From NCBI GenBank assembly GCA_024694965.1, contig JAILJC010000180.1:37031-101030 (forward strand): 64,000 nt of DNA, given 5' to 3'. The stretch is from Lachnospiraceae bacterium (lineage in GTDB: Bacteria > Bacillota > Clostridia > Lachnospirales > Lachnospiraceae). This document shows, piece by piece, positions 1 to 64,000 of the stretch. The number at the start of each line of letters is the position of its first letter. The first letter of the stretch is position 1. The notes beneath the pieces are model-generated. The model saw nothing but the letters and a program-made list of their open reading frames with translations. It was not told where the DNA came from and made no database searches. The translations under genes were made by a program, and so were the position numbers.

Positions 1-1
1 T

Positions 2-442
2 CTGCTTAAACGGGACGAAAGGATTGTTGCCGCGGGCGCGGTATGGAATCGGAGTAAAGTCAAGCAGTATGTACTGAAAAAATGCACAGGGATCTATTCA
101 TTCCTGCGAAGGCTTAATCCGCTTATTTCAAAGCTTGGGTATATTACCTTCCCACAGGATAATGAGGAGGCTGACTTTGCTTTTATATCATTTTTGCTTG
201 CCCAAAACGATGAAGCGGATCTGTACCGGTATTTTCTGAGCCGTCTTTGCGATGCCGCGGCAGACCGTTCCATGCTGGTAATCGGCACCGATCTTAACAA
301 TGCAAAACACAGGGTGCTAAAAAGCATACGATCCGTGTCATTTGACAGTGAGCTTAATGAGATAATAATGACAAATATAGACGGCCGTGAGCCTGAGCGG
401 TTTGACGGCGGTAACATTGAACTTGAATGCGCGCTTCTGTAG
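2..442 (+). CDS. 3' end of a gene that starts upstream of the window; hypothetical protein
   Basis: The frame is open from base 2 with no stop until TAG at 440-442. The tracked ORF 194-442 is only its internal-Met tail. I recognise no family motif. Confidence 0.5.
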   Translation: MLKRDERIVAAGAVWNRSKVKQYVLKKCTGIYSFLRRLNPLISKLGYITFPQDNEEADFAFISFLLAQNDEADLYRYFLSRLCDAAADRSMLVIGTDLNNAKHRVLKSIRSVSFDSELNEIIMTNIDGREPERFDGGNIELECALL

Positions 443-475
443 GATGTGTGTATAAGCAAAGAGGTGAGAAAGATC

Positions 476-1585
476 ATGGGAAACATAACCGATTACGTAA
501 CCGAATACGGGGACAGGACAATAGAGGAGCTTCCGTTTAATGAGGTTGATTCTCTTGTGTTATCCCAGTTTGCCTATCTTAAGTTCGACAAACCACTTGA
601 AGCGGCCGGGCATACCCTGACGATAGGCGAACTTAAGGAAAGTCCCGAATACGAGCAGCTGTTTGCGGACGCAAGGTTTGAGAAGGTGAACCGCGGCCTG
701 CTTGAAGCCATGATGGCAAGCAGGCGGTTTTCTAATGTCAAGCTGTTTGAATACGTTAACATGGTGGATGCCCAGTGGGAGATCCAGTTTTCGGCGATCA
801 CCTGTATGTTCGAAACGGGATTCATATATGTTGCCTACAGGGGTACCGACGAAACGCTGACGGGCTGGAAGGAGGACTTTAACATGGCGTTCATTACGCC
901 GATCCCGGCCCAGACCAAGGCAGTCCAGTACCTTAACCGAGTTGTGTCCGAAGTACGGAGCGAAGTCACTGTGGGCGGACATTCAAAGGGCGGTAACCTG
1001 GCTGTTTATGCGGCGATGAAGTGTAAGCCGGATGTTCGTGAAAAGGTACGGCTCATTTATTCTCATGACGGACCGGGCTTCGCCGAGGGTGTTCTTGACA
1101 GCGAGGATTTTATGGCGATAAAAGACCGTATAAAAAAGAGTGTACCCAGGTCATCGGTAGTCGGAATGGTATTGCAGACACAGGAAAACTACGAGGTCAT
1201 AAGGTGCAGGCATTTCGGATTATTACAGCATGATCCGTTCAACTGGATAGTGGAAGGAGACGGGTTTAAGAAAGCCGACAACCTGCACACTCATATTTAT
1301 GTGGGAGACGCATCCGTTAACAGATGGGTCAGCAATATGGATTACGAGAAGAGGCAGGAGTTTGTGGAACTGCTTTTTGAGATAGTCAGCGGGTCGGGAG
1401 CTTCGGATCTTAATGATTTTGTGGCAGATCCCTTAAGGATGGGCAGGGGAATGCTTAATGCGATAGAAACGATGGACGGAGAGGATAAGCGCATACTTCT
1501 TGGGATAATCAAAGAGATGTCGACGGCCGTAAACGCAACGATAAAGGAATTCCTTGCGGAACGCATGTCCGATATGATCACATAA
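476..1585 (+). CDS. DUF2974 / Mbeg1-like alpha/beta hydrolase (lipase-like)
   Basis: Nucleophile elbow GGHSKGGNLAVYAA (G-H-S-K-G) and downstream HDGPGF. Start moved to ATG 476, which follows GAGGTGAG. Paralog of the hydrolase at 56040-57356. Confidence 0.75.
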   Translation: MGNITDYVTEYGDRTIEELPFNEVDSLVLSQFAYLKFDKPLEAAGHTLTIGELKESPEYEQLFADARFEKVNRGLLEAMMASRRFSNVKLFEYVNMVDAQWEIQFSAITCMFETGFIYVAYRGTDETLTGWKEDFNMAFITPIPAQTKAVQYLNRVVSEVRSEVTVGGHSKGGNLAVYAAMKCKPDVREKVRLIYSHDGPGFAEGVLDSEDFMAIKDRIKKSVPRSSVVGMVLQTQENYEVIRCRHFGLLQHDPFNWIVEGDGFKKADNLHTHIYVGDASVNRWVSNMDYEKRQEFVELLFEIVSGSGASDLNDFVADPLRMGRGMLNAIETMDGEDKRILLGIIKEMSTAVNATIKEFLAERMSDMIT

Positions 1586-1661
1586 ACATTGTATTATTCT
1601 TAAATGAACGGTATAATCATATAAGTTTAATTTTATTCAATAAGAAAAGAGGGATGAGATT

Positions 1662-2513
1662 ATGAGGAGTTTATCGAAAAAGAGAGTTTTGGGGATTGTT
1701 TTAAGCGCTGCGCTTTTATCATGTATGCTTTTCGGATGTGCATCGGGAAGTTCATCGGTGGTAGGCGGCGGTAACGATAAGGTGATCAAGATAGCGGCTT
1801 CGCCCGTACCTCATGCCGAGATACTTGCAGAAGCGGCCAAGATACTTGACGGTTACGGATATAAGCTTGAGGTTACCGAGTTTGAGGATTACGTACAGCC
1901 CAATCTTGTCGTTGAATCGGGTGAATTCGACGCCAACTACATGGAGCACGTTCCTTATCTTAACAGCTTCAACGAGGAACAGGGCACGCATCTGGTAGAT
2001 GCCGGCGATATCCATTACGAGCCGTTCGGAATTTATCCCGGAACAAAGAAGACGCTTAATGAGATCGCTACGGGTGATACGATAGCCATTCCCAACGATA
2101 CGACAAACGAAGCAAGGGCACTCCTTCTGTTACAGGATAACGGACTGCTCAAATTAAAGGATGGCGCGGGACTTACCGCTACCGTAAATGATATTACCGA
2201 AAATCCTAATGATATTAAGTTCGTTGAACTCGAGGCGGCTCAGGTTGCCAGGGTTGTCAATGAAGTTTCATATGTCGTGCTCAACGGTAATTACGCTCTT
2301 GAGGCGGGTTATTCCGTAGGCCATGACTCTATAGCATATGAGGCAACGGATTCTGTAGCGGCCCAGACCTATGTAAATATCATAGCCGTTCGTGAAGGAC
2401 ATGAGAACGACGAGAAGATAAAGGCACTTGTTAAGGCGCTCAAGTCTGAAGATATCAAGAAGTTTATCGAGGAGAAATACGACGGCGCGGTAGTATTCTA
2501 CGAAGGCAAATAA
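1662..2513 (+). CDS. metQ: Methionine ABC transporter substrate-binding lipoprotein (MetQ/NlpA family)
   Basis: Signal peptide with lipobox LFGC. NlpA-family sequence. Directly followed by metN and metI. Confidence 0.88.
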   Translation: MRSLSKKRVLGIVLSAALLSCMLFGCASGSSSVVGGGNDKVIKIAASPVPHAEILAEAAKILDGYGYKLEVTEFEDYVQPNLVVESGEFDANYMEHVPYLNSFNEEQGTHLVDAGDIHYEPFGIYPGTKKTLNEIATGDTIAIPNDTTNEARALLLLQDNGLLKLKDGAGLTATVNDITENPNDIKFVELEAAQVARVVNEVSYVVLNGNYALEAGYSVGHDSIAYEATDSVAAQTYVNIIAVREGHENDEKIKALVKALKSEDIKKFIEEKYDGAVVFYEGK

Positions 2514-2537
2514 TACCGGTGTTTCGGGAGAGCTTAG

Positions 2538-3551
2538 ATGAGTGAGATAGAGATCAAAAATCTTACCAAAAGGTTTGAGGCCGGCGGGCATGAGATCGTT
2601 GCCTTAAATGATGTGAGCCTTAACATAAAGAAGGGTGAGATATACGGTATCATAGGCATGTCGGGGGCCGGAAAGAGCACGCTGGTGCGCTCGATCAACT
2701 ACCTTGAAGTGCCGGATGAAGGCCATGTACTGATAGACGGTGTCGATCTTTCGGGACTGTCCGATAAGGAGTTAAGGATAAAGCGGAGGGATATCGGCAT
2801 GATATTCCAGGGCTTTAACCTGCTTGAACAGCGGAATGTGATCGACAATGTCTGCTTTCCTCTGGAAATATCGGGCATGAAGAGAGGCAAGGCACGCGTA
2901 AAGGCCAGGGAACTGCTTGAAACGGTAAATCTGGCGGATAAGGAAAAGTCATATCCTTCGCAGCTTTCGGGTGGTCAGAAGCAGCGTGTGGCGATAGCCA
3001 GGGCACTTGCGACAAATCCCGGTATTCTGCTGTGTGACGAGGCCACGAGTGCACTCGATCCGCAGACGACCGAGTCCATCCTTTCGCTGCTTAAGGAGAT
3101 AAACGAAAAGCTTAACATCACGATCGTGGTTATAACGCATCAGATGTCTGTCATAACCGATATCTGTACCAAAGTTGCTATAATCGAGAACGGACGCCTT
3201 GTGGAGGAGGGACTTGTCGAGGAAATATTTGCTTCTCCGAAGACGGATGTTGCAAGGGACCTCATAGCAAACCGAAAGAGCGGTTATTCGCCGGTGGAAA
3301 GCCTTAAGTCGGAAAGGGTAGTAAGGATCGTTTTCAGCGAGAATTCGGCATTTGAGCCTGTAATATCCAACCTGATCCTTAAGTATAATGTACCGGTAAA
3401 TATCCTGGGAGCCGACACGAGCAATGTGGGCGGCAAAGCCAAGGGTGAAATGCTTTTGGGGCTTCCGGAGGATGAAGACATACAGAGGAGCATGATCAAT
3501 TATCTTAAAGAGAGAGGACTTACGGTTACGGAGGTGAGGGAAGGTGCTTGA
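2538..3551 (+). CDS. metN: Methionine ABC transporter ATP-binding protein
   Basis: Walker A GMSGAGKST, signature LSGGQKQR, Walker B LLCDEATSALD, and a C-terminal NIL-type regulatory domain. Confidence 0.92.
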   Translation: MSEIEIKNLTKRFEAGGHEIVALNDVSLNIKKGEIYGIIGMSGAGKSTLVRSINYLEVPDEGHVLIDGVDLSGLSDKELRIKRRDIGMIFQGFNLLEQRNVIDNVCFPLEISGMKRGKARVKARELLETVNLADKEKSYPSQLSGGQKQRVAIARALATNPGILLCDEATSALDPQTTESILSLLKEINEKLNITIVVITHQMSVITDICTKVAIIENGRLVEEGLVEEIFASPKTDVARDLIANRKSGYSPVESLKSERVVRIVFSENSAFEPVISNLILKYNVPVNILGADTSNVGGKAKGEMLLGLPEDEDIQRSMINYLKERGLTVTEVREGA

Positions 3552-4206
3552 TCCTATGATAGTAAAGATGCTTTTGGAAGGCATCAGGGATACGCTGTAT
3601 ATGACTCTTGTTTCCGCGCTGATGGGGTATGCCGTCGGGCTTCCGATGGGTATAGTCCTTACCGTAACAAGGGCGGGCGGCCTTAAGCCCAACCGCATAA
3701 TATACAGGATACTTGATATATTCTGCAACATTGTAAGGAGCATACCGTTCCTTATCCTTCTGATACTGCTCATTCCCTTTACAAGGGCGCTTGTGGGACA
3801 GAGCTACGGTTCGACGGCAACGATAGTGCCTCTTGTTGTGTGCGCGGCGCCGTATATCGCAAGGATGGTTGAGTCGGCTCTTAACGAAGTGGATGCAGGT
3901 GTCATAGAAGCGGCACGGGCGATGGGGGCGAGCAATATGCAGATAATCACAAGGGTGCTGCTTACGGAAGCCAAAACATCGCTTATTACGGGTGCAACGA
4001 TCACGACAGGCGTTCTGCTCGGATATTCAGCTATGTCCGGAACCGTGGGAGGCGGCGGACTGGGTGATATAGCCGTACGATACGGTTATTACAGATGGCA
4101 GACGGATATAATGATCGTAACCGTAGCACTGCTGATCATCATTTTCCAGATAATCCAGAACCTGGGTATGAAGATCGCATCCGGTGTCGATCACAGGAAG
4201 AAGTAG
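3544..4206 (+). CDS. metI: Methionine ABC transporter permease
   Basis: Polytopic membrane protein in an 8-nt overlap with metN. GTG start at 3544, with an alternative ATG at 3556. Confidence 0.88.
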   Translation: MLDPMIVKMLLEGIRDTLYMTLVSALMGYAVGLPMGIVLTVTRAGGLKPNRIIYRILDIFCNIVRSIPFLILLILLIPFTRALVGQSYGSTATIVPLVVCAAPYIARMVESALNEVDAGVIEAARAMGASNMQIITRVLLTEAKTSLITGATITTGVLLGYSAMSGTVGGGGLGDIAVRYGYYRWQTDIMIVTVALLIIIFQIIQNLGMKIASGVDHRKK

Positions 4207-4215
4207 GATTTACAT

Positions 4216-5070
4216 ATGGCCGAAGGCAAAAAGAGGGTTATCATTCTTGATGAAAAGAAAGCCGACGGAAGCCGGGTAAGCCCGGATGAAGCAAAGGAGC
4301 TTCAAAGGGAGCTTGACAGTTATGTATCCTCTGACGATGACGACGATGAAGAACTGTTTACGGAAGAACCTGCGCAGAGAGTACATATAAAGGTAAGAAG
4401 GCATAAGAAGAAAAATCCCGGTTTGAGGAGGAGGATGCTCTTTCTTGCGGTATCGCTTCTTATCCTGTGCACAGTCATAGCCGCAGCAGTATCCGGGGTT
4501 TCAAACAATTATAGGAAGCCGGTTTACGTATATGAGGAGTATCTGAATAAAGGAGGCTATTCGAGCGAAGAAGCGGCGGAGGCCTACGGGAACGGTCTGG
4601 CCGGGCGAAAGCTCAAAAAGCTCAGGAAACTCCTGCATTCCTATGATTCTTATATGGATGCGTTTTATGCATCGATCGATGAGAGCCGGGCACTGTATGA
4701 TGAAAATCGCATAAAATACGGAGATGATTTTAAGTATTCGATAAAGATAAATGAAGCGGAGCCGATAAGCAGCGCGCAGTGCAATGCCTATACGTCCGAT
4801 TTTACAGGGATCATTGAGGATATCGGTGGTTCCGGGCTCGCCCGTATGGGTAATGCGGAGCTTAATGCGGCACTTGCCGACTTAACGGCATCGCTTGATG
4901 GTGCAAGGGTTACCCGGGGTTACAGGCTTTACTGCACCATGAGTGTTAGCGGCAGTACGACGGACGGACCGGTAAGCGAGATAACATCCTGTGAATTTAC
5001 GGTTGTAAAGCTTAAAGGAAGATGGATAATGTGGGACAGCATCTATGATATATTCAAGCTGTCATACTGA
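4216..5070 (+). CDS. Hypothetical single-pass membrane protein with an acidic N-terminus
   Basis: Poly-Asp run, basic stretch RRHKKKNPGLRRR, then one TM helix (MLFLAVSLLILCTVIAAAV) and a roughly 190-aa C-terminal domain with no recognised motif. Confidence 0.55.
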   Translation: MAEGKKRVIILDEKKADGSRVSPDEAKELQRELDSYVSSDDDDDEELFTEEPAQRVHIKVRRHKKKNPGLRRRMLFLAVSLLILCTVIAAAVSGVSNNYRKPVYVYEEYLNKGGYSSEEAAEAYGNGLAGRKLKKLRKLLHSYDSYMDAFYASIDESRALYDENRIKYGDDFKYSIKINEAEPISSAQCNAYTSDFTGIIEDIGGSGLARMGNAELNAALADLTASLDGARVTRGYRLYCTMSVSGSTTDGPVSEITSCEFTVVKLKGRWIMWDSIYDIFKLSY

Positions 5071-5103
5071 TTCCCGGCTGAACCGTAGTGAAAGGGACAA
5101 CAC

Positions 5104-6990
5104 ATGAATATTGCGGTCCAGGTCTGCGGACTCATAAACACAATAGTGCTCCTTATATTTTATAAGAGCGCCCGGCGCTTAGAGCTGTATAAGCGCAGGA
5201 TATTCTATTATATCCTTATCATAACGGTTATAGACATAATCACAGACATTCTTTCTGTATTTGCCATTCATTTTCGCGGTAATCTTTCCCCGGTTCTGGT
5301 CGAGATATCATGCAAGCTTTATCTGTGTATGCTTATAGTGCAGGTCTGGTCAGCGCTTATCTATACGATTTCCGATATAATGCCCAAACAGAAACATATC
5401 ATGGTGAGCAGCGTGCTTGCTATCCTGGCTATAATAGAATGCTTTTTGGTAGCAAAGTACCCGATCTATATATTTGAAAACGACGGTACGGTGTTTACAT
5501 ACGGACCCTGCGTGAAGCTGTTGTATTTCTTCGGGGTGGTAAATCTGTGTGCCATCTGGATAACCACTTTCGTATTTGATAAAAGGATACTTTCAAGGCG
5601 TAAATATGCCGTACGCCTGTGGATGGGTATCTGGCTTGCCGGAATGGCGATCCAGGCCATAAACAATGCTCTGCTTGTCGCAGGCTTTGCGGCTTCGCTT
5701 GGGATGATGGTGGTTTATTTCCTGCTTGAAAATCCCGAAGGGAATATTGACAAACAGTATAACTGTTTAAATTCCATAGCCCTTTCGGAGTATGCGGGAG
5801 AATGCATATTGAATGAGGATCCCTTCGTTCTGTGCAATATTTCCATGGATGATTCAATGGTGCATAAAGGCCGTAACGATGACACCGAGAAAAGGCAGCG
5901 GGAGCTTATTACATATCTTAATACATTTAATGGTATCAACGTATTTAAGAACTTTGACAAAAACATCATCATTACATCCGGTGGCAGGGATAAGGTAATG
6001 GAGGCTGTTGAAGGCTTCAGAAAGCGGTATATGATCTCCGATCCCGGCCTTGCCGATTCAAAGGTGATACTTCTTGAGGATGCCCACAGCTTTACTTCAC
6101 TTGAAGAGATACTGAGGCTTATAGACTATATGAAGAGCCGGAGAAACGAGGATGATGAAAGCATTGTTACGGTTACGGAAAAGAATGTCGAGGACTATGA
6201 ACACCGTGACATGATGAGGGACGAGATAAGGCGTGCACTGCATGATGACAGGGTGGAAGTCTTCTTACAGCCCATATACAGTACCGAAAGTAAGCGCTTT
6301 ACTTCGGCTGAGGCTCTGGTGCGAATACGAAATAAGGACGGCGGCCTTATTTCTCCGGGGCTTTTCATCCCGGTAGCCGAAGAGACCGGACAGATAAATG
6401 AACTCGGGCGGCGTGTGCTTGAGAAGACCTGCGAATTCATGGCTGGAAGCGAAGCAGAATCACTCGGGCTTGAGTATATCGAGGTCAACCTGTCTGTCGT
6501 ACAGGCCGAGCGTATGACTCTGTTTGAAGAGATCATGGAAACCGTTAAAAAGTACAGGGTTGAGCCCGGCAGGATCAACTTGGAGATCACGGAGAGCGCA
6601 CTTATCCAGGCCAAGGATGCGGTACTTAACAACATGAACAGGTTAAAGGATGTAGGGTTTACGTTTGCCCTTGATGATTTCGGTAAGGGAGAGTCAAACC
6701 TTATGTATCTTGTCGAAATGCCGTTTGACATCCTTAAGCTGGATATGGATATGACAAAGGCTTTTCATGTTAACGACAAGGCAAAGAGTGCGGTAAGGAC
6801 AGTAAGGTATATGGCCGACGATATGAAGCTTAAGGTTGTGGCCGAGGGTATTGAAACCAGGGAAGAACTGGATGCGTTTGTGGAGTACGATATCGACTAT
6901 ATCCAGGGCTACCACTTTTCAAAGCCTCTGCCGATGCCCGATTTTGTCAGATTCATAAAGAAAAGCAACGAAGGATCAAGGACTGCATAA
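5104..6990 (+). CDS. Membrane-bound EAL-domain protein (putative c-di-GMP phosphodiesterase)
   Basis: N-terminal polytopic membrane region. C-terminal EAL domain with SAEALVRIR, EITES and DDFG motifs. No GGDEF motif seen. Confidence 0.82.
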   Translation: MNIAVQVCGLINTIVLLIFYKSARRLELYKRRIFYYILIITVIDIITDILSVFAIHFRGNLSPVLVEISCKLYLCMLIVQVWSALIYTISDIMPKQKHIMVSSVLAILAIIECFLVAKYPIYIFENDGTVFTYGPCVKLLYFFGVVNLCAIWITTFVFDKRILSRRKYAVRLWMGIWLAGMAIQAINNALLVAGFAASLGMMVVYFLLENPEGNIDKQYNCLNSIALSEYAGECILNEDPFVLCNISMDDSMVHKGRNDDTEKRQRELITYLNTFNGINVFKNFDKNIIITSGGRDKVMEAVEGFRKRYMISDPGLADSKVILLEDAHSFTSLEEILRLIDYMKSRRNEDDESIVTVTEKNVEDYEHRDMMRDEIRRALHDDRVEVFLQPIYSTESKRFTSAEALVRIRNKDGGLISPGLFIPVAEETGQINELGRRVLEKTCEFMAGSEAESLGLEYIEVNLSVVQAERMTLFEEIMETVKKYRVEPGRINLEITESALIQAKDAVLNNMNRLKDVGFTFALDDFGKGESNLMYLVEMPFDILKLDMDMTKAFHVNDKAKSAVRTVRYMADDMKLKVVAEGIETREELDAFVEYDIDYIQGYHFSKPLPMPDFVRFIKKSNEGSRTA

Positions 6991-7009
6991 TAAAAATCAG
7001 GGGACTAAT

Positions 7010-8473
7010 ATGGACGGAACAAAGACGATAATAAGGCTCGACGGAGTAAGAAAATCATATGACGGAAAGGTAAATGTCATAGAAGATCTAAGCCTGGATA
7101 TTAACGAAGGGGAATTCGTGACCCTGCTCGGCCCGTCAGGCTGCGGAAAAACAACAATACTGAGGATGATAGGCGGATTTGACAAGCCTACGGAGGGCAG
7201 GATACTGCTTGATGATAAGGATATATCATTACTGCCGCCCAATGAGCGGCCTGTAAATACGGTATTCCAGAAGTATGCCCTGTTTCCGCATTTAAATGTT
7301 TATGACAATATAGCTTTCGGGCTTAAACTGCTTAAGAAACCGAAGGATGAAATAGATTCAAAGGTAAAGAAGGTGCTGGAGCTCGTAGACCTTGAAGGAT
7401 TTGAGAAGAGGAGTGTATCAACCTTATCGGGTGGGCAGCAGCAGCGTATCGCGATAGCCAGGGCCGTTGTCAACGAGCCCAGGGTCCTGCTGCTAGATGA
7501 ATGCTTAAGCGCTCTTGATTACAAAATGCGTAAGGAAATGCAGCTTGAGCTTAAGAGCATGCACAAACGCCTTGGGATCACTTTCATTTTCGTTACCCAT
7601 GACCAGGAGGAGGCTCTTACCATGTCCGACAAGATAGTGGTACTGGCTGACGGAAAGGTCCAGCAGACAGGCACTCCCGAGGAGATATACAACGAGCCCG
7701 CAAATGTGTTTGTGGCCGACTTTATAGGAGAGAGTAACATATTCAACGGCGTTATGAGCGGACGGAAGCGGGCTTCCTTTGCCGGTACGGAGTTTGAATG
7801 TGTGGATGATTATGAGCCGGGTAAGAAGATAGAAGCGGTCATCCGTCCCGAGGATGTTACCGTTGTGGCAGCAGGCAAGGGGCAGCTTACGGGTGAGGTG
7901 ACTAGTGCCGATTTTAAGGGAACGTTCTATATCACCTTTGTTCAGTGCGGCCAGTATGAAATGGAGGTGCACTGTCTTGAGCACTACAGCCCGGGATCCA
8001 CGGTGGGTCTTACCGTGCTTCCGGATAACATCCATATCATACCTTACGATATGACTATCAATAATTTCTATGGAATAATAGACGGATTTGTAGACGGCAA
8101 GGGCCTGTATCTCGTTTTCAAAGACTTTTCAATGTTTGTGGATCAGCACAGGCTCTATCCGGAATCTAGGGTTTCAAAGGGCCGGCTCCTTGATGAAAAC
8201 GGGGAACATATAGACTATCAGGGCCGGGAGGTTGTGGCCTTCTATCAGCCTGAGGATGGTGATATGTCGGATGACGCCAAGGAAGGGGATGTTGTCGGAA
8301 AGATAGTTTCCTTCTACTATATAGGCGATCATTACAGCTACACCATAAGGACGGAAAACGAGATAGATTACGTTGTGGATGATGAGGATCTGTGGAACCA
8401 GGACGATAAGGTCAGTGTTATCCTGCCAAAGGATAAGATGAAATTCAGGTTAAAACAGGAGGCTTCGGATTGA
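7010..8473 (+). CDS. potA: Spermidine/putrescine ABC transporter ATP-binding protein with a C-terminal extension
   Basis: Walker A GPSGCGKTT, signature LSGGQQQR, Walker B LLLDECLSALD. First gene of a potABCD-type operon. Confidence 0.88.
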   Translation: MDGTKTIIRLDGVRKSYDGKVNVIEDLSLDINEGEFVTLLGPSGCGKTTILRMIGGFDKPTEGRILLDDKDISLLPPNERPVNTVFQKYALFPHLNVYDNIAFGLKLLKKPKDEIDSKVKKVLELVDLEGFEKRSVSTLSGGQQQRIAIARAVVNEPRVLLLDECLSALDYKMRKEMQLELKSMHKRLGITFIFVTHDQEEALTMSDKIVVLADGKVQQTGTPEEIYNEPANVFVADFIGESNIFNGVMSGRKRASFAGTEFECVDDYEPGKKIEAVIRPEDVTVVAAGKGQLTGEVTSADFKGTFYITFVQCGQYEMEVHCLEHYSPGSTVGLTVLPDNIHIIPYDMTINNFYGIIDGFVDGKGLYLVFKDFSMFVDQHRLYPESRVSKGRLLDENGEHIDYQGREVVAFYQPEDGDMSDDAKEGDVVGKIVSFYYIGDHYSYTIRTENEIDYVVDDEDLWNQDDKVSVILPKDKMKFRLKQEASD

Positions 8474-9255
8474 AAACATCGTTCTTTGACAGGAGGCAGC
8501 TTGCCATCCCTTATTTCATATATCTTGTGCTGTTTGTCGTCATGCCGCTGCTTGTCGTGCTCTATTACGGGGTTACCGACGGCGAAGGGCATCTGTCGTT
8601 TTACAATTTCACGGCATTTTTCACCAACAGCAAGACAATGGGTACGCTTGTTTACTCGCTGATAATCGCGGTTACGGTCACGCTCATATGTCTGGTGCTG
8701 GCATACCCTGTAGCATATATACTGGCGAAGGGGCAGTATGCCAGGAAGCATTCATTTCTTATGGTTTTTGTGCTTCCCATGTGGATCAACTTTACTTTAA
8801 GGATCACCGCGCTTAAGGAGATACTTACCCTGCTTGAGGGAAACCTTGCCTATCATCCGTTTATGAATACGGTTATCTGCATGGTTTATGATTTTCTTCC
8901 GTTCATGGTGATGCCGCTTTTTAATGCTCTTACAAAGCTTGATAAGTCGATGATAGAGGCCGGACATGATCTTGGAGCAACTTTCTGGCAGGTTCTTTTA
9001 AGAGTCATACTCCCGCTTTCGATACCGGGCATTATAAGCGGTGTGACAATGGTATTCCTGCCGGCCATGACAAATTATGTGGTGCTTGATATGGTGTATA
9101 ACAGCACTTACATAATGGGAAGCCTTATCGGAAGCTATTTTAATTCATATGACTGGAACAACGGATCTATCATTTCGGCGATACTGCTGATGCTCATAGG
9201 TTTCTTTACCATATTTACGGACAAGATCATTTCGGGGAAGGAGGATAAGGCATGA
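8470..9255 (+). CDS. potB: Spermidine/putrescine ABC transporter permease
   Basis: Six-TM binding-protein-dependent permease. TTG start overlaps the potA stop. Confidence 0.85.
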   Translation: MKTSFFDRRQLAIPYFIYLVLFVVMPLLVVLYYGVTDGEGHLSFYNFTAFFTNSKTMGTLVYSLIIAVTVTLICLVLAYPVAYILAKGQYARKHSFLMVFVLPMWINFTLRITALKEILTLLEGNLAYHPFMNTVICMVYDFLPFMVMPLFNALTKLDKSMIEAGHDLGATFWQVLLRVILPLSIPGIISGVTMVFLPAMTNYVVLDMVYNSTYIMGSLIGSYFNSYDWNNGSIISAILLMLIGFFTIFTDKIISGKEDKA

Positions 9256-10049
9256 AGAGATACGGACAGCATATCATAATCTGGTTCGTACTTGCTTTTT
9301 TATATCTGCCGATCCTCATCCTTTCGTTTTACAGCTTCACGGAATCGGCAATGATAGGTTCGGTGCGGGGCTTTTCTTTGCAGAATTATGTAACCCTGTT
9401 TACCGAGCCCGAGTTAAGGGCCATGATGTTCGGAACGCTTTCACTTGCAGTGATAGTTGCGGGTATTTCCGTTCTGCTTGGTACTGCCGGAGCGGTGGGA
9501 GCGTTTTATTCAAAAAAGGGAATACGGCGTACGATAGAGATATTCAATGAGGTGCCTGTTGTCAATGCGGACGTGGTGACAGGTTTTTCGATTTGCATAT
9601 TCATGATAGTACTTCTGCACTTGGATAAGGACACATATATACCTCTTGTGATAGCCCAGACGGCTTTGTGCACCCCGTTTGTGTATCTTTCCGTAATGCC
9701 CAGGCTTAAGATGATGGACAATTCGCTTTATGAAGCGGCACTTGACCTTGGATGCGATCCGATGCTGGCGCTTAAGAAGGTTGTGATCCCGCAGATAAGG
9801 CCCGGGATCGTATCGGGTTTCATGACGGCCGTGACTCTGTCCCTTGATGATTACTTTATCGCAACATATACAAAACCGGCAACTTTTGATACGATCAGTA
9901 CCTATGTCGTTAATGCGACCAGGGGTGCCCAGACAAACATAAAGACGGCATTATGGGCGCTTTCGGCGGTTATGTTTGTTGTTGTAATAGCTGTTGTTGC
10001 CGTTGCTAACATAAAGGCGGGAAAAGGAGAGGAGGATGTTAGGGTATGA
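9252..10049 (+). CDS. potC: Spermidine/putrescine ABC transporter permease
   Basis: Polytopic permease with a 4-nt overlap to potB. Confidence 0.85.
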   Translation: MKRYGQHIIIWFVLAFLYLPILILSFYSFTESAMIGSVRGFSLQNYVTLFTEPELRAMMFGTLSLAVIVAGISVLLGTAGAVGAFYSKKGIRRTIEIFNEVPVVNADVVTGFSICIFMIVLLHLDKDTYIPLVIAQTALCTPFVYLSVMPRLKMMDNSLYEAALDLGCDPMLALKKVVIPQIRPGIVSGFMTAVTLSLDDYFIATYTKPATFDTISTYVVNATRGAQTNIKTALWALSAVMFVVVIAVVAVANIKAGKGEEDVRV

Positions 10050-11476
10050 ACAAAACATCATGCCGCATGGGACGTATGTGCGGATTCCTTACGATCATCC
10101 TGTTCGCCGCACTGTTGTCCGGATGCGACAAAGCCGATTCCGATACGGTAACGCTGCGCATATGCAACTGGGAAGAATATATCGATGAAGGGGACTGGGA
10201 TGAAGACGAAGCCATAGAGCTTGATGACGGAACACGCATAATCGGGCAGAACAGCCTGGTCGAGGATTTTGAAGAGTGGTACTTTGAAACCTATGGTGTC
10301 AGGGTAAAGGTGGAATACTCTACCTTCGGCACAAATGAAGAGCTGTACAACCAGATAACGATAGGGGATGTATATGATCTTGTATGTCCTTCCGAATACA
10401 TGATAATGAAGATGATGAGGGAGGGCATGCTTGAACCTTACTCCGAGGACTTTTCTGATGCGGGGAAAGCAGGTAATTACTATTCAAAGGGTGTTTCGCC
10501 CTACATAAGAGGAGTATTTGACAACCTTTCGATAAACGGCGAGCGGCTTGATAAATATGCGGCCGGATATATGTGGGGGACGCTCGGGATCGTATACAAT
10601 CCTGATGAGATAACTGACGAAGAGGCAAAACACTGGAATATCCTTCTTAATAAGGACTATTACAGGCGCATTACGATAAAGGACAGCGTAAGGGATGCTT
10701 ATTTTGCGGCGATAGCTATCGATTATTTCGATGAGATAACCGATCCCGTTATTAAAAATTCACCTGATTACAACAGGCGGCTGTCCGAAATGCTCAACAG
10801 GACGGATCCTGATACGGTTAAGGAAGTCGAAGAGATACTTATCCGGGCTAAGGATAATGTCTATTCCTTTGAGACGGACAGCGGTAAGGCCGATATGGTA
10901 ACGGGCAAGGTGATAGCCAACGAGCAATGGTCGGGTGATGCGGTATATACCCTGGATCAGGCTGAAGAGGACGGATTTATGCTGCGCTACTCGGCTCCAG
11001 AGGAGGGTACCAATCTGTGGTTTGACGGATGGGTGATGTTAAAAGCCGGTATTTCGGAGGATGCGGCAAAGAAGCAGGCGGCCGAAGCATTTGTTAATTT
11101 CTTAAGCCGGCCGGAGAATGCTGTAAGGAACATGTATTATATTGGATACACTTCCGTGATATCAGGCGGTGATTCCGATGTTATCTTTGATTACATTAAC
11201 TACAATTATGCCGCGGAGGATGAGGAAGACGCAGTAGGGTACGACGATATCGGTTATTTCTTTGAAGATGACAGTGAAGATGCGAACGAGAAATATACGG
11301 TGATAACTACCAAAGACCAGACAAAACGTCAGCTGTATGCCCAGTATCCGCCGAAATCGGTAGTGGACCGTTCGGTCGTAATGGCATGTTTTGACGATGA
11401 GAGCAATGAGCGCATAAACAGGTCCTGGACGAATGTGCGGTGTTTTGATCTAAAGAAGCTGTTTGGCAGGAAATAG
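10046..11476 (+). CDS. potD: Polyamine-type ABC transporter substrate-binding lipoprotein (large PotD-like)
   Basis: Lipobox LLSGC, operon position after potABC, acidic mature N-terminus. Confidence 0.78.
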   Translation: MNKTSCRMGRMCGFLTIILFAALLSGCDKADSDTVTLRICNWEEYIDEGDWDEDEAIELDDGTRIIGQNSLVEDFEEWYFETYGVRVKVEYSTFGTNEELYNQITIGDVYDLVCPSEYMIMKMMREGMLEPYSEDFSDAGKAGNYYSKGVSPYIRGVFDNLSINGERLDKYAAGYMWGTLGIVYNPDEITDEEAKHWNILLNKDYYRRITIKDSVRDAYFAAIAIDYFDEITDPVIKNSPDYNRRLSEMLNRTDPDTVKEVEEILIRAKDNVYSFETDSGKADMVTGKVIANEQWSGDAVYTLDQAEEDGFMLRYSAPEEGTNLWFDGWVMLKAGISEDAAKKQAAEAFVNFLSRPENAVRNMYYIGYTSVISGGDSDVIFDYINYNYAAEDEEDAVGYDDIGYFFEDDSEDANEKYTVITTKDQTKRQLYAQYPPKSVVDRSVVMACFDDESNERINRSWTNVRCFDLKKLFGRK

Positions 11477-11481
11477 GGATA

Positions 11482-12177
11482 TCAGTCACCGGTCTTTTTG
11501 TTCCAGCGTTTGTAGAATATGTAGGCGAGTATCCCTGCGATCAGCGAAAATGCGAGAATGATCAGAAATGCCTTGTAATCCGACCGGTAGGCGGCATTTC
11601 CCATAAGGGTGCTGGTCAGTATTGACGGTATCCTGCCTACGGATACTATTATGAACCATTCAAATACAGATATATTGCTTAATCCGGCTATATAACAGAA
11701 CTGATCCTTTGGAGTGTTCGGGATCATAAAGGATATGAACATGAACAGCTTGAGCTTTGGCCGGTTAAGTATCGCGGCATATTTCTCAAACTCATCATGT
11801 CTGAAAAAAAAGTTTATGACTTTCATCCCAAAGCGCCTGACAAGGAGAAAAACGATCATGCTGCCCAAAGTATCACCGATGATGCAGAGTATCGTACCGC
11901 CCAATGCGCCGTAGGAATATCCGGCAGCAATGTTTACGGGACCTGCCGGGATCACGGAAATGATGACCTGGAGGACTTCAAGTCCTATGAATATAAGCCA
12001 GCCCCACGGACCATAGCTTTGTATCCATGCGCGGAATTCTTCTTTGTCTGCCATCATCTCGATGATCGGCTCGCTGAAGTAGAGCACAAGCCCTGTCATT
12101 ACGATAATGGTAACAACCAGTGCAAGTGTTGCGGTCCAGAACTTTTTTGATTTAAGTAATTGCTTTATCATATGCAC
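11482..12177 (-). CDS. TVP38/TMEM64 (DedA-related) family membrane protein
   Basis: Polytopic membrane protein with the VTT-domain pattern (FIGLEVLQVIISVIPAGP..., IPNTPKD). Confidence 0.75.
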   Translation of the reverse strand: MHMIKQLLKSKKFWTATLALVVTIIVMTGLVLYFSEPIIEMMADKEEFRAWIQSYGPWGWLIFIGLEVLQVIISVIPAGPVNIAAGYSYGALGGTILCIIGDTLGSMIVFLLVRRFGMKVINFFFRHDEFEKYAAILNRPKLKLFMFISFMIPNTPKDQFCYIAGLSNISVFEWFIIVSVGRIPSILTSTLMGNAAYRSDYKAFLIILAFSLIAGILAYIFYKRWNKKTGD

Positions 12178-12290
12178 TTCATATTATTATATGCATGTTG
12201 TGAAGTCAACAAATTATTTGTTGACATAAGGAGACTTAAGGGCTATTATTCCTATGGTGTGCTTTGAGATGTTTTGGAGGAATGATTCTT

Positions 12291-12992
12291 ATGGATTCTA
12301 AAACGTTCAGGAAATACGGCGTTTTTTTAAAGCATAAGCTGAGCAAGTTTTTACCGCTGTTTATATTCTTTATTTCATATATGGTGCTCTTTTCGGTCAT
12401 TGAGTCTGCCGAGGCGCCGGAATATCACTATACTTACATGAGGCTCGATCGCCTGATCCCATTCTGTGAGTATTTTGTAATACCGTATTTTGCATGGTTT
12501 TTAATGATACCTTCGGTTTGTATTTATCTCCTTATGCAAAAAGAAAGCGAATATAAGAGGATGAGTTACATGCTTGTCTTCGGAATGAGCGTATTTATCG
12601 TGTTTTCACTGATCGTACCAACCAAGTTGTATTTAAGGCCGTGTTTTATCCCGGGAGATAATCTGTGCAGCAGGCTTGTGGCATATCTTTATTCGATAGA
12701 TACGTCAACCAACGTATTTCCGAGTATTCATGTATACAATACCTGTGTTGCGATGCAGGCCGTAATGAGGAGCAATACGAAGCTGTTTAAGAAGGCCGGG
12801 ATGCGGATAGGGATCGATGTGCTTTCGGTGCTCATCATACTGTCAACCGTGTTTATAAAACAGCACTCTCTGCTGGATGTTGCGGGTGCTCTTATTCTGT
12901 TTGTTCTGGCCGACAGGCTGGTAAGCCTGTATGTCGGTGACAATGTTGTGGAGCCTGTTTTTAATAAGGAGGGAGCAGAGGAAAGAGCCTGA
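12291..12992 (+). CDS. PAP2-superfamily membrane phosphatase-like protein
   Basis: Polytopic protein with PAP2-like motifs: LRP, FPSIHV and KQHSLLDV. Start set at ATG 12291, nine nt after GGAGGA; ATG 12282 is also possible. Confidence 0.6.
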   Translation: MDSKTFRKYGVFLKHKLSKFLPLFIFFISYMVLFSVIESAEAPEYHYTYMRLDRLIPFCEYFVIPYFAWFLMIPSVCIYLLMQKESEYKRMSYMLVFGMSVFIVFSLIVPTKLYLRPCFIPGDNLCSRLVAYLYSIDTSTNVFPSIHVYNTCVAMQAVMRSNTKLFKKAGMRIGIDVLSVLIILSTVFIKQHSLLDVAGALILFVLADRLVSLYVGDNVVEPVFNKEGAEERA

Positions 12993-13100
12993 GTTCATAA
13001 AATGTTTATAAAATATTTACAATATGTTAATATTTCAACATCTTGACTCTTTTGCTACCACAATCCACAAAATATTGATGTTATGTATACTAAATATGAA

Positions 13101-13127
13101 AAAACGCCCTATAAACGGGCGTTTTTT
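13101..13127. terminator. Rho-independent terminator, possibly bidirectional
   Basis: aaaaCGCCC-tataaac-GGGCGtttttt: a GC stem flanked by an A-run and a T-run. Confidence 0.6.
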
Positions 13128-13239
13128 ATTATGCCACAAAGCCCCTGCATACTGGAAATAGAGCAGTGTTTCTGATAGAATTATGAAGGATATGCATGAT
13201 AATAGTGCAAATTATGTAACCTACAGGGGGAATAAATAG

Positions 13240-14751
13240 ATGAATAAGATGAGGAATATTTTATTTAAGGGCGTCATTTTCGCACTGGCCGTATTATATG
13301 CGGCTGCGTTCATTAATATAAAAGAAGCTTCGGCAGCTGAGAAATATGAGGACTACACCGATAAGATGATCGTCCTTCTTTCGGATCCCAGGCATGACGG
13401 AAAAGAAGTGAATGACACGGTCGAGGAGCTCAGGGAGGTATACGAGAGCATAGGGGCCGAAGTTATTTCCGCTAATGTTGAATTTGATGAAAACGGAGAA
13501 ACCAATATAAATGTTACCGGTGATATTAGCGGGTTGCTGAGTATCGGGTCCGGCGAGAGCGATGCTATGCTCATCCTTGATAAGATATTGGAGAAAGGCT
13601 TTTCGAATGTCGAGATAATCGTAGTAGACGGTGATGAGGATCCCGCAAAATATTATCCGAAGAAAGCGGCAGAAGAAACAGAAGAGGCGACCGAAGAGGA
13701 ATCCGATGATGCGGATGAGGCTGGAGAGGCCGAAGAAGAAGCAGTAGAGGAAGAAGCAGTAGAGGAAGAAGCAGTAGAAGAAGAAGCAGTAGAAGAAGAA
13801 GCAGCTGAAGAGGCCGAGGAAGAGATCGAAGAGGAAGCCGTGGAGGAAGAAGCGGTAGAAGAGGAAGCAGAAGCTGAAGAAGAAGCGGTAGAAGAGGAAG
13901 CGGTAGAAGAGGAAGCGGTAGAAGAGGAAGCAGCAGAGGAAGTAGAAACATCGGCAGGCGATACAAAAGCAGATAAAGCAGCTGCAGAGGAGTCAATAGA
14001 AGAGGAAGCTGCAGAGGAAGAGGCTGAGGCCGAGGAGGAAGCAGCTGAGGAAACAACAGCGGATAAAGCGGCTGAGGAGACAGAAACAGAGACAGAAGCG
14101 GAATCCGTAGATGCGGAGGAGGCTGCGGCTCAGGAAGCCGAAGAAATCCTTGCTGAGGTTGAAAAAGAAGCAGCTGAAGAAGAGGCGGATGATAACGAAG
14201 CGGCAAAGGATGAGGCGGCCGCTATCATAGAAGAGGCTCAAAAACAGGCAGATTCCATTATTGCCGATGCTAAGAAGCAGGCGGAACAGATCATAGATGA
14301 AGCCGGTGATAAGGCTGAGGAAATAGCAAGCGAAGCTGAAAAGAACGCTGAAGAAATTGCAAGTGAAGCCGAAAAGAAGGCTGAAGAAATAGTGAGTGAA
14401 GCTGAGAGTAAAGCCGAAGAAACAATAAGTGAAGCCGAGAGCAAAGCCGAAAAAACAATAAGCGAGGCCGAGAGCAAAGCCGACGAGACAGTGTCGGAAG
14501 AAGATAAACATGACGAAGAAAAGATAAAAGAAAAAAAAGCCCCGGCTTCTTCTCAAGACGAGGATACTTCTGTATCCGAAAATCAGGATGGTTCATATAA
14601 GGTTGTTAAGGGCGACTGCCTGTGGAACATAGCCAAGGAAAAACTTGGCGACGGAACCAGGTGGGTCGAGATATATGAACTGAATTCAAATATCATATTA
14701 AACCCGTCGCTCATTGACGTAGGTCAGGTATTCGTACTTCCTCCGGCCTAG
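13240..14751 (+). CDS. Secreted LysM-domain protein with a long acidic repeat region
   Basis: N-terminal signal/anchor helix and roughly 300 aa of E/A-rich repeats. C-terminal LysM: YKVVKGDCLWNIAKEKLGDGTRWVEIYELN...GQVFVLP. Confidence 0.8.
   Translation: MNKMRNILFKGVIFALAVLYAAAFINIKEASAAEKYEDYTDKMIVLLSDPRHDGKEVNDTVEELREVYESIGAEVISANVEFDENGETNINVTGDISGLLSIGSGESDAMLILDKILEKGFSNVEIIVVDGDEDPAKYYPKKAAEETEEATEEESDDADEAGEAEEEAVEEEAVEEEAVEEEAVEEEAAEEAEEEIEEEAVEEEAVEEEAEAEEEAVEEEAVEEEAVEEEAAEEVETSAGDTKADKAAAEESIEEEAAEEEAEAEEEAAEETTADKAAEETETETEAESVDAEEAAAQEAEEILAEVEKEAAEEEADDNEAAKDEAAAIIEEAQKQADSIIADAKKQAEQIIDEAGDKAEEIASEAEKNAEEIASEAEKKAEEIVSEAESKAEETISEAESKAEKTISEAESKADETVSEEDKHDEEKIKEKKAPASSQDEDTSVSENQDGSYKVVKGDCLWNIAKEKLGDGTRWVEIYELNSNIILNPSLIDVGQVFVLPPA
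13732..13945 (+). repeat. 15-bp in-frame tandem repeat (GAAGAAGCNGTAGAR, encoding EEAVE), about 14 units with variants
   Basis: Read directly from the sequence. It encodes (EEAVE)n inside the LysM gene. Confidence 0.85.
14317..14484 (+). repeat. 33-bp in-frame tandem repeat, about 5 units (EEI[AV]SEAE[KS]KA)
   Basis: Five consecutive diverged copies of gaagaaatagcaagcgaagctgaaaagaacgct. Confidence 0.8.
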
Positions 14752-14777
14752 AAGACAAATCCGCAATACCGGACAGA

Positions 14778-15434
14778 TCAGAAATTCATACGTTTTCTGA
14801 TCTCATTGGATACTTTGCGCCCTTTGAATATGATTATTCCGATCAGCGACACGAAGCTGACCATGAGACAGATTGTCCATACAAGTCCCGTATCGATCCG
14901 TTTTGCCATGAGCACGGCGTAAATCACTATCACTAAAAATATGTTCCCAAGAAGATATACGAGCGCATTTTCGGTCGTATCTGTCATGGCGAAAACAAGG
15001 TTGGTCAAAAGTGCCGCACCAAGGAGTATCGGGATTATCATATAAGCGGCTATATCCATGAATCCAAAGTACCATCCCGTGAGCAGCAGAAGCAGGCATA
15101 TATGCAGCGTGCTTATGCTGACAGTGCGCGAGATTACCAAAAGCCGCTTGATATTGGCGCTTAAGTCAAATTCGAAAACGATGAGCCATAGGGCGATCAC
15201 GAGGCTGTAATGCGTTCCGTTGTTAAGCCCGAGAAGATAGTCAAGGGAAATCCCCACCGCTATCGTGGCCAGTACAAGGAAAAGCTGCAGTTTATATAAA
15301 AAGGCCTGTGCCCTCAGACGGCTGGGCGAAGGCCAGTTATCAGCGGTCGCATCCCCGGTGAGAGAGTTCTGACATAAAGGACAGCTGTCCGCATGTCCGC
15401 CTATTTTGATATTACAATTTAAACATTTCCTCAT
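14778..15434 (-). CDS. Zinc-ribbon plus polytopic membrane protein (I recall this family as DUF6320-like)
   Basis: N-terminal CxxC...CxxC (CLNCNIKIGGHADSCPLCQ) followed by about 5 TM helices. Lies 4 nt downstream of the acyltransferase gene. Confidence 0.6.
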   Translation of the reverse strand: MRKCLNCNIKIGGHADSCPLCQNSLTGDATADNWPSPSRLRAQAFLYKLQLFLVLATIAVGISLDYLLGLNNGTHYSLVIALWLIVFEFDLSANIKRLLVISRTVSISTLHICLLLLLTGWYFGFMDIAAYMIIPILLGAALLTNLVFAMTDTTENALVYLLGNIFLVIVIYAVLMAKRIDTGLVWTICLMVSFVSLIGIIIFKGRKVSNEIRKRMNF

Positions 15435-15438
15435 GTTA

Positions 15439-16701
15439 TTAACGGATCACCTCCGTGGCATACATGTACATATCGGTCCCCGATTCGTTGATCATGCTTA
15501 AAAGCCGCCTGATCACACCGGTACCGGAATAAGCCGAAGTTATGCCAAGAACAAGATCATCCCCGTAGCTGGTTGCCGTAATGAACATACTGTCTGTACT
15601 GCAGAAATCCGTGAATCCCCGGATATACGGCTGGGTCTGTGGCGGCATATCTATGGGTCCAAGGTTTGAAAGTACCGCAGTGACAGTCTTTTCCTCCCTT
15701 CCTGAGAACATGCGAACTATGGGCTGCTTTATAAACAGCGGCACCATTCTGGTAAGAAACAGCTGCTCAATGCTCTGATAGCGGTTCATCTGCTCCTTGA
15801 TAAGCTCGGGTTTGAGGCTTGACTTGAGTTTGCCGTCAAATTCAGCCGCCAGTTCTTCAAGGGTTTCCGTACCGTCAAAATAATGGGAGACATCCACATT
15901 ATTGAAGAAATTGCGCAGCGTATCGGAAGGATAGTACTTACGCAGGTTCACGGGCATTGAGATCGTGACCGGACGCCTGCGCTGCCTTATAGGCATGTCT
16001 GCCCGGATAGCCAGCATAAGAGAGGCTCCCAGGTAGCTGGTCAGGCTTACGTTAAGCTTCCTTGCGCTTTTAAGCAGCCTCGCAGAGTCAAGATGCACCT
16101 CAAAATACTGGAGCTGATTGTAGGGAAGCTTTCGGCTTAAGATCCTGTAAGCCCGTTTTTTCTTATTAAGGATCGTTTTCGGTATAGGCCCGTTGCTGTC
16201 ATCGTAAAAATGATCGTAGCTGTTCTGCGAGCGGTCATCGGATGAGGCGGAATCCGGAAGTGACACCTCATTAAGCTGCCCCGGATATCTCAATTTGAGA
16301 TAATTGAGGACAAGAAGCTTAAGTAGGATGAATGCTCCGGTCCCATCGCATATCGCATGAAACATGTCGATGTTTATCCTGTCATTATAATATGTAACAA
16401 GATAGTGGAGCACACCCTTGTAACTGCCGCCGTACAGCGAGGGGCACGGACCGAGCGTTTCGGGCATTGCGACGGGAGCAGTATCTGTCTGCTCGAGATA
16501 ATGCCAAAAAAAGCCGCGGCGTATCCTGACCTGGATCTGAGGACGGTGCTTAACCGTAATCTCAAGAGCCTGCTGTAACACATCGGCGTCTACGGGTTCG
16601 TTTAAGATGCAGCTCACCCTGATCGAACGCGGATTCCTTTTGTTGTGCGCGGCAAGGAAAACCTTTGCCACGTTGTCAAGCCTGTACCAATTTTCGTCCA
16701 T
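15439..16701 (-). CDS. Condensation / alcohol-acetyltransferase-like acyltransferase (HxxxD family)
   Basis: Catalytic-type motif HAICDGTG (HxxxDG). About 420 aa. Start uncertain: ATG at 16701 or GTG at 16710, with no strong RBS. Confidence 0.6.
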   Translation of the reverse strand: MDENWYRLDNVAKVFLAAHNKRNPRSIRVSCILNEPVDADVLQQALEITVKHRPQIQVRIRRGFFWHYLEQTDTAPVAMPETLGPCPSLYGGSYKGVLHYLVTYYNDRINIDMFHAICDGTGAFILLKLLVLNYLKLRYPGQLNEVSLPDSASSDDRSQNSYDHFYDDSNGPIPKTILNKKKRAYRILSRKLPYNQLQYFEVHLDSARLLKSARKLNVSLTSYLGASLMLAIRADMPIRQRRRPVTISMPVNLRKYYPSDTLRNFFNNVDVSHYFDGTETLEELAAEFDGKLKSSLKPELIKEQMNRYQSIEQLFLTRMVPLFIKQPIVRMFSGREEKTVTAVLSNLGPIDMPPQTQPYIRGFTDFCSTDSMFITATSYGDDLVLGITSAYSGTGVIRRLLSMINESGTDMYMYATEVIR

Positions 16702-16854
16702 ACAATACACAATACCATATTTATGGTCAGAATCAAAGAACAGGATGCAAAAAACACAATATTTTGTATTGATAAACTTTTCGTTAGGGATTAAAATGGA
16801 AAGGACGGAGCCTTAGGGCTTGTTACAGGATGAAGTATTTCAAGGGAGGTTTGT

Positions 16855-18276
16855 ATGGAACAGAAAGGAATGGAGCCCATCAGGGACGCCAAGACTCTCG
16901 GCAAAGGCAGGATGTTGATCCTCGGACTGCAGCATATGTTTGCGATGTTCGGAGCGACCGTGCTTGTGCCGATTCTTGTGGGAGGATATTTTAAGGATGC
17001 TACGGGTGAACCCGTTACAAGGGGCCTTACAGTAGCGGTTACGTTGTTTTGTGCCGGTTTCGGAACGATAATATTCCACATTTGCTCCAAGTTCAAGGTA
17101 CCGGCATTTTTAGGATCGTCCTTCGCTTTTCTGGGCGGTTTTTATACGGTTGCCAATCTCAATATGGGTAAATTCGCATCGATGGGTGCCAATGATAAGG
17201 CTGCTTATGCATGCGGCGGCGTGGTGATCGCCGGATGTCTGTATTTCATTCTTGCCATTATCATCAAGCTCGTGGGCATACATAAGGTTATGAGGTTCCT
17301 GCCCCCCATCGTTACGGGCCCCATCATTATCTGCATAGGATTGTCGCTTGCGGGATCTGCCATATCCAATGCATCGGCCAACTGGCTGCTCGCTTTTATT
17401 GCCCTGGCGGTCATTATCATATTCAATATATGGGGCAAGGGCATGTTTAAGATAATCCCCATCCTCATGGGAGTAGCGATTTCCTATCTTGTTGCCGTTA
17501 TTTTCAATGCATTCGGAATGACAAACCCCGACGGCAGTGCTCTTATTGATTTTTCTTCCGTGGCAAGTGCTTCATTTGTCGGCATCCCGGCTTTTCAGAT
17601 ATGTAAATTCGACATTACGGCGATTCTTGTAATGGCGCCTATCGCGATAGCTTCAATGATGGAGCATATCGGCGACATGTCTGCGATATCGGCGACGGTA
17701 GGCGAGAACTTTATTGAAGATCCCGGGCTTCACAGGACGCTGATGGGTGACGGACTTGCAACTGCTTTTGCGGGCTTCCTCGGCGGTCCCGCGAACACGA
17801 CATACGGTGAGAATACCGGTGTTCTGGAGCTTTCAAAGGTATATGATCCGGTAGTTATAAGGATCGCGGCGGTTATGGCGATCGTGCTTTCGTTCGTACC
17901 CAAGTTCTCAGCGATAATATCCACAATGCCGACAGCCATCATCGGCGGTATCTCTTTCATGCTTTACGGAATGATCTCGGCTATCGGTGTAAGGAATATA
18001 GTTGAAAACAGGGTGGATCTTACAAAGTCAAGGAACCTGATCATCGCCGGCGTTATCTTTGTTTGCGGACTGGGTTTCTCCGACGGTCTTACGTTTAACC
18101 TGGGAAGCACGTCTATAACACTCACCGCGCTTGCCATAGCAGCCATTGCGGGCATTATACTTAATGCGATACTTCCCGGAAATGATTATAAGTTCGGCGA
18201 AAATCCCAAGGGTGACCACAGCCACGGCGTATTCATAACTAATTCGGACAATAAAATCGAGGACAGCGATAAATAG
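16855..18276 (+). CDS. pyrP: Uracil/xanthine permease (NCS2 family)
   Basis: Start of the NCS2 pattern LGLQHMFAMFGATVLVP, about 12 TM helices, directly upstream of upp. RBS AGGGAGG. Confidence 0.85.
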   Translation: MEQKGMEPIRDAKTLGKGRMLILGLQHMFAMFGATVLVPILVGGYFKDATGEPVTRGLTVAVTLFCAGFGTIIFHICSKFKVPAFLGSSFAFLGGFYTVANLNMGKFASMGANDKAAYACGGVVIAGCLYFILAIIIKLVGIHKVMRFLPPIVTGPIIICIGLSLAGSAISNASANWLLAFIALAVIIIFNIWGKGMFKIIPILMGVAISYLVAVIFNAFGMTNPDGSALIDFSSVASASFVGIPAFQICKFDITAILVMAPIAIASMMEHIGDMSAISATVGENFIEDPGLHRTLMGDGLATAFAGFLGGPANTTYGENTGVLELSKVYDPVVIRIAAVMAIVLSFVPKFSAIISTMPTAIIGGISFMLYGMISAIGVRNIVENRVDLTKSRNLIIAGVIFVCGLGFSDGLTFNLGSTSITLTALAIAAIAGIILNAILPGNDYKFGENPKGDHSHGVFITNSDNKIEDSDK

Positions 18277-18285
18277 GAGGAACCT

Positions 18286-18930
18286 ATGAGTTACGAGAAT
18301 GAGAAAAATATAACGATCTCGAAGCATCCGCTCATCCAGCACAAGATTTCCATGTTAAGGGATAAGAATACGGGAACAAACGAATTCCGTAAGCTTGTCG
18401 AGGAGATAGCTATGCTTGAGGGTTTCGAGGCGTTAAGCGACCTTCCGATGGAAGATGTTGAGGTTGAAACCCCTATCGAGAAGTGTAAAACCCCCATGAT
18501 AGCCGGCCGCAAGCTGGCACTGGTACCGATCCTGCGCGCGGGACTCGGTATGGTAAGCGGTGTTCTGGCACTTGTGCCTACGGCCAAGGTAGGACACATC
18601 GGCATGTACCGGGATGAGGAGACGCATGAGCCTCAGGAGTATTATTGTAAGCTCCCGAGCCCTATTGAGCAGCGTACCATAGTAGTTATGGATCCTATGC
18701 TTGCAACGGGCGGTTCGGCTGTCGATGCTATCGACCAGATCAAGGCGCACGGAGGGGTGAACATCAAGTTCATGTGCATTATCGCAGCTCCGGAGGGAGT
18801 GGAAAAGCTCCGCAAGGCTCATCCGGATGTTCAGATATACATAGGCCATCTTGACAGGGAACTTAATAAGGATGCTTATATCTGTCCCGGTCTCGGAGAT
18901 GCTGGTGACAGGATCTTCGGAACCAAATAG
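18286..18930 (+). CDS. upp: Uracil phosphoribosyltransferase
   Basis: Full-length Upp pattern: [32 protein letters not shown]. Confidence 0.95.
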
Positions 18931-19059
18931 TACTTGAGTTTTAGGGGCGTCACCTAAGGGTGGCGCCGCTTTAGACAGCAAAGACAAAAACATTGACGAA
19001 TGGCAGCCAGTAATATTACAATTATTTGGAAAGAAAACTCGAAAGGAGACATTGTAAAA

Positions 19060-20364
19060 ATGCCACAATACTACCAGCCCGAGATAGAGACCGCGTCGAG
19101 GGATGAGATCGTTAAGATCCAGAATGAGAAGCTTGTCAAGCAGGTCAGGCACGTATACGACAATGTCGCATATTACCGCGATCTGATGGATAAGAAGGGT
19201 GTAAAACCCGAGGACATACAAAGCATAGACGACATACACAAGCTCCCCTTCCTTAAGAAGGATGATCTCAGGGAATGTTATCCTTACGGATTACTTGCGA
19301 CCGATCTTAAGAACTGTGTAAGGATCCAGTCAACATCCGGTACTACGGGCAAGCGGGTAGTTGCATTTTATACCCAGCATGATATCGACCTGTGGGAAGA
19401 GTGCTGTGCAAGAGCGATAGTTGCCGCAGGCGGAACGAACGAGGATGTTGTGCAGGTATGTTACGGATACGGACTTTTTACCGGTGGCCCCGGCCTTAAT
19501 GGAGGTTCACACAAGGTGGGCTGCCTGACTCTCCCCATGTCTTCCGGAAACACGGAGCGCCAGATTCAGTTCATGATGGACCTAAACGCCACCATTTTAT
19601 GCTGTACACCTAGTTACGCCGCTTTTATAGCAGAGTCGTTAAAGGAGAGGGGTTACAATCCCGGTGACAATAAGCTTAAGGCAGGAATATTCGGCGCCGA
19701 ACCCTGGACCGAGGAAATGAGGCATTCTATCGAAGAGGGACTGGGGATAAAGGCATACGATATATACGGACTTACGGAGACTAGCGGTCCCGGTGTTGCA
19801 TTTGAGTGCAGCGAGCAGTCGGGAATGCATATAAACGAGGATCATTTCTATGCGGAGATAATCAATCCCGATACGGGAGAGGTGCTTCCCGAGGGAGAAA
19901 AGGGTGAGCTCGTGTTCACCGCACTTGATAAGGAAGCATTTCCGCTGCTCCGTTACAGGACGAGGGACATATGCGTACTTACCAGAGGCAAGTGTTCGTG
20001 CGGAAGGACACATGTTAAGATGTGCAAGCCCATGGGCAGGAGCGATGATATGCTTATCATCCGCGGCGTAAATGTATTCCCGAGCCAGATCGAAACGGTC
20101 CTTCTTAATGAAGGTTATTCGCCGAATTACATGATCTATGTTGACAGGAAGAATAATACGGACACCTTGGACATCGATGTTGAGCTTTCACCCGATCGGT
20201 TCTCGGATAATGTTGCGGACATGCAGGAGATGGAGAAGAAGCTTGCGGCCGCGATGCGTACGATGTTAGGTATCGGTCCCAAGATCCATCTCGTACCGCC
20301 CAAGACTATTCAGCGAAGTGAAGGCAAGGCGGTCCGCGTAGTCGATAACAGAAAGCTTCATTAA
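19060..20364 (+). CDS. paaK: Phenylacetate-CoA ligase family adenylate-forming enzyme
   Basis: SSGTTGK P-loop-like motif and YGLTE. Typical PaaK length from ATG 19060, which follows AAAGGAGA. Confidence 0.85.
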   Translation: MPQYYQPEIETASRDEIVKIQNEKLVKQVRHVYDNVAYYRDLMDKKGVKPEDIQSIDDIHKLPFLKKDDLRECYPYGLLATDLKNCVRIQSTSGTTGKRVVAFYTQHDIDLWEECCARAIVAAGGTNEDVVQVCYGYGLFTGGPGLNGGSHKVGCLTLPMSSGNTERQIQFMMDLNATILCCTPSYAAFIAESLKERGYNPGDNKLKAGIFGAEPWTEEMRHSIEEGLGIKAYDIYGLTETSGPGVAFECSEQSGMHINEDHFYAEIINPDTGEVLPEGEKGELVFTALDKEAFPLLRYRTRDICVLTRGKCSCGRTHVKMCKPMGRSDDMLIIRGVNVFPSQIETVLLNEGYSPNYMIYVDRKNNTDTLDIDVELSPDRFSDNVADMQEMEKKLAAAMRTMLGIGPKIHLVPPKTIQRSEGKAVRVVDNRKLH

Positions 20365-20376
20365 TGGGAGGGTCAT

Positions 20377-20802
20377 ATGGCTGTTAAACAATTATCGATC
20401 TTTATTGAGAATAAGCACGGAAGGCTGTCTGAGGCTATCAAAGGCATATCGGAATCGGATATCAACATAAGGGCACTTAGTATCGGTGATTCCAGTGATT
20501 ACGGCATTGTAAGGATGATAGTATCGGACCTTGAGAAGGCAAGGAACCTGCTTGGAGAGAACATACTCAGCAAGGTTACGAGCGTTGTTGCCGTCAAGAT
20601 GGATGATAAGGGCGGCGCACTTTATAAGATATTAAGGGCTCTTGAGGAAGCGGAGATAAATGTGAAGTATACATATGCATTTACTTCAAACAAACAGCTC
20701 GGGGCATATGTTGTACTCAGGGTTGATGATGTGGAGGCTACGGAGAAGCTGCTTGCGGATAAGGGTTTCGTACTTGCAACTGATGAAGAGATAAGAGCTT
20801 AG
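20377..20802 (+). CDS. ACT-domain protein (usual partner of PaaK-like ligases)
   Basis: Two ACT-like halves in 141 aa. Sits immediately downstream of paaK. Confidence 0.75.
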   Translation: MAVKQLSIFIENKHGRLSEAIKGISESDINIRALSIGDSSDYGIVRMIVSDLEKARNLLGENILSKVTSVVAVKMDDKGGALYKILRALEEAEINVKYTYAFTSNKQLGAYVVLRVDDVEATEKLLADKGFVLATDEEIRA

Positions 20803-20837
20803 TAACAAGGGGTAAATTGATTAAAGAGGGGAAAAAC

Positions 20838-22319
20838 ATGGGAATACTTAAGATCTTCAAAAAAGGAAAGAAAGAAATAAACGAGGATGCCATCGATAAC
20901 AGCCGGTTCGGTGAGTTTGATGACGGAATAGTGGGCGAGGTTGAACATGGCGGCCCGGTTTCGGATGATGATGAGGACGATGAAGTTTTCGAGCCCGGAC
21001 AATGTTCGTTTGTAATGGGCATTCTGGATGTAAAGCCCGTCCCCGATACCACAAACCTCGCAGTTTCGGGAAATATCAAGGGAAGCGTGGTCGTAAACAC
21101 GATCATCTCGGCCATTAATTTCGGCGATGATGAAAAGCAGGCCGTAATGACGACGGTGACCGGGATACAGGTTGAGGAGCAGATGAAGGATCATGCTACC
21201 GACTGTAATGTGACTCTTATCCTTGAAGATGCCAGGGAGCTTGATATAGGCGTAGGAACCGTGCTTTATACAAGGGATATGGGCGAGGACAGCATCCATG
21301 ATGCCTATGTGGGTGCCCTTGGGGATGCATATGTCAGGGAGCGTTCACTTAAGCTGACGGTTGAGGAGATCCAGGGCTTAAGCCTTACGGACTGTGCCGA
21401 GATATGGCGCCTAAATGCATGGTATATGGGCCATGCGGGCAAGGATGAAGATGATGAGGTTAAGGAAGACCGCCGCAAGAGGCTTGATAAGCTGATCGCC
21501 GCCATGTGCGATAAGATAATAAAGGCGGATGAGATCTACTACGTTCACGACAAGAAGACGGGTGAGGCGCATCTTTTCTCACAGACAATAGACAAGGGCG
21601 ACGGATCGTTCATATGTACTCCGCCAAATATACTGATAGTGACCAAGGCATATCGCAGGCATTACAGAAAGGTTTACGGAAGTGACAAGCTTGAACTCGC
21701 GGTTGTAAGGAACGGAGACGACAAGAAGGGAATAGGCAATTTCCTGGCCGGTAATTTTTATATAAACGGGGCCTGCGGAGCTGCAATAAATGTGGTTCAG
21801 ACATCCATAGCAGCGGGAATGCTGGTTAAAAAGCCCGATCATAAGGGAATACCTGTTACAAATATCCCGGTGACCAATCCCGATCTTGTACGCTGGATGC
21901 TTCTTATAGGCCAGATGGATGCTCCGAAGGACGACAAGGATGATACGGCTCTGATATTTAAGCTCTATTACAGGTTTATGGGTATAGAAATGACCAAGGC
22001 CAAGCTCATCATTCCCATGAAGCATGAGGGCGATGCCGACGAAAACGGCAAGGCTGCACACGATAATGACTTCAACCCCGCCATTGCAACCATGAAGGGC
22101 AAGGGCGAAAGGGATGCCGTCATTATGTATACGGACTGGCGCAGGTTAAGGTCTGAGTACGGCAAGGAGTGGGACGGAATGATCCATACGATAGGCGGGC
22201 TCATAGGTAAGTTTGACTGTGCCGTTAATCCTACGAGGTTTCCGGCAGCAGGAGCTTATATTACCGGTAAGATGTATGAAAACATGGTCGACATGGTTAA
22301 GCAGGAGAAGAACAGCTGA
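20838..22319 (+). CDS. Hypothetical protein, possibly with an SseB-like C-terminal domain
   Basis: Clean 493-aa ORF from ATG 20838 after AGAGGGG. The family call rests on weak motif resemblance only. Confidence 0.45.
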   Translation: MGILKIFKKGKKEINEDAIDNSRFGEFDDGIVGEVEHGGPVSDDDEDDEVFEPGQCSFVMGILDVKPVPDTTNLAVSGNIKGSVVVNTIISAINFGDDEKQAVMTTVTGIQVEEQMKDHATDCNVTLILEDARELDIGVGTVLYTRDMGEDSIHDAYVGALGDAYVRERSLKLTVEEIQGLSLTDCAEIWRLNAWYMGHAGKDEDDEVKEDRRKRLDKLIAAMCDKIIKADEIYYVHDKKTGEAHLFSQTIDKGDGSFICTPPNILIVTKAYRRHYRKVYGSDKLELAVVRNGDDKKGIGNFLAGNFYINGACGAAINVVQTSIAAGMLVKKPDHKGIPVTNIPVTNPDLVRWMLLIGQMDAPKDDKDDTALIFKLYYRFMGIEMTKAKLIIPMKHEGDADENGKAAHDNDFNPAIATMKGKGERDAVIMYTDWRRLRSEYGKEWDGMIHTIGGLIGKFDCAVNPTRFPAAGAYITGKMYENMVDMVKQEKNS

Positions 22320-22365
22320 TAGGTCGGCCTGTTAATAAAGAGTTTCAAACAGGAGGAAGGAAATA

Positions 22366-23502
22366 ATGAAAAAGAGAATAATAGCGGTTATGATGTGTGC
22401 GGCGATGGTACTTACCATGGCAGGCTGCGGCGGAGCAAAGAGCAGCTCCGGCTCGGGAAGCGGACTTAAGATCGCAATAGTAAGTTCACCTTCAGGCGTT
22501 GACGATGGCTCGTTTAACCAGGAAAACTATAACGGAATACTCAGCTTCATCGAGGCTCATCCGGATTCAACCGTAACACCGGTTCAGGAAACAACCGGAG
22601 ATACGGCTGCCTGCCTTAAGGCGGTCAGCGATATAGTTGCCGATTATGATGCGATCGTGTGCGACGGCTTCCAGTTTGCCGGAATAGGCGATATTGCAAA
22701 GGATAATCCGGATAAGAAATTCATACTTGTTGATTCGTATCCCAGTGATGCCGATGGAAACGAGATAGAAGTCGATAATGTATATGCAATGCAGTTTAAG
22801 GAGCAGGAGAGCGGTTTCCTTGCCGGAATGGCTGCGGCACTTACGACAAGTACGGGCAAGGTTGCGGTTGTAAACGGTATAGCTTATCCTTCAAACGTAA
22901 ACTATCAGTACGGTTTTATGTCGGGTGTAAATTACACCAACAAGCACTATGGAACGACAGCCGAGATAGTTGAACTTGCTTCATATGCAGGTACCGATGT
23001 TACCGGAGCAAATGTAGGCGGTAATTACGTGGGTTCTTTCGCGGATCCCGCAAACGGCAAGGTTATCGGTGATGCTCTTATCAAGGAAGGCTGCGATGTC
23101 ATCTTTGTAGCTGCCGGAAGTTCGGGTAACGGCGTATTTACGGCAGTCAAGGAGAGCAGCGAGAAGGATTATGTTATAGGCTGTGATACAGATCAGTATG
23201 ATGACGGTGCTAACGGAAGTGAGAATGTTATCCTTACCTCAGGACTTAAGGTAATGGGAATAAATGATAAGAGGGTGCTTGAAACTGTGCTTGACGGCTC
23301 ATTTAAGGGCGGCAATTATCTGCTTGGTGCCGATACCGATTCAACCGGTTATGTGAATGCATCGGGAAGGAACCAGTTAAGTGCGGATGCGATAGAAAAG
23401 ATCGATAAGGCATACCAGCTTATCAAGGATGGTAAGATAGTTCCGGCAGCTAACTTCAACGGACTTACACCTGATAACTTTACGGGTATCGATGTTGAAT
23501 AA
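22366..23502 (+). CDS. BMP-family (PnrA/Med-like) ABC transporter substrate-binding lipoprotein
   Basis: Lipobox MAGCGG. BMP-family pattern. Followed by a duplicated-ABC ATPase and two permeases. Confidence 0.85.
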   Translation: MKKRIIAVMMCAAMVLTMAGCGGAKSSSGSGSGLKIAIVSSPSGVDDGSFNQENYNGILSFIEAHPDSTVTPVQETTGDTAACLKAVSDIVADYDAIVCDGFQFAGIGDIAKDNPDKKFILVDSYPSDADGNEIEVDNVYAMQFKEQESGFLAGMAAALTTSTGKVAVVNGIAYPSNVNYQYGFMSGVNYTNKHYGTTAEIVELASYAGTDVTGANVGGNYVGSFADPANGKVIGDALIKEGCDVIFVAAGSSGNGVFTAVKESSEKDYVIGCDTDQYDDGANGSENVILTSGLKVMGINDKRVLETVLDGSFKGGNYLLGADTDSTGYVNASGRNQLSADAIEKIDKAYQLIKDGKIVPAANFNGLTPDNFTGIDVE

Positions 23503-23517
23503 TTGACGTTTATCCGA

Positions 23518-23548
23518 GGCGGCAGGCTTTTTGGGCTGCCGCCTTTTT
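23518..23548 (+). terminator. Intra-operon hairpin/attenuating terminator after the binding-protein gene
   Basis: GGCGGCAG-loop-CTGCCGCC followed by TTTTT. Confidence 0.55.
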
Positions 23549-23580
23549 AATAGAAACTTATAGTTGAAAGGGAAATCTAT

Positions 23581-25167
23581 ATGACTGATCCTGAAAGCAT
23601 CGTTAACACGGAAACGGAAACGATCGAACCTGAATACATCGTTGAAATGAAGCACATAACCAAGCGCTTCCCTGGGATCGTTGCAAATGACGATGTATCC
23701 CTTAGCATTAAGAAGGGTGAGATATTTGCCCTTCTTGGTGAGAACGGTGCGGGAAAATCGACCATAATGAGTATTCTGTTCGGTATGTACGAGCCTGACG
23801 AGGGGGAGATATTCATACGCGGTACCCATGTTAACATAACATCACCGCGCTATGCCACTACACTCGGGATAGGCATGGTACACCAGCATTTCAAGCTGGT
23901 ATCAAATTATACCGTTGCCGAAAACATAATACTTGGCCTGGAGCCTAAAAAGAAACTTGCCGGCTTTCTGCCCAAAGTGGATATTGAAAAGGCTAACAGG
24001 GATATAGCCGAATTATCCGAAAAATACAAGTTAAAAGTCGATCCGACATCTGTGATAAGCGACCTTAATGTATCCACCCAGCAGCGTGTAGAGATACTTA
24101 AGATGCTTTACAGGGACGCCGAGATCCTGATATTCGATGAACCTACCGCGGTACTTACGCCCCAGGAGATAATCTTTCTTCTTGAGATAATCAGGAACTT
24201 ACGGGACAGCGGAAAGACTGTCATCATAATCACACATAAGCTTGAAGAGATAAAAGCCATAGCCGACAGATGCGCCATACTTAACAGGGGCAGGCTTATC
24301 GATGTTAAGGACGTAGCCGAAACTTCTACTTCGGAAATGGCCAGGCTTATGGTTGGCCGGGAGGTATCATTTACCGTTGAAAAAGAAAAGGCGGATCCGG
24401 GTGACACCGTCCTTAAGGTCGAAGGCCTTACGGTATGCAATGATGTGGGATATGAGGCCGTTAAGGACGTATCTTTTGAGATACATTCCGGTGAGATATT
24501 CGCACTTGCCGGAGTTTCGGGAAACGGCCAGAACGAGCTCGCAGATGCGATCGCAGGGATAGATAAGGCTAAATCGGGTCACATTTTCCTAAACGGAAAG
24601 GATATAACGGGCATGTCCATCCGCCAGCGTGTGGAGGAAGGGCTTGCTTATATACCGGAGGACAGGCAGAACGTTGGTCTGGTACTAGGTTTTACATTAA
24701 GCGACAACCTTGCCCTTAAGAATTATTATACGGCGGCTTTTTCACAAAAAGGCGTTTTGAACGATGAAGCCCTTAACAGTAACGGAGAAAGGCTCATTGA
24801 AGAATATGATATAAGATGCTCTAAAGGCAATAGAACAACGGTCAGTTCCATGTCGGGAGGCAACCAGCAGAAAGCTATTGTTGCCAGGGAAATCGACATG
24901 AAAGGAAAGCTCATTATTTTCATGCAGCCCACAAGGGGTCTTGATGTAGGGGCGATAGCAAATATCCATAAGCAGATAGTTGCCGAGCGTGACAGGGGAG
25001 CGGCAGTGCTTCTCATTTCACTTGAACTCGATGAAGTGATGGGCCTTGCAGATACTATAGGTGTAATATATGACGGGCGGATAAACAGGATAGCTGATGC
25101 TTCGGAGCTTACCGTGGATGATGTGGGCCTGTTTATGCTTGGCGTTGGGAAGGGGGTAGTTAAATGA
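23581..25167 (+). CDS. ABC transporter ATP-binding protein with duplicated ABC domains (nucleoside/sugar type)
   Basis: Walker A motifs GENGAGKST and GVSGNGQNE, and signatures VSTQQRVEI and MSGGNQQK. Confidence 0.9.
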   Translation: MTDPESIVNTETETIEPEYIVEMKHITKRFPGIVANDDVSLSIKKGEIFALLGENGAGKSTIMSILFGMYEPDEGEIFIRGTHVNITSPRYATTLGIGMVHQHFKLVSNYTVAENIILGLEPKKKLAGFLPKVDIEKANRDIAELSEKYKLKVDPTSVISDLNVSTQQRVEILKMLYRDAEILIFDEPTAVLTPQEIIFLLEIIRNLRDSGKTVIIITHKLEEIKAIADRCAILNRGRLIDVKDVAETSTSEMARLMVGREVSFTVEKEKADPGDTVLKVEGLTVCNDVGYEAVKDVSFEIHSGEIFALAGVSGNGQNELADAIAGIDKAKSGHIFLNGKDITGMSIRQRVEEGLAYIPEDRQNVGLVLGFTLSDNLALKNYYTAAFSQKGVLNDEALNSNGERLIEEYDIRCSKGNRTTVSSMSGGNQQKAIVAREIDMKGKLIIFMQPTRGLDVGAIANIHKQIVAERDRGAAVLLISLELDEVMGLADTIGVIYDGRINRIADASELTVDDVGLFMLGVGKGVVK

Positions 25168-26282
25168 AGGACCTTATGGTTAAGCTGCTTGGCGGCGAAA
25201 AGCGCCAGATGTTCCGCATATCCGTCTTTGCGATAATAATAAGCCTTATTGTGGGTTCCGTAATATTCATCTTTATCGGTAAAAATCCGTTTTCGGCATA
25301 CGGTAATCTGCTGCAGGGCGCCGGTCTTCTGCCAAAGAGATCATATGCGGGAAGGCAGAGCCTGTTTACGGATTTCATGAGTTTTCTTGATGCCCTTACA
25401 CCAATGATCTTTGCATCTTTGGCCGTGGCGGTAGCATTAAAGGGCGGACTGTTCAATATCGGTGTATCAGGTATGATGCTGGCATCGGGCTTTCTGGCAA
25501 GTGTATTTGTGGGCATGTCGGGGCTTTCGGCACCCATAGCCAAGCCGCTTGTGATAATCATAGGCTTAGCAGCCGGCAGCCTGGTCGGAGGACTTATCGG
25601 CTGGCTTAAGTACAGGTTCAATATTAACGAAGTTGTGTCATCGATAATGCTGAATTATACGTTGATGTATATTTTCACATTTTTCATTAATACATTTTAT
25701 GTAAACCCCGTTTCGAGACAGAGCGAGCCGATAAGCGATGCATCAAGGCTTACGCTTGTGGATGTCAACGCATTCGGCCTTAAGTTTAATATTCCTCTTG
25801 CATTTCCTCTCGCGGTTCTTTCGGCGGTATTTATAAAGTTTGTAATGGACAGGACAACGACGGGATTTGAGATAAAGGCAGTCGGGCTAAGCCGGAGGGC
25901 TGCCGAGTATGCGGGTATAAGCATCAGAAGCAATATAATAAAGACCATGCTGATCTCCGGTGCGCTTTCCGGCATGGCGGGAGTTACTTATTTCTGCGGA
26001 TATTTTGGCTCAATACAACCTGGCGTAGTCCCGAGCATGGGATTTAATGCGATAGCTGTAGCACTTTTGGGAAACAGCGATCCTTTGGGATGTATGCTCG
26101 CCTCATTTCTTATCACTGTAATATCAAAGGGTTCTATATATTTAAGCAGCCAGCAGGGTATTGAGATCGAGATAGCGGATCTGATAACTGCGGTGATCCT
26201 TATTTTCGCGGCTTGCAGTGAGTTCATCAGGATGTATGTTACAAGGGCGGCCGCCGAGAAAGCTCAGGCAAAGGGGGTTTAG
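25164..26282 (+). CDS. ABC transporter permease (BMP-type system)
   Basis: Polytopic membrane protein with a 4-nt overlap to the ATPase gene. Confidence 0.85.
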   Translation: MKDLMVKLLGGEKRQMFRISVFAIIISLIVGSVIFIFIGKNPFSAYGNLLQGAGLLPKRSYAGRQSLFTDFMSFLDALTPMIFASLAVAVALKGGLFNIGVSGMMLASGFLASVFVGMSGLSAPIAKPLVIIIGLAAGSLVGGLIGWLKYRFNINEVVSSIMLNYTLMYIFTFFINTFYVNPVSRQSEPISDASRLTLVDVNAFGLKFNIPLAFPLAVLSAVFIKFVMDRTTTGFEIKAVGLSRRAAEYAGISIRSNIIKTMLISGALSGMAGVTYFCGYFGSIQPGVVPSMGFNAIAVALLGNSDPLGCMLASFLITVISKGSIYLSSQQGIEIEIADLITAVILIFAACSEFIRMYVTRAAAEKAQAKGV

Positions 26283-26286
26283 GATC

Positions 26287-27249
26287 ATGATAAATACGAT
26301 GATAATAGACGGTCTGGCATTTGCGCTTCCCATGTTTATAATGGCTATAGGCGGTATATTCAGCGAAAAGAGCGGGATCACAAATCTGGCGATAGAGGGC
26401 CTGCAGGGTTTTGGCGCCTTTTTCGGAGGATTGGCCGCAGTTCTCATAATGCAGGTTTCCGGCATTAATTCGAACGTTCCCTACTATGTATCGTTTCTTG
26501 CCGCAATCCTCGGAGGAATGCTTTATGCCATGGTCCATGTGTGGCTGTGTATTAAGTTCAAGGCAAATCAGGTAATAAGCGGTGTTGTCGTGAATATTCT
26601 TGCAATGGCGCTTACAAGCTTTTTAACAAAGCGCATAAACGAGAGTGTTTTTTCGCAGAAGTCAAACAAGTTTGTGCTTGAGACAAGTATGAGGTTTACT
26701 GTCCCGGGATTGTCAAAGATACCGGTCCTTGGAGCAGTGTTTACAAATGTATATCCTTTTGAAGTGATGATCGTGATCATAGCGGTGGTAACCTGGTATG
26801 TTATGTACAGGACTCCGTACGGCATGCATCTTCGCGCCTGCGGGGACAATCCCCATGCTGCGGATGCAGCCGGTATAGACGTAGATCGCGTGCGTACCAT
26901 AGCGGTGGTACTGTCAGGCGGATTGTCGGCCGTAGGGGGCATGAGTTATGCTTATTCAATTTCGGCCAATTTTTCACCCGATATCTATCTTGGTTTCGGA
27001 TACCTTGCCATAGCGGCTCTTATTTTCGGTAACTGGTCGATACTTCCCACACTTGGGGCCTGCCTTCTTTTCGGATTTGCAAGGAGTGCCGGACAGGCGA
27101 TCATACAGAAACTGGGAATGCCGTCAACTTACAATGACGTGGTACGTATACTGCCTTATGTCCTGACTCTGTTCCTGCTCATTTTCTTCGGAAAAAATAA
27201 CAGGGCGCCCAGGGCACTCGGCGAAATTTATGACAAGGGAAAGAGATAG
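26287..27249 (+). CDS. ABC transporter permease (BMP-type system)
   Basis: Polytopic membrane protein. Start moved to ATG 26287, just after the previous stop. Confidence 0.85.
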   Translation: MINTMIIDGLAFALPMFIMAIGGIFSEKSGITNLAIEGLQGFGAFFGGLAAVLIMQVSGINSNVPYYVSFLAAILGGMLYAMVHVWLCIKFKANQVISGVVVNILAMALTSFLTKRINESVFSQKSNKFVLETSMRFTVPGLSKIPVLGAVFTNVYPFEVMIVIIAVVTWYVMYRTPYGMHLRACGDNPHAADAAGIDVDRVRTIAVVLSGGLSAVGGMSYAYSISANFSPDIYLGFGYLAIAALIFGNWSILPTLGACLLFGFARSAGQAIIQKLGMPSTYNDVVRILPYVLTLFLLIFFGKNNRAPRALGEIYDKGKR

Positions 27250-27265
27250 CGGAGGATGTCGGAAG

Positions 27266-28372
27266 ATGAGAGGGCAGCCTGAAGAAAGATTTATGAGGAG
27301 GGCGATCGGGCTCGCAGCGAACGGGGAAGGTTATGTAAACCCAAATCCGATGGTCGGTGCGGTGGTCGTAAAAGACGGGCGCATCATCGGTGAAGGATAT
27401 CATGAGCGTTTCGGCGGGCTTCATGCGGAGAGAAATGCTCTGGCGTCACTGACCGGATCAGCCGAAGGATCTGATATTTACGTGACTCTTGAGCCTTGCT
27501 GTCATCACGGAAAGACACCACCTTGCACAGAAGCGATAATAGAAAATAAGATCGGCCGGGTCATAATAGGCTCCGCCGACCCTAATCCGCTGGTGTCGGG
27601 GAAGGGAGTTAAACAGCTTCGGGATGCGGGTATCGAGGTGGTCACGGATTTCCTTAAGGATGAGTGTGATGAGCTTAATCCCGTGTTTTTTAAGTATATT
27701 AAGACAGGTCAGCCCTATGTGGTGCTTAAGTATGCGATGACGATGGACGGTAAAATAGCAACCACCACCGGAGAATCCAAGTGGATAACGGGGGAAGAAT
27801 CACGCACGCAGGTCCAGCGGCTTCGGCACAAATATATGGCAATAATGGCGGGGATAGGGACGGTGCTTGCTGATGATCCGATGCTTAATGTTCGGATCGA
27901 CGGTCTTAAAAGCCCTGTCCGCGTGATATGCGATTCGGGACTTAACATACCCATTGATTCAAATATAGTAAATACTGCGGATAAATACCGCACGATCCTG
28001 GCTCATGCGATAAGGGATGAAGAAAGGGAAAAAGCCTTAAGTGACAGGAGCTGTGAGCTGATTTATCTTCCCGGAGGGGATGGCAGGGTAGATATTAAGG
28101 GACTTATATCAAGGCTTGGCGCGGACGGTATAGACAGCGTTCTTATTGAGGGCGGCGGAACACTGAATGACAGCCTGATACGGGAGGGGCTGGCCGACAG
28201 GGTTGAGGTGTTCATTGCACCCAAGATATTTGGTGGAAGGGATGCAAAAACTCCGGTTGAAGGGTCAGGCGTGGCTTCGATAAACGAAGCCGCATTGTAT
28301 GAACTTAAAGAAACAGCATATTACGGAAATGATATTTTGCTTAGTTATGTAAACCAAAACAGTTGTAAATAA
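27266..28372 (+). CDS. ribD: Bifunctional riboflavin biosynthesis deaminase/reductase
   Basis: Deaminase zinc motifs HAE and PCxxC (LEPCCHHGKTPPC), plus a C-terminal reductase domain. GGAGG lies 10 nt upstream of ATG 27266. Confidence 0.92.
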   Translation: MRGQPEERFMRRAIGLAANGEGYVNPNPMVGAVVVKDGRIIGEGYHERFGGLHAERNALASLTGSAEGSDIYVTLEPCCHHGKTPPCTEAIIENKIGRVIIGSADPNPLVSGKGVKQLRDAGIEVVTDFLKDECDELNPVFFKYIKTGQPYVVLKYAMTMDGKIATTTGESKWITGEESRTQVQRLRHKYMAIMAGIGTVLADDPMLNVRIDGLKSPVRVICDSGLNIPIDSNIVNTADKYRTILAHAIRDEEREKALSDRSCELIYLPGGDGRVDIKGLISRLGADGIDSVLIEGGGTLNDSLIREGLADRVEVFIAPKIFGGRDAKTPVEGSGVASINEAALYELKETAYYGNDILLSYVNQNSCK

Positions 28373-28389
28373 CTTCGGAGGACAGGAAA

Positions 28390-29049
28390 TTGTTTACCGG
28401 TATAATTGAGGAACTGGGTACAATTAAAGATATGCCGCCCGCGGGCGTAAGCGGAGCTGTGAGTATCGCCGCATCCAAAGTGCTTGAAGGAACCAAGGTT
28501 GGCGACAGTATCGCGGTAAACGGGATATGCCTAACAGTTACAACACTTTCAACGGACGGATTTACGGCCGATGTAATGCCGGAGACCGTAAGGCGTACTT
28601 CATTATCGATCCTTAAAAGAGGAGATAAGGTTAACCTTGAACGTGCCCTGGCTGTGGGTGGACGTTTCGGAGGACATATAGTTTCCGGACATATAGACGG
28701 TACCGGTAACATAAGGGAGTATAAAAAGGAGGCAAATGCCATATGGGTGACCGTGGCAGCGCCTTCAGACATCCTTCGGCTTATTGTGGAGAAAGGCTCC
28801 ATAGCCATTGACGGCATAAGCCTGACCGTGGCAGCAGTTGATGAAACATCTTTCAAGGTATCGGTGATCCCGCATACGGCACAGGAGACCACGCTGACGC
28901 TGAAACGTCCCGGCGATCCCGTGAATCTTGAAACGGATATAATAGGGAAGTATGTTGAAAAACTGCTGGGAGGAGCATATATAAAAACAGAAGATAAGGG
29001 CACAGCATCGGGAGGATTGACGATGGAAATGCTTGAGGGTCTTTTGTAG
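28390..29049 (+). CDS. ribE: Riboflavin synthase (alpha chain)
   Basis: Starts [10 protein letters not shown]. Internal duplication with [13 protein letters not shown] and [15 protein letters not shown] start. Confidence 0.92.
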
Positions 29050-29071
29050 ATGTGATAATATACACGTTGTA

Positions 29072-30298
29072 ATGGAAAATGATTCTGGAAGATTTGAATA
29101 CAATTCAATAGAGGAAGCGATCACTGAGCTTCGTGCAGGGCGAATGATCCTTGTCACGGACGATCCCGACAGGGAGAATGAAGGTGACCTTATCTGCGCG
29201 GGTGAGTTTGCTACGCAGGAGAACATAAACTTCATGGCGACCTACGGCAAGGGACTTATCTGTACGCCGATGAGTGCTGAGGTTGCAAAGCGGCTCGGTT
29301 TTCCACAGATGGTGTCCGAGAACACGGACAATCATTGTACGGCTTTTACGATATCGATAGATCATATCAGTACAACGACCGGAATATCGGCTGTCGAGAG
29401 GTCATTTACCATAAGGAAATGCTGTGATGATTCTGCAGGGCCTAATGATTTCCGGCACCCCGGTCACGTATTCCCGCTTACCGCCAGGCATGGGGGAGTA
29501 CTTGTAAGGAACGGACATACGGAAGCCACAGTTGATCTTATGAAGCTTGCGGGCCTTAAGGAAGTAGGCGTTTGCTGTGAGGTTATGGCTGAAGACGGTA
29601 CAATGATGCGTACGAAGGAACTCTGGAAGCTGGCCCGTGAACACGACCTTAAGTTCATTACGATAAGGGAACTTCAAAACTATCTGCATGTTCATGCCAG
29701 GCATGTTGTCAGGGAGGCGGAAGCTGATCTGCCGACCGAATACGGCGAATTCAGGATAGCGGGATACATCAATGATATAACCGGAGAACACCATGTGGCG
29801 CTTATCAAAGGCGATATCGGAAACGGTGAGGATGTGCTCTGCAGGGTACATTCGGAGTGTATGACAGGTGATGTTTTCGGTTCCAAGCGTTGTGACTGCG
29901 GCAAACAGCTTGAACAGGCCATGCGCCAGATCGAGGCTGAGGGCAGGGGAGTTCTCCTTTATATGAGACAGGAAGGCCGTGGTATCGGTCTTATCAACAA
30001 GCTGAAGGCCTATGAACTTCAGGAACAGGGCTATGATACCGTGGAAGCGAACATAAAACTCGGGTTCGCGCCGGATCTCCGTGAGTACTGGGTCGGAGCC
30101 CAGATTCTTGCGGACCTTGGGATAAAGTCACTTCGGCTGCTTACAAATAACCCCGAAAAGGTATACAGCCTTGAAGGATTCGGACTTGAGATAAAGGAAA
30201 GGGTTCCTATAGAGATAGCTCCGCAGGAGTATGATAAATTTTATATGAAGACCAAAAAGGAAAAAATGGGTCATATCTTTAATGAGATAAAGTTATAG
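29072..30298 (+). CDS. ribBA: Bifunctional DHBP synthase / GTP cyclohydrolase II
   Basis: DRENEGDL (RibB) and [18 protein letters not shown] (RibA) motifs. Start at ATG 29072, with a weak RBS. Confidence 0.9.
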
Positions 30299-30308
30299 GA
30301 GGAATAAT

Positions 30309-30782
30309 ATGAGCGATATCAATGTACTTGAAGGAAAAGTGATAGCCAGGGAAGGAATGAAGGTAGGCATAGTCGCATCCCGTTTTAATGAGATAATAGT
30401 AAACAAGCTCCTTGGGGGTGCTGTCGACGGCCTGGTACGTCATGGTGTGGATGAGAAGAACATTACGGCCGCATGGGTACCGGGAGCTTTTGAAATACCT
30501 GTCATTGCCGATAAAATGGCTTCTTCGGGAAAATACGATGCCATCATCTGTGTGGGCGCTGTAATACGTGGCGATACAACTCATTATGATTATGTGTGCA
30601 ACGAGGTTTCGAAGGGTGTTGCTCAGGTTGGGCTCAAGGCGGGTATTCCCGTATTGTTTGGTGTGATAACTACAGAGAATATCGAGCAGGCAGTCGCACG
30701 CGCGGGAAGCAAGGGCGGAAACAAGGGTTATGACTGCGCGCTGTCGGCAATTGAGATGGTAAACCTCATGGACCGGATTTAA
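30309..30782 (+). CDS. ribH: 6,7-dimethyl-8-ribityllumazine synthase
   Basis: Full-length RibH pattern ([14 protein letters not shown]). Confidence 0.95.
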
Positions 30783-30826
30783 ACGTGTTTCTTCCTATTA
30801 ATTATTTTATATGTTGTGAAATGCTT

Positions 30827-32569
30827 TCAGGCCTCTTCGATAAGAGTGAGGCCTTTTAATGTGGGGACTGCCACAAGGGAGTAGTTGGTGTAATATACAA
30901 CAAATCCCGGCTTGGCTCCCGCCGGCTTTTTGACTTCCTTTTTCATTACGTAGTCGATCTCTACCTTATCCTGATCCCGGCCTTTCGAATAGTATGCCGC
31001 AAGCGCTCCCGCTTCCTCAAAGGTTTTATCCGTGATATTACGGCCCTCGGTTTTAACAAGCACATGTGATCCTGGGATCTGTTTGGCATGGAACCACCAG
31101 TCGGATCCGTTTGCCAGTTTGAATGTAATGTAATCGTTCTGGTAATTATTCTTGCCTACGTATATATGAAAACCGTCTGAGCTTAAGTAATGTATGGGAC
31201 GGCTTTTCTGTTCCCTGGTCTTGCCGGGTCCTTTTTTACGGATATAACCCGATTCGGCAAGTTCGCGCCTGATGTCCGACAGATCGCTTTCGTTAAGTGC
31301 CGTGTCAAGAGACGCGGATATTGAAGCAAGATGTTCCATTTCGGCTTTGGTTTCGGCGGTCTGTGTAGTGAGAGCTTCCTCGGTGCGCTTTAATTTACCA
31401 TACCGGTCAAAATACTTTTTGGAATTTTCGGCGGCGGTAAGGGTAGGATCGAGAGGGATCGTTATCTTTTCACCGGTATAATAGTTGTCGGCCTCAAAGG
31501 ATTTGGTACCCGGTTCAAGTCCGTAACCGTAGGTATTGATAAGCTCGCCGTAAATCCTGTACCTGTCTTTTTTCTGTGTGTCCTTAAGCTGCTTAAGCTG
31601 AAGGTCATATTTTTTTGAACAGCGTTCGATAAGAGTAGAAACGATCCGGCGCAGGTCGGATGACTTCTGTTTTATACGCGTATGCGTATTGCGTCTGGCA
31701 TAATAGCTTTCCAGTATGAAGGACATTGATGTATTTTCTTCCAAAACAGAATTTTCAAAACGTGTAAGAGGCAGTGCGCAAAACTCGACGGGAGTGCCTT
31801 TTTCAAGTGCCATATTTGGCTTAAAATCGCCGTTTGTCACGTTTTTCATTATGCCTTCAAAAGTGTCGAAAAGGAGCTTGATATCAGCATCCGAATATGC
31901 GGATACAGGCATGGAAGAATCAAGATCACAGCGAAAAAGCAGTTCCTCAGCCATGAGAGGAGAGAAGCCGGTGAGCGTTTTTAAAATCGCTTCAGAGGCC
32001 GGCATGGGTTTCGATTTTAAAAGATCGGTGAATCTGTCTTTGGATATCGTCAACGGATCTTCCTTACCCAATGTGTTCGGGATGAAGTATTCACGCCCCG
32101 GAAGTACCTCGCGGACCGAGCTTACTGCTGCCGGGATATGTTTGATACTGTCTATGATCATCCCTTTATCATTAAGAAAGATGATATTGCTGTGTTTTCC
32201 CATAAGCTCGACAACCAGAGTTTTACGGCACATATCGCCCATTTCGTCAAGATGATCTATGTCAAACATAAGGATGCGTTCAAGGGAAGGCTGGCGGATC
32301 GAGGTTATCCTTCCGTTCTGTATATGCTTCCTTAAAAGCATGCAAAAGCCGGGGGCTGACGCGGGTGCCTGTTTGTTTGAGTCGGTGAGGTAAATAAACG
32401 GAAGTGATGCACCGGCACTGATAAGCAGGCGGAGCTGGCCGGAGGAGGTTTTAAGAGTGAAAAGAAGCTCATCGGGCTCCGGCTGAGATATCTTATTTAT
32501 CCTTGAATTTAATATTTTTTCATTGAGTTCATGCCTGATAGCGGCTATGGTAAAACCGTCAAGTGCCAT
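30827..32569 (-). CDS. rqcH: NFACT-family ribosome quality control protein (RqcH / fibronectin-binding protein A-like)
   Basis: N-terminal NFACT-N (MALDGFTI...), central coiled coil, C-terminal NFACT-R/DUF814 pattern (GFHIYVGKNNYQND...WFHAKQIPGSHV). Confidence 0.85.
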   Translation of the reverse strand: MALDGFTIAAIRHELNEKILNSRINKISQPEPDELLFTLKTSSGQLRLLISAGASLPFIYLTDSNKQAPASAPGFCMLLRKHIQNGRITSIRQPSLERILMFDIDHLDEMGDMCRKTLVVELMGKHSNIIFLNDKGMIIDSIKHIPAAVSSVREVLPGREYFIPNTLGKEDPLTISKDRFTDLLKSKPMPASEAILKTLTGFSPLMAEELLFRCDLDSSMPVSAYSDADIKLLFDTFEGIMKNVTNGDFKPNMALEKGTPVEFCALPLTRFENSVLEENTSMSFILESYYARRNTHTRIKQKSSDLRRIVSTLIERCSKKYDLQLKQLKDTQKKDRYRIYGELINTYGYGLEPGTKSFEADNYYTGEKITIPLDPTLTAAENSKKYFDRYGKLKRTEEALTTQTAETKAEMEHLASISASLDTALNESDLSDIRRELAESGYIRKKGPGKTREQKSRPIHYLSSDGFHIYVGKNNYQNDYITFKLANGSDWWFHAKQIPGSHVLVKTEGRNITDKTFEEAGALAAYYSKGRDQDKVEIDYVMKKEVKKPAGAKPGFVVYYTNYSLVAVPTLKGLTLIEEA

Positions 32570-32674
32570 TTTTAAATCCTCTTCAAATGCAGTTTTTTAC
32601 ATGATAAATCGATACATGACGGGTGTCAAATTTTCAAATAATTTATGAAAACGTGAAAAATTCAAAAAATTCAC

Positions 32675-32703
32675 TTTACATAAAACTTGAAAAGCGTTAT
32701 AAT
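32675..32703 (+). promoter_or_regulatory. Sigma-A type promoter candidate for the repeat-protein gene
   Basis: TTTACA, an exact 17-nt spacer, then TATAAT. Lies about 80 nt upstream of ATG 32783. Confidence 0.45.
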
Positions 32704-32782
32704 GTACGAAGTAATGTGCGTTTTAACGCAACATTATGCAAACAAATTCAGATTATTTCTTATTTTGGAAGGAGAAACGGAC

Positions 32783-33904
32783 ATGAAGAAAATGGAGATT
32801 ATGAGGAAGTTAGGTAAGGTTATGACAGGTATTGGAGCTATAGCGCTCGCAGGAATGTTTTTTGTAGTTCCCGTTAAGGCGGATGCGATTTCGGACGGAA
32901 TGGCCGATTACGCAAAGGGCCTTGCTTATCTTCAGCAGATCAAGGCAAATACGGAAGCGGCAGCAGCAGCTCAGGATGCAGCAGCGGCAGCAGATATTGC
33001 AAGGGGTCAGGCTTATCTTGATTCCATTTATGCAAGTACGGCGGCAGCAGCGGCAGCAAGGGATGCACAGGCGCTTGACGGACTTGTAAAGGGTCAGGCA
33101 TATCTCCAGTCAATAGATGAAGCAACAGCTAAGGCAGCAGCAGCAAGGGATGCAAAGGCACTTGACGGACTTGTAAAGGGCCAGGCATACCTCCAGTCAA
33201 TAAATGAAGCAACAGCTAAGGCAGCAGCGGCAAGGGATGCACAGGCACTTGACGGACTTACAAAGGGTGCAGCTTACCTTCAGTCGATTAATGCGGCAAC
33301 AGCTAAGGCAGCAGCAGCAAGGGATGCAGAGATCGTTAAGTCGGCTGAGAGAGAGATCGCTTATCTCCAGTCTGTAAATCCTGCACTTATTCCGCCTACA
33401 GTTGCAAGCCTTGAGAAGGAGTTTGCATGGCTTAACAGCATCAACGAGTCAACTGTTAAGGCATGGACCGCAAGGGATGCTCAGGCAGCAGCCGGTGGTG
33501 CAGCAGGTCTTGCATATCTTAACAGCATCAATGCTTCGACCGTAGCAGCATGGACGGCAAGGGATGCTCAGGCAGCAGCCGGCGGTGCAGCAGGTCTTGC
33601 ATACCTCAACAGCATCAATGCTTCGACCGTAGCAGCATGGACGGCAAGGGATGCACAGGCGATCGCAAGCGGTCAGGCAGGACTTGCATACCTTAACGGT
33701 ATCAATGCTGCAACCGTAGCAGCATGGAACGCAAGGAATGCTCAGGCAGCAGCCGGTGGAGCAGCAGGAATGGCTTACTTAAACGGTATCAACGTTGCAA
33801 CAGTGGCAGGACAGCAGTACATTAAGGCTCAGGCACTAAGCGGAGCAGCAAGGGGGCTTGCTTACCTCCACTCGATACATGTAGCGAACGGACTCGCTGC
33901 ATAA
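32783..33904 (+). CDS. Secreted Ala-rich protein built of twelve 29-aa repeats (unknown family)
   Basis: RBS GGAAGGAG then ATG 32783. Signal peptide ...FFVVPVKADA. Twelve repeats centred on G-x-A-Y-L-x-S-I. No anchor motif. Confidence 0.7.
   Translation: MKKMEIMRKLGKVMTGIGAIALAGMFFVVPVKADAISDGMADYAKGLAYLQQIKANTEAAAAAQDAAAAADIARGQAYLDSIYASTAAAAAARDAQALDGLVKGQAYLQSIDEATAKAAAARDAKALDGLVKGQAYLQSINEATAKAAAARDAQALDGLTKGAAYLQSINAATAKAAAARDAEIVKSAEREIAYLQSVNPALIPPTVASLEKEFAWLNSINESTVKAWTARDAQAAAGGAAGLAYLNSINASTVAAWTARDAQAAAGGAAGLAYLNSINASTVAAWTARDAQAIASGQAGLAYLNGINAATVAAWNARNAQAAAGGAAGMAYLNGINVATVAGQQYIKAQALSGAARGLAYLHSIHVANGLAA
33479..33652 (+). repeat. Two near-identical 87-bp tandem copies inside the repeat-protein gene
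   Basis: gctcaggcagcagccgg[t/c]ggtgcagcaggtcttgcata... appears twice with only a few substitutions. Confidence 0.85.
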
Positions 33905-33944
33905 GCAAACACTTTCCGATTTCTCCAAAATAAGATGAATTTTA

Positions 33945-33972
33945 CAGGGAAGCTCAGGCTTCCCTGTTTTTT
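33945..33972 (+). terminator. Rho-independent terminator
   Basis: CAGGGAAGC-tcag-GCTTCCCTG followed by TTTTTT. Confidence 0.8.
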
Positions 33973-34000
33973 GCGTAAAGCACTTAATGAGGTTAAATAC

Positions 34001-34029
34001 TTGATTTTAATAATTCCTTAGAATATAAT
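34001..34029 (+). promoter_or_regulatory. Sigma-A type promoter candidate for the yicC-gmk-rpoZ operon
   Basis: TTGATT, a 17-nt spacer, then TATAAT. Lies about 40 nt upstream of the yicC start. Confidence 0.45.
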
Positions 34030-34069
34030 GTTTTATGGTGCGTGAATTCCGTTTTAAAGGAGAACTGCA

Positions 34070-34948
34070 GTGATCAAAAGCATGACAGGCTTCGGACGCG
34101 CGGAGCATTGCGATGAGAAACGTAAGATAACCGTAGAGATCAAGTCGGTCAATCACAGATATCTGGATGTCAATATCAAGATGCCAAAGAAGCTTGGCTT
34201 CTTCGAGTCTTCTATCAGGAACCTTCTTAAGGAATATATGCAGAGGGGTAAGGTAGACCTGTATATCACATATGAGGATTACGCCGAAGATAATTACAGC
34301 CTAAAATATAATAAGGATATAGCAAGGACTTATCTTAAATATCTGAATGAGATGGGAAATGACTTTGGACTCGAAAATGATGTTCGGATTTCCGTATTAT
34401 CAAGATACCCTGAGGTGTTTGCGCTTGAGGAGATGGATATCGATGAGGAAGAACTCTGGAATGATATGGAGAAGACCATCCGAAGCGCAGCCGAGGCATT
34501 TGTAAAGTCCAGGCTGGATGAAGGTGAAAACTTAAAGGCCGATCTTATTAAAAAACTGAACGGCATGCTTGTATATGTTGAGGATATTGAAAAGCGTGCG
34601 CCGGCGATCATTGAAGAGTATCGAAATAAGATAACGGAAAAGGTAAAGGATATGCTTGGCGACGCATCGATTGACGAGAGCAGGATACTTACCGAGGTAA
34701 CACTGTATGCAGACAGGTCATGTGTGGACGAGGAACTCGTAAGGCTCAGGAGTCATATAAAGGGTACTGTCGATACACTTAATGCCGGCGGGAGCGTTGG
34801 CCGAAAGCTTGACTTTATAGCACAGGAAATGAACCGTGAGGCAAATACGATTCTCAGTAAGTCGACCGATCTGTCAACTTCAAATGTTGCGATAGATCTT
34901 AAAACCGACATTGAGAAAGTCCGTGAGCAGATACAAAATATTGAATAG
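34070..34948 (+). CDS. yicC: YicC-family stress-induced protein
   Basis: Starts (M)IKSMTGFGR and ends ...REQIQNIE. GTG start after AAAGGAGA. Confidence 0.85.
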   Translation: MIKSMTGFGRAEHCDEKRKITVEIKSVNHRYLDVNIKMPKKLGFFESSIRNLLKEYMQRGKVDLYITYEDYAEDNYSLKYNKDIARTYLKYLNEMGNDFGLENDVRISVLSRYPEVFALEEMDIDEEELWNDMEKTIRSAAEAFVKSRLDEGENLKADLIKKLNGMLVYVEDIEKRAPAIIEEYRNKITEKVKDMLGDASIDESRILTEVTLYADRSCVDEELVRLRSHIKGTVDTLNAGGSVGRKLDFIAQEMNREANTILSKSTDLSTSNVAIDLKTDIEKVREQIQNIE

Positions 34949-34972
34949 TAAAATACGGATCACAGGTGATGT

Positions 34973-35605
34973 ATGAATAAAGGAATACTGTTTATTATTT
35001 CAGGCTTTGCCGGTTCGGGTAAGGGAACAATAGTTAAGGAACTCCTTAAACGATACGATAATTATGCTTTGTCGGTATCGGCGACGACAAGGGCTCCGCG
35101 CCCGGGTGAAGAGCACGGACGGGATTATTTTTTTGTTTCCCATGAAGAATTTGAAAAGATGATAGATTCCGGAGGGCTTCTTGAATATGCCGAGTATGTC
35201 GGGAATTATTACGGTACTCCGTGTCAGTATGTGGACGAGAAGCTTTCGGAAGGAAAGGATGTCATACTTGAGATAGAGCAGCAGGGTGCGCTCCAGATAA
35301 AACGCAAACGTCCGGATGCGCTTCTTATGTTCGTGATGCCGCCTTCCGTACAGGAAGTTTATAACAGGCTTAAGAAGAGAGGCACGGAAACAGAAGAAGT
35401 GATCTTAAAGCGCATGCGGCAGGGCGCCAAGGAAGCCGAAGTTATTGATGAATATGATTTTCTTATAATAAATGACGAACTTGATAAATGCGTTGCCGAT
35501 GTTCATAACACGATAATGTGTGCCAGAATGGCCACAATAAGAAATCGTGGATTGATAGATGAAGTAAAGGTTGGATTTAAAGAATTTTTAAAGGATAAGG
35601 ATTAG
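34973..35605 (+). CDS. gmk: Guanylate kinase
   Basis: P-loop SGFAGSGKGT and the Gmk pattern SATTRAPRPGE..G.DYFF. Confidence 0.95.
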   Translation: MNKGILFIISGFAGSGKGTIVKELLKRYDNYALSVSATTRAPRPGEEHGRDYFFVSHEEFEKMIDSGGLLEYAEYVGNYYGTPCQYVDEKLSEGKDVILEIEQQGALQIKRKRPDALLMFVMPPSVQEVYNRLKKRGTETEEVILKRMRQGAKEAEVIDEYDFLIINDELDKCVADVHNTIMCARMATIRNRGLIDEVKVGFKEFLKDKD

Positions 35606-35616
35606 GAGGAATCAAA

Positions 35617-35847
35617 ATGTTACATCCGTCATACAGTGATCTGATGAAGGTGGTAAACAGCGAGGTAGAGGAGGGTGAGCAGCCGGTAGTAAACAGCCGC
35701 TACTCGATAGTAATGGCTACGAGCAAGCGCGCAAGGCAGCTTATCAACGATGCTCCGACACCGGTAGAGGGTGCGGCTGATAAAAAGCCGCTGTCTGTTG
35801 CGATCGAGGAACTTAATTCCGGCGTAGTTAAGATCGTCGGAGAATAG
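35617..35847 (+). CDS. rpoZ: DNA-directed RNA polymerase omega subunit
   Basis: 76 aa, pattern NSRYSIVMATSKRARQL, downstream of gmk. Confidence 0.88.
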   Translation: MLHPSYSDLMKVVNSEVEEGEQPVVNSRYSIVMATSKRARQLINDAPTPVEGAADKKPLSVAIEELNSGVVKIVGE

Positions 35848-35852
35848 GCTTT

Positions 35853-37193
35853 ATGAACGTATTGTTTGTTTCGCTTGGCTGCGATAAGAATCTTGTGGAT
35901 TCCGAGCGCATGCTTGGGATCCTTAAGGATAAAGGATATGAGTTCACGGACGAGGCCGAAGATGCGGATGTCATCGTCGTGAATTCGTGTTGCTTTATCG
36001 GCGACGCCAAGGAGGAGAGCATCAATACAATTTTGGAACTCGGGGCTTACAGGATCGATCCCGGGGAAAGGTGCAAGGCACTTATCGTTACCGGATGTCT
36101 GGCACAGAGATATGCGGATGAGATACGAAGTGAGATCCCTGAGGTCGATGCCGTTATAGGAACCACTGCCTATGATTCTATTGCAGAAGTCCTTGAAAAG
36201 GTACTTGGCGGCGAATATGTAAGGGATATTAAGGATATCGACCGAGTGATAGAACCAAAGACCGACCGGATCATTACGACCGGCGGTTATTATTCATATC
36301 TGAAGATCGCAGAGGGCTGCGATAAACACTGCACTTACTGTATCATTCCCGGGCTCAGGGGACATTATCGTTCCGTTCCGACCGGTGAACTTGTCAAAGA
36401 AGCCCGTATGCTCGTGTCAAACGGCGTAAAAGAGCTTATACTTGTTGCACAGGAAATCACGCTTTACGGCAGCGATCTGTACGGCGAGAAACGTCTTCCG
36501 GATCTGTTAAGGGAACTCTGTGCTATCGAAGGTCTTGAATGGATAAGGCTTCTTTATTGTTATCCCGAGGAAATTACGGATGAACTCATACAGGTAATAA
36601 AGGATGAGCCCAAGGTATGTCATTATCTGGATATGCCCATCCAGCATGCATCAGATGACGTGCTTAAGCGAATGGGCCGAAAGACGGACAGCAGGGCAAT
36701 AAGGGCGGTAATAGAAAAGCTGAGGCGGGAAATACCGGATATAGCGATACGTACAACACTTATTTCCGGATTTCCGGGAGAGAGCCTTAAGGATCATGAG
36801 ATACTTAAGGATTTTGTCAGGGAGATCGGGTTTGAAAGGCTTGGGGTTTTTGAGTATTCGCCCGAGGAAGGAACTCCGGCGGCCGGTATGGAAGGCCAGA
36901 TAGATGATGATATTAAGGCATCAAGGCGCGGCGAGATAATGGAACTTCAGCAGCAGCTGGCCTATGAGAAGGCAAAGTCAATGACGGGGCGCAGGATGGA
37001 TGTACTTATAGAGGGGCGCCTTGTCGAGGAGGACGTATATACAGGGCGCACATATATGGACGCCCCGGATGTCGACGGAATGGTATTTGTAAAGTCGGAC
37101 AGGGAACTATTAAGCGGCGATATAGTAAGTGTATATATAACGGGAGCCGATAATTATGATCTGATTGGAGAGTTGGATGATGAACCTGCCTAA
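35853..37193 (+). CDS. rimO: Ribosomal protein S12 methylthiotransferase
   Basis: UPF0004 N-domain cysteines, radical-SAM CDKHCTYC, and a C-terminal TRAM domain. Confidence 0.9.
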   Translation: MNVLFVSLGCDKNLVDSERMLGILKDKGYEFTDEAEDADVIVVNSCCFIGDAKEESINTILELGAYRIDPGERCKALIVTGCLAQRYADEIRSEIPEVDAVIGTTAYDSIAEVLEKVLGGEYVRDIKDIDRVIEPKTDRIITTGGYYSYLKIAEGCDKHCTYCIIPGLRGHYRSVPTGELVKEARMLVSNGVKELILVAQEITLYGSDLYGEKRLPDLLRELCAIEGLEWIRLLYCYPEEITDELIQVIKDEPKVCHYLDMPIQHASDDVLKRMGRKTDSRAIRAVIEKLRREIPDIAIRTTLISGFPGESLKDHEILKDFVREIGFERLGVFEYSPEEGTPAAGMEGQIDDDIKASRRGEIMELQQQLAYEKAKSMTGRRMDVLIEGRLVEEDVYTGRTYMDAPDVDGMVFVKSDRELLSGDIVSVYITGADNYDLIGELDDEPA

Positions 37194-37779
37194 CAAGCTG
37201 ACGGTATTAAGGGTACTTATGATCCCTTTCTTTGTATTTTTCATGCTAAAGGACGTTCCCGAGGGGTACGGGAAGTGGATCGCTCTTGCGATATTTGTGG
37301 CTGCAAGCCTTACCGATATGCTGGACGGAAAGATTGCAAGGAAGTATAATCTTGTTACAAATTTCGGTAAATTCATGGATCCTCTTGCGGATAAGCTCCT
37401 GGTCTGCTCGGCACTCATCTGTCTTGTTGCAAACGGAAAGCTGGCCGCATGGATGGTCATCATTATCATCAGCCGCGAATTCATTATAAGCGGTTTTAGG
37501 CTGATCGCATCCGATAACGGTGTGGTGATAGCCGCAAGTTATCTCGGAAAGTTTAAGACAGTGTTCCAGATGGCAATGATCATCATGCTCATAGCGGATA
37601 TTAAAAATGACATTTATGCGATAATCACCGGTACGGTCATAGCCATCGCGCTGGTACTTACGGTATTATCGCTTATCGACTACATATATAAGAACAGGAA
37701 AGTCATGAGCAGTATGCCGGCAGGAGCTGCCGCTGCGAAAGAAACGGAAGGTGTTACAGATGTCAAAGAACAAGGATAA
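37180..37779 (+). CDS. pgsA: CDP-diacylglycerol--glycerol-3-phosphate 3-phosphatidyltransferase
   Basis: Starts MNLPNKLTVLR. CDP-alcohol phosphatidyltransferase motif DMLDGKIAR...DPLADK. Overlaps the end of rimO. Confidence 0.9.
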   Translation: MNLPNKLTVLRVLMIPFFVFFMLKDVPEGYGKWIALAIFVAASLTDMLDGKIARKYNLVTNFGKFMDPLADKLLVCSALICLVANGKLAAWMVIIIISREFIISGFRLIASDNGVVIAASYLGKFKTVFQMAMIIMLIADIKNDIYAIITGTVIAIALVLTVLSLIDYIYKNRKVMSSMPAGAAAAKETEGVTDVKEQG

Positions 37780-38608
37780 AAAGGAAGAATCATTAAAGGC
37801 TGCGGAAGCCGGGACTGCCGGGATAAGTGAAAATGCCGGGGATTTGACAGATCAATCCGTGCCTTCGGATGACGGGCATTTTATTAAATATTTCAAGATA
37901 TGCGGACTCAGCGAGGCAGAGGTACGTGACCGGATAAAAGATATTGCCGGCTCTGTCAATCCCAGGCTGAGCATAGAGACGATCCCCGGGGAAGTGCACA
38001 TTACTCTCGAGGCATCTCCCGACGATGAAAATTCGGCAAAGAAGACCGGAAAACCTATGGTAAAGGAGTTAAAGAACCGTTTCGGACTGAACATATACGC
38101 AACCGACAAGGATACGACTCTGGAGCAGGCAGTCGTTGAGCTGCTTAGAACGAATGCGCTCTTTCTTTCAACCTGCGAATCATGTACCGGTGGTATGGTC
38201 GCATCAAGGATAATCGACGTTCCCGGTGCTTCCGATGTATTTAAGGAAGGATTTGTTACATATTCAAATAAGGCGAAGCGATCAAGGCTCGGGGTAAAGA
38301 AGAGCACTCTTTTAAAGTACGGAGCAGTCAGTGAACAGACGGCTAAGGAAATGGTAAAAGGCTGCGCATCGGCAGCAAAGGCAAACGTGACACTTTCGAC
38401 AACGGGTATCGCGGGTCCCGACGGCGGGAGCGAGGATAAGCCCGTGGGTCTTGTTTATATAGGATGCAGCGTGTGCGGCAAGACCAAGGTCGTCAAATAT
38501 AATTTCAAGGGTGACAGGGCCCTTATACGCTGTCAGGCAACGTCTGCGGCACTGGCACTTCTCAGAATGTGCGTTCTGGAGTATTACAGCGAGAAGAATT
38601 TCTCGTGA
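37760..38608 (+). CDS. cinA: CinA-family protein without the N-terminal MoCF domain (PncC-type nicotinamide-nucleotide amidohydrolase)
   Basis: C-terminal CinA/PncC pattern: ESCTGG, TTGIAGPDGG, PVGLVYIG. Start at ATG 37760 after GGAAGGTG. Confidence 0.78.
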   Translation: MSKNKDKKEESLKAAEAGTAGISENAGDLTDQSVPSDDGHFIKYFKICGLSEAEVRDRIKDIAGSVNPRLSIETIPGEVHITLEASPDDENSAKKTGKPMVKELKNRFGLNIYATDKDTTLEQAVVELLRTNALFLSTCESCTGGMVASRIIDVPGASDVFKEGFVTYSNKAKRSRLGVKKSTLLKYGAVSEQTAKEMVKGCASAAKANVTLSTTGIAGPDGGSEDKPVGLVYIGCSVCGKTKVVKYNFKGDRALIRCQATSAALALLRMCVLEYYSEKNFS

Positions 38609-38684
38609 TCCAATCCCATTAAATCGACGTTAAGATCGGCAGAAATGAAAAGGCCGGTATTTTATAAATATTTTCAAAAACCGC

Positions 38685-38713
38685 TTGACAAAACCGAACG
38701 GGTGTTTTATATT
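38685..38713 (+). promoter_or_regulatory. recA sigma-A promoter candidate
   Basis: TTGACA (38685-38690), a 17-nt spacer, then TATATT (38708-38713). Confidence 0.6.
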
Positions 38714-38724
38714 ATCACTTGTAA

Positions 38725-38738
38725 CGAACAGATGTTCA
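38725..38738. promoter_or_regulatory. LexA operator (Cheo/SOS box) of recA
   Basis: CGAACAGATGTTCA matches the Gram-positive SOS box core GAAC-N4-GTTC. It sits just downstream of the -10. A GTTCG half-site follows at about 38747-38751. Confidence 0.75.
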
Positions 38739-38810
38739 AAATATTTGTTCGATACGGGTCAGTGTCGTGTACCCCGGAGGGGAGTCTGCGGGAGTGTAAA
38801 GGAGAACATA

Positions 38811-39848
38811 ATGGAAAGAGAAGAAAAACTTAAAGCATTGGAAGTTGCATTGTCAAAGATAGAGAAGGAATACGGTAAGGGATCCGTTATGAAGCTTGGG
38901 GACACCTCAAACCATATGAATGTGGAAACAATACCTACCGGTTCGCTGAGCCTTGATATCGCGTTGGGACTTGGGGGTATTCCGAAGGGAAGGATAATCG
39001 AGATCTACGGTCCCGAATCATCAGGTAAGACCACGGTTACTCTTCATATGATAGCCGAGGTACAAAAGCGAGGCGGTATAGCAGGCTTTATCGATGCCGA
39101 ACATGCACTTGATCCCGTATATGCGAAGAATATCGGTGTGGATATCGATAATCTTTATATATCACAGCCGGACAACGGTGAGCAGGCCCTTGAGATAACA
39201 GAGACGATGGTAAGGTCCGGAGCGGTTGACATAATAGTTGTCGATTCGGTTGCCGCACTTGTACCCAAGGCTGAGATCGACGGTGATATGGGCGATTCTC
39301 ATGTGGGTCTGCAGGCTCGTCTTATGTCCCAGGCTCTCCGTAAGTTGACTGCCGTTATATCGAAGTCCAACTGTACGGTAGTTTTCATTAACCAGCTCCG
39401 TGAGAAGGTCGGCATCATGTTCGGTAATCCCGAGACCACCACAGGCGGACGCGCACTTAAGTTCTATTCGTCCGTACGTCTGGATGTAAGGCGCATTGAG
39501 GCTCTTAAGCAGGGTGGTGAGGTTATCGGAAACCGTACACGTGTCAAGGTTGTAAAGAACAAGATAGCTCCTCCCTTTAAGGAGGCTGAGTTTGATATCA
39601 TGTTCGGTAAGGGAATTTCAATGATAGGAGATATCATCGATCTTGCAGCAAATATCGATGTGATCGTCAAGTCCGGTGCATGGTATTCCTACAACGGCCA
39701 GAAGATAGGCCAGGGACGCGAAAATACGAAACTTTACTTTGAGCAGAATCCGGAACTTCTTAAGGAGATCGAAAATAAGGTACGTGAGCATTACGGGTTA
39801 AACGGTTCGGGAGAAGCCGATAAGGATAGTGCGGATAAAGACGAGTAA
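38811..39848 (+). CDS. recA: Recombinase RecA
   Basis: Walker [10 protein letters not shown] and full RecA collinearity. Start at ATG 38811 after AAAGGAGA; the longer tracked ORF is upstream read-through. Confidence 0.97.
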
Positions 39849-40345
39849 TGATGAACGATTTTGAATCCCCTGATGAAAGTATCAGGCGTGCAAAGCTCAG
39901 GGCGATGAAGCTGCTTGAGCAGCGTGATTATACTGAAGCAAGGCTCAAGCTTAAGCTTAAGGACGGCGGTTATCCCGATGAAGTTGTAAATGAAGCCATC
40001 GAATACGTAAAGTCATACGGATATCTGGATGATTTGCGTTATGCCGGTAATCTGGTAAGGACCAGCATAGGAGTAAGGAGCAAAAGGGAAGTCGAACGTA
40101 AGCTTAGGGAAAGGGGCGTTTCTTCGGATATCATAAGGGAGGCGTTTGAGCTTGAAGGCGGCGGCTATGACTCAGACAGTGAGGGTGAACTTATAAGAAA
40201 GCTTATCCTTAAGCGCTGCCCCCATCCCGAAGAGCTTGACAGCAGGAGTAAAAGCAAGCTGTTTGCCTATATGTACGGAAAAGGCTTTTCAATAGACAGG
40301 GTTGAACGGATATTGGAAGAAGTATTGCTTGACATAACATCTTAA
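39848..40345 (+). CDS. recX: RecA regulator RecX
   Basis: 165-aa helical-repeat protein immediately downstream of recA, with the RecX pattern (Y.DD..YA). Confidence 0.82.
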   Translation: MMNDFESPDESIRRAKLRAMKLLEQRDYTEARLKLKLKDGGYPDEVVNEAIEYVKSYGYLDDLRYAGNLVRTSIGVRSKREVERKLRERGVSSDIIREAFELEGGGYDSDSEGELIRKLILKRCPHPEELDSRSKSKLFAYMYGKGFSIDRVERILEEVLLDITS

Positions 40346-40444
40346 AGAGTATAAGATTTATATGTTGTAGTTTTTTGAGTTAGAATATGTAATCTATATT
40401 CTATATAATAATCGTACAATGAAAACTATATAAGGAGGTGCCCT

Positions 40445-41998
40445 GTGCAATATGTAATCATTATTGCAGTTGCGGTGATTCTTCTGGGAATCGGTTGCTT
40501 TCTTTCCTACAGGATGGGATTTGAGAAGAAACGCAGGACGGATGAAGAGAAGATAGGCAATGCCGAACAGAAGGCTCGCGAGATAATCGACGAAGCCTTA
40601 AAGACGGCCGAGGCTAAAAAGCGTGAAGGGCTGCTCGAAGTCAAGGAGGAATCCATTCGTGCCAGAAATGACATTGAGAAGGAGACCAAGGAGAGACGGG
40701 CAGAATTACAGCGCATGGAGCGCAGGATGCAGCAGAAGGAAGAGAACCTTGATAAAAAGACTGATGCCATCGAGAAGCGCGAAGCCAGCTATGCCCAGAA
40801 GGAAGAAGCACTTGCAAAGCAGAAGGAACAAGTGTCCAAGCTTAATGAACAGCGTGTACAGGAACTGGAGAGGATCTCCGGATTGACCTCTGAACAAGCA
40901 AAAGAGTATCTGTTAAAAACTGTTGAAGATGATGTAAAACACGAAACTGCCATCCTTATTAAGGAACTGGAGAATAAAGCCAGGGAGGAGGCAGACAAGA
41001 AGGCTAAGGAATTTGTGGTAAATGCCATACAGAGATGTGCGGCAGACCATGTAGCAGAGACGACTATCTCTGTTGTTCCGCTGCCTAATGATGAAATGAA
41101 GGGAAGGATCATCGGACGAGAGGGTAGGAATATAAGGACCCTTGAGACGATGACGGGAGTCGATCTTATCATAGACGATACACCCGAAGCCGTAGTTTTG
41201 TCAGGCTTTGATCCTATAAGACGTGAAGTGGCGCGTATCGCCCTTGAGAAGCTGATCGTCGACGGACGTATCCATCCGGCAAGGATCGAAGAAATGGTAG
41301 AGAAGGCCCAGAAAGAAGTTGAAACCATGATCCGGGAGGAAGGCGAATCCGCTACGCTTGAAGTAGGCGTTCACGGAATACATCCCGAACTGATAAAGCT
41401 TCTGGGCAGGCTCAAATTCAGGACCAGTTACGGTCAGAATGTGCTTAAGCATTCCATCGAAGTTTCGCTTTTGTGCGGACTTCTTGCTTCCGAGATAGGA
41501 GTGGATGTCCGTATTGCCAAGCGGGCAGGTCTGCTTCATGATATCGGTAAGGCAGTGGATCATGAGATGGAAGGATCACACATCCAGCTGGGTGTTGATC
41601 TGTGTCGTAAGTACAAGGAATCCGCAACGATCATAAATGCGGTTGAAGCACATCATGGCGATGTTGAACCGCAGTCTCTTTTTGCGGTACTCGTACAGGC
41701 AGCCGATACTATTTCGGCAGCTCGTCCGGGCGCGAGAAGAGAAACATTGGAGACATATACTAACAGATTAAAACAGCTTGAAGATATTACTAATTCCTTT
41801 AAAGGAGTCGATAAATCTTTTGCTATTCAGGCAGGCCGCGAGGTTCGTATAATGGTAGTTCCTGAGCAGGTTAATGACGCGGATATGGTATTGCTAGCAC
41901 GAGATATTTCCAAGAAGATCGAAGAAGAAATGGAATATCCGGGTCAGATCAAGGTTAACGTGATCCGAGAGAGTCGCGTAACTGATTTTGCAAAATAA
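40445..41998 (+). CDS. rny: Ribonuclease Y
   Basis: N-terminal TM helix, coiled coil, KH domain ([12 protein letters not shown]), HD domain (LLHDIGKA). GTG start after AAGGAGG. Confidence 0.95.
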
Positions 41999-42013
41999 GC
42001 ACAAAATAATTAA

Positions 42014-42040
42014 CCCCATGCCATAAGGCATGGGGTTTTT
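42014..42040 (+). terminator. Rho-independent terminator of rny
   Basis: CCCCATGCC-ataa-GGCATGGGG followed by TTTTT. Confidence 0.85.
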
Positions 42041-42046
42041 AAATAG

Positions 42047-42120
42047 TAGCGAGGAAGAGACTTGAACTCTTAACCTCCCGGGTATGAACCGGACGCTCTA
42101 GCCAGTTGAGCCACCTCGCC
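42047..42120 (-). tRNA. tRNA-Met (anticodon CAU), elongator-like; an Ile2/lysidine identity cannot be excluded by eye
   Basis: Reverse complement folds as a cloverleaf: acceptor GGCGAGG/CCTCGCT, D arm GCTC-AACTGGCTA-GAGC, anticodon arm TCCGG-TTCATAC-CCGGG, T arm with GTTCAAGTC. CCA is not encoded. Confidence 0.85.
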
Positions 42121-42258
42121 ACAAACTCGGGCTGACCCGCTTTGCTATTATACTAATCAGTCGCCGTTATTGTCAAGGAAAATATTTTATTTATAACTTT
42201 AATTTATCTCTAATACAGTATATAATATAATAACAAACTTTGATCGGGAGGTTCCGGC

Positions 42259-43581
42259 ATGAAAAAACTTATGGTATTGATGGTGGCGGGGATTGTATGC
42301 ATGGGGTTAACTGCCTGCGAGGGTACGGAATTCGACCCTTCAGCGATAAGTGAGGTGTCGCGTCAGGTCGAAGAGGTTACCGCTTCCGTTGAGGAAATAA
42401 GTGAATATGTCGGTGAGATACAGTCATCGGTACAGGAAGGCATTGATGAGGCAAATGCCGTAATGGAATGGTACAAAACTGAAGCATGGGCAAATAATCC
42501 GTGGATTTCCACACCTGTTACCGAGGAAGAAGTTGAAGGTCTGATTGATGCGGGACAGAAGGAGATCAACGCATATATCGGAGAAAATGCGGTATATGAT
42601 ATCCTAAGCGCAAGCGATATCGAATTCTTCAATGAGTATTTTAATGACGGCCGTAATAACGGATTTTTGTTAAGCACATATGAGTGCCCCGAGGCATGCG
42701 ATGCTTCGCAGATATTTTCAAGGTATTCGGATGCCATAGAGGAAGTAACCGATGAAGATACTGAGGATGATTATGCAGGCAAGGTACCCGAGGAAGGAGT
42801 AAATGCAACCCTGCTCGGTAATCTTGGCATTGAAAACAGGGAGCTTAACACGCCTCTTAAGTTTAAGAAGGGTTCAAACGGCAGGTATCTGTTCCTTGAT
42901 GATGTAAAAGATACTGTTAAGCTTAATTGTGACGGTGGTTTTTATTACAATAATATATTTGTGATCATGATGCGTGCGGAAAACCAGGATACTCCGTTTG
43001 CGCTGACTGTCCTTACAAAAGATGATGACGGTTCCGTAAAGATTCAGATGAATTACTGGAGCGATGATATGGAAGAAGTACAGTGGGACGGTTCATTCCT
43101 GTATGATCTGTACGACATGATGCAGGATTCGGATATACAAAGGGTAATGAATATTCCTGGATTTACCGGTGATGTTTCTCTTGGGGCCGAAATAGCTGCC
43201 GATGCTATGACCGGCGGAAAGGGACTTGAAGAAGTAGCGAAGCTTGTATCGGATGCAAAGGATGAAGCTAAGACTTATGTACAGGAATTTGAAGGTTATG
43301 AGGTTTATTACAGTAACCTTGATCCCTCGGCTGTCGGCGAATATGTAGTATCACAGATAGATGTTTCTTCAGGCAATTTCAAGACCGCCGAAGGAGCAGG
43401 GATCGGAACAACGGTTGAACAGCTTAAGGAAATGTACGGCGATGGTGTTATAACAAGGCTGGCCGCCGGCAGGGAACAGATAATGTACACAAAGGGTAAA
43501 TATAACATGCTGTTCCTTATCGATAAAGCGGGCAAGGTTGAGGAAATGACATTATACATTAACGAGGAATTCAATAAGTAA
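42259..43581 (+). CDS. Hypothetical lipoprotein
   Basis: Signal peptide with lipobox GLTAC. 440-aa acidic protein. No recognised domain. Confidence 0.65.
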
Positions 43582-43597
43582 CGGGAGCAGGTCGTTT

Positions 43598-44149
43598 ATG
43601 CGAGTCGGTACGGGTTATGATGTGCACCGTCTTACGGAAGGCAGGGACCTTATAATAGGCGGTGTTAAGATACCATATGATAAAGGACTTTTAGGACATT
43701 CGGATGCGGATGTCCTATTGCACGCTATAATGGATGCGTTGCTTGGAGCAGCGGCTCTGGGTGATATAGGAAAGCATTTTCCCGATACTGATGAGGCATA
43801 CAGGGGTATAAGCAGTGTTGAACTGCTTAAACGTGTCGGCCGCATGCTTGATGACGGACAGTATATAGTTGAGAACATAGATGCCACGATAATTGCTCAG
43901 CAGCCGAAGATGCGTCCTTACATTGATGACATGAGGAGTAATATAGCAGGCGCGCTCGGTATTGAGGTATCGCAGGTAAACGTAAAGGCGACAACTGAGG
44001 AAGGTCTTGGATTTACGGGCAGCGGTGAAGGCATATCGGCGCAGGCTGTCTGTATCATAAGTCCGTTAAGGGAGCTTGCAAGCTATCCTGTAGGAGGTAA
44101 CTGCGAAGGATGTCCCGGCTGTCCGGGAGCTGCGGGAGGCACTGTATAG
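43598..44149 (+). CDS. ispF: 2-C-methyl-D-erythritol 2,4-cyclodiphosphate synthase with a short Cys/Gly-rich C-terminal tail
   Basis: IspF pattern: [32 protein letters not shown]. Confidence 0.92.
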
Positions 44150-44152
44150 CAT

Positions 44153-44824
44153 ATGGGTTTTATCAGGAATATAAAGGATGAGATCAAGGTAATACGCGAA
44201 CGGGACCCCGCCATCCATTCATCGATGGAGGTTTTTTTGTACCCAAGCTTCCGGGTTATGATGCACTACCGCTTTGCGCATAAGCTGTATCTTAAAAAAC
44301 ATTATCTGCTGGCCAGGTTTGTGTCCCAGCGTGCAGCCAGAAAGACGGGCATTGAGATACATCCGGGAGCACAGATCGGAAGCGGGTTTTTCATAGACCA
44401 TGGTACGGGGGTCGTAATCGGAGAAACCACCATAATAGGGAATAATGTGACTCTGTACCAGGGCGTTACCCTTGGAGGTACCGGTAAGGAAACGGGTAAG
44501 CGTCATCCCACCCTTGAGGATAACGTGATGGTTTCGGCGGGAGCCAAGGTACTGGGTTCTTTTACGATAGGCGCAAACAGCAAGATCGGAGCAGGCTCCG
44601 TAGTGCTTGAGGAGGTGCCGCCAAACTGTACGGTAGTCGGGGTGCCGGGACGCATCATCAAACGTGAGAATGAAGTGGTTATACCCCGCGAGACCATGGA
44701 TCAGGTGCATCTGCCGGATCCCATCAAGGAGGATATCCAAAACCTGCAAAAGGCCAATTCGGAACTCACAAACAGGCTGCTTGATCTGGAAACCGAGTTA
44801 AGACAGCTAAGGAAGGATACTTAA
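44153..44824 (+). CDS. cysE: Serine O-acetyltransferase
   Basis: Hexapeptide-repeat left-handed beta-helix pattern (IHPGA.IG..FFIDHGTGVVIGET). Upstream of cysS. Confidence 0.9.
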   Translation: MGFIRNIKDEIKVIRERDPAIHSSMEVFLYPSFRVMMHYRFAHKLYLKKHYLLARFVSQRAARKTGIEIHPGAQIGSGFFIDHGTGVVIGETTIIGNNVTLYQGVTLGGTGKETGKRHPTLEDNVMVSAGAKVLGSFTIGANSKIGAGSVVLEEVPPNCTVVGVPGRIIKRENEVVIPRETMDQVHLPDPIKEDIQNLQKANSELTNRLLDLETELRQLRKDT

Positions 44825-44827
44825 TAT

Positions 44828-46225
44828 ATGAAGATTTACAATTCGCTTACAAGAAAGATCGAAGATTTCAAACCTATAGAGGAGGGCAAGGTATCCATGT
44901 ATACCTGCGGGCCCACTGTGTATCATTTCGCACACATAGGGAACTTAAGGAGCTATATCTGCGAGGATGTACTGGAGAAGCTATTAAGGTTCAGCGGTTA
45001 TGATGTAAAGCGTGTGATGAACATTACCGATGTGGGTCATTTATCTTCGGATGCCGATACGGGCGAGGATAAGATGCTTAAGGGTGCAAAGCGCGAGAAC
45101 AAGACGGTCATGGAGATCGCAAAGTTTTATACCGATGCATTCTTTTCGGATTGTGCCAAGCTAAATATTAAAACTCCCGATGTGGTGGAACCCGCAACAA
45201 ACTGCATTCCGGAATTCATAAAGATGATCGAGGGACTTCTTGAGAAGGGTTATGCTTACAAAGCAGGAGAGAATATCTACTTCGATACTTCAAAGCTGAA
45301 GGAATACTTTGTTTTCGGAAATCAGAATGAAGATGAACTCATGGTGGGAGTGCGCGAGGATGTAGAAGAGGATACAAACAAGCGCAACAGGAATGACTTC
45401 GTCCTGTGGTTTACCAAGTCAAAGTTTGAGGATCAGGCACTTAAGTGGGACAGCCCCTGGGGTGTAGGCTATCCCGGCTGGCATATAGAGTGCTCATGCA
45501 TAAGCATGAAGCATCTTGGAGAAAAGCTTGACCTTCATTGCGGCGGCATTGATAATATGTTTCCGCATCATACAAACGAGATAGCACAGAGTGAGTCATA
45601 TATAGGGCATAAGTGGTGCAATTACTGGTTCCATGTCCATCATCTTAACGATGAGTCCGGCAAGATGAGCAAGAGCAAGGGCGAATTCCTTACCGTATCG
45701 CTGCTTGAAAGCAAGGGTTACGATCCGATAGTATACAGGCTGTTCACCCTCCAGTCGCATTACCGGAAGCCTCTTACATTCTCGTATGAAACGCTCGATC
45801 AGACGGTCACCACATATAAAAAGCTTAAGAACCGTATAGCCGCAATAGAGGATTCGGGAGATGTAAGCGAGGCGGCCGTTAAGGAGTGGCATGATAAGTT
45901 TGCGGAAGCCGTAGGGAATGACTGCAATACGGCTATGGGGCTGACTCTGCTTTATGATGTATTAAAATCCGACTTAAACGGTGCGACAAAGTTAAAGATA
46001 ATCGGCGATTATGATTATGTTTTATCCCTTAACCTGCTTAAGCCTGAAGAATCAGAGGCTGTCGATGATGAACTTGCATCATTTGTTGAAGCAAAGATAG
46101 CGGAGCGGGCAGAAGCCAAGAAAGCAAAGGATTACGCAAAAGCGGATGCCATAAGGGAGGAACTTGCCGGTAAGGGTATAATCATTAAGGATACCCGCGA
46201 GGGAACAGTGTGGAGCAGAGCTTAG
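44828..46225 (+). CDS. cysS: Cysteine--tRNA ligase
   Basis: Class I HIGN (HFAHIGN) and KMSKS motifs. Confidence 0.96.
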   Translation: MKIYNSLTRKIEDFKPIEEGKVSMYTCGPTVYHFAHIGNLRSYICEDVLEKLLRFSGYDVKRVMNITDVGHLSSDADTGEDKMLKGAKRENKTVMEIAKFYTDAFFSDCAKLNIKTPDVVEPATNCIPEFIKMIEGLLEKGYAYKAGENIYFDTSKLKEYFVFGNQNEDELMVGVREDVEEDTNKRNRNDFVLWFTKSKFEDQALKWDSPWGVGYPGWHIECSCISMKHLGEKLDLHCGGIDNMFPHHTNEIAQSESYIGHKWCNYWFHVHHLNDESGKMSKSKGEFLTVSLLESKGYDPIVYRLFTLQSHYRKPLTFSYETLDQTVTTYKKLKNRIAAIEDSGDVSEAAVKEWHDKFAEAVGNDCNTAMGLTLLYDVLKSDLNGATKLKIIGDYDYVLSLNLLKPEESEAVDDELASFVEAKIAERAEAKKAKDYAKADAIREELAGKGIIIKDTREGTVWSRA

Positions 46226-46226
46226 G

Positions 46227-46664
46227 ATGGAAGGCAGCATTCTTTCAAATATCAGGGAACGTTTCGAGCTTAAAGATATAGAACCGGAACATTATTCACC
46301 TCTTGCGCTTGCGTTCATCGGTGACAGTGTGTTTGACCTTGTGGTCAAGACGGTACTTGTCGAGAAGGCCAACTGCCCGGCCAATGTCCTGCATCGCAAA
46401 ACGAGCGGTATCGTAAAGGCGCAGTCGCAGGCGGAGATGGCACAGTGGTTTTTGAACAATGATATGCTGAGTGAGGAGGAACAGGGCATTTACCGCAGGG
46501 GGAGGAATGCCAAGTCACCCACAACGGCAAAGAATGCATCGGTATCCGATTACCGCATGGCAACGGGTGTCGAGGCGCTTATCGGATATCTGTACCTTAA
46601 AGACCGTACCGAAAGGCTGGTTGAGCTGATAAAGGCAGGAATGGATAAGATCACGGAGTTATAG
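46227..46664 (+). CDS. mrnC: Mini-ribonuclease 3
   Basis: RNase III-like signature LAFIGDSVFDL, about 145 aa, conserved position after cysS. Confidence 0.85.
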   Translation: MEGSILSNIRERFELKDIEPEHYSPLALAFIGDSVFDLVVKTVLVEKANCPANVLHRKTSGIVKAQSQAEMAQWFLNNDMLSEEEQGIYRRGRNAKSPTTAKNASVSDYRMATGVEALIGYLYLKDRTERLVELIKAGMDKITEL

Positions 46665-46665
46665 G

Positions 46666-47415
46666 ATGTCATACGAGGAAGTACTGATAGAAGGCAGGAA
46701 TGCCGTAATAGAGGCATTAAGGTCCGGCAGGCCTATAGATAAGCTGTATATACTGGACGGATGCCAGGATGGACCGATCTCAACGATAAAGAGGGAAGCC
46801 AGAAAGACGGATGCGATTATAAAGTTCGTCGATAAGGAGCGGCTAGATCAGCTGAGCACAACGGGGCATCATCAGGGCGTCATCGCGCAGTCGGCAGCTT
46901 ATGAATATGCCGATGTTGATGATATCCTGAAAAAAGCGGAAGAAAAGGATGAAGCACCGTTTATCTTCCTGCTTGACAATATCGTTGATCCGCATAACTT
47001 GGGAGCCATAATAAGGACTGCCAATCTATGCGGTGCGCACGGGGTCATAATACCTAAGAACCGTGCGGTAGGACTTACCGCCACCGTTGCAAGGACTTCA
47101 GCGGGAGCCCTTAATTACACTCCGGTTGCCCGTGTGACAAACCTTGCAAGGACGATTGAAGACCTTAAGAAGAAGGGGCTTTGGTTTGTTTGTGCCGATA
47201 TGGACGGCGAGGTGATGTATAAACAGAACCTTACAGGGCCGATAGGCCTTGTGATAGGGGCCGAGGGCGAGGGAGTAAGCAGGCTCGTTAAGGAAAAATG
47301 CGATTATGTCGCATCGATCCCCATGAATGGAGACATAGATTCACTGAACGCTTCGGTAGCAGCCGGAGTGCTTGCGTATGAGATAGTTAGGCAGAGGATA
47401 AATGAACGCGGATAA
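46666..47415 (+). CDS. rlmB: 23S rRNA (guanosine-2'-O)-methyltransferase, TrmH/SpoU family
   Basis: SpoU methylase motifs: DPHNLGAIIRTA, GAEGEGV, SLNASVAAGV. Confidence 0.85.
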   Translation: MSYEEVLIEGRNAVIEALRSGRPIDKLYILDGCQDGPISTIKREARKTDAIIKFVDKERLDQLSTTGHHQGVIAQSAAYEYADVDDILKKAEEKDEAPFIFLLDNIVDPHNLGAIIRTANLCGAHGVIIPKNRAVGLTATVARTSAGALNYTPVARVTNLARTIEDLKKKGLWFVCADMDGEVMYKQNLTGPIGLVIGAEGEGVSRLVKEKCDYVASIPMNGDIDSLNASVAAGVLAYEIVRQRINERG

Positions 47416-48031
47416 ATACGAAGGATTGTCTGATATTGAACTTATAATGCGATCTCGTGACGGTCACAGCGATGTGACCGATTATCTTATGGAAAAATAC
47501 AAGGATCTTGTCCGGAGTAAGGCCAGGTCAATGTTCATCCTGGGGGCCGATAACGATGACCTTATCCAGGAAGGCATGATAGGGCTTTTCAAGGCAGTCA
47601 GGGACTACGATTCGGGAAGGGATGCAAGCTTTTTTACCTTCGCCGAGCTGTGCATATCAAGGCAGATATACACGGCGGTCCAGGCTTCGCGGCGCCAGAA
47701 GCATATTCCCCTTAATAACTATATATCCCTTTACGGAAACGTTTCGGATGATCCGGCAGATGCCGATAAGTACTTAATAGACGCGCTTCAGCCGGACGGC
47801 GACTTAAGTCCCGAAGAGCTGGTCATCGACAGGGAGAATGTACACAGGCTGGAGCAGCGTATCGAGGAGAGCTTAAGTCCGTTTGAAAAGCAGGTTCTCG
47901 ACCTCTATATAACCGGCATGTCATATGTCAAGATAGCCGCCGTTTTAGGAAAGGATGAAAAGTCAACGGATAATGCGCTTCAAAGGCTTAAATCCAAGAT
48001 AAAAAAGATAATTAAAGAGGACATAAAATAA
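47402..48031 (+). CDS. sigH: RNA polymerase sigma factor SigH
   Basis: Sigma-70 region 2 (DLIQEGMIGLFKAVRDYD) and region 4, at the conserved position after rlmB. Confidence 0.85.
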   Translation: MNADKYEGLSDIELIMRSRDGHSDVTDYLMEKYKDLVRSKARSMFILGADNDDLIQEGMIGLFKAVRDYDSGRDASFFTFAELCISRQIYTAVQASRRQKHIPLNNYISLYGNVSDDPADADKYLIDALQPDGDLSPEELVIDRENVHRLEQRIEESLSPFEKQVLDLYITGMSYVKIAAVLGKDEKSTDNALQRLKSKIKKIIKEDIK

Positions 48032-48038
48032 AAAGATA

Positions 48039-48067
48039 TTGACTATACCTGCTAATAAAGTTATACT
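48039..48067 (+). promoter_or_regulatory. Sigma-A promoter candidate for tRNA-Thr
   Basis: TTGACT, a 17-nt spacer, then TATACT. The -10 ends about 20 nt before the tRNA 5' end. Confidence 0.55.
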
Positions 48068-48086
48068 ATGCAAGTGGTATTTTTAA

Positions 48087-48159
<73 letters not shown>

Positions 48160-48188
48160 CTGGATTTCAAGGTTTAAGTAAAAAAGTT

Positions 48189-48228
48189 TCCCCCTGGGTT
48201 TTCCCCATATTAGGGGGATTCTTTTTTT
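48189..48228 (+). terminator. Terminator-like hairpin after tRNA-Thr
   Basis: TCCCCCT...AGGGGGA (or the inner CCCC-atatta-GGGG) followed by TTCTTTTTTT. Confidence 0.5.
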
Positions 48229-48268
48229 GTAAAAACATGTTAAAAAAGATGCGAAAGGGGGACACAGT

Positions 48269-48385
48269 ATGCGGGCAAAAGGAGAAGGATGTTTCTCGAA
48301 GATTAAAAAGAATGGAGTTGAGTATTGGCGTTTCGCTTCGGGCGTGCGAGGAAGGATGCTGCAGAATCATGACTCAACCGATTAA
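48269..48385 (+). pseudogene. Remnant of a tyrosine-integrase N-terminus (38 codons)
   Basis: Translates to MRAKGEGCFSKIKKNGVEYWRFASGVRGRMLQNHDSTD*. GEG-x-F/I..K..G.eYWR is the usual start of phage/ICE integrases (arm-binding domain). It lies about 110 nt past a tRNA 3' end and has no catalytic domain. Confidence 0.45.
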
Positions 48386-48643
48386 GCTTTCCTTTAAATA
48401 ATTAGAGATGTATTATGCGGTGATGGGATGCGGGGATTAAATTATGAAGCATCTTTTGTATGTGGAAGCCCCCCATGTCATAATAATATTTTCAGCAGGA
48501 TATATTTGAGCAGGGAATATTTTTGCAGGCGTTTTCTATAACAGATAGTTCACATCGGGGCGTTTTATGCGGTCTTGTTTGTTACTTTTTACAAAAATGT
48601 TACAACTATTTTTGTTATATAGTAACAAAATTTAAAATATCAG

Positions 48644-48672
48644 TTGAAATACATATAAATACATGTTATAGT
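48644..48672 (+). promoter_or_regulatory. Sigma-A promoter candidate for the essC-led cluster
   Basis: TTGAAA, a 17-nt spacer, then TATAGT. Lies about 100 nt upstream of ATG 48771 in an AT-rich spacer. Confidence 0.4.
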
Positions 48673-48770
48673 CATAATCGCGAGTTAAGGATTCATAGCT
48701 TATATTCGAATCAGATCATGTTATAAACGATTCGTATTAAACTCTATAGATATAGTTTTAAGGTAGTAAA

Positions 48771-51700
48771 ATGCATATAGTAATACAGGTATACAACTCT
48801 CATTCCTTAGAGGAGTTTGTATTTAAGGCTTACCCCCTGCCTGATGAACGGGCCACGGCACTTTTCAAGCTTCGCTCGGACATGTTTCGCCTGAAGGCGG
48901 ATCGTGTCATCTCTCTGATCATATCAAATAATGGGGTCGCCCTAAACGGGACTGACACCGAAGTGTATCATCAGTATCAGGATAAAAAAATCAAATGTGA
49001 AAACATCATATCAGATGATGCCGGGCTCGTTCTGGTGACAGGGGACAGGGAAGTACTTAAGATGGCGGTGTATTTTGCGTCCGATGAAGGGATGAGGTTC
49101 TACAAGGTTGGCGATAAGGATTTAATCACTGTCGGGAATTCTCCCAAAAGGACAGTCAGTCTGCTTGGCAACCAATATATCTCCGATCTGCAGTTGATGT
49201 TTAGGAAGGCTGATGCAGGCGGGATAATGAATGTAAGGTCCGAAACAGGATGCTATTTAAACGGGAGATATATCGGACCTATGAATACGGCAGAATTAAA
49301 ATACGGTGATGTGATAACAACAGGAGGCGTAAGGCTGTTATGGCTGGATGAATGTATCGGTTTTGAAGCCCTGTATATAGGACCTCCCTGTGTTGTAAGG
49401 CTTAAGGAATGTACCCGCTTACGAAAGGTAGATAGAAGCAGGGGAGATGACGGTTTCACACCCGGGGTGCGAAACCTGATAAGGACGGATAATCCTGTGA
49501 TAGAGCTGGATGCTCCGCCACCGGCACCGAATATCCGTCGCCAGCCTGCTTATCTGGCCGTCGGACCGTCGCTTACAATGGCAGTCCCGATGTGTCTGGG
49601 GTGCGGGATGTATATATATGCAGCTTCACGGGCGGGTACCGGAGGCTCAGCAATATATATGTATACGGGACTGGTAACGGCAATTGCATCCGCGATACTT
49701 GGTACGGTGTGGGCCGTTGCGAACTTAAGGCAGAGCAGGCGACAGGAGAAGGAAGATGAAAGGCAGCGGATAAGGACATATAAGGAGTACATAAACAGCT
49801 GTACAAGACGCATAGAAGATAAATACAGGTATAACAGGAATGCCCTAAAGAGGAACAGCCCCGGACTGGATGAGATTTTAAAAGGGAACCTGAACAGCTT
49901 TGTACTTAACAGGCGTTTAGACGATGAAGATCTTTACAGGTACAGGCTGGGCACGGGTAAGTGCAGGTTTGAAGTGGATATAAGGGTTCCGAAGGAAAAG
50001 TACATGCCGGTTCCTGATGAGCTTGCGTCGCTCCCGCTCAAACTCAAGCAAAAATACTTAAAGATAAGTGATGTACCCATATGTACGGATATTAAAGCCG
50101 ACAGGATCCAGGGTTTTATAGGAAGGAACGGACAGGGGCTTGAACAGCTGTTTCTTAACATTGCCCTTCAGATAGCGGCGACAACCGGCCCCGAGCTTAT
50201 AAGGATGGTATTTCTGTTTGGGGATAATGTGATACCTGAGGGTGCGGTAAGGATAATGAGGTGGCTTCCCCAGGCACAGGGAGATGACGGACACTATGTA
50301 TGCACGGATCGTGACAGGAACGATGAACTGCTGTGTTTTCTAGAAGGGATCATTAAGAATCATGAAAACATCGTACACAGATGGATAGTATTTACGGATG
50401 ATCATAAAAGGCTGCCGCCTTCATTGCTAAGCAGGGAGGATCTAAGCCTACTGGTATTTGCAAAAGAGTACAGGTCGCTGCCCGGTGAGTGCAGATGCAT
50501 TATACAGAATGATGCTTCATACAGAGGCATGCTGATGCCGGGAAGGGAAGAATTAAGAAGGGATATATGTTTTGATCACATTTCGCTTAAGGAAGCCGAA
50601 GGATATATAAGACGCATTGCCGGAGTATGCAGGTATGTAAAATCGGCAGTAAAACCGATACCCGCACTTGTGACTCTTCCGATGCTTTATGATACAGACA
50701 ATATAAGGCATAATGATATAGCGGCTTTCTGGCGGGATAACAACACAATAAACAGCATTAGGGCGCCTATCGGTATGGCAGGGGATCAAAGAGTGATATC
50801 CCTCGATCTGCATGAAAAGGCGCATGGACCTCACGGCCTGGTGGCCGGTATGACAGGGAGCGGAAAGAGTGAACTGCTGCAGACATTGATACTGTCTTTG
50901 GCGTTACGGTATCCGCCATGGGAGGTCGGATTTTTTCTTATCGATTACAAAGGAGGCGGCATGGCTTCAATGTTTGAAGGGCTGCCCCATCTTATAGGAA
51001 GCATATCAAATCTGTCCGGCAATATCACGGACAGGGCACTGCTGTCGATACGCAGTGAAAACGAACGCAGGCAGAGGCTGTTCCTTGATGCGGGTGTCAA
51101 CTCGATCAGGGACTACGGCAGGAAATTTCTTGACGGCACTGTAGCCATGCCGCTTCCCCACATTTTGATAATCATAGACGAGTTTGCCGAGCTTAAGCGC
51201 GAGCAGCCGGAATTTATGAAGGAACTCATAAGCGTTGCTCAGGTGGGAAGGAGCCTTGGAGTTCATCTGATCCTTGCAACTCAGAAACCCGCAGGCACGG
51301 TTGACGATAACATTTTTTCAAATTCCAGGTTCAGGATATGTTTAAGAGTTCAGGATAAGCAGGACAGCAATGACATGCTGCACAGACCTGATGCGGCTTA
51401 TATAAAAAACCCGGGAAGGGCATATTTCCAGGTGGGAAACGATGAACTGTTTGAGGAGTTCCAGTCGGGATACACTATGGAACCCTGTATGGTTGAAAGT
51501 GATACGGGAACATTATGTCTGCTTGACAGAAACGGACGCAGGATAAAGGTATCGGAAAACCACATTGAAAATGAAGAAGCGGATACACATTTTTCTATGT
51601 CCATGAAGGTTATCAGACGTTGTTATGAAGAAAGTGACCATGCCACGATACAGAAGCTCTGGCTTCCCGAGCTTGACACAAGGCTGGTGCTTAACGAAAC

Positions 51701-53171
51701 AGCTATCCGCATATCCGATGATGAGCCCGGAGTGATCATCGGAAGATATGACGATCCCGAAAACAGAGAGCAGGGCGATTACAGGATAGATCTTTTAAGG
51801 ACCGGGCACATGGCGGTATGCGGCAGTGCACAAAGCGGAAAGAGTACGTTACTGCAAACGCTGATAATGTCGTTGCTAAGTCACACGGTTAAGATAGACC
51901 CTGCCATCTATATAGTCGATTACAGCAACGGTATTCTTTCATGCTTTAGGGACAGTGTGCTCGTGGGTGCATACATAAATGAAGATACTCAAGACAGGCT
52001 TGGTAACCTGTTCTGTTTGATAAGGGAGATCATTGACAGGCGCCGCACACAGTGGGACGGTATAAGCTTTTCAAACCGCAGGGATCAGTACGCGATATCC
52101 GATAAGGCCATCATACTGGTGATCGACAATTACGGAGCGTTCAGGGAGAAAACGGATTGCATTTATGATGATGCGATGCAGGAATTTATAAAGTACGGCG
52201 AAACCTATGGTGTATTTGTCATACTTACCGGAAGCGCAATAGGAAGTTCGGATATACCGGTCCGACTTTTTGAAAACATCAGGACGGGAATATGCTTAAG
52301 GTTAAATGACAGGTACCAGTACAGTGAATGTCTGCGTCAGATACATTTACCTGTTATGCCGGCCGAAGCAGGCGGAAGGGGACTTGCATATATATCAGGG
52401 CGGATACTTGAGTTTCAGACATATCTTATACTTGCGGAAAATGACAGGCAGCGGAATGAACTTATAAAGAAGGAAGTCGGCTATATCAATGTGAATGATC
52501 GGACTGTGCCGGCAAAGAGAGTTCCGTTCATACCAAAGGAACCTTCGGTTGAGGATCTTGATGGGGCGATTAAAGACATAATCCTTAATAATGGGCAGCT
52601 TCCCATCGGGTATGATGCCGTAAGTGCAAGGCCGTTTATAATAGATCTTTCCGATACACCATGCCTAATGTTTGCCGGTGCATGCAAAAGCGGAAAGAGC
52701 AATGCCTTGAGGGTGATACGTCATTACGCAGAAAGAGCAGGGATAAAGGTAAAAGATACGGGCAGTATAAGGAGCATATACGAAGCATTCAGGGAGGAAC
52801 CCGATGTGCTCGTTATCTGTGACGGAATCGAATCGGTAATAGATGATTTCTACAAAAACGACAGGGATGAGGCAATTGAAAAGGAAATGACGGAGCTTAT
52901 CGGTAAAAAGGGACATTGTATGGTATTTACCGTTTCATCATCGGGACATGCAGGTGTGGCAGGGCGAAGGATTTATGAACAGATACGTGCCGTATGCATG
53001 GGAATATACCTGGGCGGAAGCATTGATAAGCAGAATGTGTTTGACTTTTCATATCTTCCTTACAGTTTGCAGTGCCGCGCGGGTGAAGCGGGTATGGGAA
53101 CGGTGTTAAGGCGTGGCAGGGCAGCATCTTGCAATGACGTAGTGATCCCGTATGCGGAGGAAGTTAAGTAA
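48771..53171 (+). CDS. essC: Type VII secretion FtsK/SpoIIIE-family ATPase, EssC/YukB-like
   Basis: 1466 aa. N-terminal FHA-like region of about 200 aa, two TM helices (about aa 260-320), then three P-loop modules: GMTGSGKSELLQT with Walker B IIIDEFAELK; GSAQSGKSTLLQT; GACKSGKSNALRV. Confidence 0.9.
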   Translation: MHIVIQVYNSHSLEEFVFKAYPLPDERATALFKLRSDMFRLKADRVISLIISNNGVALNGTDTEVYHQYQDKKIKCENIISDDAGLVLVTGDREVLKMAVYFASDEGMRFYKVGDKDLITVGNSPKRTVSLLGNQYISDLQLMFRKADAGGIMNVRSETGCYLNGRYIGPMNTAELKYGDVITTGGVRLLWLDECIGFEALYIGPPCVVRLKECTRLRKVDRSRGDDGFTPGVRNLIRTDNPVIELDAPPPAPNIRRQPAYLAVGPSLTMAVPMCLGCGMYIYAASRAGTGGSAIYMYTGLVTAIASAILGTVWAVANLRQSRRQEKEDERQRIRTYKEYINSCTRRIEDKYRYNRNALKRNSPGLDEILKGNLNSFVLNRRLDDEDLYRYRLGTGKCRFEVDIRVPKEKYMPVPDELASLPLKLKQKYLKISDVPICTDIKADRIQGFIGRNGQGLEQLFLNIALQIAATTGPELIRMVFLFGDNVIPEGAVRIMRWLPQAQGDDGHYVCTDRDRNDELLCFLEGIIKNHENIVHRWIVFTDDHKRLPPSLLSREDLSLLVFAKEYRSLPGECRCIIQNDASYRGMLMPGREELRRDICFDHISLKEAEGYIRRIAGVCRYVKSAVKPIPALVTLPMLYDTDNIRHNDIAAFWRDNNTINSIRAPIGMAGDQRVISLDLHEKAHGPHGLVAGMTGSGKSELLQTLILSLALRYPPWEVGFFLIDYKGGGMASMFEGLPHLIGSISNLSGNITDRALLSIRSENERRQRLFLDAGVNSIRDYGRKFLDGTVAMPLPHILIIIDEFAELKREQPEFMKELISVAQVGRSLGVHLILATQKPAGTVDDNIFSNSRFRICLRVQDKQDSNDMLHRPDAAYIKNPGRAYFQVGNDELFEEFQSGYTMEPCMVESDTGTLCLLDRNGRRIKVSENHIENEEADTHFSMSMKVIRRCYEESDHATIQKLWLPELDTRLVLNETAIRISDDEPGVIIGRYDDPENREQGDYRIDLLRTGHMAVCGSAQSGKSTLLQTLIMSLLSHTVKIDPAIYIVDYSNGILSCFRDSVLVGAYINEDTQDRLGNLFCLIREIIDRRRTQWDGISFSNRRDQYAISDKAIILVIDNYGAFREKTDCIYDDAMQEFIKYGETYGVFVILTGSAIGSSDIPVRLFENIRTGICLRLNDRYQYSECLRQIHLPVMPAEAGGRGLAYISGRILEFQTYLILAENDRQRNELIKKEVGYINVNDRTVPAKRVPFIPKEPSVEDLDGAIKDIILNNGQLPIGYDAVSARPFIIDLSDTPCLMFAGACKSGKSNALRVIRHYAERAGIKVKDTGSIRSIYEAFREEPDVLVICDGIESVIDDFYKNDRDEAIEKEMTELIGKKGHCMVFTVSSSGHAGVAGRRIYEQIRAVCMGIYLGGSIDKQNVFDFSYLPYSLQCRAGEAGMGTVLRRGRAASCNDVVIPYAEEVK

Positions 53172-53174
53172 AGC

Positions 53175-53468
53175 ATGATAAGGTTTGAGGTTTATGCTCT
53201 TTCGTGGGCAAAGACTTATGAGATCGAGGCCGGTGAAAATACAAAAGTAAGTGAACTATTATGTTTCATCTCGGGTTTGTGCGGTGAAACTGAAAGAGGT
53301 ATTCTTTTAAGCCTGTCCGGGAAGGGCATGCTGGATGAAAGCATAAGCCTTAAGGAGCAAGGGGTATTATCCGGAGATAAGCTTATGTATATATCGGCAG
53401 GGTATAGGAAAGGAGGTAAAGGTGAAGCCGTTAAGCGCGGTATATGTGCGGATGAAGGGGCTGCTTGA
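53175..53468 (+). CDS. Small ubiquitin-like (EsaB/YukD-like) protein
   Basis: About 80-aa core ending ...LKEQGVLSGDKLMYI, which resembles the EsaB/YukD beta-grasp C-terminus. Lies immediately after essC. Called from context plus weak similarity. Confidence 0.55.
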   Translation: MIRFEVYALSWAKTYEIEAGENTKVSELLCFISGLCGETERGILLSLSGKGMLDESISLKEQGVLSGDKLMYISAGYRKGGKGEAVKRGICADEGAA

Positions 53469-53721
53469 TGAACTGGGGGTTGTGTCGGAAAACCTGTACG
53501 GTAAAATTGCGGGACTTGAAGAAGCCATTTCAGGTCTGGGGATATCATGGGAGGGAACCGCTTATGAACAATACAGTATAAGGTTAAAGGATGATCTTAA
53601 TTTTATGAAAGCCAAGGCTTTGAACCTGAAGGTCATGTATCTTATGCTTAGCACCCTGCTTGCGGGGTATCAGAATACTGAAATTAAAGTAGGCAGTATT
53701 ATAGGAGGATTAAAAAAATGA
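53422..53721 (+). CDS. WXG100-family protein 1
   Basis: 99 aa, central W-x-G (ISWEGTAYEQY), helix-turn-helix length. GTG start 5 nt after AGGAGG; the alternative is ATG 53452. Confidence 0.7.
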   Translation: MKPLSAVYVRMKGLLDELGVVSENLYGKIAGLEEAISGLGISWEGTAYEQYSIRLKDDLNFMKAKALNLKVMYLMLSTLLAGYQNTEIKVGSIIGGLKK

Positions 53722-54017
53722 GTATTAAGGATGAGATCGATATCCAGTTTGGACGGGCAATGCAGCAGGCGGAAGAACTTGAGGAACTCTCGGGCATGAT
53801 CTGCAATATAGGGAGTGAAAAGTTAGATGGAGCACTGACCCTGCTGACCAAGTCTTGGAAGGGAGAAAACGCAGGAGAATTTACCGGCAAGGTAAATGTT
53901 ATAAGAAACAGGATGTACGGATGTGCGGAGGCGCTTAAGGAAACGTCGAAGCTTATAAAGCTGACGGCGGGGCGGATTTATGATGCCGAGATGGCGGCAA
54001 TAAGGATGATAAGTTAG
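53718..54017 (+). CDS. WXG100-family protein 2
   Basis: 99 aa, central W-x-G (KSWKGENAGEF), good RBS (TAGGAGGA). Confidence 0.72.
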   Translation: MSIKDEIDIQFGRAMQQAEELEELSGMICNIGSEKLDGALTLLTKSWKGENAGEFTGKVNVIRNRMYGCAEALKETSKLIKLTAGRIYDAEMAAIRMIS

Positions 54018-54037
54018 GAAGAAAAGGAGGATCAGAT

Positions 54038-54337
54038 ATGTCATTTTTTCAGGTTACAGCAGCGGAGCTAAGGAAAAAGGCCGACCAGTTAAAAGGTCTT
54101 AACTCAAGGTTTAAGGGATCGGTTGATTCAATGCAGGCGACAGAACAGTCGTTAAAATCAATGTGGGAGGGTGAAGCAAACGAGACATTCCATAAAACGT
54201 TTGTAAATGATAAGGGAAAAATGGACCAGTTTCACGCGGCAATAGACAGGTTTATAGAGGCACTTCTGATAATTGCGGCAAAGTATGAGGAAGCAGAGAA
54301 AAAGAACACTCAGACCGCAGCGGTAAGAAGCTGTTAA
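54038..54337 (+). CDS. WXG100-family protein 3 (EsxA-like)
   Basis: 99 aa. N-terminal FQVTAAELRKKA, W-x-G (SMWEGEANETF), C-terminal YEEAEKKN. RBS AAAGGAGGA. Confidence 0.85.
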   Translation: MSFFQVTAAELRKKADQLKGLNSRFKGSVDSMQATEQSLKSMWEGEANETFHKTFVNDKGKMDQFHAAIDRFIEALLIIAAKYEEAEKKNTQTAAVRSC

Positions 54338-54367
54338 TGCGGACATGAATAAACGGAAAGGAGAAGG

Positions 54368-54685
54368 ATGATGACAGGTTTGTTAAAGGTTACGCCGGAA
54401 AAACTGATCGCGGCGTCAAATGAATTCAGTACGGTTGGAAAAACAGTAAGGTCGCTTACACAGGAAATGAATGATATAGTTTCGTCTCTGAAATCGGTGT
54501 GGATGGGAGAAGCAGCCACCGGATACGGATCGAAGTTTGCCGAACTTTCAGATGATATAGAAAAGATAAACAGAATGATACAGGAACATGTGACAGATCT
54601 TAACAATATGGCAAGAGAGTACCAGACGGCGGAGGATACAAATACACAGCAGGCTGCAGCTCTCAAAACGGATATCGTTGCATAA
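54368..54685 (+). CDS. WXG100-family protein 4 (EsxA-like)
   Basis: 105 aa. N-terminal LKVTPEKLIAASNEF, W-x-G (SVWMGEAATGY), C-terminal YQTAEDTN. RBS AAAGGAGAAGG. Confidence 0.85.
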   Translation: MMTGLLKVTPEKLIAASNEFSTVGKTVRSLTQEMNDIVSSLKSVWMGEAATGYGSKFAELSDDIEKINRMIQEHVTDLNNMAREYQTAEDTNTQQAAALKTDIVA

Positions 54686-54696
54686 GAGGTAAAACT

Positions 54697-56043
54697 ATGG
54701 AAGTAGGATACAAGAATCTTATCCTTATAGACAATTCAATGTCTGTCGGTGATGCCAATTTCATGCTGTGCAGGGAAACGGCAAAATATATATGCGAAAA
54801 CGGAGGAACGCAGGATACTTTCAGGCTTGCCACTTTCGGTGAGGATATAGAATACTTAACCGATTATACATCCGACAATGTGCTCCTTACTGACAGCATA
54901 GATGATCTTCAGCTTACGGACAGAGACACGTTTATAACGGATAATCTGGTGAAGATTTTGCGTGAGTGGAAGGAGCAGGACGTTGCATGCAGGAATATAA
55001 TCCTGTTTACCGACGGTGAGGAATCGGAATCCGTGCTGCATGCGGATGAGGAATTGTATTATCTGTTAAGGGATTCGGAATATCCCGTTTATGTAGTGCA
55101 GAGTATTGAAAAAATAGGGATACCGGCAACAAAAAATCTTTCGGCTATAGCAACGATAAGCGGAGGCAGGCTGCTTCTTACAGAGTTTGAAGGCTCCGAT
55201 GCATCAAGTGAGATAACTTTGGGAAGTGCTATACTTTCCGCGATCGATATTTCGCGTGAAGCAAAGGAGGAAGAAATCCATGCGGCGGAAATCACCGATA
55301 GTAAAGAGGAAATCCATGAAGAGGCAGAAGCAGCAGAAGAGGCGGATGAACCGGTTTCGTCCGCGGAAAGCCTTATGATATACGGTGATAAAGGTATGGG
55401 TACAGATATGCACAGTGAAACGGTACCGGTAAACACTCCCGAAACGCATGCTTCTGTTAATACGCCCATCATAAAACACACTACGGAGCAACACTCCGGC
55501 ATCAGTCTGGGTGTTATATTCCCGATCCTGGGATTTGTGTTTGCACTTGCGTTTGCGATCATCATACGTCTTATCACATCAAGGAACAATGAAGACTCCC
55601 TAGGGAACAGCAGGTTAAAGGAGACGATCGAGGAGGAACTTAAGCGAGAAGCAATGATAGCGCTTGATGCCGAAGAATATGACTGCATGACAGTGAAACT
55701 TAATGATCCGGGAACGAATACAAGGCTGCTTTCCCAAAACGCAGGCAGCCATGATATAGTTCTGGAGGACTGTAATGATCCTACAAGGTTATTCAGGGCT
55801 TCAAGTGACAGTGCCCTGATCGTAGGGAGGTCGGCAGGCTTGTGCGATGTTGCGATAGACTATGATGATTCTATATCCGGAAGGCATTGCGAACTTTCGG
55901 TAAAGGATGGAAGCTGGTATGTCAGGGACCTTAATTCATCCAACGGTACCAGGGTGAACGGGCAGAAGGTATTCCAGGAATTGATGCTTAAGTGCGGAGA
56001 TATATTAATGCTCGGACAGTCATCCCTTCAGGTGAGGATATGA
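54697..56043 (+). CDS. vWA - single TM - FHA membrane protein
   Basis: N-terminal vWA with an intact MIDAS DxSxS (LIDNSMS) and ILFTDGEE. Acidic linker. TM helix ISLGVIFPILGFVFALAFAIIIRLI. C-terminal FHA (VGRSAG...SISGRHCEL...VRDLNSSNGTRVNGQKV). Confidence 0.85.
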   Translation: MEVGYKNLILIDNSMSVGDANFMLCRETAKYICENGGTQDTFRLATFGEDIEYLTDYTSDNVLLTDSIDDLQLTDRDTFITDNLVKILREWKEQDVACRNIILFTDGEESESVLHADEELYYLLRDSEYPVYVVQSIEKIGIPATKNLSAIATISGGRLLLTEFEGSDASSEITLGSAILSAIDISREAKEEEIHAAEITDSKEEIHEEAEAAEEADEPVSSAESLMIYGDKGMGTDMHSETVPVNTPETHASVNTPIIKHTTEQHSGISLGVIFPILGFVFALAFAIIIRLITSRNNEDSLGNSRLKETIEEELKREAMIALDAEEYDCMTVKLNDPGTNTRLLSQNAGSHDIVLEDCNDPTRLFRASSDSALIVGRSAGLCDVAIDYDDSISGRHCELSVKDGSWYVRDLNSSNGTRVNGQKVFQELMLKCGDILMLGQSSLQVRI

Positions 56044-57356
56044 GAGAATTAAGTGAGAAGGAGCTGCTGCTTCTATCCAATTATCTGTACATTGATAAAT
56101 GTACGGAATACGGGACAATAAATGAAATGCTTGACAGCTGCCGCGGCGCAGACGGAAGTATAGATGAAGGAAAGGTGGCTGCACTTGGTATAGGCGGATG
56201 TATGAGTGCCCAGGAGGGCTGCCGCATACTTAATGAAATGGATGCATGCGGAGCAGGACTCTGCAGCCTGAGTGTTGCAAGAAGTATAGATGCAGGTGGG
56301 ATACGCGCTATATGTTTTGAGTCACGCGATGGAGATGCTACGGTTGTATTCCGCGGGACGGGCGGAGATTACGAGCCATGGGTTGACAATGTACGGGGTG
56401 AATATCAAAGCGATACCAGAATGCAAAAGCTCGCGGATGATTTTATAAGATATGACTGCGGCGTATATGACAGTATCACCGTGTCCGGACACAGTAAGGG
56501 AGGTAATCTGGCCCAGTATGTTACGGTTCTTAACAATGACAGGGTTGACAGATGCATATCCTTTGACGGGCAGGGTTTCGGAAAGGGCTTTTTTGATTCT
56601 TACGCTAAGGACGTCGGACCGGCGAGCGCAAAGATAAAATCCATATGCGCACATAATGATTATGTAAACCTGCTTCTGGGAGCTATAGCCTGCGAGATAG
56701 TGTTTGTAAAAAACCGTCACAGCGATCCGGTGGGATGCCACAGTTCATTTGCGCTTTTTGACAGCTGTGAATTTGACAAAAGCGGAAACATAGTAAATCT
56801 GACAGAACAGAGTAAGCTTATGAAGGGAGCGAAATCCCTGACTTCATATCTTACGGGATACATGGATTCGCTTCCGGGAGAGGGCGGCATGCTATTAAGT
56901 GAATTGCTCGCAGCAAATGTTGCCGCAGTATTCAGCTCGGAACTTGGCGAAGAATATGAAAATGAAAGGAAATACAAAGCAGGACTTGACGTTAAGCGCT
57001 ATCTTGCTTCTTCGGCCGGATTTGACATAAAGGATCCGCTGCGCGATGTGAGCATAGTTACCGATGAATTATATATTGATCCGGCGGGGCTTAAGGAAGC
57101 GGCAAGCCTAATCTTAAATACAGGCAGGGAAATGGATGCTGCGGCACTTAAGCTTGCAGAGCTGCGACATAAAATTGATTATAAGGCTGCCGCTAAGCTT
57201 GCGGTTGACATAATACTTAGGAAGGCTGAAAACAAAATGACTGAATATGCGGCTATGACTGTATCGCGCGGTGAAGCATTAAGTGAGATAAGCCGGTTGT
57301 ATGAAGAGAGGGAAAAAGAGATCCTAAGCTGCATAGGATCGATCACGTTTGCCTAA
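56040..57356 (+). CDS. DUF2974 / Mbeg1-like alpha/beta hydrolase with a C-terminal WXG/LXG-like helical extension (candidate T7 substrate)
   Basis: ATG 56040 overlaps the previous stop (ATGA) and follows GGTGAGGA. Nucleophile elbow SGHSKGGNLAQY, and FDGQGF. The last roughly 97 aa (57063-57353) are helical and begin LYIDPAGLKEAAS, like the N-termini of the adjacent Esx proteins. Confidence 0.8.
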   Translation: MRELSEKELLLLSNYLYIDKCTEYGTINEMLDSCRGADGSIDEGKVAALGIGGCMSAQEGCRILNEMDACGAGLCSLSVARSIDAGGIRAICFESRDGDATVVFRGTGGDYEPWVDNVRGEYQSDTRMQKLADDFIRYDCGVYDSITVSGHSKGGNLAQYVTVLNNDRVDRCISFDGQGFGKGFFDSYAKDVGPASAKIKSICAHNDYVNLLLGAIACEIVFVKNRHSDPVGCHSSFALFDSCEFDKSGNIVNLTEQSKLMKGAKSLTSYLTGYMDSLPGEGGMLLSELLAANVAAVFSSELGEEYENERKYKAGLDVKRYLASSAGFDIKDPLRDVSIVTDELYIDPAGLKEAASLILNTGREMDAAALKLAELRHKIDYKAAAKLAVDIILRKAENKMTEYAAMTVSRGEALSEISRLYEEREKEILSCIGSITFA

Positions 57357-57886
57357 AGTGTATCGTGATCGTAACCGTGACTGTCAAGGAAGCGTTCAAA
57401 CATATTATCCCAGGCTTCATTAAGAGTGCGGTCTATGGAAAAGATATTAAGTGAAACGGCGGTGGTGCATGTAAGTGCACCGCCGTCATATTTTATATTT
57501 ACGTTTAGTGAGCTTATCTGTTCCGGAAGAACCGGGGAGTCTACCGAGTTAAGGAACTTTATAACGTTTTCCTGAGCAAGAGCGAGAGTGATCCTGAAAG
57601 AAAGAGGAGGCTTTTTTCCGCGGATATATGAATAGCAGTAGCCTTTGACAGATTCCCATCGGATCAGATTTTCACTGAAAATACGCCCGCTTTCTTTGGC
57701 TTTTTCCCTAAGCAGGTCCAGCTCATCTGCGGTATAGAAATCCTTATTGATATGACCGTCAATAGTGTAGGCATTGGAAGTGGAAATGATCGCTTCACTT
57801 AAAAGGAAGCTGTCAAAAACCGTTTCTTTTTCCGACAGAAGACCGGTCATGAAGATTGCGGCGTTGTTTATCTTAAAAAGCTTCAT
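57353..57886 (-). CDS. Hypothetical cytoplasmic protein (177 aa)
   Basis: Clean ORF and last gene of the minus-strand argG operon. Its stop overlaps the stop of the hydrolase gene. No recognised motif. Confidence 0.55.
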   Translation of the reverse strand: MKLFKINNAAIFMTGLLSEKETVFDSFLLSEAIISTSNAYTIDGHINKDFYTADELDLLREKAKESGRIFSENLIRWESVKGYCYSYIRGKKPPLSFRITLALAQENVIKFLNSVDSPVLPEQISSLNVNIKYDGGALTCTTAVSLNIFSIDRTLNEAWDNMFERFLDSHGYDHDTL

Positions 57887-57896
57887 ATAGCCTCCG

Positions 57897-58205
57897 TTAC
57901 ATTATCTTAAAATCAAGAGGTGTAAAGAACAAAAGTATGAGGACAAGTGCTATCTGCAGTCCGAGTATGAGCGGCATACCGATGTAAAATGCCGCTTTGT
58001 GGGTTTTATGCCTGAATAGATACATACCAAGAAGGCAGCCGATGCTGCCCCCGAATAAAGCGATGGAAAATAAAGTCGCTTCCGGTGTGCGCCACGACTG
58101 CCGTTTGGCCTTCTGCTTGTCTATAAAGAAATATGCAAGTCCGAGCAGATTAACACAGATAATATACAGACCTATGATCATCCGGACATTACCAAGATCA
58201 ATCAT
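57897..58205 (-). CDS. DUF1294-family small membrane protein
   Basis: Pattern KRQSWRTPEATLF..ALFGGSIGCLLGMYLFRHKTHK with 3 TM helices. Lies 17 nt downstream of argG. Confidence 0.8.
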   Translation of the reverse strand: MIDLGNVRMIIGLYIICVNLLGLAYFFIDKQKAKRQSWRTPEATLFSIALFGGSIGCLLGMYLFRHKTHKAAFYIGMPLILGLQIALVLILLFFTPLDFKIM

Positions 58206-58222
58206 TAAGGTACTCCCTTTGA

Positions 58223-59446
58223 TTATTTTCCGGCATCAGCCGCTTCCTTCATCTTAAGTGCACGTACCTTGCACGAAAGACCGAAGAGGTTTATGAAGCC
58301 TTCCGCATCATGGTGATCATACATATCACCCGTCGTGAAGCTTGCGATGCTCTCGTTGTACAATGAGTAAGGTGATGTGGTACCGGCCTTTATTATATTG
58401 CCTTTATAGAGCTTAAACTTAACTTCGCCGGTCACATATTTCTGCGTTGACTCAATGAATGCCTGAACAGCTTCACGAAGAGGAGTGAACCATTTGCCCT
58501 CATATACGATCTGTGCAAACTTATTTCCGAGGTCGGCCTTTAATGCATATGTATCGCGGTCGAGGATAAGTTCCTCAAGCTGCTGGTGTGCTTCGTAGAG
58601 AATGGTACCGCCGGGAGTTTCATATACGCCGCGGCTCTTCATCCCTACAACGCGGTTTTCAACTATGTCAACAATGCCGATACCATGCTTTCCGCCGAGA
58701 CGGTTGAGCTCGGCTATGATATCCGCAACCTTCATTTTTTTGCCGTTTACCGAAGTGGGTACTCCGGATTCGAATGTCATGGTAACATATTCGCCTTCAT
58801 CCGGTGCCTTTTCGGGTGTTGTACCGAGCACAAGAAGATGCTCATAGTTGGGTTCGTTGGCGGGATCTTCAAGCTCAAGACCCTCGTGGCTTATATGCCA
58901 TAAGTTACGATCCCTTGAGTAGCTTGAATCGGCCGAGAAGGGAAGGTTAATTCCGTGAGCCTTGCAGTATTCTATTTCCTCCTCACGTGAGCGGAGAGTC
59001 CATTTATCGTTACGCCATGCCGCAATGATCTTAATGTCGGGAGCCAGTGCCTTGATGGCAAGCTCAAACCTTATCTGGTCGTTACCCTTTCCGGTAGCAC
59101 CGTGACAGATGGCGGTGGCACCTTCCTTGCGGGCTATTTCGACAAGCTTCTTAGCTATAACAGGACGAGCCATCGAAGTTCCGAGAAGATATTTGTTTTC
59201 ATATACTGCATGAGCCTGTACACAGGGGATGATGAAGTCATTACAGAATTCATCTGTGAGATCTTCGATATATAGTTTTGATGCTCCTGATGAAAGTGCA
59301 CGCTCCTCAAGTCCGTCAAGCTCTTCGGCCTGACCGCAGTTTCCGCATACGCATATAACTTCGTAATCGAAGTTTTCCTTAAGCCATGGTATTAAGGCGC
59401 TGGTGTCCAGTCCGCCCGAATATGCAAGTACAACCTTTTCCTTCAT
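58223..59446 (-). CDS. argG: Argininosuccinate synthase
   Basis: [12 protein letters not shown]-binding motif and full-length collinearity with ArgG. Confidence 0.96.
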
Positions 59447-59549
59447 AATTTATATCCTCCTGAAGATCAATTTTTAGCTGTTCTGAAAATGACATGTATA
59501 AGGATACAACAACACAATAGTAAATGCAAGCAAAATATGTATAAAAAAA

Positions 59550-59597
59550 CAAAAATATTCATTAAAAGTTAAAAATGCGTTGCATAATATGCATATT
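59550..59597. promoter_or_regulatory. Candidate ArgR/AhrC operator region upstream of argG
   Basis: TGCATA-a-TATGCA inverted repeat at 59581-59593, plus an AATGAATATTTTT half-box (minus strand) at about 59551-59563. Both resemble AT-rich ARG boxes. Confidence 0.3.
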
Positions 59598-59639
59598 TAG
59601 TGTATTATTATGCAAATGATGACTGAAACGGAGAAAAAT

Positions 59640-60086
59640 ATGGAAATACGCACAATGACTGTTGACGATTATGAACAGGTAAAGGACCTGTGGATGTGCA
59701 TAAAAGGTTTTGCGATAAGGAGCATTGACGATTCTTATGAAGGCGTCGCAAGGTTTATAAAAAGAAATCCCACGACCTCCGTCGTTGCCATAAAGGACGG
59801 AAAACTCGTGGGAAGTATACTCTGCGGTCACGACGGAAGGCGTGGATGCTTTTATCATGTTTGTGTCCATCCGGATCACAGGCTTAAGGGCATAGGAAAG
59901 CAGATGGTTGTTTATGCAATGAACGCACTTAAGGATGAACACATTAATAAAGTAAGCCTTATTGCTTTTACGCGAAATGACATAGGTAATGCCTTCTGGA
60001 ACAAAATAGGGTGGACTAAACGTGCCGACTTAAATTATTATGATTTTACACTCAATGAAGAGAATATAATCCGATTCAACGAATGA
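59640..60086 (+). CDS. GNAT-family N-acetyltransferase
   Basis: Acetyl-CoA binding pattern VHPDHRLKGIGKQMV. Start at ATG 59640 after GGAGA. Confidence 0.8.
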   Translation: MEIRTMTVDDYEQVKDLWMCIKGFAIRSIDDSYEGVARFIKRNPTTSVVAIKDGKLVGSILCGHDGRRGCFYHVCVHPDHRLKGIGKQMVVYAMNALKDEHINKVSLIAFTRNDIGNAFWNKIGWTKRADLNYYDFTLNEENIIRFNE

Positions 60087-60100
60087 TGATCATAATTTTA

Positions 60101-63100
60101 TCAACGGCGTGTCAGGTAAAATGAACCGTTGCTTTTGATGATATTATAGCTGTCCTCATCATCAATGCTGAGTGCAAAGCCGTCCGTTGAAGCGGCCGGT
60201 GCCTTTAGCAGCTGGAATGCGGGCTTGGCCTGATTGAAAACGGGATCTGATGATTCAAACTGACCGGACCTTAAGAAGTTGATGCAGGTACCGTTGTCCA
60301 TAGTCAGAAGAGCAAGCTTTAAGCCGCCTTTGTCCGTAGCCTGAGTTATTTCACCGTTTATTGTGATCTTTGAAGCAACGCTTTTTACGAGGCCGTTGCT
60401 TCTTTTTATCTTGCAGGTGCCTCCAAGCTCGGCCGCCAGTTCATCCTGATGTACATTGCCGACATTGATCTTACCCTTGCAATAAAGACCCACATCTGAG
60501 ATCAATAAGTTTCCGATCCCGTTTATATCACCGTTGACTTCAAATTTATATCTGAAATCACTATCGGCAATGTGAGTTCCGGATGATAAAACCTCAAGCG
60601 TCGATGCTTTGGACGCTCCGTTTCCTTTAATAGATCCGATCCTGTATGTGCTGAAATCGACATTCTTCATAGTAAGATGCGAAGCGTTGGTTTTAAGGTT
60701 GATCCTGGTTTTTTTATCTGCCACTCCTTTAGTATTAATATAATCGGCAAGGATGACTCCATCAAGTGTAAGCGGGGAATTGAGCGCGATCGAGTTTTTG
60801 ACTTTAAGCACCGCTTTTTCATCGGTTTTTGAAGCTATGGTTATACCCGCTGCCTGTTTAGGAGTAACAAGGTTTGTTTTAAAGTCGGAAGCCGTATCTG
60901 AAGAAGGGTCTATGAGGATTGAATATTCTGTCTCATTAGAACACAGTAAAGCAATTTCGCCAAGAGCATTATTGACGGTATCGAAGCTGCCGAGAACCGT
61001 GAGATCTTCAGAATCGTTTTTAATGCAAAGGGTAACGGGGATGTCATCACCGGATGAGATGCCGAAGGTGTCTTTTGCCTTTTTGACAAATGCGCTGACA
61101 GTGATCCTGTCATCTTCGACAGCCGTTCTGGCGATCACAAAACAGCCGGCGGGTACCTTGGCGGCTGTTATGATCTTACTTTTCTTACTTGCCGCGGAAG
61201 TATAATCACCTTTTAAGAACTTGGGGGTGATACTTAAGGCAAAGCGATTTACGATGACCTCTCTTCCTGAACCGGAAACAGCCTTCACATTCGGACCACT
61301 GCATTTCATAGAGCCGCTTATTTTGCATTTGCCTTTTTTGTCACCGTAGGAAATAGAATTATACTCATTAAGAGAAGCTACATTTTTTAATGTAACATTT
61401 GCTGCGGCATTTATAGAGGCGGATTTAAGGCTTAAGAGGTTTGACACACTGATATTGCCGTTTGCGGATGTAATATCCGCATTGTCTGCCGTTATATTTC
61501 CTGCGTTTATGTTTCCGGCAACCGTCATGGGCATGCGCTCTTTTGTTCCCATAAGGATCAGGTGCGACCCGGCTTTACCGGAAATGGAGGCAAAGCTTCC
61601 TTTTGATGTTGTAAAGGGAGAGTCGGTAAACTCCACTGTATTGCCGCCGATCGTCAGCTTGGCGCCCGAAGAGTCAGATACCAGATTAATGTTCTGGAAA
61701 GAAGTATCGGTTGAGGGAGAAAGATCCCCGGTAAATCCGAAACTGTATCTGTCGGCGCCGGCACTTGCAAGGGTGATTTTTGCCGCTGTTTTCGGAAATA
61801 CAAGCTTTTCAGCCATATCAACGCTTTCAATAAGCTCAATCCTGTAGGAAGCGTTTTTGTCCTTTACAGTATTGTCAATGTAATTTACTGCTTCTGACCA
61901 TTTAATAAATGTGCTCACAGGTTCTTCGCCGTTGTAAAGGGCAAATGCGGGTTTTGCAAAGATGAGGCTGCTATCCACCTCGCAAAGATCCAGTGAGGTA
62001 TCAGCAGGATTCTTATTCGCTCCTGTAGAGACAATATCAAATACATCTTTAAACTGGGCATTTGCCAGTGTGCCGGAAGAGTCGGTCACTCTTTTTATAG
62101 TACCCGAGTTTACAGCTACAACATCGCCTGATTCAAAGTATCCTTTTCCCGAAGTTGCAAATTCAATTTTCGGAATGGGGGATTTAATGTCGTCGCTGTT
62201 TGCCCCAAATGCTGTAGTACCCTTTATCAAAAGCCTGCCGTTTCGCAGCAGACGGCCGCTGTTATCATAGGACTTGGAAATGATCACGGGATGATTTTTA
62301 CCTGTTTTATTAAGCAGATAGAAACTGCTGTTTTCAAGTGTGACCGTATTGTTGAGGTAGAGAGAATAATCAGCCTGTGCGTACGGGTCCATATTGTCAC
62401 CGTAATAAACGGGCAGCTTTTTAAATGTAGTATTGTCCAGGATCATGTCCTGGCAGGAGTAGACATTAAATAGAAGGTGATCCAAATCAGTTACACCGGT
62501 AAAGACTACATTTTTTACCTCTTTTATATAGTCTAATGACAGGTTACCGGAATATGTAAAAACTTTATCACTGTATCCTACGCAAACGGTGCCGTTTGAT
62601 ATTTTGGATGCAGATAAGAAGCAGATGTATTTACACTTTAAATTATGGCCGTTTAAGTCGATGCTCACCCTCTCGGGATGCGATAAACTGATGTCATCGG
62701 CATCTCCGCCGAGGATACAGTCGCTGTTAAACTTTATTGTCCAGTCGGCATCTGATACGAGGCTCTTTGAGTCTATGTATTGGCATGCAGCAACAAGACT
62801 GTCAAATTCGTCTTCGTTACCATCTGAGCCGATGACAGATATCTTACCTGCTTTAAGATCAGTTCCGCCTTTGACCTTGTCAAAATAATTTTTGATAAAG
62901 CGCGGACTCTTATACATATCCTGTTCTTCGGAACGTTTGAAACTTTTGTTGTCCGAAAGATACCTTCCGGTGGAGCAGTCTATGAAGTACCAGTAACCGT
63001 CTCCTCCGTCAACAATGTTGTATGCATGAGCAGCGGCATCCGTGCCCATGATGGCTTTGCTTGCAACTCCGAGTTCTCGCATAAGCCTTGAAAACAGATG

Positions 63101-63928
63101 TGCATAAGCTTCGCAGGTGCCGTTACCTTTAATGAGGGCATGATAGGCGGTATGGTAGAGGGGATAGGTGCGGTCCGATCCGCCGCTGCCGTTCACGGTT
63201 CCTTTTACATGCTTTCTTACATAATCATAAACCGCTTTGATCTTTTCGGTGTTTGTTCCGTTTTTAACGCCGGCAAAGGTCGTGTTCATAAGCTCACTTA
63301 CCTTTGCGTCCATTTCGTCCTCCTCGGAGCGGGTTGTTATCACCGGAAGATATATTTCATACACTTCGTAGGTAGTTCCATCGTAATCATAATAATCTAT
63401 GCAGCTTGGATACTCATATTCAAACACACGTTGTATCCTGTTTCGAAACTGGTGGAACATATAGTCGCCTTCGTCCGGCTTCATTCCCGGACGCTCGGCT
63501 TCAAAATCATAAACATCCATTAGATCGATGCAGCCGCTGATCAGGCCCTTTTTCACATAGATCCTGTCATAAACATATCCGTCAGTGTCGTAATTCATGC
63601 GATTGGTTACGTCGGGATAAAGCGCCATATTGTTGACCCTTCTTCTTACGATATCGCGCACGGCTTCATATGCTTCGTATTGAGTATTGCAGTAATACTG
63701 CGAAGCGGCCTGTACCCCGGCATCGTTAAGCCCGGTATCATCTAAGTGAAAACTGTCATTTATGTCCGCCGGAACAAAAGCTGTATCGGGTAACGTTATT
63801 ATATCCGGTTCCGATGAGATATCGCTGATCTCGGTGAGAACATCGATACTCTCGGCGGCAGCACATGTGAATGTGGAAATGAGAATCATGGAAACGGTTA
63901 GAGTGAGAGTCAGAAATCTTTTAAGCAT
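60101..63928 (-). CDS. Large secreted protein with an N-terminal transglutaminase-like cysteine protease core and a long beta-rich C-terminal region
   Basis: Signal peptide MLKRFLTLTLTVSMILISTFTCAAA. Transglutaminase-core triad pattern: GNGTCEAYAHLF (Cys), AAHAYNIV (His), WYFIDCS (Asp). The remaining roughly 900 aa are Gly/Ser/Asn/Thr-rich. Confidence 0.7.
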   Translation of the reverse strand: MLKRFLTLTLTVSMILISTFTCAAAESIDVLTEISDISSEPDIITLPDTAFVPADINDSFHLDDTGLNDAGVQAASQYYCNTQYEAYEAVRDIVRRRVNNMALYPDVTNRMNYDTDGYVYDRIYVKKGLISGCIDLMDVYDFEAERPGMKPDEGDYMFHQFRNRIQRVFEYEYPSCIDYYDYDGTTYEVYEIYLPVITTRSEEDEMDAKVSELMNTTFAGVKNGTNTEKIKAVYDYVRKHVKGTVNGSGGSDRTYPLYHTAYHALIKGNGTCEAYAHLFSRLMRELGVASKAIMGTDAAAHAYNIVDGGDGYWYFIDCSTGRYLSDNKSFKRSEEQDMYKSPRFIKNYFDKVKGGTDLKAGKISVIGSDGNEDEFDSLVAACQYIDSKSLVSDADWTIKFNSDCILGGDADDISLSHPERVSIDLNGHNLKCKYICFLSASKISNGTVCVGYSDKVFTYSGNLSLDYIKEVKNVVFTGVTDLDHLLFNVYSCQDMILDNTTFKKLPVYYGDNMDPYAQADYSLYLNNTVTLENSSFYLLNKTGKNHPVIISKSYDNSGRLLRNGRLLIKGTTAFGANSDDIKSPIPKIEFATSGKGYFESGDVVAVNSGTIKRVTDSSGTLANAQFKDVFDIVSTGANKNPADTSLDLCEVDSSLIFAKPAFALYNGEEPVSTFIKWSEAVNYIDNTVKDKNASYRIELIESVDMAEKLVFPKTAAKITLASAGADRYSFGFTGDLSPSTDTSFQNINLVSDSSGAKLTIGGNTVEFTDSPFTTSKGSFASISGKAGSHLILMGTKERMPMTVAGNINAGNITADNADITSANGNISVSNLLSLKSASINAAANVTLKNVASLNEYNSISYGDKKGKCKISGSMKCSGPNVKAVSGSGREVIVNRFALSITPKFLKGDYTSAASKKSKIITAAKVPAGCFVIARTAVEDDRITVSAFVKKAKDTFGISSGDDIPVTLCIKNDSEDLTVLGSFDTVNNALGEIALLCSNETEYSILIDPSSDTASDFKTNLVTPKQAAGITIASKTDEKAVLKVKNSIALNSPLTLDGVILADYINTKGVADKKTRINLKTNASHLTMKNVDFSTYRIGSIKGNGASKASTLEVLSSGTHIADSDFRYKFEVNGDINGIGNLLISDVGLYCKGKINVGNVHQDELAAELGGTCKIKRSNGLVKSVASKITINGEITQATDKGGLKLALLTMDNGTCINFLRSGQFESSDPVFNQAKPAFQLLKAPAASTDGFALSIDDEDSYNIIKSNGSFYLTRR

Positions 63929-64000
63929 AGTCTTTCCTCCTGGTGAGTCACAAATATTCAGTTAAACAAATTCTATCATGTGACGCAGGTAAAAAAAAGA

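What the first reader, a model, noticed from the sequence alone, without database searches (positions are those of the whole stretch)
48771..57356. Stripped-down, non-canonical type VII-like secretion locus lacking EssA, EssB and EsaA
Seen: eight co-directional, tightly packed genes. In order they are an EssC-type ATPase (FHA-like N-terminus, 2 TM, three P-loop modules), a small YukD/EsaB-like protein, four WXG100 proteins, a vWA-TM-FHA protein, and a DUF2974 hydrolase with a helical tail. Established: the Firmicute T7SSb core is EsaA/YueB, EssA/YueC, EssB/YukC, EssC, EsaB/YukD and EsxA, normally with esxA first and essC late. Here essC comes first, and none of the three other membrane components is within 48 kb upstream or 7 kb downstream. 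The only other membrane protein in the cluster is the vWA-TM-FHA protein. Inference: either this is a minimal T7-like machine in which the vWA/FHA protein substitutes for the EssB/EsaA scaffold, or it is an accessory module that depends on a canonical system elsewhere. I am not aware of a described T7SS with this composition.
Basis: partly seen in the sequence, partly recalled or inferred. Interest (0 to 1): 0.85.

Follow-up and report, generated by a model that had tools for sequence, protein, structure and literature searches.

The report
Minimal Lachnospiraceae type VII secretion locus
An eight-gene type VII protein-export cluster in an uncultured rumen Lachnospiraceae bacterium lacks the usual membrane partners, keeps one unusual membrane protein, and seems dedicated to exporting a lipase-like enzyme, which makes it a new variant within the diversity of such systems described in 2024.

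Summary
Window 48771-57356 holds eight tightly packed co-directional genes. They encode an EssC-type ATPase, a YukD-like ubiquitin-fold protein, four WXG100 proteins, a vWA-TM-FHA protein, and an Mbeg1/DUF2974 serine hydrolase with a C-terminal WXG100-like hairpin carrying a YxxxE export motif. Pfam finds no EssA, EssB or EsaA among the ORFs scanned across the window. None appears in the gene tables read for seven related loci either.

The same eight genes, in the same order, recur in more than 20 species-level Lachnospiraceae MAGs, mostly from rumen. They occur down to about 30% protein identity and at three or more chromosomal sites. Against the closest ortholog, dN/dS is 0.02-0.25. This is a conserved functional unit.

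Garrett, Higginson and Palmer (2024) described eight non-canonical T7SS subtypes (T7SSc-j), with FHA, vWA, kinase and phosphatase components and "reverse" lipase cargo. None has this composition.

The nearest EssC relatives sit in larger T7SSe/j-like loci with kinase or phosphatase genes. Two of the three loci examined also encode vWA-TM-FHA proteins.

My best reading is a reduced, self-contained T7SS variant that exports WXG100 proteins and a hard-wired reverse lipase, with the vWA-TM-FHA protein as a phospho-responsive membrane partner of EssC. Whether another T7SS exists elsewhere in the genome could not be tested.

The parts
48644..48672 (+). sigma-70-like promoter candidate (TTGAAA-17-TATAGT with TG), about 100 nt upstream of essC
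   Evidence: Consensus scan. The count of such sites in the region is not above the shuffled expectation. Region 48579-48745 is 82% identical in the closest orthologous locus, L005. No Rfam element lies in the leader.
48771..53171 (+). EssC/TsxC-type FtsK-family secretion ATPase: two N-terminal FHA-like beta domains, two TM helices, a degenerate domain, and three P-loop domains
   Evidence: The best solved relative is B. subtilis YukB (9qks, 352 bits), ahead of T. curvata EccC (241 bits). In this protein the FHA pThr-binding Arg and His are replaced (GN... and SDLQ).
53175..53468 (+). YukD/EsaB/TsxB-like ubiquitin-fold protein, with a C-terminal extension that overlaps the next gene
53422..53721 (+). 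WXG100-like protein W1 (GTG start; WEG; C-terminal YQNTE)
   Evidence: The alignment shows a conserved WxG and YQxTE. hhalign to W3 gives 96.5%. There is a strong RBS.
53718..54017 (+). WXG100-like protein W2 (WKG), translationally coupled to W1
   Evidence: (weak WXG100 and T7SS_signal hits).
54038..54337 (+). WXG100 protein W3 (WEG; KYEEAE)
   Evidence: PF06013 2.2e-12 and TIGR03930 53 bits. It is 48-86% identical across loci.
54368..54685 (+). WXG100 protein W4 (WMG; HVxDLxxMAxEYQxAED), the most conserved gene of the cluster
   Evidence: PF06013 8.4e-14 and TIGR03930 55 bits. It is 54-93% identical across loci, with dN/dS 0.017.
54697..56043 (+). Bitopic vWA-TM-FHA protein: vWA with a MIDAS motif (1-170), an acidic disordered linker, a TM helix (271-299), a juxtamembrane helix, an invariant T342-R-L-L motif, and a canonical FHA domain (350-448)
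56040..57356 (+). Mbeg1-like/DUF2974 class-3-lipase-fold serine hydrolase (FRGTGG, GHSKGG; S152, D207, H234) fused to a C-terminal WXG100-like helical hairpin with Y421xxxE425
57458..57487 (+). strong terminator-like hairpin (13 bp, 8 GC) about 100 nt past the last stop codon, inside the convergent DUF5721 gene
   Evidence: pattern match only.

Best explanation
This is a reduced, self-contained variant of the Firmicute type VII secretion system, carried by a clade of uncultured, mostly ruminal, Lachnospiraceae.

Shown by sequence analysis here:
- EssC has two TM helices and three intact Walker A motifs.
- Its neighbours are a YukD-like ubiquitin-fold protein, four conserved WXG100 paralogues, one bitopic vWA-TM-FHA protein, and a serine hydrolase with a C-terminal WXG100-like hairpin.

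Inferred mechanism:
1. EssC multimerises in the membrane as the motor and channel.
2. The YukD-like protein bridges EssC to a membrane partner, as YukD bridges YukB to YukC in B. subtilis. Here that partner is the cytoplasmic FHA and juxtamembrane part of the vWA-TM-FHA protein.
3. That protein therefore takes the topological place of EssB or the TsxD kinases: a cytoplasmic signalling domain, one TM helix, and an extracellular domain.
4. Its canonical FHA domain, together with an invariant T-x-x-L motif about 20 residues upstream, makes assembly or activity responsive to Ser/Thr phosphorylation by a kinase encoded elsewhere.
5. W3 and W4 are the EsxA/EsxB-like core pair.
6. W1 and W2 are Lap/Tla-like partners. 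They bundle with the hydrolase's C-terminal hairpin to form the composite export signal.
7. The Mbeg1-like lipase/esterase is the dedicated cargo, a "reverse" substrate like TslA and TslM.
For: Component identities.

Conservation of the unit:
- The same eight genes occur in the same order in 21 species-representative Lachnospiraceae MAGs. They also occur in metagenome contigs down to 30-36% identity.
- The same cassette sits at other chromosomal sites: behind a two-component system in L035 and L036, and with different upstream genes in L034.
- Across the seven family loci whose gene tables were read (L001-L004, L034-L036), no further membrane protein recurs beside the cassette. L035 carries one extra 238-aa gene inside it.
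- dN/dS against the closest ortholog is 0.02-0.25 for all eight genes.

Cargo:
- The catalytic motifs are invariant across 34 homologues, and Y421xxxE425 is nearly invariant.
- The AF2 model (pLDDT 86.5) shows an alpha/beta hydrolase followed by a 90-residue helical hairpin.
- The hairpin matches W4 (74.6%) and W3 (52.6%) by hhalign over about 82 columns.
- Reverse lipases with WXG100 partners are proven T7SSb substrates (PMC10730906, PMC13560087). They are also noted at T7SSe and T7SSg loci, and "DUF2974" occurs 74 times in the T7SS neighbourhood supplement (PMC11217815).

vWA-TM-FHA protein:
- MIDAS and pThr-binding residues are invariant.
- There are 4-8 K/R residues on the C-terminal side of the TM helix, and distant homologues carry a signal peptide. 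Both put the vWA domain outside and the FHA domain inside.
- Homologues sit directly after the WXG genes in larger T7SS loci with kinase and PP2C genes (L038, L032).

YukD bridging role: preprint 10.1101/2025.01.24.634720.
Against: - There is no experimental evidence of secretion, and all carriers are uncultured.
- The rest of the genome could not be searched, so a canonical or larger T7SS elsewhere is not excluded.
- In Heliobacterium the vWA-TM-FHA gene sits in a pure Ser/Thr-signalling cluster with no EssC nearby. The protein could therefore be a regulator only, not a structural subunit.
- The window protein has no signal peptide, yet its 270-residue vWA domain is predicted to be outside. 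This is unexplained.
- No immunity gene is evident, which is unusual if the lipase is an antibacterial toxin.
- The partner assignments (W1/W2 with the lipase, W3/W4 as the core pair) rest on gene order and conservation only.
- The EssC score is just below the TIGR03928 cut-off.
Confidence: 0.6

Rival explanations
1. Accessory module. The cassette supplies a second EssC, WXG proteins and a cargo, but relies on membrane components (EssA/EssB/EsaA, or TsxD/I/K-type) of another T7SS encoded elsewhere in the genome.
For: Two different T7SS subtypes can co-occur in one clostridial genome (PMC11217815). Lachnospiraceae and Ruminococcaceae MAGs do encode larger T7SS loci whose EssC is the closest relative of this one. 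The rest of this genome was not available.
Against: The cassette has its own ATPase, its own YukD-like protein and its own membrane protein. It keeps the same eight genes at three or more chromosomal sites and down to about 30% identity, which is how an autonomous unit behaves. Among the 120 EssC-like clusters listed, only one carries this MAG's locus-tag prefix (K6E63). This is weak evidence, because most hits are unnamed.
Confidence: 0.15
2. The vWA-TM-FHA protein is only a signalling switch, not part of the translocon. In this view it is a GarA/OdhI-like or ArnA/ArnB-like phospho-regulator that gates EssC, and EssC with YukD alone forms the channel.
For: The same domain architecture sits in a kinase/PP2C/FHA cluster without any EssC in Heliobacterium undosum. 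The FHA domain is closest to Mtb FhaA, GarA and OdhI, and both halves hit the Sulfolobus ArnA/ArnB complex 8s05. A T-x-x-hydrophobic motif just upstream of the FHA domain resembles the self-binding phospho-switch of GarA. The motif itself comes; the comparison with GarA is from my own knowledge.
Against: It is present in every copy of the cassette examined and evolves at a rate similar to EssC. It is the only candidate for the membrane partner that every characterised T7SS has. The retained YukD-like protein implies a partner to bridge to. The two roles are not mutually exclusive.
Confidence: 0.2
3. The hydrolase is not a toxin. It would be a secreted nutritional or plant-cell-wall esterase or lipase (feruloyl-esterase-like) that the rumen bacterium exports through a dedicated T7SS.
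For: The best structural matches are Aspergillus feruloyl esterase A (2bjh, 2ix9), ahead of a T6SS lipase effector (9cys). The gene is single-copy, orthologous and vertically conserved in every cassette. There is no adjacent variable immunity array and no conserved immunity-like neighbour. DUF5721 is adjacent in the sigH-argG context but 7-10 kb away in L035 and L036 and absent in L002 and L025. The carriers are mostly rumen organisms.
Against: All experimentally studied reverse T7SS lipases are antibacterial phospholipases (PMC10730906, PMC13560087). DUF2974 domains recur in T4SS and T6SS antibacterial effectors. The fold match is generic to class-3 lipases. Substrate specificity cannot be read from sequence.
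Confidence: 0.35
4. Decaying or non-secretory remnant: an FtsK-like ATPase operon with an unrelated role.
For: EssC falls just below the TIGR03928 trusted cut-off. NCBI annotates it as hypothetical.
Against: All eight ORFs are intact in more than 20 lineages, with dN/dS well below 1. Walker A motifs, catalytic triad, WxG, YxxxE, MIDAS and FHA residues are all conserved.
Confidence: 0.03

Closest known systems
T7SSb of Bacillota (S. aureus Ess, B. subtilis Yuk)
   Same: The EssC-type ATPase has an FHA-like N-terminus, and its best solved relative is YukB. There is a free-standing YukD/EsaB-like protein, WXG100 proteins, and a reverse lipase cargo with WXG-like partners.
   Different: No EssA, EssB/YukC or EsaA/YueB in the window or in the gene tables read for seven related loci. 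essC comes first in the cluster. There are four WXG100 paralogues where T7SSb has one EsxA. A vWA-TM-FHA protein takes the place of a pseudokinase partner.
T7SSc-T7SSj variants (Garrett, Higginson & Palmer 2024, PMC11217815)
   Same: The shared concept is TsxA/TsxB/TsxC plus lineage-specific partners, with no EssA/B/EsaA. FHA, vWA, kinase and phosphatase themes recur, and so does reverse lipase cargo. T7SSg is similarly small (A1, A2, B, C, L). T7SSe and T7SSg also have WXG pairs. T7SSe/f/j have a separate FHA protein, and T7SSc has a vWA protein.
   Different: No subtype has a single vWA-TM-FHA protein. TscE is cytoplasmic vWA only, and TsxJ is DUF6382-FHA. This locus has no kinase, PPM phosphatase, TsxI, TsxK, TsxL or TsxV. 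The lipase is a fixed member of the cassette, not variable cargo. The carriers are uncultured Lachnospiraceae MAGs; the 2024 survey searched RefSeq, and 'Lachnospiraceae' does not occur in its main text or the supplements held.
Larger Lachnospiraceae/Clostridia T7SS loci found here (L032, L033, L038)
   Same: They hold the closest EssC relatives (33-38% identity). The order EssC-YukD-small helical proteins-vWA-TM-FHA is the same in L038, and L032 has two vWA-FHA genes.
   Different: They add a Ser/Thr kinase, PP2C, DUF6382-FHA, LytTR, a giant Ig-like surface protein, DUF4176 and other genes, which is T7SSe/i/j-like content. They have no Mbeg1-like gene. Their vWA-TM-FHA proteins carry signal peptides.
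Reverse T7SS lipase toxins TslA and Tsl2/TslM (PMC10730906, PMC13560087)
   Same: [quoted passage not shown]
   Different: There is no DUF576 or DUF1433-type immunity array. The gene is single-copy and conserved, not polymorphic. The tail is a short WXG100-size hairpin with YxxxE, not a longer LXG-like domain.
FHA/vWA phospho-regulators (Sulfolobus ArnA-ArnB, PDB 8s05; GarA/OdhI; T6SS Fha/TagH)
   Same: A canonical pThr-binding FHA domain is paired with a vWA domain. There is precedent for threonine-phosphorylation control of a secretion machine (T6SS, discussed in PMC11217815).
   Different: Here the two domains are fused across a membrane helix, so they sit in different compartments. No cognate kinase is in the locus.

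Membership tests
Type VII secretion system (general, TsxA/B/C core) | Membrane-bound FtsK/SpoIIIE-family EssC/EccC ATPase with several NTPase domains | tested here: met
   TIGR03928 758 bits (cut-off 778). FtsK_SpoIIIE three times. Walker A at 693, 1018 and 1303. Two TM helices. Best PDB relatives are YukB and EccC.
Type VII secretion system (general, TsxA/B/C core) | WXG100-family protein(s) encoded in the cluster | tested here: met
   W3 and W4 pass the PF06013 and TIGR03930 cut-offs. W1 and W2 have a conserved WxG and profile similarity.
Type VII secretion system (general, TsxA/B/C core) | Small ubiquitin-like EsaB/YukD/TsxB protein | tested here: met
   The window protein alone is weak (E=0.05). 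Nine of 18 positional orthologues hit PF08817 (6.5e-9), and the profile hits ubiquitin folds.
Type VII secretion system (general, TsxA/B/C core) | EssC-dependent export of WXG100 proteins | not testable with these tools
   This needs secretome work. All carriers are uncultured MAGs.
T7SSb | EssB/YukC pseudokinase membrane protein | tested here: not met
   No PF10140-type hit among the ORFs scanned across the window, nor in the gene tables of L001-L004 and L034-L036. The rest of the genome was not searchable.
T7SSb | EsaA/YueB large polytopic protein and EssA/YueC | tested here: not met
   Apart from EssC, the only ORF above 700 aa in the window is a transglutaminase-core surface protein. No EssA or EsaA family hit was found. 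The genome-wide status is unknown.
T7SSc | EssC without FHA, plus TscD kinase, TscE cytoplasmic vWA, TscF PPM phosphatase and TscG | tested here: not met
   EssC has an FHA-like N-terminus. There is no kinase or PPM in the cluster. The vWA domain is membrane-anchored and fused to FHA.
T7SSf | TsfJ (DUF6382-2TM-FHA), TsfF PPM phosphatase and TsfV AAA+/TadZ | tested here: not met
   There is no DUF6382 hit at E<=0.1 in the FHA protein, which has a single TM. No PPM or AAA+ gene is present.
T7SSg | EssC without FHA, TsgL DUF5050 beta-propeller, and adjacent Tad pilus genes | tested here: not met
   None of these is in the window or the related loci.
T7SSe / T7SSj / T7SSd | TsxD membrane Ser/Thr kinase and TsxI giant Ig-like protein (plus TsxF, J, K, H) | tested here: not met
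   These are absent from the cassette. They are present in the loci of the nearest EssC relatives, L032 and L033.
Reverse-arrangement T7SS lipase substrates (TslA/Tsl2-like) | N-terminal lipase-fold domain with a GxSxG Ser-Asp-His triad | tested here: met
   GHSKGG, D207 and H234 are invariant in 34 homologues. The fold matches class-3 lipase/feruloyl esterase and a T6SS lipase.
Reverse-arrangement T7SS lipase substrates (TslA/Tsl2-like) | C-terminal helical targeting domain with an export motif, next to WXG100-like partner genes | tested here: met
   AF2 hairpin at 348-437. Y421xxxE425 is nearly invariant. hhalign to W4 gives 74.6%. Four WXG genes lie upstream.
Reverse-arrangement T7SS lipase substrates (TslA/Tsl2-like) | Cognate immunity protein(s) encoded nearby | tested here: not met
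   No conserved candidate was found. DUF5721 is not an obligatory neighbour, and the 238-aa genes in L035 and L002 are unrelated.
Reverse-arrangement T7SS lipase substrates (TslA/Tsl2-like) | Sequence homology to TslA or TslM | not tested
   Reference sequences could not be retrieved here. There is only a weak NCBIfam SA1320-family hit (E=0.0015).

The most novel reading that the evidence does not exclude
The eight genes are a complete, autonomous T7SS and the smallest Firmicute one known. Its only non-ATPase membrane subunit is a receptor-like protein with an extracellular MIDAS-vWA domain and a cytoplasmic pThr-binding FHA domain. In this clade that protein reaches an N-out topology without a signal peptide, possibly through the T7SS itself. 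The machine is hard-wired to one cargo, a WXG100-tailed lipase/esterase that may serve rumen nutrition and not interbacterial killing.
Probability: 0.25. Interest if true: 0.75.

Novelty: new variant of a known kind. Interest (0 to 1): 0.55.

Why it matters
What forms the channel is still an open question for Firmicute T7SS, as is the minimal set of partners EssC needs. A conserved eight-gene cassette with a single extra membrane protein and a fixed cargo is an attractive candidate for heterologous reconstitution and structure work.

It also extends the 2024 catalogue of T7SS variants into uncultured rumen and gut Lachnospiraceae, which that paper does not mention. It adds a recurrent, so far unnamed, T7SS-associated component: a vWA-TM-FHA protein that links an extracellular ligand-binding domain to phosphothreonine signalling. 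It further suggests that reverse lipases can be core, non-polymorphic cargo.

Tried and rejected
- DUF5721 as an immunity or partner gene. It is convergent and adjacent in the sigH-argG context, but 7-10 kb away in L035 and L036 and missing in L002 and L025. I treated it as synteny.
- The 238-aa genes beside the lipase in L035 and L002 as a shared immunity family. They are unrelated.
- A hidden small membrane gene or RNA element in the 610-bp leader. The 67-aa ORF is not conserved as a protein beyond the closest locus, where the DNA itself is 82% identical. There is no Rfam hit.
- A genomic island at tRNA-Thr. This was rejected because the cassette is syntenic across many species between sigH and argG, with no integrase or repeats nearby. 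Repeats were not searched for explicitly.
- Direct sequence match of the lipase to solved structures. Nothing turned up below E=0.4.
- Looking up the window's own contig to extend the flanks. Two look-ups found no record.
- dN/dS with more distant orthologues. dS is saturated, so only the closest pair (L005) is quoted, and even there dS exceeds 1.
- The NJ tree of EssC has no bootstrap support, so I use it only as a rough guide.

Full report
**1. What is there**

Window 48771-57356 holds eight + strand ORFs with gaps of 3, -47, -4, 20, 30, 11 and -4 nt. All are preceded by GGAGG-like ribosome-binding sites.

A tRNA-Thr with its terminator (48087-48221) separates the cluster from the upstream sigH-like gene. 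A promoter-like site lies at 48644-48672, and a strong hairpin lies about 100 nt past the last stop.

Family scans identify the genes as follows:
- **EssC-type ATPase (1466 aa).** TIGR03928 scores 758 bits against a 778 cut-off. Pfam finds FtsK_SpoIIIE three times and FHA at residues 120-184.
- **YukD-like protein.** It is a weak match on its own (E=0.05). Nine of 18 positional orthologues hit PF08817, and the family profile finds ubiquitin folds.
- **Four roughly 100-aa proteins, W1-W4.** All have a conserved central WxG. W3 and W4 pass the curated cut-offs. W1 matches W3 at 96.5% by hhalign.
- **An Mbeg1-like/DUF2974 hydrolase.**

EssC has Walker A motifs at 693, 1018 and 1303 and two TM helices. 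Its best solved relative is B. subtilis YukB, ahead of actinobacterial EccC.

The hydrolase most likely starts at ATG 56040, not 55992. W1 really does start at GTG 53422.

**2. Absence of the canonical partners**

Pfam scans of about 50 ORFs across the window returned only housekeeping functions. These include ABC transporters, the rib operon, recA/recX, rny and ispF upstream, and a transglutaminase-like surface protein downstream (argG was read from the translation and the tables of related loci). The four genes cysS to sigH (44828-48031) were not scanned here; they were read from the precomputed table of the orthologous locus L003.

No YukC/EssB, EssA or EsaA family was hit. No unexplained large polytopic protein exists in the window. 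The rest of the genome could not be examined, so a T7SS elsewhere remains untested.

**3. Conservation**

- Homologues of the vWA-TM-FHA protein come almost entirely from Lachnospiraceae MAGs and metagenomes.
- A scan of one genome per GTDB species found 21 Lachnospiraceae MAGs, mostly from buffalo, sheep, goat and cattle rumen, and no cultured isolate.
- Wherever the contig is long enough, tblastn finds the eight genes in the same order. In the most divergent loci the YukD-like gene and W1 fall below the tblastn threshold. The cassette is usually followed by the convergent genes DUF5721, DUF1294 and argG (gene tables).
- Identities to the window range from 30-36% (vWA-FHA, EssC) up to 54-93% (W4).
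- The same cassette also sits at a different chromosomal site, behind a response regulator and histidine kinase, in L035 and L036.
- Against the closest orthologue, all eight genes have dN/dS of 0.02-0.25, although dS is saturated.

This is a stable functional unit, not a chance juxtaposition and not a remnant.

**4. The hydrolase is best read as the cargo**

- Across 34 homologues, FRGTGG, GHSKGGN, D207 and H234 are invariant. Y421xxxE425 near the C-terminus is nearly invariant. YxxxD/E is the classical T7SS export motif (my own knowledge).
- The AF2 model (pLDDT 86.5) shows an alpha/beta-hydrolase domain, a helical extension, a short disordered linker, and a 90-residue helix-turn-helix hairpin.
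- The catalytic domain matches class-3-lipase folds: feruloyl esterase A and a T6SS lipase effector.
- The hairpin profile aligns over its full length with W4 (74.6%) and W3 (52.6%). That is as strong as some matches among the bona fide WXG paralogues.
[quoted passage not shown] They were also noted at T7SSe and T7SSg loci. "DUF2974 domain-containing protein" occurs 74 times in the T7SS neighbourhood supplement of PMC11217815.

Unlike those toxins, this hydrolase is a single-copy orthologue fixed in every cassette, and no conserved immunity-like neighbour was found. Whether it is an antibacterial phospholipase or a nutritional esterase therefore stays open.

**5. The vWA-TM-FHA protein**

- The MIDAS residues are conserved (DxSxS, T81/D82, D106). 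The FHA pThr-binding residues are invariant: G377, R378, S394, H397 and S414-N416-G417-T418.
- The AF2 model and Foldseek confirm a vWA fold, a disordered acidic linker, a TM helix (271-299), a juxtamembrane helix, and an FHA domain closest to Mtb FhaA.
- The C-terminal flank of the TM helix carries 4-8 K/R residues in nearly all homologues. More distant homologues, including those in cassettes L036 and L025 and in the larger loci L032 and L038, carry a classical signal peptide. Both facts place the vWA domain outside the cell and the FHA domain inside.
- The window protein and its close relatives have lost the signal peptide. How their vWA domain would be exported is unexplained.
- An invariant T342-R-L-L motif lies about 20 residues before the FHA domain. 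A T-x-x-hydrophobic pattern at that position persists even in distant homologues. It fits the pT+3 hydrophobic preference of FHA domains (my own knowledge). This suggests a phospho-switch or a phospho-dependent oligomerisation, which is inference.
- By contrast, the FHA-like domain of EssC in the window lacks the key Arg and His.

**6. Relatives and evolutionary context**

- The nearest EssC proteins outside the family (33-38% identity) belong to larger Lachnospiraceae and Ruminococcaceae loci.
- L032 adds a giant Ig-like protein, DUF6382-FHA, a ParA-like ATPase, LytTR, PP2C and two vWA-FHA genes.
- L033 adds a kinase-TPR protein, a giant Ig-like protein, LytTR and small FHA proteins. This is T7SSe/i/j-like content.
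- L038 has the order EssC, YukD, four small genes, SP-vWA-TM-FHA, kinase, LysM protein, PP2C.
- In Heliobacterium undosum the same protein type sits in a pure kinase/PP2C/FHA cluster without EssC.
- A rough NJ tree puts most cassette EssCs in one clade. L025 and L036 fall in a small neighbouring clade that is sister to the large-locus EssCs.

Taken together, vWA-TM-FHA looks like a Ser/Thr-signalling module that clostridial T7SSs recruited. The eight-gene cassette is a version without a dedicated kinase or phosphatase and with a fixed lipase.

**7. Comparison with what is known**

Garrett, Higginson and Palmer (2024; PMC11217815) defined T7SSc-j, all with their own sets of partner proteins in place of EssA/EssB/EsaA.

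None of the subtypes c-j has this composition, as the membership table sets out. That survey searched RefSeq. "Lachnospiraceae" does not occur in its main text or in the supplements held.

Full-text searches found no paper that combines type VII secretion with Lachnospiraceae, and none describing a system of this kind in rumen bacteria or with vWA-FHA components.

In B. subtilis, YukD bridges YukB to the pseudokinase YukC (preprint 10.1101/2025.01.24.634720). A YukD-like protein retained here without YukC argues for an alternative partner, and the vWA-TM-FHA protein is the only candidate. This is inference.

**8. Verdict**

The best explanation (confidence about 0.6) is a reduced, autonomous T7SS variant that exports WXG100 proteins and a hard-wired reverse lipase, with a phospho-responsive vWA-TM-FHA partner.

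The main rivals are:
- dependence on another T7SS encoded elsewhere (0.15);
- a purely regulatory role for the vWA-TM-FHA protein (0.2, and not mutually exclusive with the best explanation).

Novelty: a new variant of a known kind. Interest: 0.55.

Noticed in passing
window 446-1585 (+): A second Mbeg1-like/DUF2974 protein (PF11187, 3e-81). It is 379 aa, with no signal peptide and no WXG-like tail. It is only 30% identical over 117 aa to the T7SS-linked hydrolase, so it is a distant housekeeping-type paralogue.
   Followed up: partly
window 54697-56043; homologues P0048, P0050, P0051, P0059; L025 9770-11335; L032 21502-23040: Distant homologues of the vWA-TM-FHA protein carry an N-terminal Sec signal peptide. 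The window protein and about 45 close relatives start directly at beta-1 of the vWA fold, although charge bias still predicts the vWA domain outside. The export route is unexplained.
   Followed up: partly
L037 (Heliobacterium undosum WXEY01000007.1) 9429-17723: An SP-vWA-TM-FHA gene is embedded in a Ser/Thr-signalling cluster (FHA protein, two PP2C, trypsin-FHA, two kinases) with no EssC within 10 kb. This suggests the module predates its association with T7SS.
   Followed up: no
L038 (Logan SRR31865988 contig) 489-17397: Another undescribed T7SS layout lies next to a phage-type integrase. The order is EssC, YukD, four small genes, SP-vWA-TM-FHA, a 929-aa kinase, a 1172-aa LysM protein and PP2C.
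   Followed up: no
L032 (ENA ERZ28654013 scaffold_101) 1-25007: A large Lachnospiraceae T7SS locus. It has two vWA-FHA genes, DUF6382-FHA, a ParA/CbiA-like ATPase, a GDSL lipase, DUF4176, a 606-aa double-zinc-ribbon protein, LytTR, an extra 661-aa FtsK-like ATPase, five WXG100 genes and PP2C.
   Followed up: no
window 27230-30782: A riboflavin biosynthesis operon (ribD, ribE, ribBA, ribH) with no FMN riboswitch detected at the Rfam gathering threshold.
   Followed up: no
window 48087-48221: tRNA-Thr(GGT) with its own terminator sits between the sigH-like gene and the T7SS cluster. No integrase is nearby, and the position is syntenic in related MAGs, so it is probably not an island junction.
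   Followed up: partly
window 60101-63928 (-): A 1275-aa protein with an N-terminal hydrophobic (signal-like) segment and a transglutaminase-core domain. It is unrelated to the cluster and is replaced by arg biosynthesis genes in related loci.
   Followed up: no
EssC N-terminus, loci L002, L018, L020, L021, L022, L034: One branch of the family has an EssC about 150 aa shorter. It lacks the first of the two N-terminal FHA-like domains but keeps the rest of the cassette.
   Followed up: partly

Follow-up and report, generated by a model that had tools for sequence, protein, structure and literature searches.

The VWA-TM-FHA protein, a single-pass membrane protein of 448 amino acids, is a conserved and previously undescribed partner of a compact T7SS in uncultured rumen Lachnospiraceae, and it may make secretion responsive to signals from the other side of the membrane. 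With a probability of roughly 0.58, it is a phospho-dependent transmembrane adaptor or regulator and the one accessory membrane subunit encoded by a compact, unclassified T7SS operon. The gene was found in a 64,000-nucleotide stretch of a Lachnospiraceae contig (the window). The carriers are uncultured MAGs, and all evidence is comparative or predicted. In the literature searched, no VWA-TM-FHA component of a T7SS, no "T7SSk", no Lachnospiraceae T7SS of such a type and no name for the family was found. The protein bears on the timing of Bacillota-type T7SS firing and on the membrane parts needed beyond EssC.

The VWA-TM-FHA gene is gene 7 of 8 in the operon, which runs from essC through a yukD-like gene and four WXG100 paralogues to the VWA-TM-FHA gene and a lipase gene (Table 1). 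A GAGG ribosome-binding site is positioned 8 nt upstream of its start, and the gap to the preceding WXG100 gene is 11 nt. Its TGA (56041-56043) overlaps the ATG (56040-56042) of the Mbeg1-like hydrolase, which is preceded by a GGTGAGGA ribosome-binding site; the preliminary description of this DNA had proposed translational coupling from such an ATGA, and the overlap was confirmed at 56040-56043. The ORF is not a chance one, since about 47 full-length homologues with 29-75% identity keep the architecture. A promoter-like site lies about 100 nt before essC, in a region where such sites are no more numerous than the shuffled expectation, and in the essC leader Rfam gave no regulatory RNA, nothing but the tRNA.

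EssC matched FtsK_SpoIIIE (E 3.9e-48) and FHA (residues 120-184) in Pfam, and scored 758.1 bits against NCBIfam TIGR03928, with an equivalog cut-off of 778.4 and aligned residues 240-1321 only. Syntenic counterparts of the YukD-like gene in loci L003, L005, L054 and L056 match YukD (PF08817). The WXG100-like paralogue 1, kept in synteny, starts at ATG 53452 (GTG 53422 in the program-made ORF list) and was matched by paralogue 2 in HHalign (86%), while WXG100 proteins 3 and 4 scored 53.1 and 55.5 bits against TIGR03930 (cut-off 44.85). Compared with the T7SSb cluster, WXG100 proteins (two passing TIGR03930) and a YukD-like protein are present, but EssA, EssB (YukC) and EsaA (YueB) had no match in the eight operon genes (Pfam, NCBIfam) or the other scanned ORFs of the window. 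The VWA-TM-FHA protein is therefore the only accessory membrane protein besides EssC, which agrees with the earlier remark that its gene occupies the place expected of EssB or EsaA. The operon is close to minimal, with EssC, YukD, WXG100 proteins, a single accessory membrane protein and a single probable cargo.

Table 1. Features of the T7SS operon and of the VWA-TM-FHA protein (positions in the window)
Feature	Position	Strand	Basis
tRNA-Thr (GGU), left edge of cassette	48087..48160	+	ARAGORN, Rfam tRNA 72.7 bits
Promoter-like site TTGAAA-17-TATAGT, extended TG; candidate operon promoter	48644..48672	+	consensus scan only
EssC-type T7SS ATPase, 1466 aa; FHA-like N-terminal modules, two TM helices, FtsK/SpoIIIE domains	48771..53171	+	Pfam
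YukD/EsaB-like small ubiquitin-fold protein, 97 aa	53175..53468	+	weak PF08817 match, E 0.051
WXG100-like paralogue 1 (SWEG; GYQNTE near C-terminus)	53452..53721	+	HHalign to WXG3, 95.8% probability
WXG100-like paralogue 2 (SWKG)	53718..54017	+	Pfam WXG100 E 0.0026, TIGR03930 7e-5
WXG100 protein 3 (MWEG; KYEEAE = YxxxE)	54038..54337	+	Pfam WXG100 2.2e-12
WXG100 protein 4 (VWMG; EYQTAE = YxxxE)	54368..54685	+	Pfam WXG100 8.4e-14
VWA-TM-FHA protein, 448 aa	54697..56043	+	Pfam, homologues, AF2, Foldseek, conservation
VWA domain (aa 1-198), complete MIDAS (D12, S14, S16, T81, D106)	54697..55290	+	Pfam, AF2, Foldseek, conservation
Acidic, disordered, poorly conserved stalk (aa 201-270)	55297..55506	+	AF2 pLDDT 30-40
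Single TM helix (aa 271-296), K/R-rich flank after	55507..55584	+	AF2 helix, hydropathy 2.77
Invariant T342-R-L-L345 motif, 10 residues before FHA strand 1	55720..55731	+	conservation, AF2
FHA domain (aa 350-448), pThr-binding set R378, S394, H397, N416, T418	55744..56040	+	Pfam, conservation, AF2
Mbeg1-like/DUF2974 lipase, 438 aa, translationally coupled	56040..57356	+	Pfam PF11187, AF2, Foldseek

The order of domains read earlier from the sequence (a vWA domain, an acidic linker, one TM helix and an FHA domain) was borne out in full by Pfam, AlphaFold2 (AF2) and hydropathy. Pfam matched VWA at residues 9-156 (E 4.9e-9; 37.1 bits, cut-off 23.8) and VWA_2 at residues 8-108 (E 9e-7). The domain is modelled with a pLDDT of about 90; a beta strand at residues 6-11 is the first secondary structure of the protein, and a long helix (171-208) closes the domain. 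Foldseek matched it to ITIH1, Rpn10, BatB and ArnB (E 3e-11 to 1e-8). The complete MIDAS start and the TDG noticed earlier are D12-N-S14-M-S16 and T105-D106-G107; together with T81, the MIDAS residues are kept in 44-46 of 47 family members (D12 and S14 in 44, S16 and T81 in 45, D106 in 46). The stalk that follows has a mean majority fraction of 0.31. For the N-terminal part the net charge is -38, with values from -27 to -48 among clade members, and per 100 aa the charge is -10 to -17 in the clade against -2 to -10 in signal-bearing relatives.

The FHA domain gave a stronger match (PF00498, residues 375-440, E 1.2e-17; 64.5 bits, cut-off 20.7), overlapped by a Yop-YscD_cpl match (residues 372-446, E 2.5e-12), and is modelled as a beta-sandwich over 350-448 with a pLDDT of 80-90. 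The residues for pThr binding listed in the preliminary description (G377-R378, S394-x-x-H397 and N416-G417) and the adjoining T418, all in predicted phosphate-contacting loops, were each found in 47/47 homologues, unlike the FHA of EssC itself, in which the GR and SxxH positions are not conserved (GN...SDLQ in the window). Upstream of the domain, T342 and L345 are as conserved as the pThr-binding residues (47/47 each in the clade). Of 146 diverse representatives of the family, 133 retain the motif Thr, which is preceded by acidic residues and has hydrophobic ones at +2/+3, and the linker that carries it is disordered in the model (AF2 pLDDT <50 over 326-349). By its conservation, T342 is a candidate phospho-acceptor and pT-x-x-L ligand of the FHA domain. 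Alternatively, the segment could extend the FHA fold on its N-terminal side and have been missed by AF2 owing to a shallow alignment.

A regex scan of the 64-kb window, with Pfam on part of the ORFs, gave no motif of a Hanks kinase or PP2C, so that any phosphorylation would come from an unlinked enzyme. The protein might instead be a constitutive structural subunit that takes the place of EssB/EsaA as membrane scaffold and wall-spanning piece, with its FHA domain binding EssC or YukD independently of phosphate. That scan result for operon and window is consistent with such a subunit, as is the translational coupling inside a stoichiometric-looking operon. In T7SSb, moreover, the contact between FHA and pseudokinase has been described as phospho-independent (PMC11217815), and YukD-EssC-EssB is the building block (bioRxiv 10.1101/2025.01.24.634720). 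Against this, R378, S394, H397, N416 and T418 are invariant, while the equivalents in the EssC FHA drift; kinases and PP2C are encoded in cis in relatives, and the Thr motif is kept. FHA domains that have stopped reading pThr usually lose their phosphate-contacting residues. A structural subunit is thus considered unlikely. As to the phospho-regulation suggested earlier, the invariant pocket, the kinases and PP2C of relatives and the Thr motif lend it indirect support only, and the scans of the window gave no kinase or phosphatase motif in its favour.

The protein has one hydrophobic segment only, which is modelled as a helix by AF2 (271-296). Two TM helices, as in TsfJ, were ruled out by the single 26-residue helix and by one hydropathy peak in every clade member. 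The segment is followed by about six K+R and preceded by about two, a bias that holds in 47/47 homologues. In loci L026 and L003, the orthologue in the equivalent operon position has a clear, cleavable-looking signal peptide before the VWA domain. Both observations support the earlier proposal that the FHA side is cytoplasmic. More widely, an N-terminal hydrophobic signal-like segment is found in 129 of the 145 best-scoring representatives (out of 2,488 clusters), and several of the remaining 16 are threshold or truncated-start artefacts. The signal peptide, carried by almost all of the top 150 members, places VWA outside and FHA inside.

The window protein has no such segment. The absence of an N-terminal signal peptide noted earlier stands, as there is neither an N-terminal hydrophobic segment nor an upstream start; a peptide hidden upstream is impossible because 54697 is the first start codon after an in-frame stop, and a mis-called start was ruled out, with the upstream gene 11 nt away and 47/47 clade members starting alike. 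The signal peptide and the N-terminal beta domain are missing in all 47 clade members including the window protein, and the post-VWA Ig-like domain of exported relatives is likewise lost. Among the best-scoring family members, the window's clade alone appears to have lost its signal peptide. The puzzle raised earlier, a domain outside the cell that lacks an export signal, is a real one. The signal-less form would still have VWA and stalk outside and FHA in the cytoplasm, but this placement requires the crossing of a 270-residue N-terminal part, including a folded VWA domain. It is a long shot that these residues are moved by the co-encoded T7SS or another non-Sec route; if so, the T7SS would install its own transmembrane sensor, in the first case of T7SS-dependent membrane-protein topogenesis.

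The same loss could mean that the VWA domain stays in the cytoplasm, like TscE of T7SSc, with the helix a mere tether, inverted or non-spanning, and the protein acting at the cytoplasmic face. T7SSc has a soluble cytoplasmic vWA protein in TscE (PMC11217815), the clade has lost the beta and Ig-like domains of its exported relatives as well as the signal peptide (0/47), and a folded alpha/beta domain of 190 aa would be an unusual client for post-translational export without a signal. The two ends of a lone 26-residue helix, however, must face opposite sides; the excess of K/R after the helix (about 6, with 2 before it) and homology both place the FHA side in the cytoplasm, and an invariant pThr pocket is not expected of an extracellular FHA domain. 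Negative charge favours N-tail translocation, and the N-terminal part is far more acidic than in signal-bearing relatives. A cytoplasmic VWA domain is accordingly rated as quite unlikely.

T7SS is thought to transport folded or partly folded proteins, and the protein could itself be a cargo, a surface adhesin whose VWA domain is exported by the co-encoded T7SS and then anchored by the TM helix, with FHA as a docking handle for EssC. Its gene lies between the WXG100 genes and a predicted secreted lipase, and it lacks a Sec signal, yet homologues indicate that its VWA domain belongs outside. This reading is very improbable: the N-terminus begins with a beta strand and has no helical WXG/LXG-type targeting domain or YxxxD/E, the signal-bearing orthologues in the equivalent operon plainly use Sec, and T7SS substrates are not known to stay anchored in the membrane of their producer.

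The link with the T7SS is carried by gene order. A homologue follows the essC and WXG100 genes in 19/19 Lachnospiraceae genomes with upstream sequence, and precedes the hydrolase in 20/20 with downstream sequence. The idea that the architecture might never be found beside essC or WXG100 genes, put forward earlier as a test of the link, turned out to be opposite to the facts, also in Chloroflexota. All related genomes examined have the cassette, and its chromosomal contexts number at least four. Common flanks (rlmB-sigH ... DUF5721-DUF1294-argG) surround most of the 19 rumen loci, which largely represent one inherited locus, so that about five contexts are independent. The cassette has other surroundings in L003/L056 (with AzlCD downstream), in L054/L055 (reached by way of the lipase), in L039 and L050, and in L005. 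The VWA-TM-FHA protein falls to 30% identity with the gene order kept, while argG remains at 85-98%.

In further Bacillota and in Chloroflexota, distant relatives adjoin genes for EssC/EccC and WXG100 proteins, and a Hanks kinase or PP2C usually accompanies them. Locus L005 has the order integrase, EssC, YukD, small proteins, VWA-TM-FHA, a 929-aa kinase, a 1172-aa protein and PP2C, and the Anaerolineales loci L053 and L035 (Chloroflexota) contain VWA-TM-FHA, WXG100 genes, a kinase, an EccC-like ATPase and an FHA-FHA protein. The wider family, in which a signal peptide and a beta domain precede VWA-TM-FHA, comprises 2,488 clusters (50% identity) at E <= 1e-30. Its profile (VWA, TM and FHA) was built from alignments A2/A3, and the metagenome scan was run with A3. 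The window protein matches the full-length profile and the Thr motif, without the family's signal peptide and beta domain.

The family is not exclusive to T7SS. Heliobacterium L004 is a kinase/PP2C/FHA cluster, and in the human gut (L040-L048) relatives stand with Tad-like genes, DUF6382-FHA and kinases; in both cases no T7SS genes lie within 10 kb either side of the family gene. In L033 and L057, the relative stands beside a giant protein and PP2C with no T7SS genes, on contigs of less than 10 kb. Such clusters, and the single chromosomal site common to most rumen loci, would suit a general adaptor of Ser/Thr-kinase signalling that carries an envelope signal to another process and is merely a neighbour of the T7SS by inherited order. 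This is the least credible of the readings, set against the 11-nt and overlapping junctions within the operon, the persistence of the gene with the cassette in other contexts and in fixed order down to 30% identity, and the independent association in Chloroflexota.

Across T7SSc-j, recurrent components include kinases and PPM phosphatases as well as FHA proteins and a vWA protein (PMC11217815). The TseJ, TsfJ and TsjJ proteins of T7SSe, T7SSf and T7SSj combine DUF6382 with a C-terminal FHA domain (Garrett, Higginson and Palmer 2024, PMC11217815). Like these TsxJ proteins, the window protein is a non-ATPase T7SS component with a C-terminal FHA, and TsfJ is also membrane-anchored. The VWA-TM-FHA gene of L005 stands, as TsxJ does, among genes for a kinase, a giant secreted protein and PP2C, and in the human-gut loci a DUF6382-FHA gene lies directly 5' of the VWA-TM-FHA gene. 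The N-terminal domain of the window protein, however, is VWA, with no Pfam match to DUF6382. TsfJ has two helices and both domains in the cytoplasm, and TseJ is soluble, whereas the one TM helix of the window protein would put VWA and FHA on opposite sides. T7SSe, f and j are further set apart by gene content, as the operon has no DUF6382-FHA, TsxF-type phosphatase, TsxD/TsxI kinase or AAA+ TsfV.

T7SSc encodes TscE (vWA), the membrane kinase TscD, the PPM phosphatase TscF and the EspG-like TscG (PMC11217815). TscE is likewise a vWA protein that is a conserved component of a T7SS cluster tied to Ser/Thr phospho-signalling, but it has neither the TM helix nor the FHA domain of the window protein and is predicted to be cytoplasmic. 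The EssC of T7SSc lacks FHA, unlike that of the window, whose operon has no kinase or phosphatase. EssB/YukC of T7SSb is, like the window protein, a single-pass partner encoded with EssC that has an extracellular domain; its cytoplasmic pseudokinase binds the FHA of EssC. The two have no relation in sequence or fold, and the N-terminus of EssB is cytoplasmic, the reverse of the orientation predicted for the window protein. EssB has the kinase fold, whereas the accessory protein of the window is an FHA reader, seemingly phospho-competent. The T7SSa-j catalogue gains a component type and probably a subtype.

For Actinomycetales, a vWA/kinase/FHA pathway that would gate Esx has been put forward (bioRxiv 2026, PMC13622651). 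In these threat-sensing Esr pathways, Esx/EccC activity would be switched by a surface sensor together with a vWA protein, a kinase/phosphatase pair and an FHA output, and the FHA protein EsrG1 is Thr-phosphorylated at T152 in a disordered region, which resembles the setting of T342. The Esr pathways are multi-protein, with a MoxR ATPase and beta-propeller sensors, while the window has vWA and FHA in one membrane-spanning protein and no MoxR. TagH/Fha1 with PpkA/PppA offers another parallel, in which FHA reads a kinase-made pThr and the secretion machine assembles upon envelope signals. This is a T6SS, however, and Fha1 is a soluble protein that lacks VWA; against NCBIfam TIGR03354 (TagH/Fha1) the window protein scored 35.3 bits (cut-off 120.25), with the FHA core only matched. 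ArnA (FHA) and ArnB (vWA) of Sulfolobus are a phosphorylation-dependent pair, and Foldseek matched the VWA domain to ArnB (8s05), but ArnA and ArnB are two soluble cytoplasmic regulators of archaellum expression with no membrane fusion and no secretion link.

For the preferred reading, a phospho-dependent adaptor, the following mechanism is proposed. The MIDAS-bearing VWA domain and the acidic stalk would stand outside the membrane, and the juxtamembrane helix, the Thr motif and FHA in the cytoplasm. A Hanks-type Ser/Thr kinase, unlinked in the clade and in cis in relatives, would phosphorylate a threonine, which could be T342 in the VWA-TM-FHA protein or lie in EssC. The FHA domain would read this mark and assemble or activate the EssC machine, broadly in the way of EssB with EssC in T7SSb and of TagH/Fha1 with PpkA in T6SS. 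The metal site of VWA would bind an extracellular protein ligand and so steer export of the WXG100 proteins and the lipase to the right moment or place. The topology without a signal peptide, the identity of the phospho-acceptor and of the binding partner, and any influence on export are inferred. A predicted extracellular binder joined to a cytoplasmic pThr reader would provide a mutable model of transmembrane T7SS control, with MIDAS, T342 and the FHA pocket as sites for mutation. The protein also draws attention to a large family, as yet uncharacterised, of about 2,500 clusters (50% identity) in Clostridia and Chloroflexota, which would couple Ser/Thr kinase signalling to envelope machines.

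The lipase at the end of the operon has a class-3-lipase-like core (GHSKG) and a C-terminal helix-turn-helix hairpin (helices 348-378 and 383-437; AF2 pLDDT 85.7), and Y421 and E425 of its YxxxE motif are nearly invariant. Its top Foldseek match is a T6SS lipase effector (9cys_A), and no sequence match to solved structures, TslA included, was found. It has the features of a reverse-arranged (TslA-like) substrate: an N-terminal lipase fold, a C-terminal targeting hairpin and four WXG-like genes upstream. On its model and sequence, the lipase is probably such a substrate, exported by the system of the operon. In contrast to TslA of S. aureus (PMC10730906), it is Mbeg1-like/DUF2974 and has a clear YxxxE on the lipase itself, with no lipoprotein immunity gene adjoining. 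A 238-aa lipoprotein of L054 was considered as a conserved immunity factor and rejected: it shows no homology to the L002 gene of equal length (238 aa), and the window has no counterpart of it. Rumen Lachnospiraceae, the carriers, are abundant, and a secreted lipase system may therefore matter for competition in the rumen.

A tRNA-Thr adjoins the operon, which is merely suggestive of an island; a horizontal island by composition was ruled out, as the GC equals that of the flanks. The listed ORFs 48093-48401 and 48523-48726, near the tRNA, are spurious. A terminator-like hairpin was detected by a terminator scan at 48196-48221, 3' of tRNA-Thr.

ORF and domain analysis showed that the VWA-TM-FHA gene is genuine and that its 448-residue product is built as the preliminary description had proposed. 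Pfam matches were obtained for VWA at residues 9-156 (E 4.9e-9; VWA_2 at 8-108) and for FHA at residues 375-440 (E 1.2e-17; Yop-YscD_cpl at 372-446), and an AlphaFold2 model based on an alignment of 19 homologues separates the two folds as listed in the table. In Foldseek, the N-terminal domain found VWA folds only, including ITIH1, Rpn10, BatB and ArnB, the last being the vWA protein of the archaeal ArnA/ArnB pair. The MIDAS is complete (D12, S14, S16, T81 and D106), with its residues retained in 44-46 of the 47 full-length signal-less homologues that form the window's clade. The FHA phosphate-contacting set (G377-R378, S394-x-x-H397 and N416-G417-T418) is also complete, and is present in all 47. 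The lack of a signal peptide was borne out, since the ORF begins at the first start codon following a stop, 11 nt past the end of the preceding gene and behind a GAGG ribosome-binding site, so that no upstream stretch could encode one. As had been read before, the stop codon runs into the start of the gene that follows (ATGA, 56040-56043).

Features of the cassette, the VWA-TM-FHA protein and related loci
Feature	Location	Strand	Remarks
tRNA-Thr (GGU) and terminator-like hairpin	48087-48221 (region 48087-48726)		immediately 5' of cassette
ORFs overlapping tRNA and essC leader	48093-48401; 48523-48726		almost certainly not genes
EssC-type ATPase	48771-53171	+	FtsK_SpoIIIE 3.9e-48; N-terminal FHA
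YukD-like	53175-53468	+	weak match in window; clear in syntenic genes of relatives
Four WXG100 paralogues	53452-54685	+	W-x-G turn in each (SWEG, SWKG, MWEG, VWMG); two pass TIGR03930
VWA-TM-FHA	54697-56043	+	Pfam, AlphaFold2
Mbeg1-like/DUF2974 hydrolase	56040-57356	+	class-3-lipase-like core, C-terminal helical hairpin
VWA fold	residues 1 to ~200		AlphaFold2, confident, pLDDT ~90
Acidic disordered stretch	residues 201-270		AlphaFold2
Single TM helix	residues 271-296		AlphaFold2
Juxtamembrane helix	residues 304-326		AlphaFold2
Second disordered stretch	residues 326-349		AlphaFold2
FHA beta-sandwich	residues 350-448		AlphaFold2
DUF5721 gene	57353-57886	-	
DUF5721 gene, L054	18122-18655	-	
Transglutaminase-core ORF	60101-63928	-	1275 aa
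ORFs with no Pfam match	42259-43581; 32687-33904; 20817-22319	+	440, 405, 500 aa
Chloroflexota-type loci	L053 10001-21331; L035 9369-20947		
Human-gut locus	L041 3032-21182		
Lipoprotein gene, L054	9292-10008		238 aa, LLGGC lipobox

A further motif, T342-R-[LIV]-L345, lies 10 residues ahead of the first FHA strand, within an AlphaFold2-disordered segment. T342 and L345 are both found in 47/47 clade members, and among 146 diverse family representatives the threonine is retained in 133, positions -4 to -1 being acidic and +2 and +3 hydrophobic; the motif is thus as well conserved as the phosphothreonine-binding residues. FHA domains commonly bind the pattern pT-x-x-(I/L/V), bacterial Hanks kinases prefer target threonines preceded by acidic and followed by hydrophobic residues, and GarA/OdhI-type proteins bind their own phosphorylated tail. 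We infer that T342 may accept phosphate and then be bound, in cis or in trans, by the FHA domain, though an alternative is that the segment extends the FHA fold and was left unmodelled.

The gene is the seventh of eight in a closely packed + strand operon, bounded by the tRNA-Thr and terminator-like hairpin on one side and convergent housekeeping genes on the other, and the GC content of the cassette is that of its flanks. The protein had been described as occupying the place of EssB or EsaA. Pfam and NCBIfam searches with the eight products gave no match to EssA, EssB/YukC or EsaA/YueB. The cassette therefore encodes just two membrane proteins, EssC and VWA-TM-FHA. The ATPase scores 758 bits against TIGR03928, slightly below the cut-off of 778. 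In the window, canonical residues are missing from its membrane-proximal FHA domain (GN replaces GR, Q replaces H), and comparison of clade EssC sequences showed that the phosphothreonine positions drift. Two designs of the EssC N-terminus occur in the cassette family: the window type (48771-49600) has two FHA-like modules with degenerate phosphothreonine residues, and a more divergent sub-clade (loci L019, L021, L022 and L023) has one short FHA domain with canonical GR...S-x-x-H. The WXG100 paralogues are four consecutive genes of ~100 aa, of which the last two alone exceed curated cut-offs; possible Lap-like partners of the lipase hairpin are the first two.

A species-level genome scan yielded 21 Lachnospiraceae MAG loci, mostly from the rumen. 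The homologue stands 3' of essC and WXG100 genes in 19/19 loci with upstream sequence, and 5' of the lipase in all 20 with downstream sequence. These loci are largely one inherited locus, because most of them share the flanks rlmB-sigH and DUF5721-DUF1294-argG; nevertheless, gene order is retained despite strong divergence of the cassette proteins, whose identities are 30-75% for VWA-TM-FHA and 35-69% for EssC, compared with 85-98% for argG. The cassette is present in further settings too: in L003 and L056 (AzlCD downstream), in the metagenomic loci L039 and L050, and between a two-component system and SpoVAC/LacI in L054/L055, which were located by search from the lipase and not from the VWA-TM-FHA protein. 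Among more distant family members, that of L005 lies in a series running from a phage-type integrase through EssC, YukD and four small genes to VWA-TM-FHA, then a Hanks kinase of 929 aa, a protein of 1172 aa and PP2C. The two Chloroflexota-type loci (one an Anaerolineales MAG), also distant, are T7SS-like clusters that begin with a gene for a 755-771-aa signal-bearing VWA-Ig-TM-FHA protein, followed by WXG100 genes and by genes for a Hanks kinase, an EccC-like ATPase and a protein with two FHA domains. The preliminary description had named absence of the architecture from essC/WXG100 neighbourhoods in other genomes as its refutation; the opposite was seen, with family members adjoining T7SS genes in Lachnospiraceae, L005 and the Chloroflexota-type loci.

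A profile search of 1.84 billion representatives gave 2,488 clusters at E ≤ 1e-30, of which the best 150 are almost all full-length (500-550 aa). From the N-terminus, these proteins run through a signal peptide, a small beta domain, VWA, an Ig-like domain, TM and a linker to FHA. The family is not limited to T7SS: a Heliobacterium member lies in an FHA/PP2C/kinase cluster, and those of L033 and L057 adjoin a giant protein and PP2C. In a human-gut lineage (L041; also L040 and L042-L048), where the gene comes after Tad-like genes, the order is prepilin peptidase, TadE-like, DUF5702, DUF6382-FHA, signal-bearing VWA-TM-FHA, a kinase with beta-propeller, a 1274-aa LysM protein and a TPR kinase; the DUF6382-FHA gene is the TsxJ type of T7SSe/f/j, and no essC lies within 10 kb upstream in L040-L048. 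The common denominator of this large uncharacterised family of envelope FHA adaptors, to which the VWA-TM-FHA protein belongs, is Ser/Thr kinase/phosphatase signalling at the cell envelope, with T7SS as one recurrent client.

Relatives with a signal peptide unambiguously have VWA outside the cytoplasm and FHA within it; among them are the proteins of L026 and L003, where the gene holds the same operon position as in the window. Among the best 150 representatives, signal peptide and N-terminal beta domain were lost together only in the window's clade, which looks like a single evolutionary event; the Ig-like domain has been lost from the clade as well. A single strongly hydrophobic helix is kept in all 47 members, flanked by ~2 K/R on its N-terminal side and by ~6 in the 15 residues that follow. 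Their N-terminal part has turned far more acidic, with a net charge per 100 residues of -10 to -17, compared with -2 to -10 in signal-bearing relatives. An extracellular FHA domain would not be expected to retain an invariant phosphothreonine pocket, which favours VWA outside and FHA inside as the most likely topology, with a probability of about two in three. Candidate routes for the 270-residue N-terminal part are Sec/YidC N-tail translocation, in which the TM helix would serve as reverse signal-anchor and the negative charge would assist, and movement by the T7SS itself; a further candidate is no export at all, with a cytoplasmic VWA domain.

The protein may be pictured as a transmembrane adaptor of the T7SS. 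In this picture the domains and their conservation, the operon with its synteny, and the linkage of relatives to kinases are observed, and the topology, phospho-acceptor, partner and effect on export are predicted. Outside, the MIDAS would bind an acidic side chain of a protein ligand, which may be a target-cell component, a cell-wall component or secreted cargo. Inside, the FHA domain would engage phosphothreonine, either at T342 of an adjacent copy of the protein or at a position in EssC, and this contact would scaffold or release the EssC/YukD unit. A motif scan found no kinase motif in the 64-kb window, so in the window's clade the kinase must be encoded elsewhere.

Garrett, Higginson and Palmer (2024; PMC11217815) defined T7SSc to T7SSj and noted, as recurrent parts of their clusters, kinases, PPM phosphatases, FHA proteins and a single soluble vWA protein, TscE; the FHA/vWA/kinase theme is already published, but none of these components is a VWA-TM-FHA fusion. 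The window operon differs from T7SSc in lacking TscD, TscF and TscG and from T7SSg/h in lacking TsgL and TshM, and from both in having FHA domains in EssC. Compared with T7SSe/f/j it lacks the DUF6382 protein, phosphatase, kinase, TsxI and TsfV, and compared with T7SSb, the nearest by EssC sequence, it lacks EssA, EssB and EsaA. Phospho-FHA control of T7SS is a current idea, since a MoxR/vWA/kinase/FHA pathway has been proposed to gate Esx in Actinomycetales (2026 preprint, PMC13622651), and the fused membrane form is a different implementation of that idea. In the literature searched, no mention was found of the VWA-TM-FHA architecture, a further T7SS subtype or a Lachnospiraceae T7SS of such kind. 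Within the reach of sequence analysis, the earlier interpretation as a phospho-regulated scaffold or gating subunit is supported: the protein is a predicted new T7SS accessory component, and the operon is probably a new T7SS gene-cluster type. The whole case is a prediction from uncultured genomes, in which the minimal membrane complement and the outside-to-inside fusion are notable to T7SS specialists and directly testable.

The hydrolase has a GHSKG elbow, and its closest structural neighbour in Foldseek is the T6SS lipase effector 9cys_A. In AlphaFold2 its C-terminus forms a long helix-turn-helix hairpin (348-378 and 383-437) bearing an almost invariant Y421-x-x-x-E425. This domain order is the 'reverse' arrangement reported for TslA, a T7SS lipase (PMC10730906), and at further T7SS variants (PMC11217815), which points to the lipase as the probable cargo of the operon. 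In the window, no immunity-like lipoprotein gene adjoins the hydrolase. In the relocated cassette of L054 (also L055), a lipoprotein gene lies between VWA-TM-FHA and the lipase; its product is a candidate immunity protein and has no homology to the 238-aa gene at the equivalent position of L002.

The DUF5721 gene, whose product has no signal peptide, lies just downstream of the cassette in rumen loci and ~7 kb downstream of the relocated cassette in L054. The three ORFs with no Pfam match sit among housekeeping genes. Transglutaminase-core is the sole match of the 1275-aa ORF, and a related large transglutaminase/Big_2 protein is encoded downstream of the cassette in L056.

Follow-up and report, generated by a model that had tools for sequence, protein, structure and literature searches.

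A Lachnospiraceae Mbeg1-like hydrolase with a C-terminal WXG100-like hairpin is a candidate reverse-orientation T7SS substrate

Introduction

How could an enzyme that has no signal peptide, and that is encoded as the final gene of a T7SS operon, leave the cell? The question is raised by a 438-aa protein encoded in the window (the whole 64-kb stretch of DNA that was analysed), in which an N-terminal Mbeg1-like hydrolase is followed by a C-terminal helical tail. By August 2026 the only known reverse-orientation T7SS families were Tsl1 and Tsl2, both phospholipases, from staphylococci and other T7SSb-bearing Bacillota (PMC13560087), and "reverse" lipases had been noted at T7SSe and T7SSg loci (PMC11217815). 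A sequence-only reading of this DNA had proposed a TslA-like reverse substrate. Our analysis of sequence, synteny and predicted structure makes it probable that the hydrolase is a T7SS-exported esterase/lipase of reverse orientation that uses a WXG100-like hairpin as its targeting module, and it is a candidate for a third reverse family after Tsl1 and Tsl2.

Results

The hydrolase gene ends a conserved T7SS operon

The operon comprises the following features.

48644..48672, plus strand: promoter-like site, TTGAAA, 17 nt, TG-TATAGT (consensus matches only)
48771..53171, plus strand: EssC-type FtsK/SpoIIIE ATPase, 1466 aa, first operon gene (TIGR03928, synteny)
53175..53468, plus strand: YukD/EsaB-like small ubiquitin-fold protein (Pfam YukD, E 0.051, weak)
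53422-53721, plus strand: Esx-like 1, divergent WXG-like protein (W43-x-G, C-terminal Y/I-x3-E)
53718-54017, plus strand: Esx-like 2, divergent WXG-like protein (W43-x-G, C-terminal Y/I-x3-E)
54038-54337, plus strand: Esx 3, canonical WXG100 protein (Pfam WXG100 47.5 bits; TIGR03930 53.1 bits)
54368-54685, plus strand: Esx 4, canonical WXG100 protein (Pfam WXG100 52 bits; TIGR03930 55.5 bits)
54697..56043, plus strand: VWA, single TM (about aa 271-293), FHA protein, 448 aa (Pfam VWA and FHA; hydropathy)
56040..57356, plus strand: hydrolase gene, 438 aa, Mbeg1-like head and WXG100-like C-terminal hairpin (Pfam, AF2, homologue alignment)

The promoter-like site lies about 100 nt upstream of essC, after a tRNA-Thr gene (48087-48160) and its terminator. 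EssC scores 758 bits against NCBIfam TIGR03928 (T7_EssCb_Firm), for which the cut-off is 778; the cut-off of TIGR03930 is 44.85. The YukD match is weak in homologous loci too. Esx-like 1 and 2 align with Esx 3 and 4 at an hhalign probability of 96%, and all four carry Y-x-x-x-E (I-x-x-x-E in Esx-like 2) at the position equivalent to the tail motif described below. The hydropathy of the VWA-TM-FHA protein peaks at 2.77 at aa 272. The eight-gene cassette has no other membrane protein and contains no EssA, EssB or EsaA.

The ORF at 56040-57356 on the plus strand translates without internal stops into 438 aa. Its ATG, which is preceded by GGTGAGGA, overlaps the stop of the VWA-TM-FHA gene as ATGA, and the two genes are translationally coupled; the start Met is common to the aligned homologues. 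In 20 distinct loci of Lachnospiraceae, genes for EssC, YukD and four WXG-like proteins precede the hydrolase gene. The VWA-TM-FHA gene lies upstream of it in 18 of these, directly in 15 and with a lipoprotein gene between them in three, while L016 and L025 keep the hydrolase without a VWA/FHA gene. Across the loci, hydrolase identity falls in step with that of EssC and the VWA/FHA protein, and the cassette ends identically in loci with different flanks.

The head is a predicted serine esterase/lipase

The protein itself is divided as follows.

56040..57029, plus strand: hydrolase core, aa 1-330, alpha/beta fold at aa 1-250 and helices at 259-325 (Pfam, AF2, Foldseek, hydropathy)
56487..56501, plus strand: nucleophile elbow G150-H-S152-K-G154 (invariant in 72/72 homologues)
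56658-56660, plus strand: D207, likely triad partner (invariant in 72/72)
56739-56741, plus strand: H234, likely triad partner (invariant in 72/72)
57015..57080, plus strand: flexible linker, aa 326-347 (pLDDT below 50 at aa 336-339; hhalign start)
57081..57347, plus strand: WXG100-like hairpin, helix 348-378, turn 379-382 (I-D-Y-K), helix 383-436 (AF2, Foldseek, hhalign, profile search)
57279..57335, plus strand: conserved motif L414-x2-I417-x3-Y421-x3-E425-x2-I428-x3-I432 (conservation; putative T7SS recognition motif)

The sequence-only reading had placed a DUF2974 core with a GHSKG elbow at the N-terminus, and this was borne out: PF11187 (Mbeg1-like/DUF2974) matches aa 90-279 at 52.4 bits against a cut-off of 21.1, homologues score 46-71 bits, and the elbow is invariant, as are D176, D207 and H234, in all 72 sequences. 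The elbow, acid and histidine positions fall in the canonical strand-helix order of the AlphaFold2 secondary structure, and S152, D207 and H234 likely form the catalytic triad. On the strength of the PF11187 match, the invariant GHSKG, D207 and H234, and the lipase-like fold of the model, the head looks active and is a predicted serine esterase/lipase.

Compared with the PDB as a single sequence, the full-length protein gave nothing below E 0.4. The best Foldseek match of the hydrolase model is a T6SS lipase effector (9cys, E 3e-5), and the nearest solved folds include feruloyl esterases besides lipases (Aspergillus feruloyl esterase A, E 4e-4). Relatives have sub-threshold matches to Pfam Lipase_3, and homologues have weak precomputed matches to PF26363, "Phospholipase-like". 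The claim that the protein is built on a hydrolase family unrelated to that of TslA was thus too strong, given the class-3-lipase-like structural matches, the sub-threshold Lipase_3 matches and the fact that TslA itself reportedly models on a Yarrowia lipase; the proposal of a TslA-like reverse substrate is otherwise supported.

The earlier reading also saw no signal peptide, and we find neither a signal peptide nor a TM segment in the hydrolase, no 19-residue window being hydrophobic enough (maximum Kyte-Doolittle 1.39), so any export requires a route other than Sec. A second Mbeg1-like protein is encoded at 476-1585 in the same window. It is canonical (272.6 bits in Pfam), shares only 30% identity with the 438-aa hydrolase over 117 aa, and is not matched by the tail profile, in agreement with the view that this paralog has a different C-terminus.

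Profile and predicted fold relate the tail remotely to WXG100 proteins

AlphaFold2 modelled the full-length hydrolase with a mean pLDDT of 87.5. In this model the tail is an independent helical hairpin apart from the hydrolase fold; predicted alone it is again a hairpin, neither disordered nor part of the hydrolase fold. It had been described as Esx/LXG-like. The Esx part of that description holds for size, fold and profile, and the LXG part does not, the tail being about 90 aa long, which is the size of WXG100 proteins and half the length of an LXG domain (about 200 aa), and having neither W-x-G nor L-x-G at its turn, where an aromatic residue (Tyr381 or other) is found in 42 of 72 homologues.

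The profile evidence begins at the end of the linker, where the "LYIDP" opening of the WXG-like domain sits. Alignment of the tail with Esx 3/4 by hhalign covers 87 columns with E 1.4e-5 and a probability of 80%, starting at L344/Y345, and pairs LYIDPAGLKEAAS (aa 344-356) with the "Q/K-V-T-x-x-x-L" start of Esx 3 and 4. This agrees with the sequence-only reading, in which the two starts mirror each other. Against Esx-like 1/2 the probability is 56%. The best natural sequence match of the tail profile in the PDB is T. curvata EsxA (4lws, E 1.3e-3), aligned end to end, in searches that were partly swamped by designed coiled coils. Pfam, including WXG100 and LXG, gives no match to the hydrolase tail at E<=0.1; among 41 homologous tails one matches WXG100 (E 0.026), and neither Pfam nor NCBIfam finds anything consistent.

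Structure comparison points the same way. When the tail-only model was compared with the PDB by Foldseek, the best matches were nearly all of the EsxA/EsxB/ESAT-6 type, and the top 27 or so were WXG100/ESAT-6/PE proteins, headed by EsxA 3zbh (TM 0.79-0.90, rmsd 1.2-1.6 A). A hairpin is a simple fold, and the E-values are accordingly weak (best 4.6e-3). Conservation within the tail is concentrated near its C-terminus: position 417 is hydrophobic in 72/72 homologues, position 421 is Y/F in 66/72 and position 425 E/D in 71/72, and I428 and I432 are kept in 66/72 and 57/72, with a mean identity of 24% outside L414, I417, Y421, E425, I428 and I432. The resulting pattern, YxxxE or HxxxD/ExxhxxxH, is of the kind reportedly described by Poulsen in 2014 and Daleke in 2012 as C-terminal HxxxD/ExxhxxxH (YxxxD/E).

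Both head and tail are reused in other combinations

Run against a library of 1.84 billion, the tail profile matched 668 proteins at E<=1e-3, which, together with the PDB matches to WXG100, ESAT-6 and PE proteins, places the likeness of the tail beyond chance. Among the best 150 of these 668 matches, the domain is N-terminal in larger proteins in 68, C-terminal in 38, and in short proteins in 39. It thus occurs at the head of toxin-like proteins, as a stand-alone unit of about 100 aa, and at the C-terminus of hydrolases. Among the N-terminal examples are an RHS protein and two HExxH proteins, P0135 and P0140, that weakly match metallopeptidase families; such cases lie inside T7SS loci. Two Gly-rich proteins, P0147 and P0179, adjoin DUF4176 and DUF3592 genes, and P0147 has a C-terminal domain that scores above the Pfam WXG100 threshold.

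In other proteins the hydrolase head is followed not by the WXG tail but by RTX repeats or a DUF4280 domain, and a lipoprotein gene precedes these fusions. RTX repeats are C-terminal signals for the T1SS, and DUF4280 is PAAR-like. At the unrelated T7SS locus L088, a distant Mbeg1-like hydrolase carries a Sec signal peptide and not a WXG tail; its gene is flanked by genes for two membrane proteins, one with FHA and the other with VWA.

Candidate immunity genes occur beside relatives

In the sister operons L004, L013 and L015, a gene for a DUF5037-like lipoprotein lies directly upstream of the hydrolase gene, and in more distant relatives one to six copies of such a gene adjoin it, with a copy immediately upstream at many of these loci. 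Three loci (L033, L042, L048) have the order lipoprotein, hydrolase, WXG-like, WXG-like. The DUF5037-like lipoprotein is therefore a candidate immunity family. Within the 64-kb window there is no DUF5037-like or other lipoprotein and no other immunity candidate, and most Lachnospiraceae loci lack an immunity gene too. Two candidates were considered and rejected. The convergent DUF5721 gene (57353-57886) runs on the minus strand, opposite to the hydrolase gene, and its product shows neither a TM segment nor a signal peptide. The two genes are 7-10 kb apart in L004 and L005, and their being neighbours in the window therefore appears to reflect ancestral synteny. The ORF at 34970-35602 has a weak lipoprotein profile match; it is kinase-like with a P-loop, apparently a guanylate kinase, and is no lipoprotein.

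Discussion

Comparison with known systems

The closest parallel is TslA (Tsl1) of S. aureus, described by Garrett et al. in 2023 (PMC10730906). It likewise has an N-terminal lipase-type alpha/beta hydrolase with GxSxG and a Ser-Asp-His triad, no Sec signal, and a gene that is accompanied by genes for small helical WXG/Lap-like proteins. The Phyre2 template for its C-terminal helical domain was G. thermodenitrificans EsxA 3ZBH (PMC10730906), the top Foldseek match of our tail, and the order lipoprotein, hydrolase, WXG, WXG in relatives mirrors tilA-tslA-tlaA1-tlaA2 (PMC10730906). However, the Pfam family of the hydrolase described here is Mbeg1-like/DUF2974, which sets it apart from the published descriptions of Tsl proteins. 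Its tail is about 90 aa long, whereas those of the Tsl toxins are longer and LXG-like (about 150 aa in TslM), and its turn shows neither a G-x-L nor an L-x-G motif. The immunity candidate is DUF5037-like, not DUF576, and absent from the window; the gene sits in a conserved T7SS core operon and not in a variable island, and the host cassette shows no EssA, EssB or EsaA. TslM (Tsl2), reported by Higginson et al. in 2026, is also a reverse lipase and has one WXG100 partner, the 99-aa TlaM (PMC13560087). Short Tsl2 members of about 400 aa with no middle linker occur in Bacillus and Listeria and resemble our protein in this respect, but Tsl2 has an LXG-like tail of about 150 aa that contains an LFG motif, and its immunity proteins are DUF1433 membrane proteins (PMC13560087).

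With the WXG100/ESAT-6 proteins (PF06013; EsxA, EsxB) the tail shares size, helix-turn-helix form, profile and fold, as well as the "h-x-V/I-D/T-x-x-x-L" start and the C-terminal YxxxE/HxxxD/ExxhxxxH. Unlike them, it follows a 340-aa enzyme in one polypeptide, has I-D-Y-K at the turn in place of W-x-G, and falls below the Pfam threshold. The same hydrolase family or fold already serves as an interbacterial effector domain in X-Tfes of the Xanthomonas-type T4SS (PMC6536674) and in a B. fragilis T6SS DUF2974-RHS protein (PMC11854122), and the top structural match of the hydrolase, 9cys, is an E. cloacae T6SS lipase effector; these belong to T4SS and T6SS of Gram-negative bacteria and use other targeting domains. 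We found no report linking DUF2974 to the T7SS in the literature searched. The host system resembles the T7SS subtypes a-j reviewed by Garrett, Higginson and Palmer in 2024 (PMC11217815) in its EssC-type ATPase with an N-terminal extension, YukD-like protein and WXG100 proteins, and some subtypes have vWA (TscE) or FHA (TseJ, TsfJ) proteins. A VWA-TM-FHA fusion and a hydrolase as conserved members are found in no described subtype a-j, and that review makes no mention of Lachnospiraceae (PMC11217815).

A model for export

We propose that the cargo is the N-terminal Mbeg1-like (DUF2974) serine esterase/lipase and the targeting module the WXG100-like hairpin of about 90 aa. In the cytoplasm the hairpin would bind one or two WXG-like proteins from its own operon, for which the divergent Esx-like 1 and 2 are the most plausible candidates, giving a helical bundle that would display Y421-x3-E425 for recognition by the EssC ATPase. 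The complex would then be exported, and the hydrolase may act outside the cell on ester bonds of lipids in the membrane or envelope. Sister lineages encode a DUF5037-like surface lipoprotein immediately upstream, which would neutralise the enzyme. We infer the binding partners, EssC recognition, export, substrate and toxicity from the evidence given above.

Substrate, accessory enzyme or cytoplasmic protein

That the hydrolase is a T7SS substrate seems more secure than that it is a toxin, since it is a fixed member of the operon and has no adjacent immunity gene in this lineage. Its vertical conservation is like that of a core component and not polymorphic, a poor fit to a toxin, while the lipoprotein gene upstream in sister lineages indicates an interbacterial lipase toxin. 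Another reading is that the protein is a dedicated T7SS accessory enzyme, still exported or docked through its WXG-like tail, which would remodel the producer's envelope or aid the VWA-TM-FHA protein in machine assembly or substrate passage. Its fixed place as last cassette gene in 20 loci, its divergence at the rate of EssC and VWA/FHA, its translational coupling to the VWA-TM-FHA gene and the lack of an immunity gene in the window and most Lachnospiraceae loci are all consistent with such a role. The FHA-hydrolase-VWA order at L088 suggests a recurring module, EssH (a cell-wall hydrolase of the S. aureus T7SSb) and MycP (mycobacterial ESX) are logical parallels, and recruitment of a dedicated hydrolase by a T7SSb has a reported precedent (PMC13059805). 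We nevertheless think the accessory role unlikely, because the DUF5037-like lipoprotein genes beside relatives are a toxin-immunity signature, because polymorphic toxins typically show such fusions to export modules as the head has with RTX and DUF4280, and because L016 and L025 keep the hydrolase without the VWA/FHA gene.

It is also conceivable that the protein stays in the cytoplasm. Its tail would then only let it oligomerise or dock to EssC or an Esx protein, and the enzyme might be regulatory or chaperone-like, or might modify lipids from the inner side of the membrane. The protein lacks a signal peptide, hairpins of helices are general-purpose interaction modules, and canonical Mbeg1-like proteins such as that at 476-1585 carry no export signal recognised by Pfam. 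However, the tail has the specific C-terminal motif and the full-length register of WXG100 proteins, the same domain heads toxin-like and RHS proteins in T7SS loci, the alternative fusions of the head are all export-associated, and relatives pair with surface lipoproteins, so that we judge a purely cytoplasmic enzyme very improbable. Still less credible is the reading that the tail is an unrelated coiled coil that lies beside a T7SS by accident. The matches of tail profiles to designed coiled coils in the PDB and the inconsistent Pfam results would allow it, but it is already effectively refuted by synteny over 20 loci with different flanks, by the profile search, by conservation that is specific to the motif and by structural matches that are specific to the T7SS.

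Wider implications

With export of the hydrolase as our preferred reading, a broader proposal can be made, which we regard as possible and advance only tentatively as a whole: a third reverse family, an undescribed compact T7SS subtype, a cargo-first toxin head, and a tail that marks non-lipase substrates. The compact subtype, of gut and rumen Lachnospiraceae, would consist of EssC, YukD, four WXG-like proteins and VWA-TM-FHA, with the hydrolase as a fixed component. The head would be a "cargo-first" polymorphic toxin module with at least three C-terminal modules (WXG hairpin, RTX, DUF4280), usually guarded by a DUF5037-like lipoprotein. P0147 and P0179 would be examples of reverse substrates other than lipases that bear a tail of this family.

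If this is true, a single Esx-like hairpin tail defines a minimal C-terminal T7SS targeting unit, with Y421 and E425 as a simple mutable motif, and reverse targeting reaches a T7SS variant whose cassette is without EssA, EssB and EsaA. Use of the same head with RTX repeats, known C-terminal T1SS signals, suggests why lipase-like heads come first. The DUF5037-like lipoproteins are nominated as an immunity family, and searching with the tail profile brings up hundreds of clostridial proteins, of either orientation, as candidate T7SS substrates. The third reverse family would come from gut and rumen Lachnospiraceae, which are abundant and genetically little studied. An exact-sequence look-up found no record of the hydrolase protein, a protein search of a plasmid collection gave no match and none of the RNA-seq runs searched contains the gene; the DNA sequencing runs with a match are bovine or gut metagenomes only.

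The hydrolase and its C-terminal hairpin

The ATG of the hydrolase gene is preceded by a GGTGAGGA ribosome-binding site and forms an ATGA overlap with the stop codon of the gene before it, and the start methionine is the same as in the homologues.

56040-57356, +, hydrolase gene, 438-aa translation

Pfam places Mbeg1-like/DUF2974 at aa 90-279 (PF11187, 52.4 bits against a cut-off of 21.1) and leaves the last ~100 residues unassigned. Across 72 aligned homologues with 34-89% identity, G150-H-S-K-G154, D176, D207 and H234 are invariant. In the AlphaFold2 model obtained with this alignment as input (mean pLDDT 87.5, pTM 0.70), strand 146-151 and helix 153-164 of an alpha/beta core flank the nucleophile elbow. 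Helices at 259-325 come next, then a linker in which pLDDT falls below 50 (336-339) and a C-terminal hairpin whose two helices, 348-378 and 383-436, are joined by a turn of four residues. The E. cloacae T6SS lipase effector 9cys (E 3e-5) is the top PDB match of the whole model, and feruloyl esterase A of Aspergillus is also among the best (E 4e-4). No segment of the protein is hydrophobic enough to be a signal peptide or membrane helix. The sequence-only reading had described a lipase-like DUF2974 core with a GHSKG elbow, a helical C-terminal tail and no signal peptide, a description that proved correct in view of the ORF, the Pfam match, the conservation, the AlphaFold2 model and the PDB matches. 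It had also held that the C-terminus of a presumed paralog at 476-1585 is different, and the tail profile indeed gives no match there. The 476-1585 product is a canonical Mbeg1-like protein (369 aa, 272.6 bits) without the WXG-like tail, and only 30% identical to the hydrolase over 117 aa. Its gene has no T7SS context.

Sequence profiles and modelling indicate that the tail is WXG100-like. When it is modelled alone (pLDDT 89.4), the top ~27 PDB matches are T7SS hairpins only, among them G. thermodenitrificans EsxA 3zbh (TM 0.79-0.90, rmsd 1.2-1.6 A), B. anthracis EsxB, GBS1074, S. aureus EsxA and PE25, together with the Esx pairs of T. curvata and M. tuberculosis. An end-to-end profile-profile alignment with Esx3/4, the canonical WXG100 proteins of the operon (E 1.4e-5, probability 80%), begins at LYIDPAGL, the very segment said earlier to resemble the start of Esx3/4, and ends with LYEEREKE opposite KYEEAEKK; the profile match to the divergent Esx-like 1/2 is weaker (probability 56%). 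Median identity among homologues is 24% in the tail against 48% in the core, and despite this low identity L414, I417, Y421, E425, I428 and I432 are nearly fixed, position 417 being hydrophobic in 72/72 aligned sequences, Y421 being Y or F in 66/72 and E425 being E or D in 71/72. The conserved positions form a YxxxD/E, or HxxxD/ExxhxxxH, pattern, reportedly the C-terminal signature of T7SS WXG100-type substrates (work credited to Daleke 2012 and Poulsen 2014). All four small Esx-like proteins of the operon have W43-x-G, and three of them carry Y-x3-E at the position equivalent to that of the tail, the exception being Esx-like 2 with I-x3-E. Since the tail evidence has weak E-values, Pfam offers no model that matches the tail and its turn has neither WxG nor LxG, the tail is WXG100-like by fold and profile; by the threshold of PF06013 it is not a member of that family, and it is not LXG-like. 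The earlier label 'Esx/LXG-like' needs correcting in its LXG half.

A compact T7SS cassette and its recurrence

The hydrolase gene is the last of an eight-gene same-strand cluster (48771-57356) in the order EssC, a YukD-like gene (a weak match), four WXG100 genes of which two are divergent and two canonical, a VWA-single-TM-FHA gene and the hydrolase.

48771-53171, +, EssC (TIGR03928, 758 bits, below the cut-off of 778)
53422-54017, +, Esx-like 1/2
54038-54685, +, Esx3/4
54697-56043, +, VWA-TM-FHA protein

The cluster is preceded by tRNA-Thr with its terminator and by a promoter-like site, and the next gene downstream is convergent. DUF5721 (57353-57886, -), whose stop region overlaps the stop codon of the hydrolase, and DUF1294 (57897-58205, -) both converge on the hydrolase gene; in several diverged genomes DUF5721 lies <10 kb from the cassette. 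A 1,275-aa ORF with a signal-peptide-like N-terminus occupies 60101-63928 (-).

Homologue look-ups, together with a scan in which each species was represented by one genome, yielded 20 distinct Lachnospiraceae loci with hydrolase homologues that are 32-61% identical. T7SS genes stand directly upstream of the hydrolase in 20/20, EssC among them where the contig is long enough, and a VWA/FHA gene precedes it in 18/20, L016 and L025 being the loci without one. The ends of the cassette are constant across loci and the flanks differ. The hydrolase has diverged in step with EssC and VWA/FHA.

Identity in the same four loci, from most to least similar
Hydrolase: 61%, 47%, 41%, 35%
EssC: 52%, 49%, 39%, 31%
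VWA/FHA: 61%, 52%, 40%, 34%

FHA domains are cytoplasmic, so the VWA part of the VWA-TM-FHA protein should be extracellular. This 270-aa part shows no visible export signal. None of the published T7SS subtypes a-j has the gene set of the cassette, and the paper on these subtypes does not mention Lachnospiraceae (PMC11217815). We found no account of the cassette in a literature search, and it may be an undescribed compact T7SS subtype of Lachnospiraceae.

Lipoprotein genes and other partners of the hydrolase head

In three loci (L004, L013 and L015) the operon is otherwise alike, with a gene for a ~238-aa protein between the VWA/FHA and hydrolase genes. Its N-terminal hydrophobic segment ending in Cys was read by eye as a lipoprotein signal, and the putative lipoprotein is DUF5037-like (29.9 bits in L013). 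In ~25 further loci the profile of this family finds 1-6 copies just in front of a related hydrolase gene, and the DUF5037-like proteins (~235 aa), often multicopy, precede T7SS-, RTX- and DUF4280-linked Mbeg1-like hydrolases alike. They are a candidate immunity family. No homologue of them was found within the 64-kb window.

DUF5037-like lipoprotein genes: L004 9292-10008; L013 287-1024; L015 2103-2855; L042 6730-7464 and 9008-9712; L036, six copies; others
Distant T7SS-linked hydrolases: L033 3719-5266; L042 7469-9004 and 9716-11260; L048 7266-8777 and 9716-11386; L034 10001-11512
Head-RTX/HemolysinCabind fusions: L036 9971-15991; L044 9962-14395; L049 9704-11848; L039 9944-12034
Head-DUF4280 fusion: L027 9785-11431

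At L033, L042 and L048 a lipoprotein gene comes first, then the gene for a hydrolase with a helical C-terminus, in some cases a 78-aa gene, and lastly two WXG genes, the lipoprotein-hydrolase unit sometimes being repeated in tandem; this is the tilA-tslA-tlaA1-tlaA2 arrangement of the TslA cluster (PMC10730906). In the hydrolases of these loci and of L034, the enzyme is separated from a C-terminal domain of a different helical type ('NPYFKVDTxKL...') by one or two TM-like hydrophobic helices, which suggests a membrane-inserting variant.

In other loci, with the lipoprotein gene still preceding, the hydrolase head is joined to calcium-binding RTX repeats (L036, L044, L049, L039) or to a DUF4280 domain (L027). 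RTX repeats serve as C-terminal signals for T1SS export, and DUF4280 is PAAR-like, so these C-terminal partners are export-associated modules. By analogy the WXG-like tail would be an export module too, and the export-type partners of the head are the strongest indirect argument. The head looks like a cargo-first module that different export routes share; DUF2974 domains have already been listed among T4SS and T6SS interbacterial effectors (PMC6536674, PMC11854122).

The tail as a reusable domain

A profile built from 41 tails matched 668 proteins at E<=1e-3 among 1.84 billion representative proteins. Among the best 150 of the 668, the domain lies at residues ~2-93 of 200-540-aa proteins in 68 and is C-terminal in 38, and 39 are short ~100-aa proteins. 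The same hairpin is therefore used in both the canonical N-terminal and the reverse position. The N-terminal cases include the HExxH proteins P0135 and P0140, which weakly match metallopeptidase families, and the P0135 locus has four WXG100 genes and a DUF4176 gene. At L025, an RHS-repeat protein of 1,628 aa whose N-terminus matches the tail profile is encoded (11174-16057) immediately downstream of the hydrolase gene; on its upstream side the hydrolase gene of this Oliverpabstia T7SS locus is preceded by a lipoprotein gene and a gene for a 137-aa tail-like protein. The C-terminal cases that were checked or already listed are mostly Mbeg1-like hydrolases, joined by P0147 and P0179, Gly/Ala-rich proteins of ~375 aa with a C-terminal WXG100 domain. 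The C-terminus of P0147 (L089 8001-9140) passes Pfam WXG100 with 27.6 bits, and DUF4176 and DUF3592 genes adjoin its gene. Both are possible non-lipase 'reverse' T7SS substrates.

Interpretation

The best-supported model, and probably the right one, is that the hydrolase is a reverse-orientation T7SS substrate. On this model, one or two of the operon's small WXG-like proteins would bind the tail and form with it a bundle that displays the YxxxE motif for EssC, and the esterase/lipase would have its action outside the cell. In this proposed function the hydrolase resembles TslA and TslM, members of the only two reverse families (Tsl1 and Tsl2) known according to a 2026 paper on TslM (PMC13560087), and the template reported for the TslA C-terminal domain, 3ZBH (PMC10730906), is also among the PDB matches of the tail. 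The hydrolase differs from TslA and TslM in its tail, which is no more than one Esx-sized hairpin and has no LxG-type motif, in the candidate immunity family of its relatives, in its constant place within a compact T7SS cassette that contains no EssA/EssB/EsaA gene, and apparently in its enzyme family.

For the wider family, an antibacterial lipase neutralised by the lipoprotein is likely. For the window's hydrolase this role is a tentative reading, somewhat short of an even chance, because the window has no homologue of the lipoprotein and the inheritance of the gene resembles that of a core component. The main rival reading is that the hydrolase is an accessory enzyme dedicated to this T7SS variant and works with the VWA-TM-FHA protein, for which the recurrence of a hydrolase-VWA-FHA neighbourhood in the L088 T7SS locus, there without the WXG tail, speaks; we consider it unlikely. 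A non-secreted cytoplasmic role is poorly supported and quite improbable, and pure chance, likewise poorly supported, is more improbable still. The L088 locus (9664-13507) encodes, in this order, an FHA membrane protein, a Mbeg1-like hydrolase and a VWA membrane protein. Its hydrolase is distant (347 aa), has a Sec signal peptide and is ATGA-coupled to the FHA gene; VWA and FHA are on separate membrane proteins there, the VWA following a Zn-ribbon and a TM segment.
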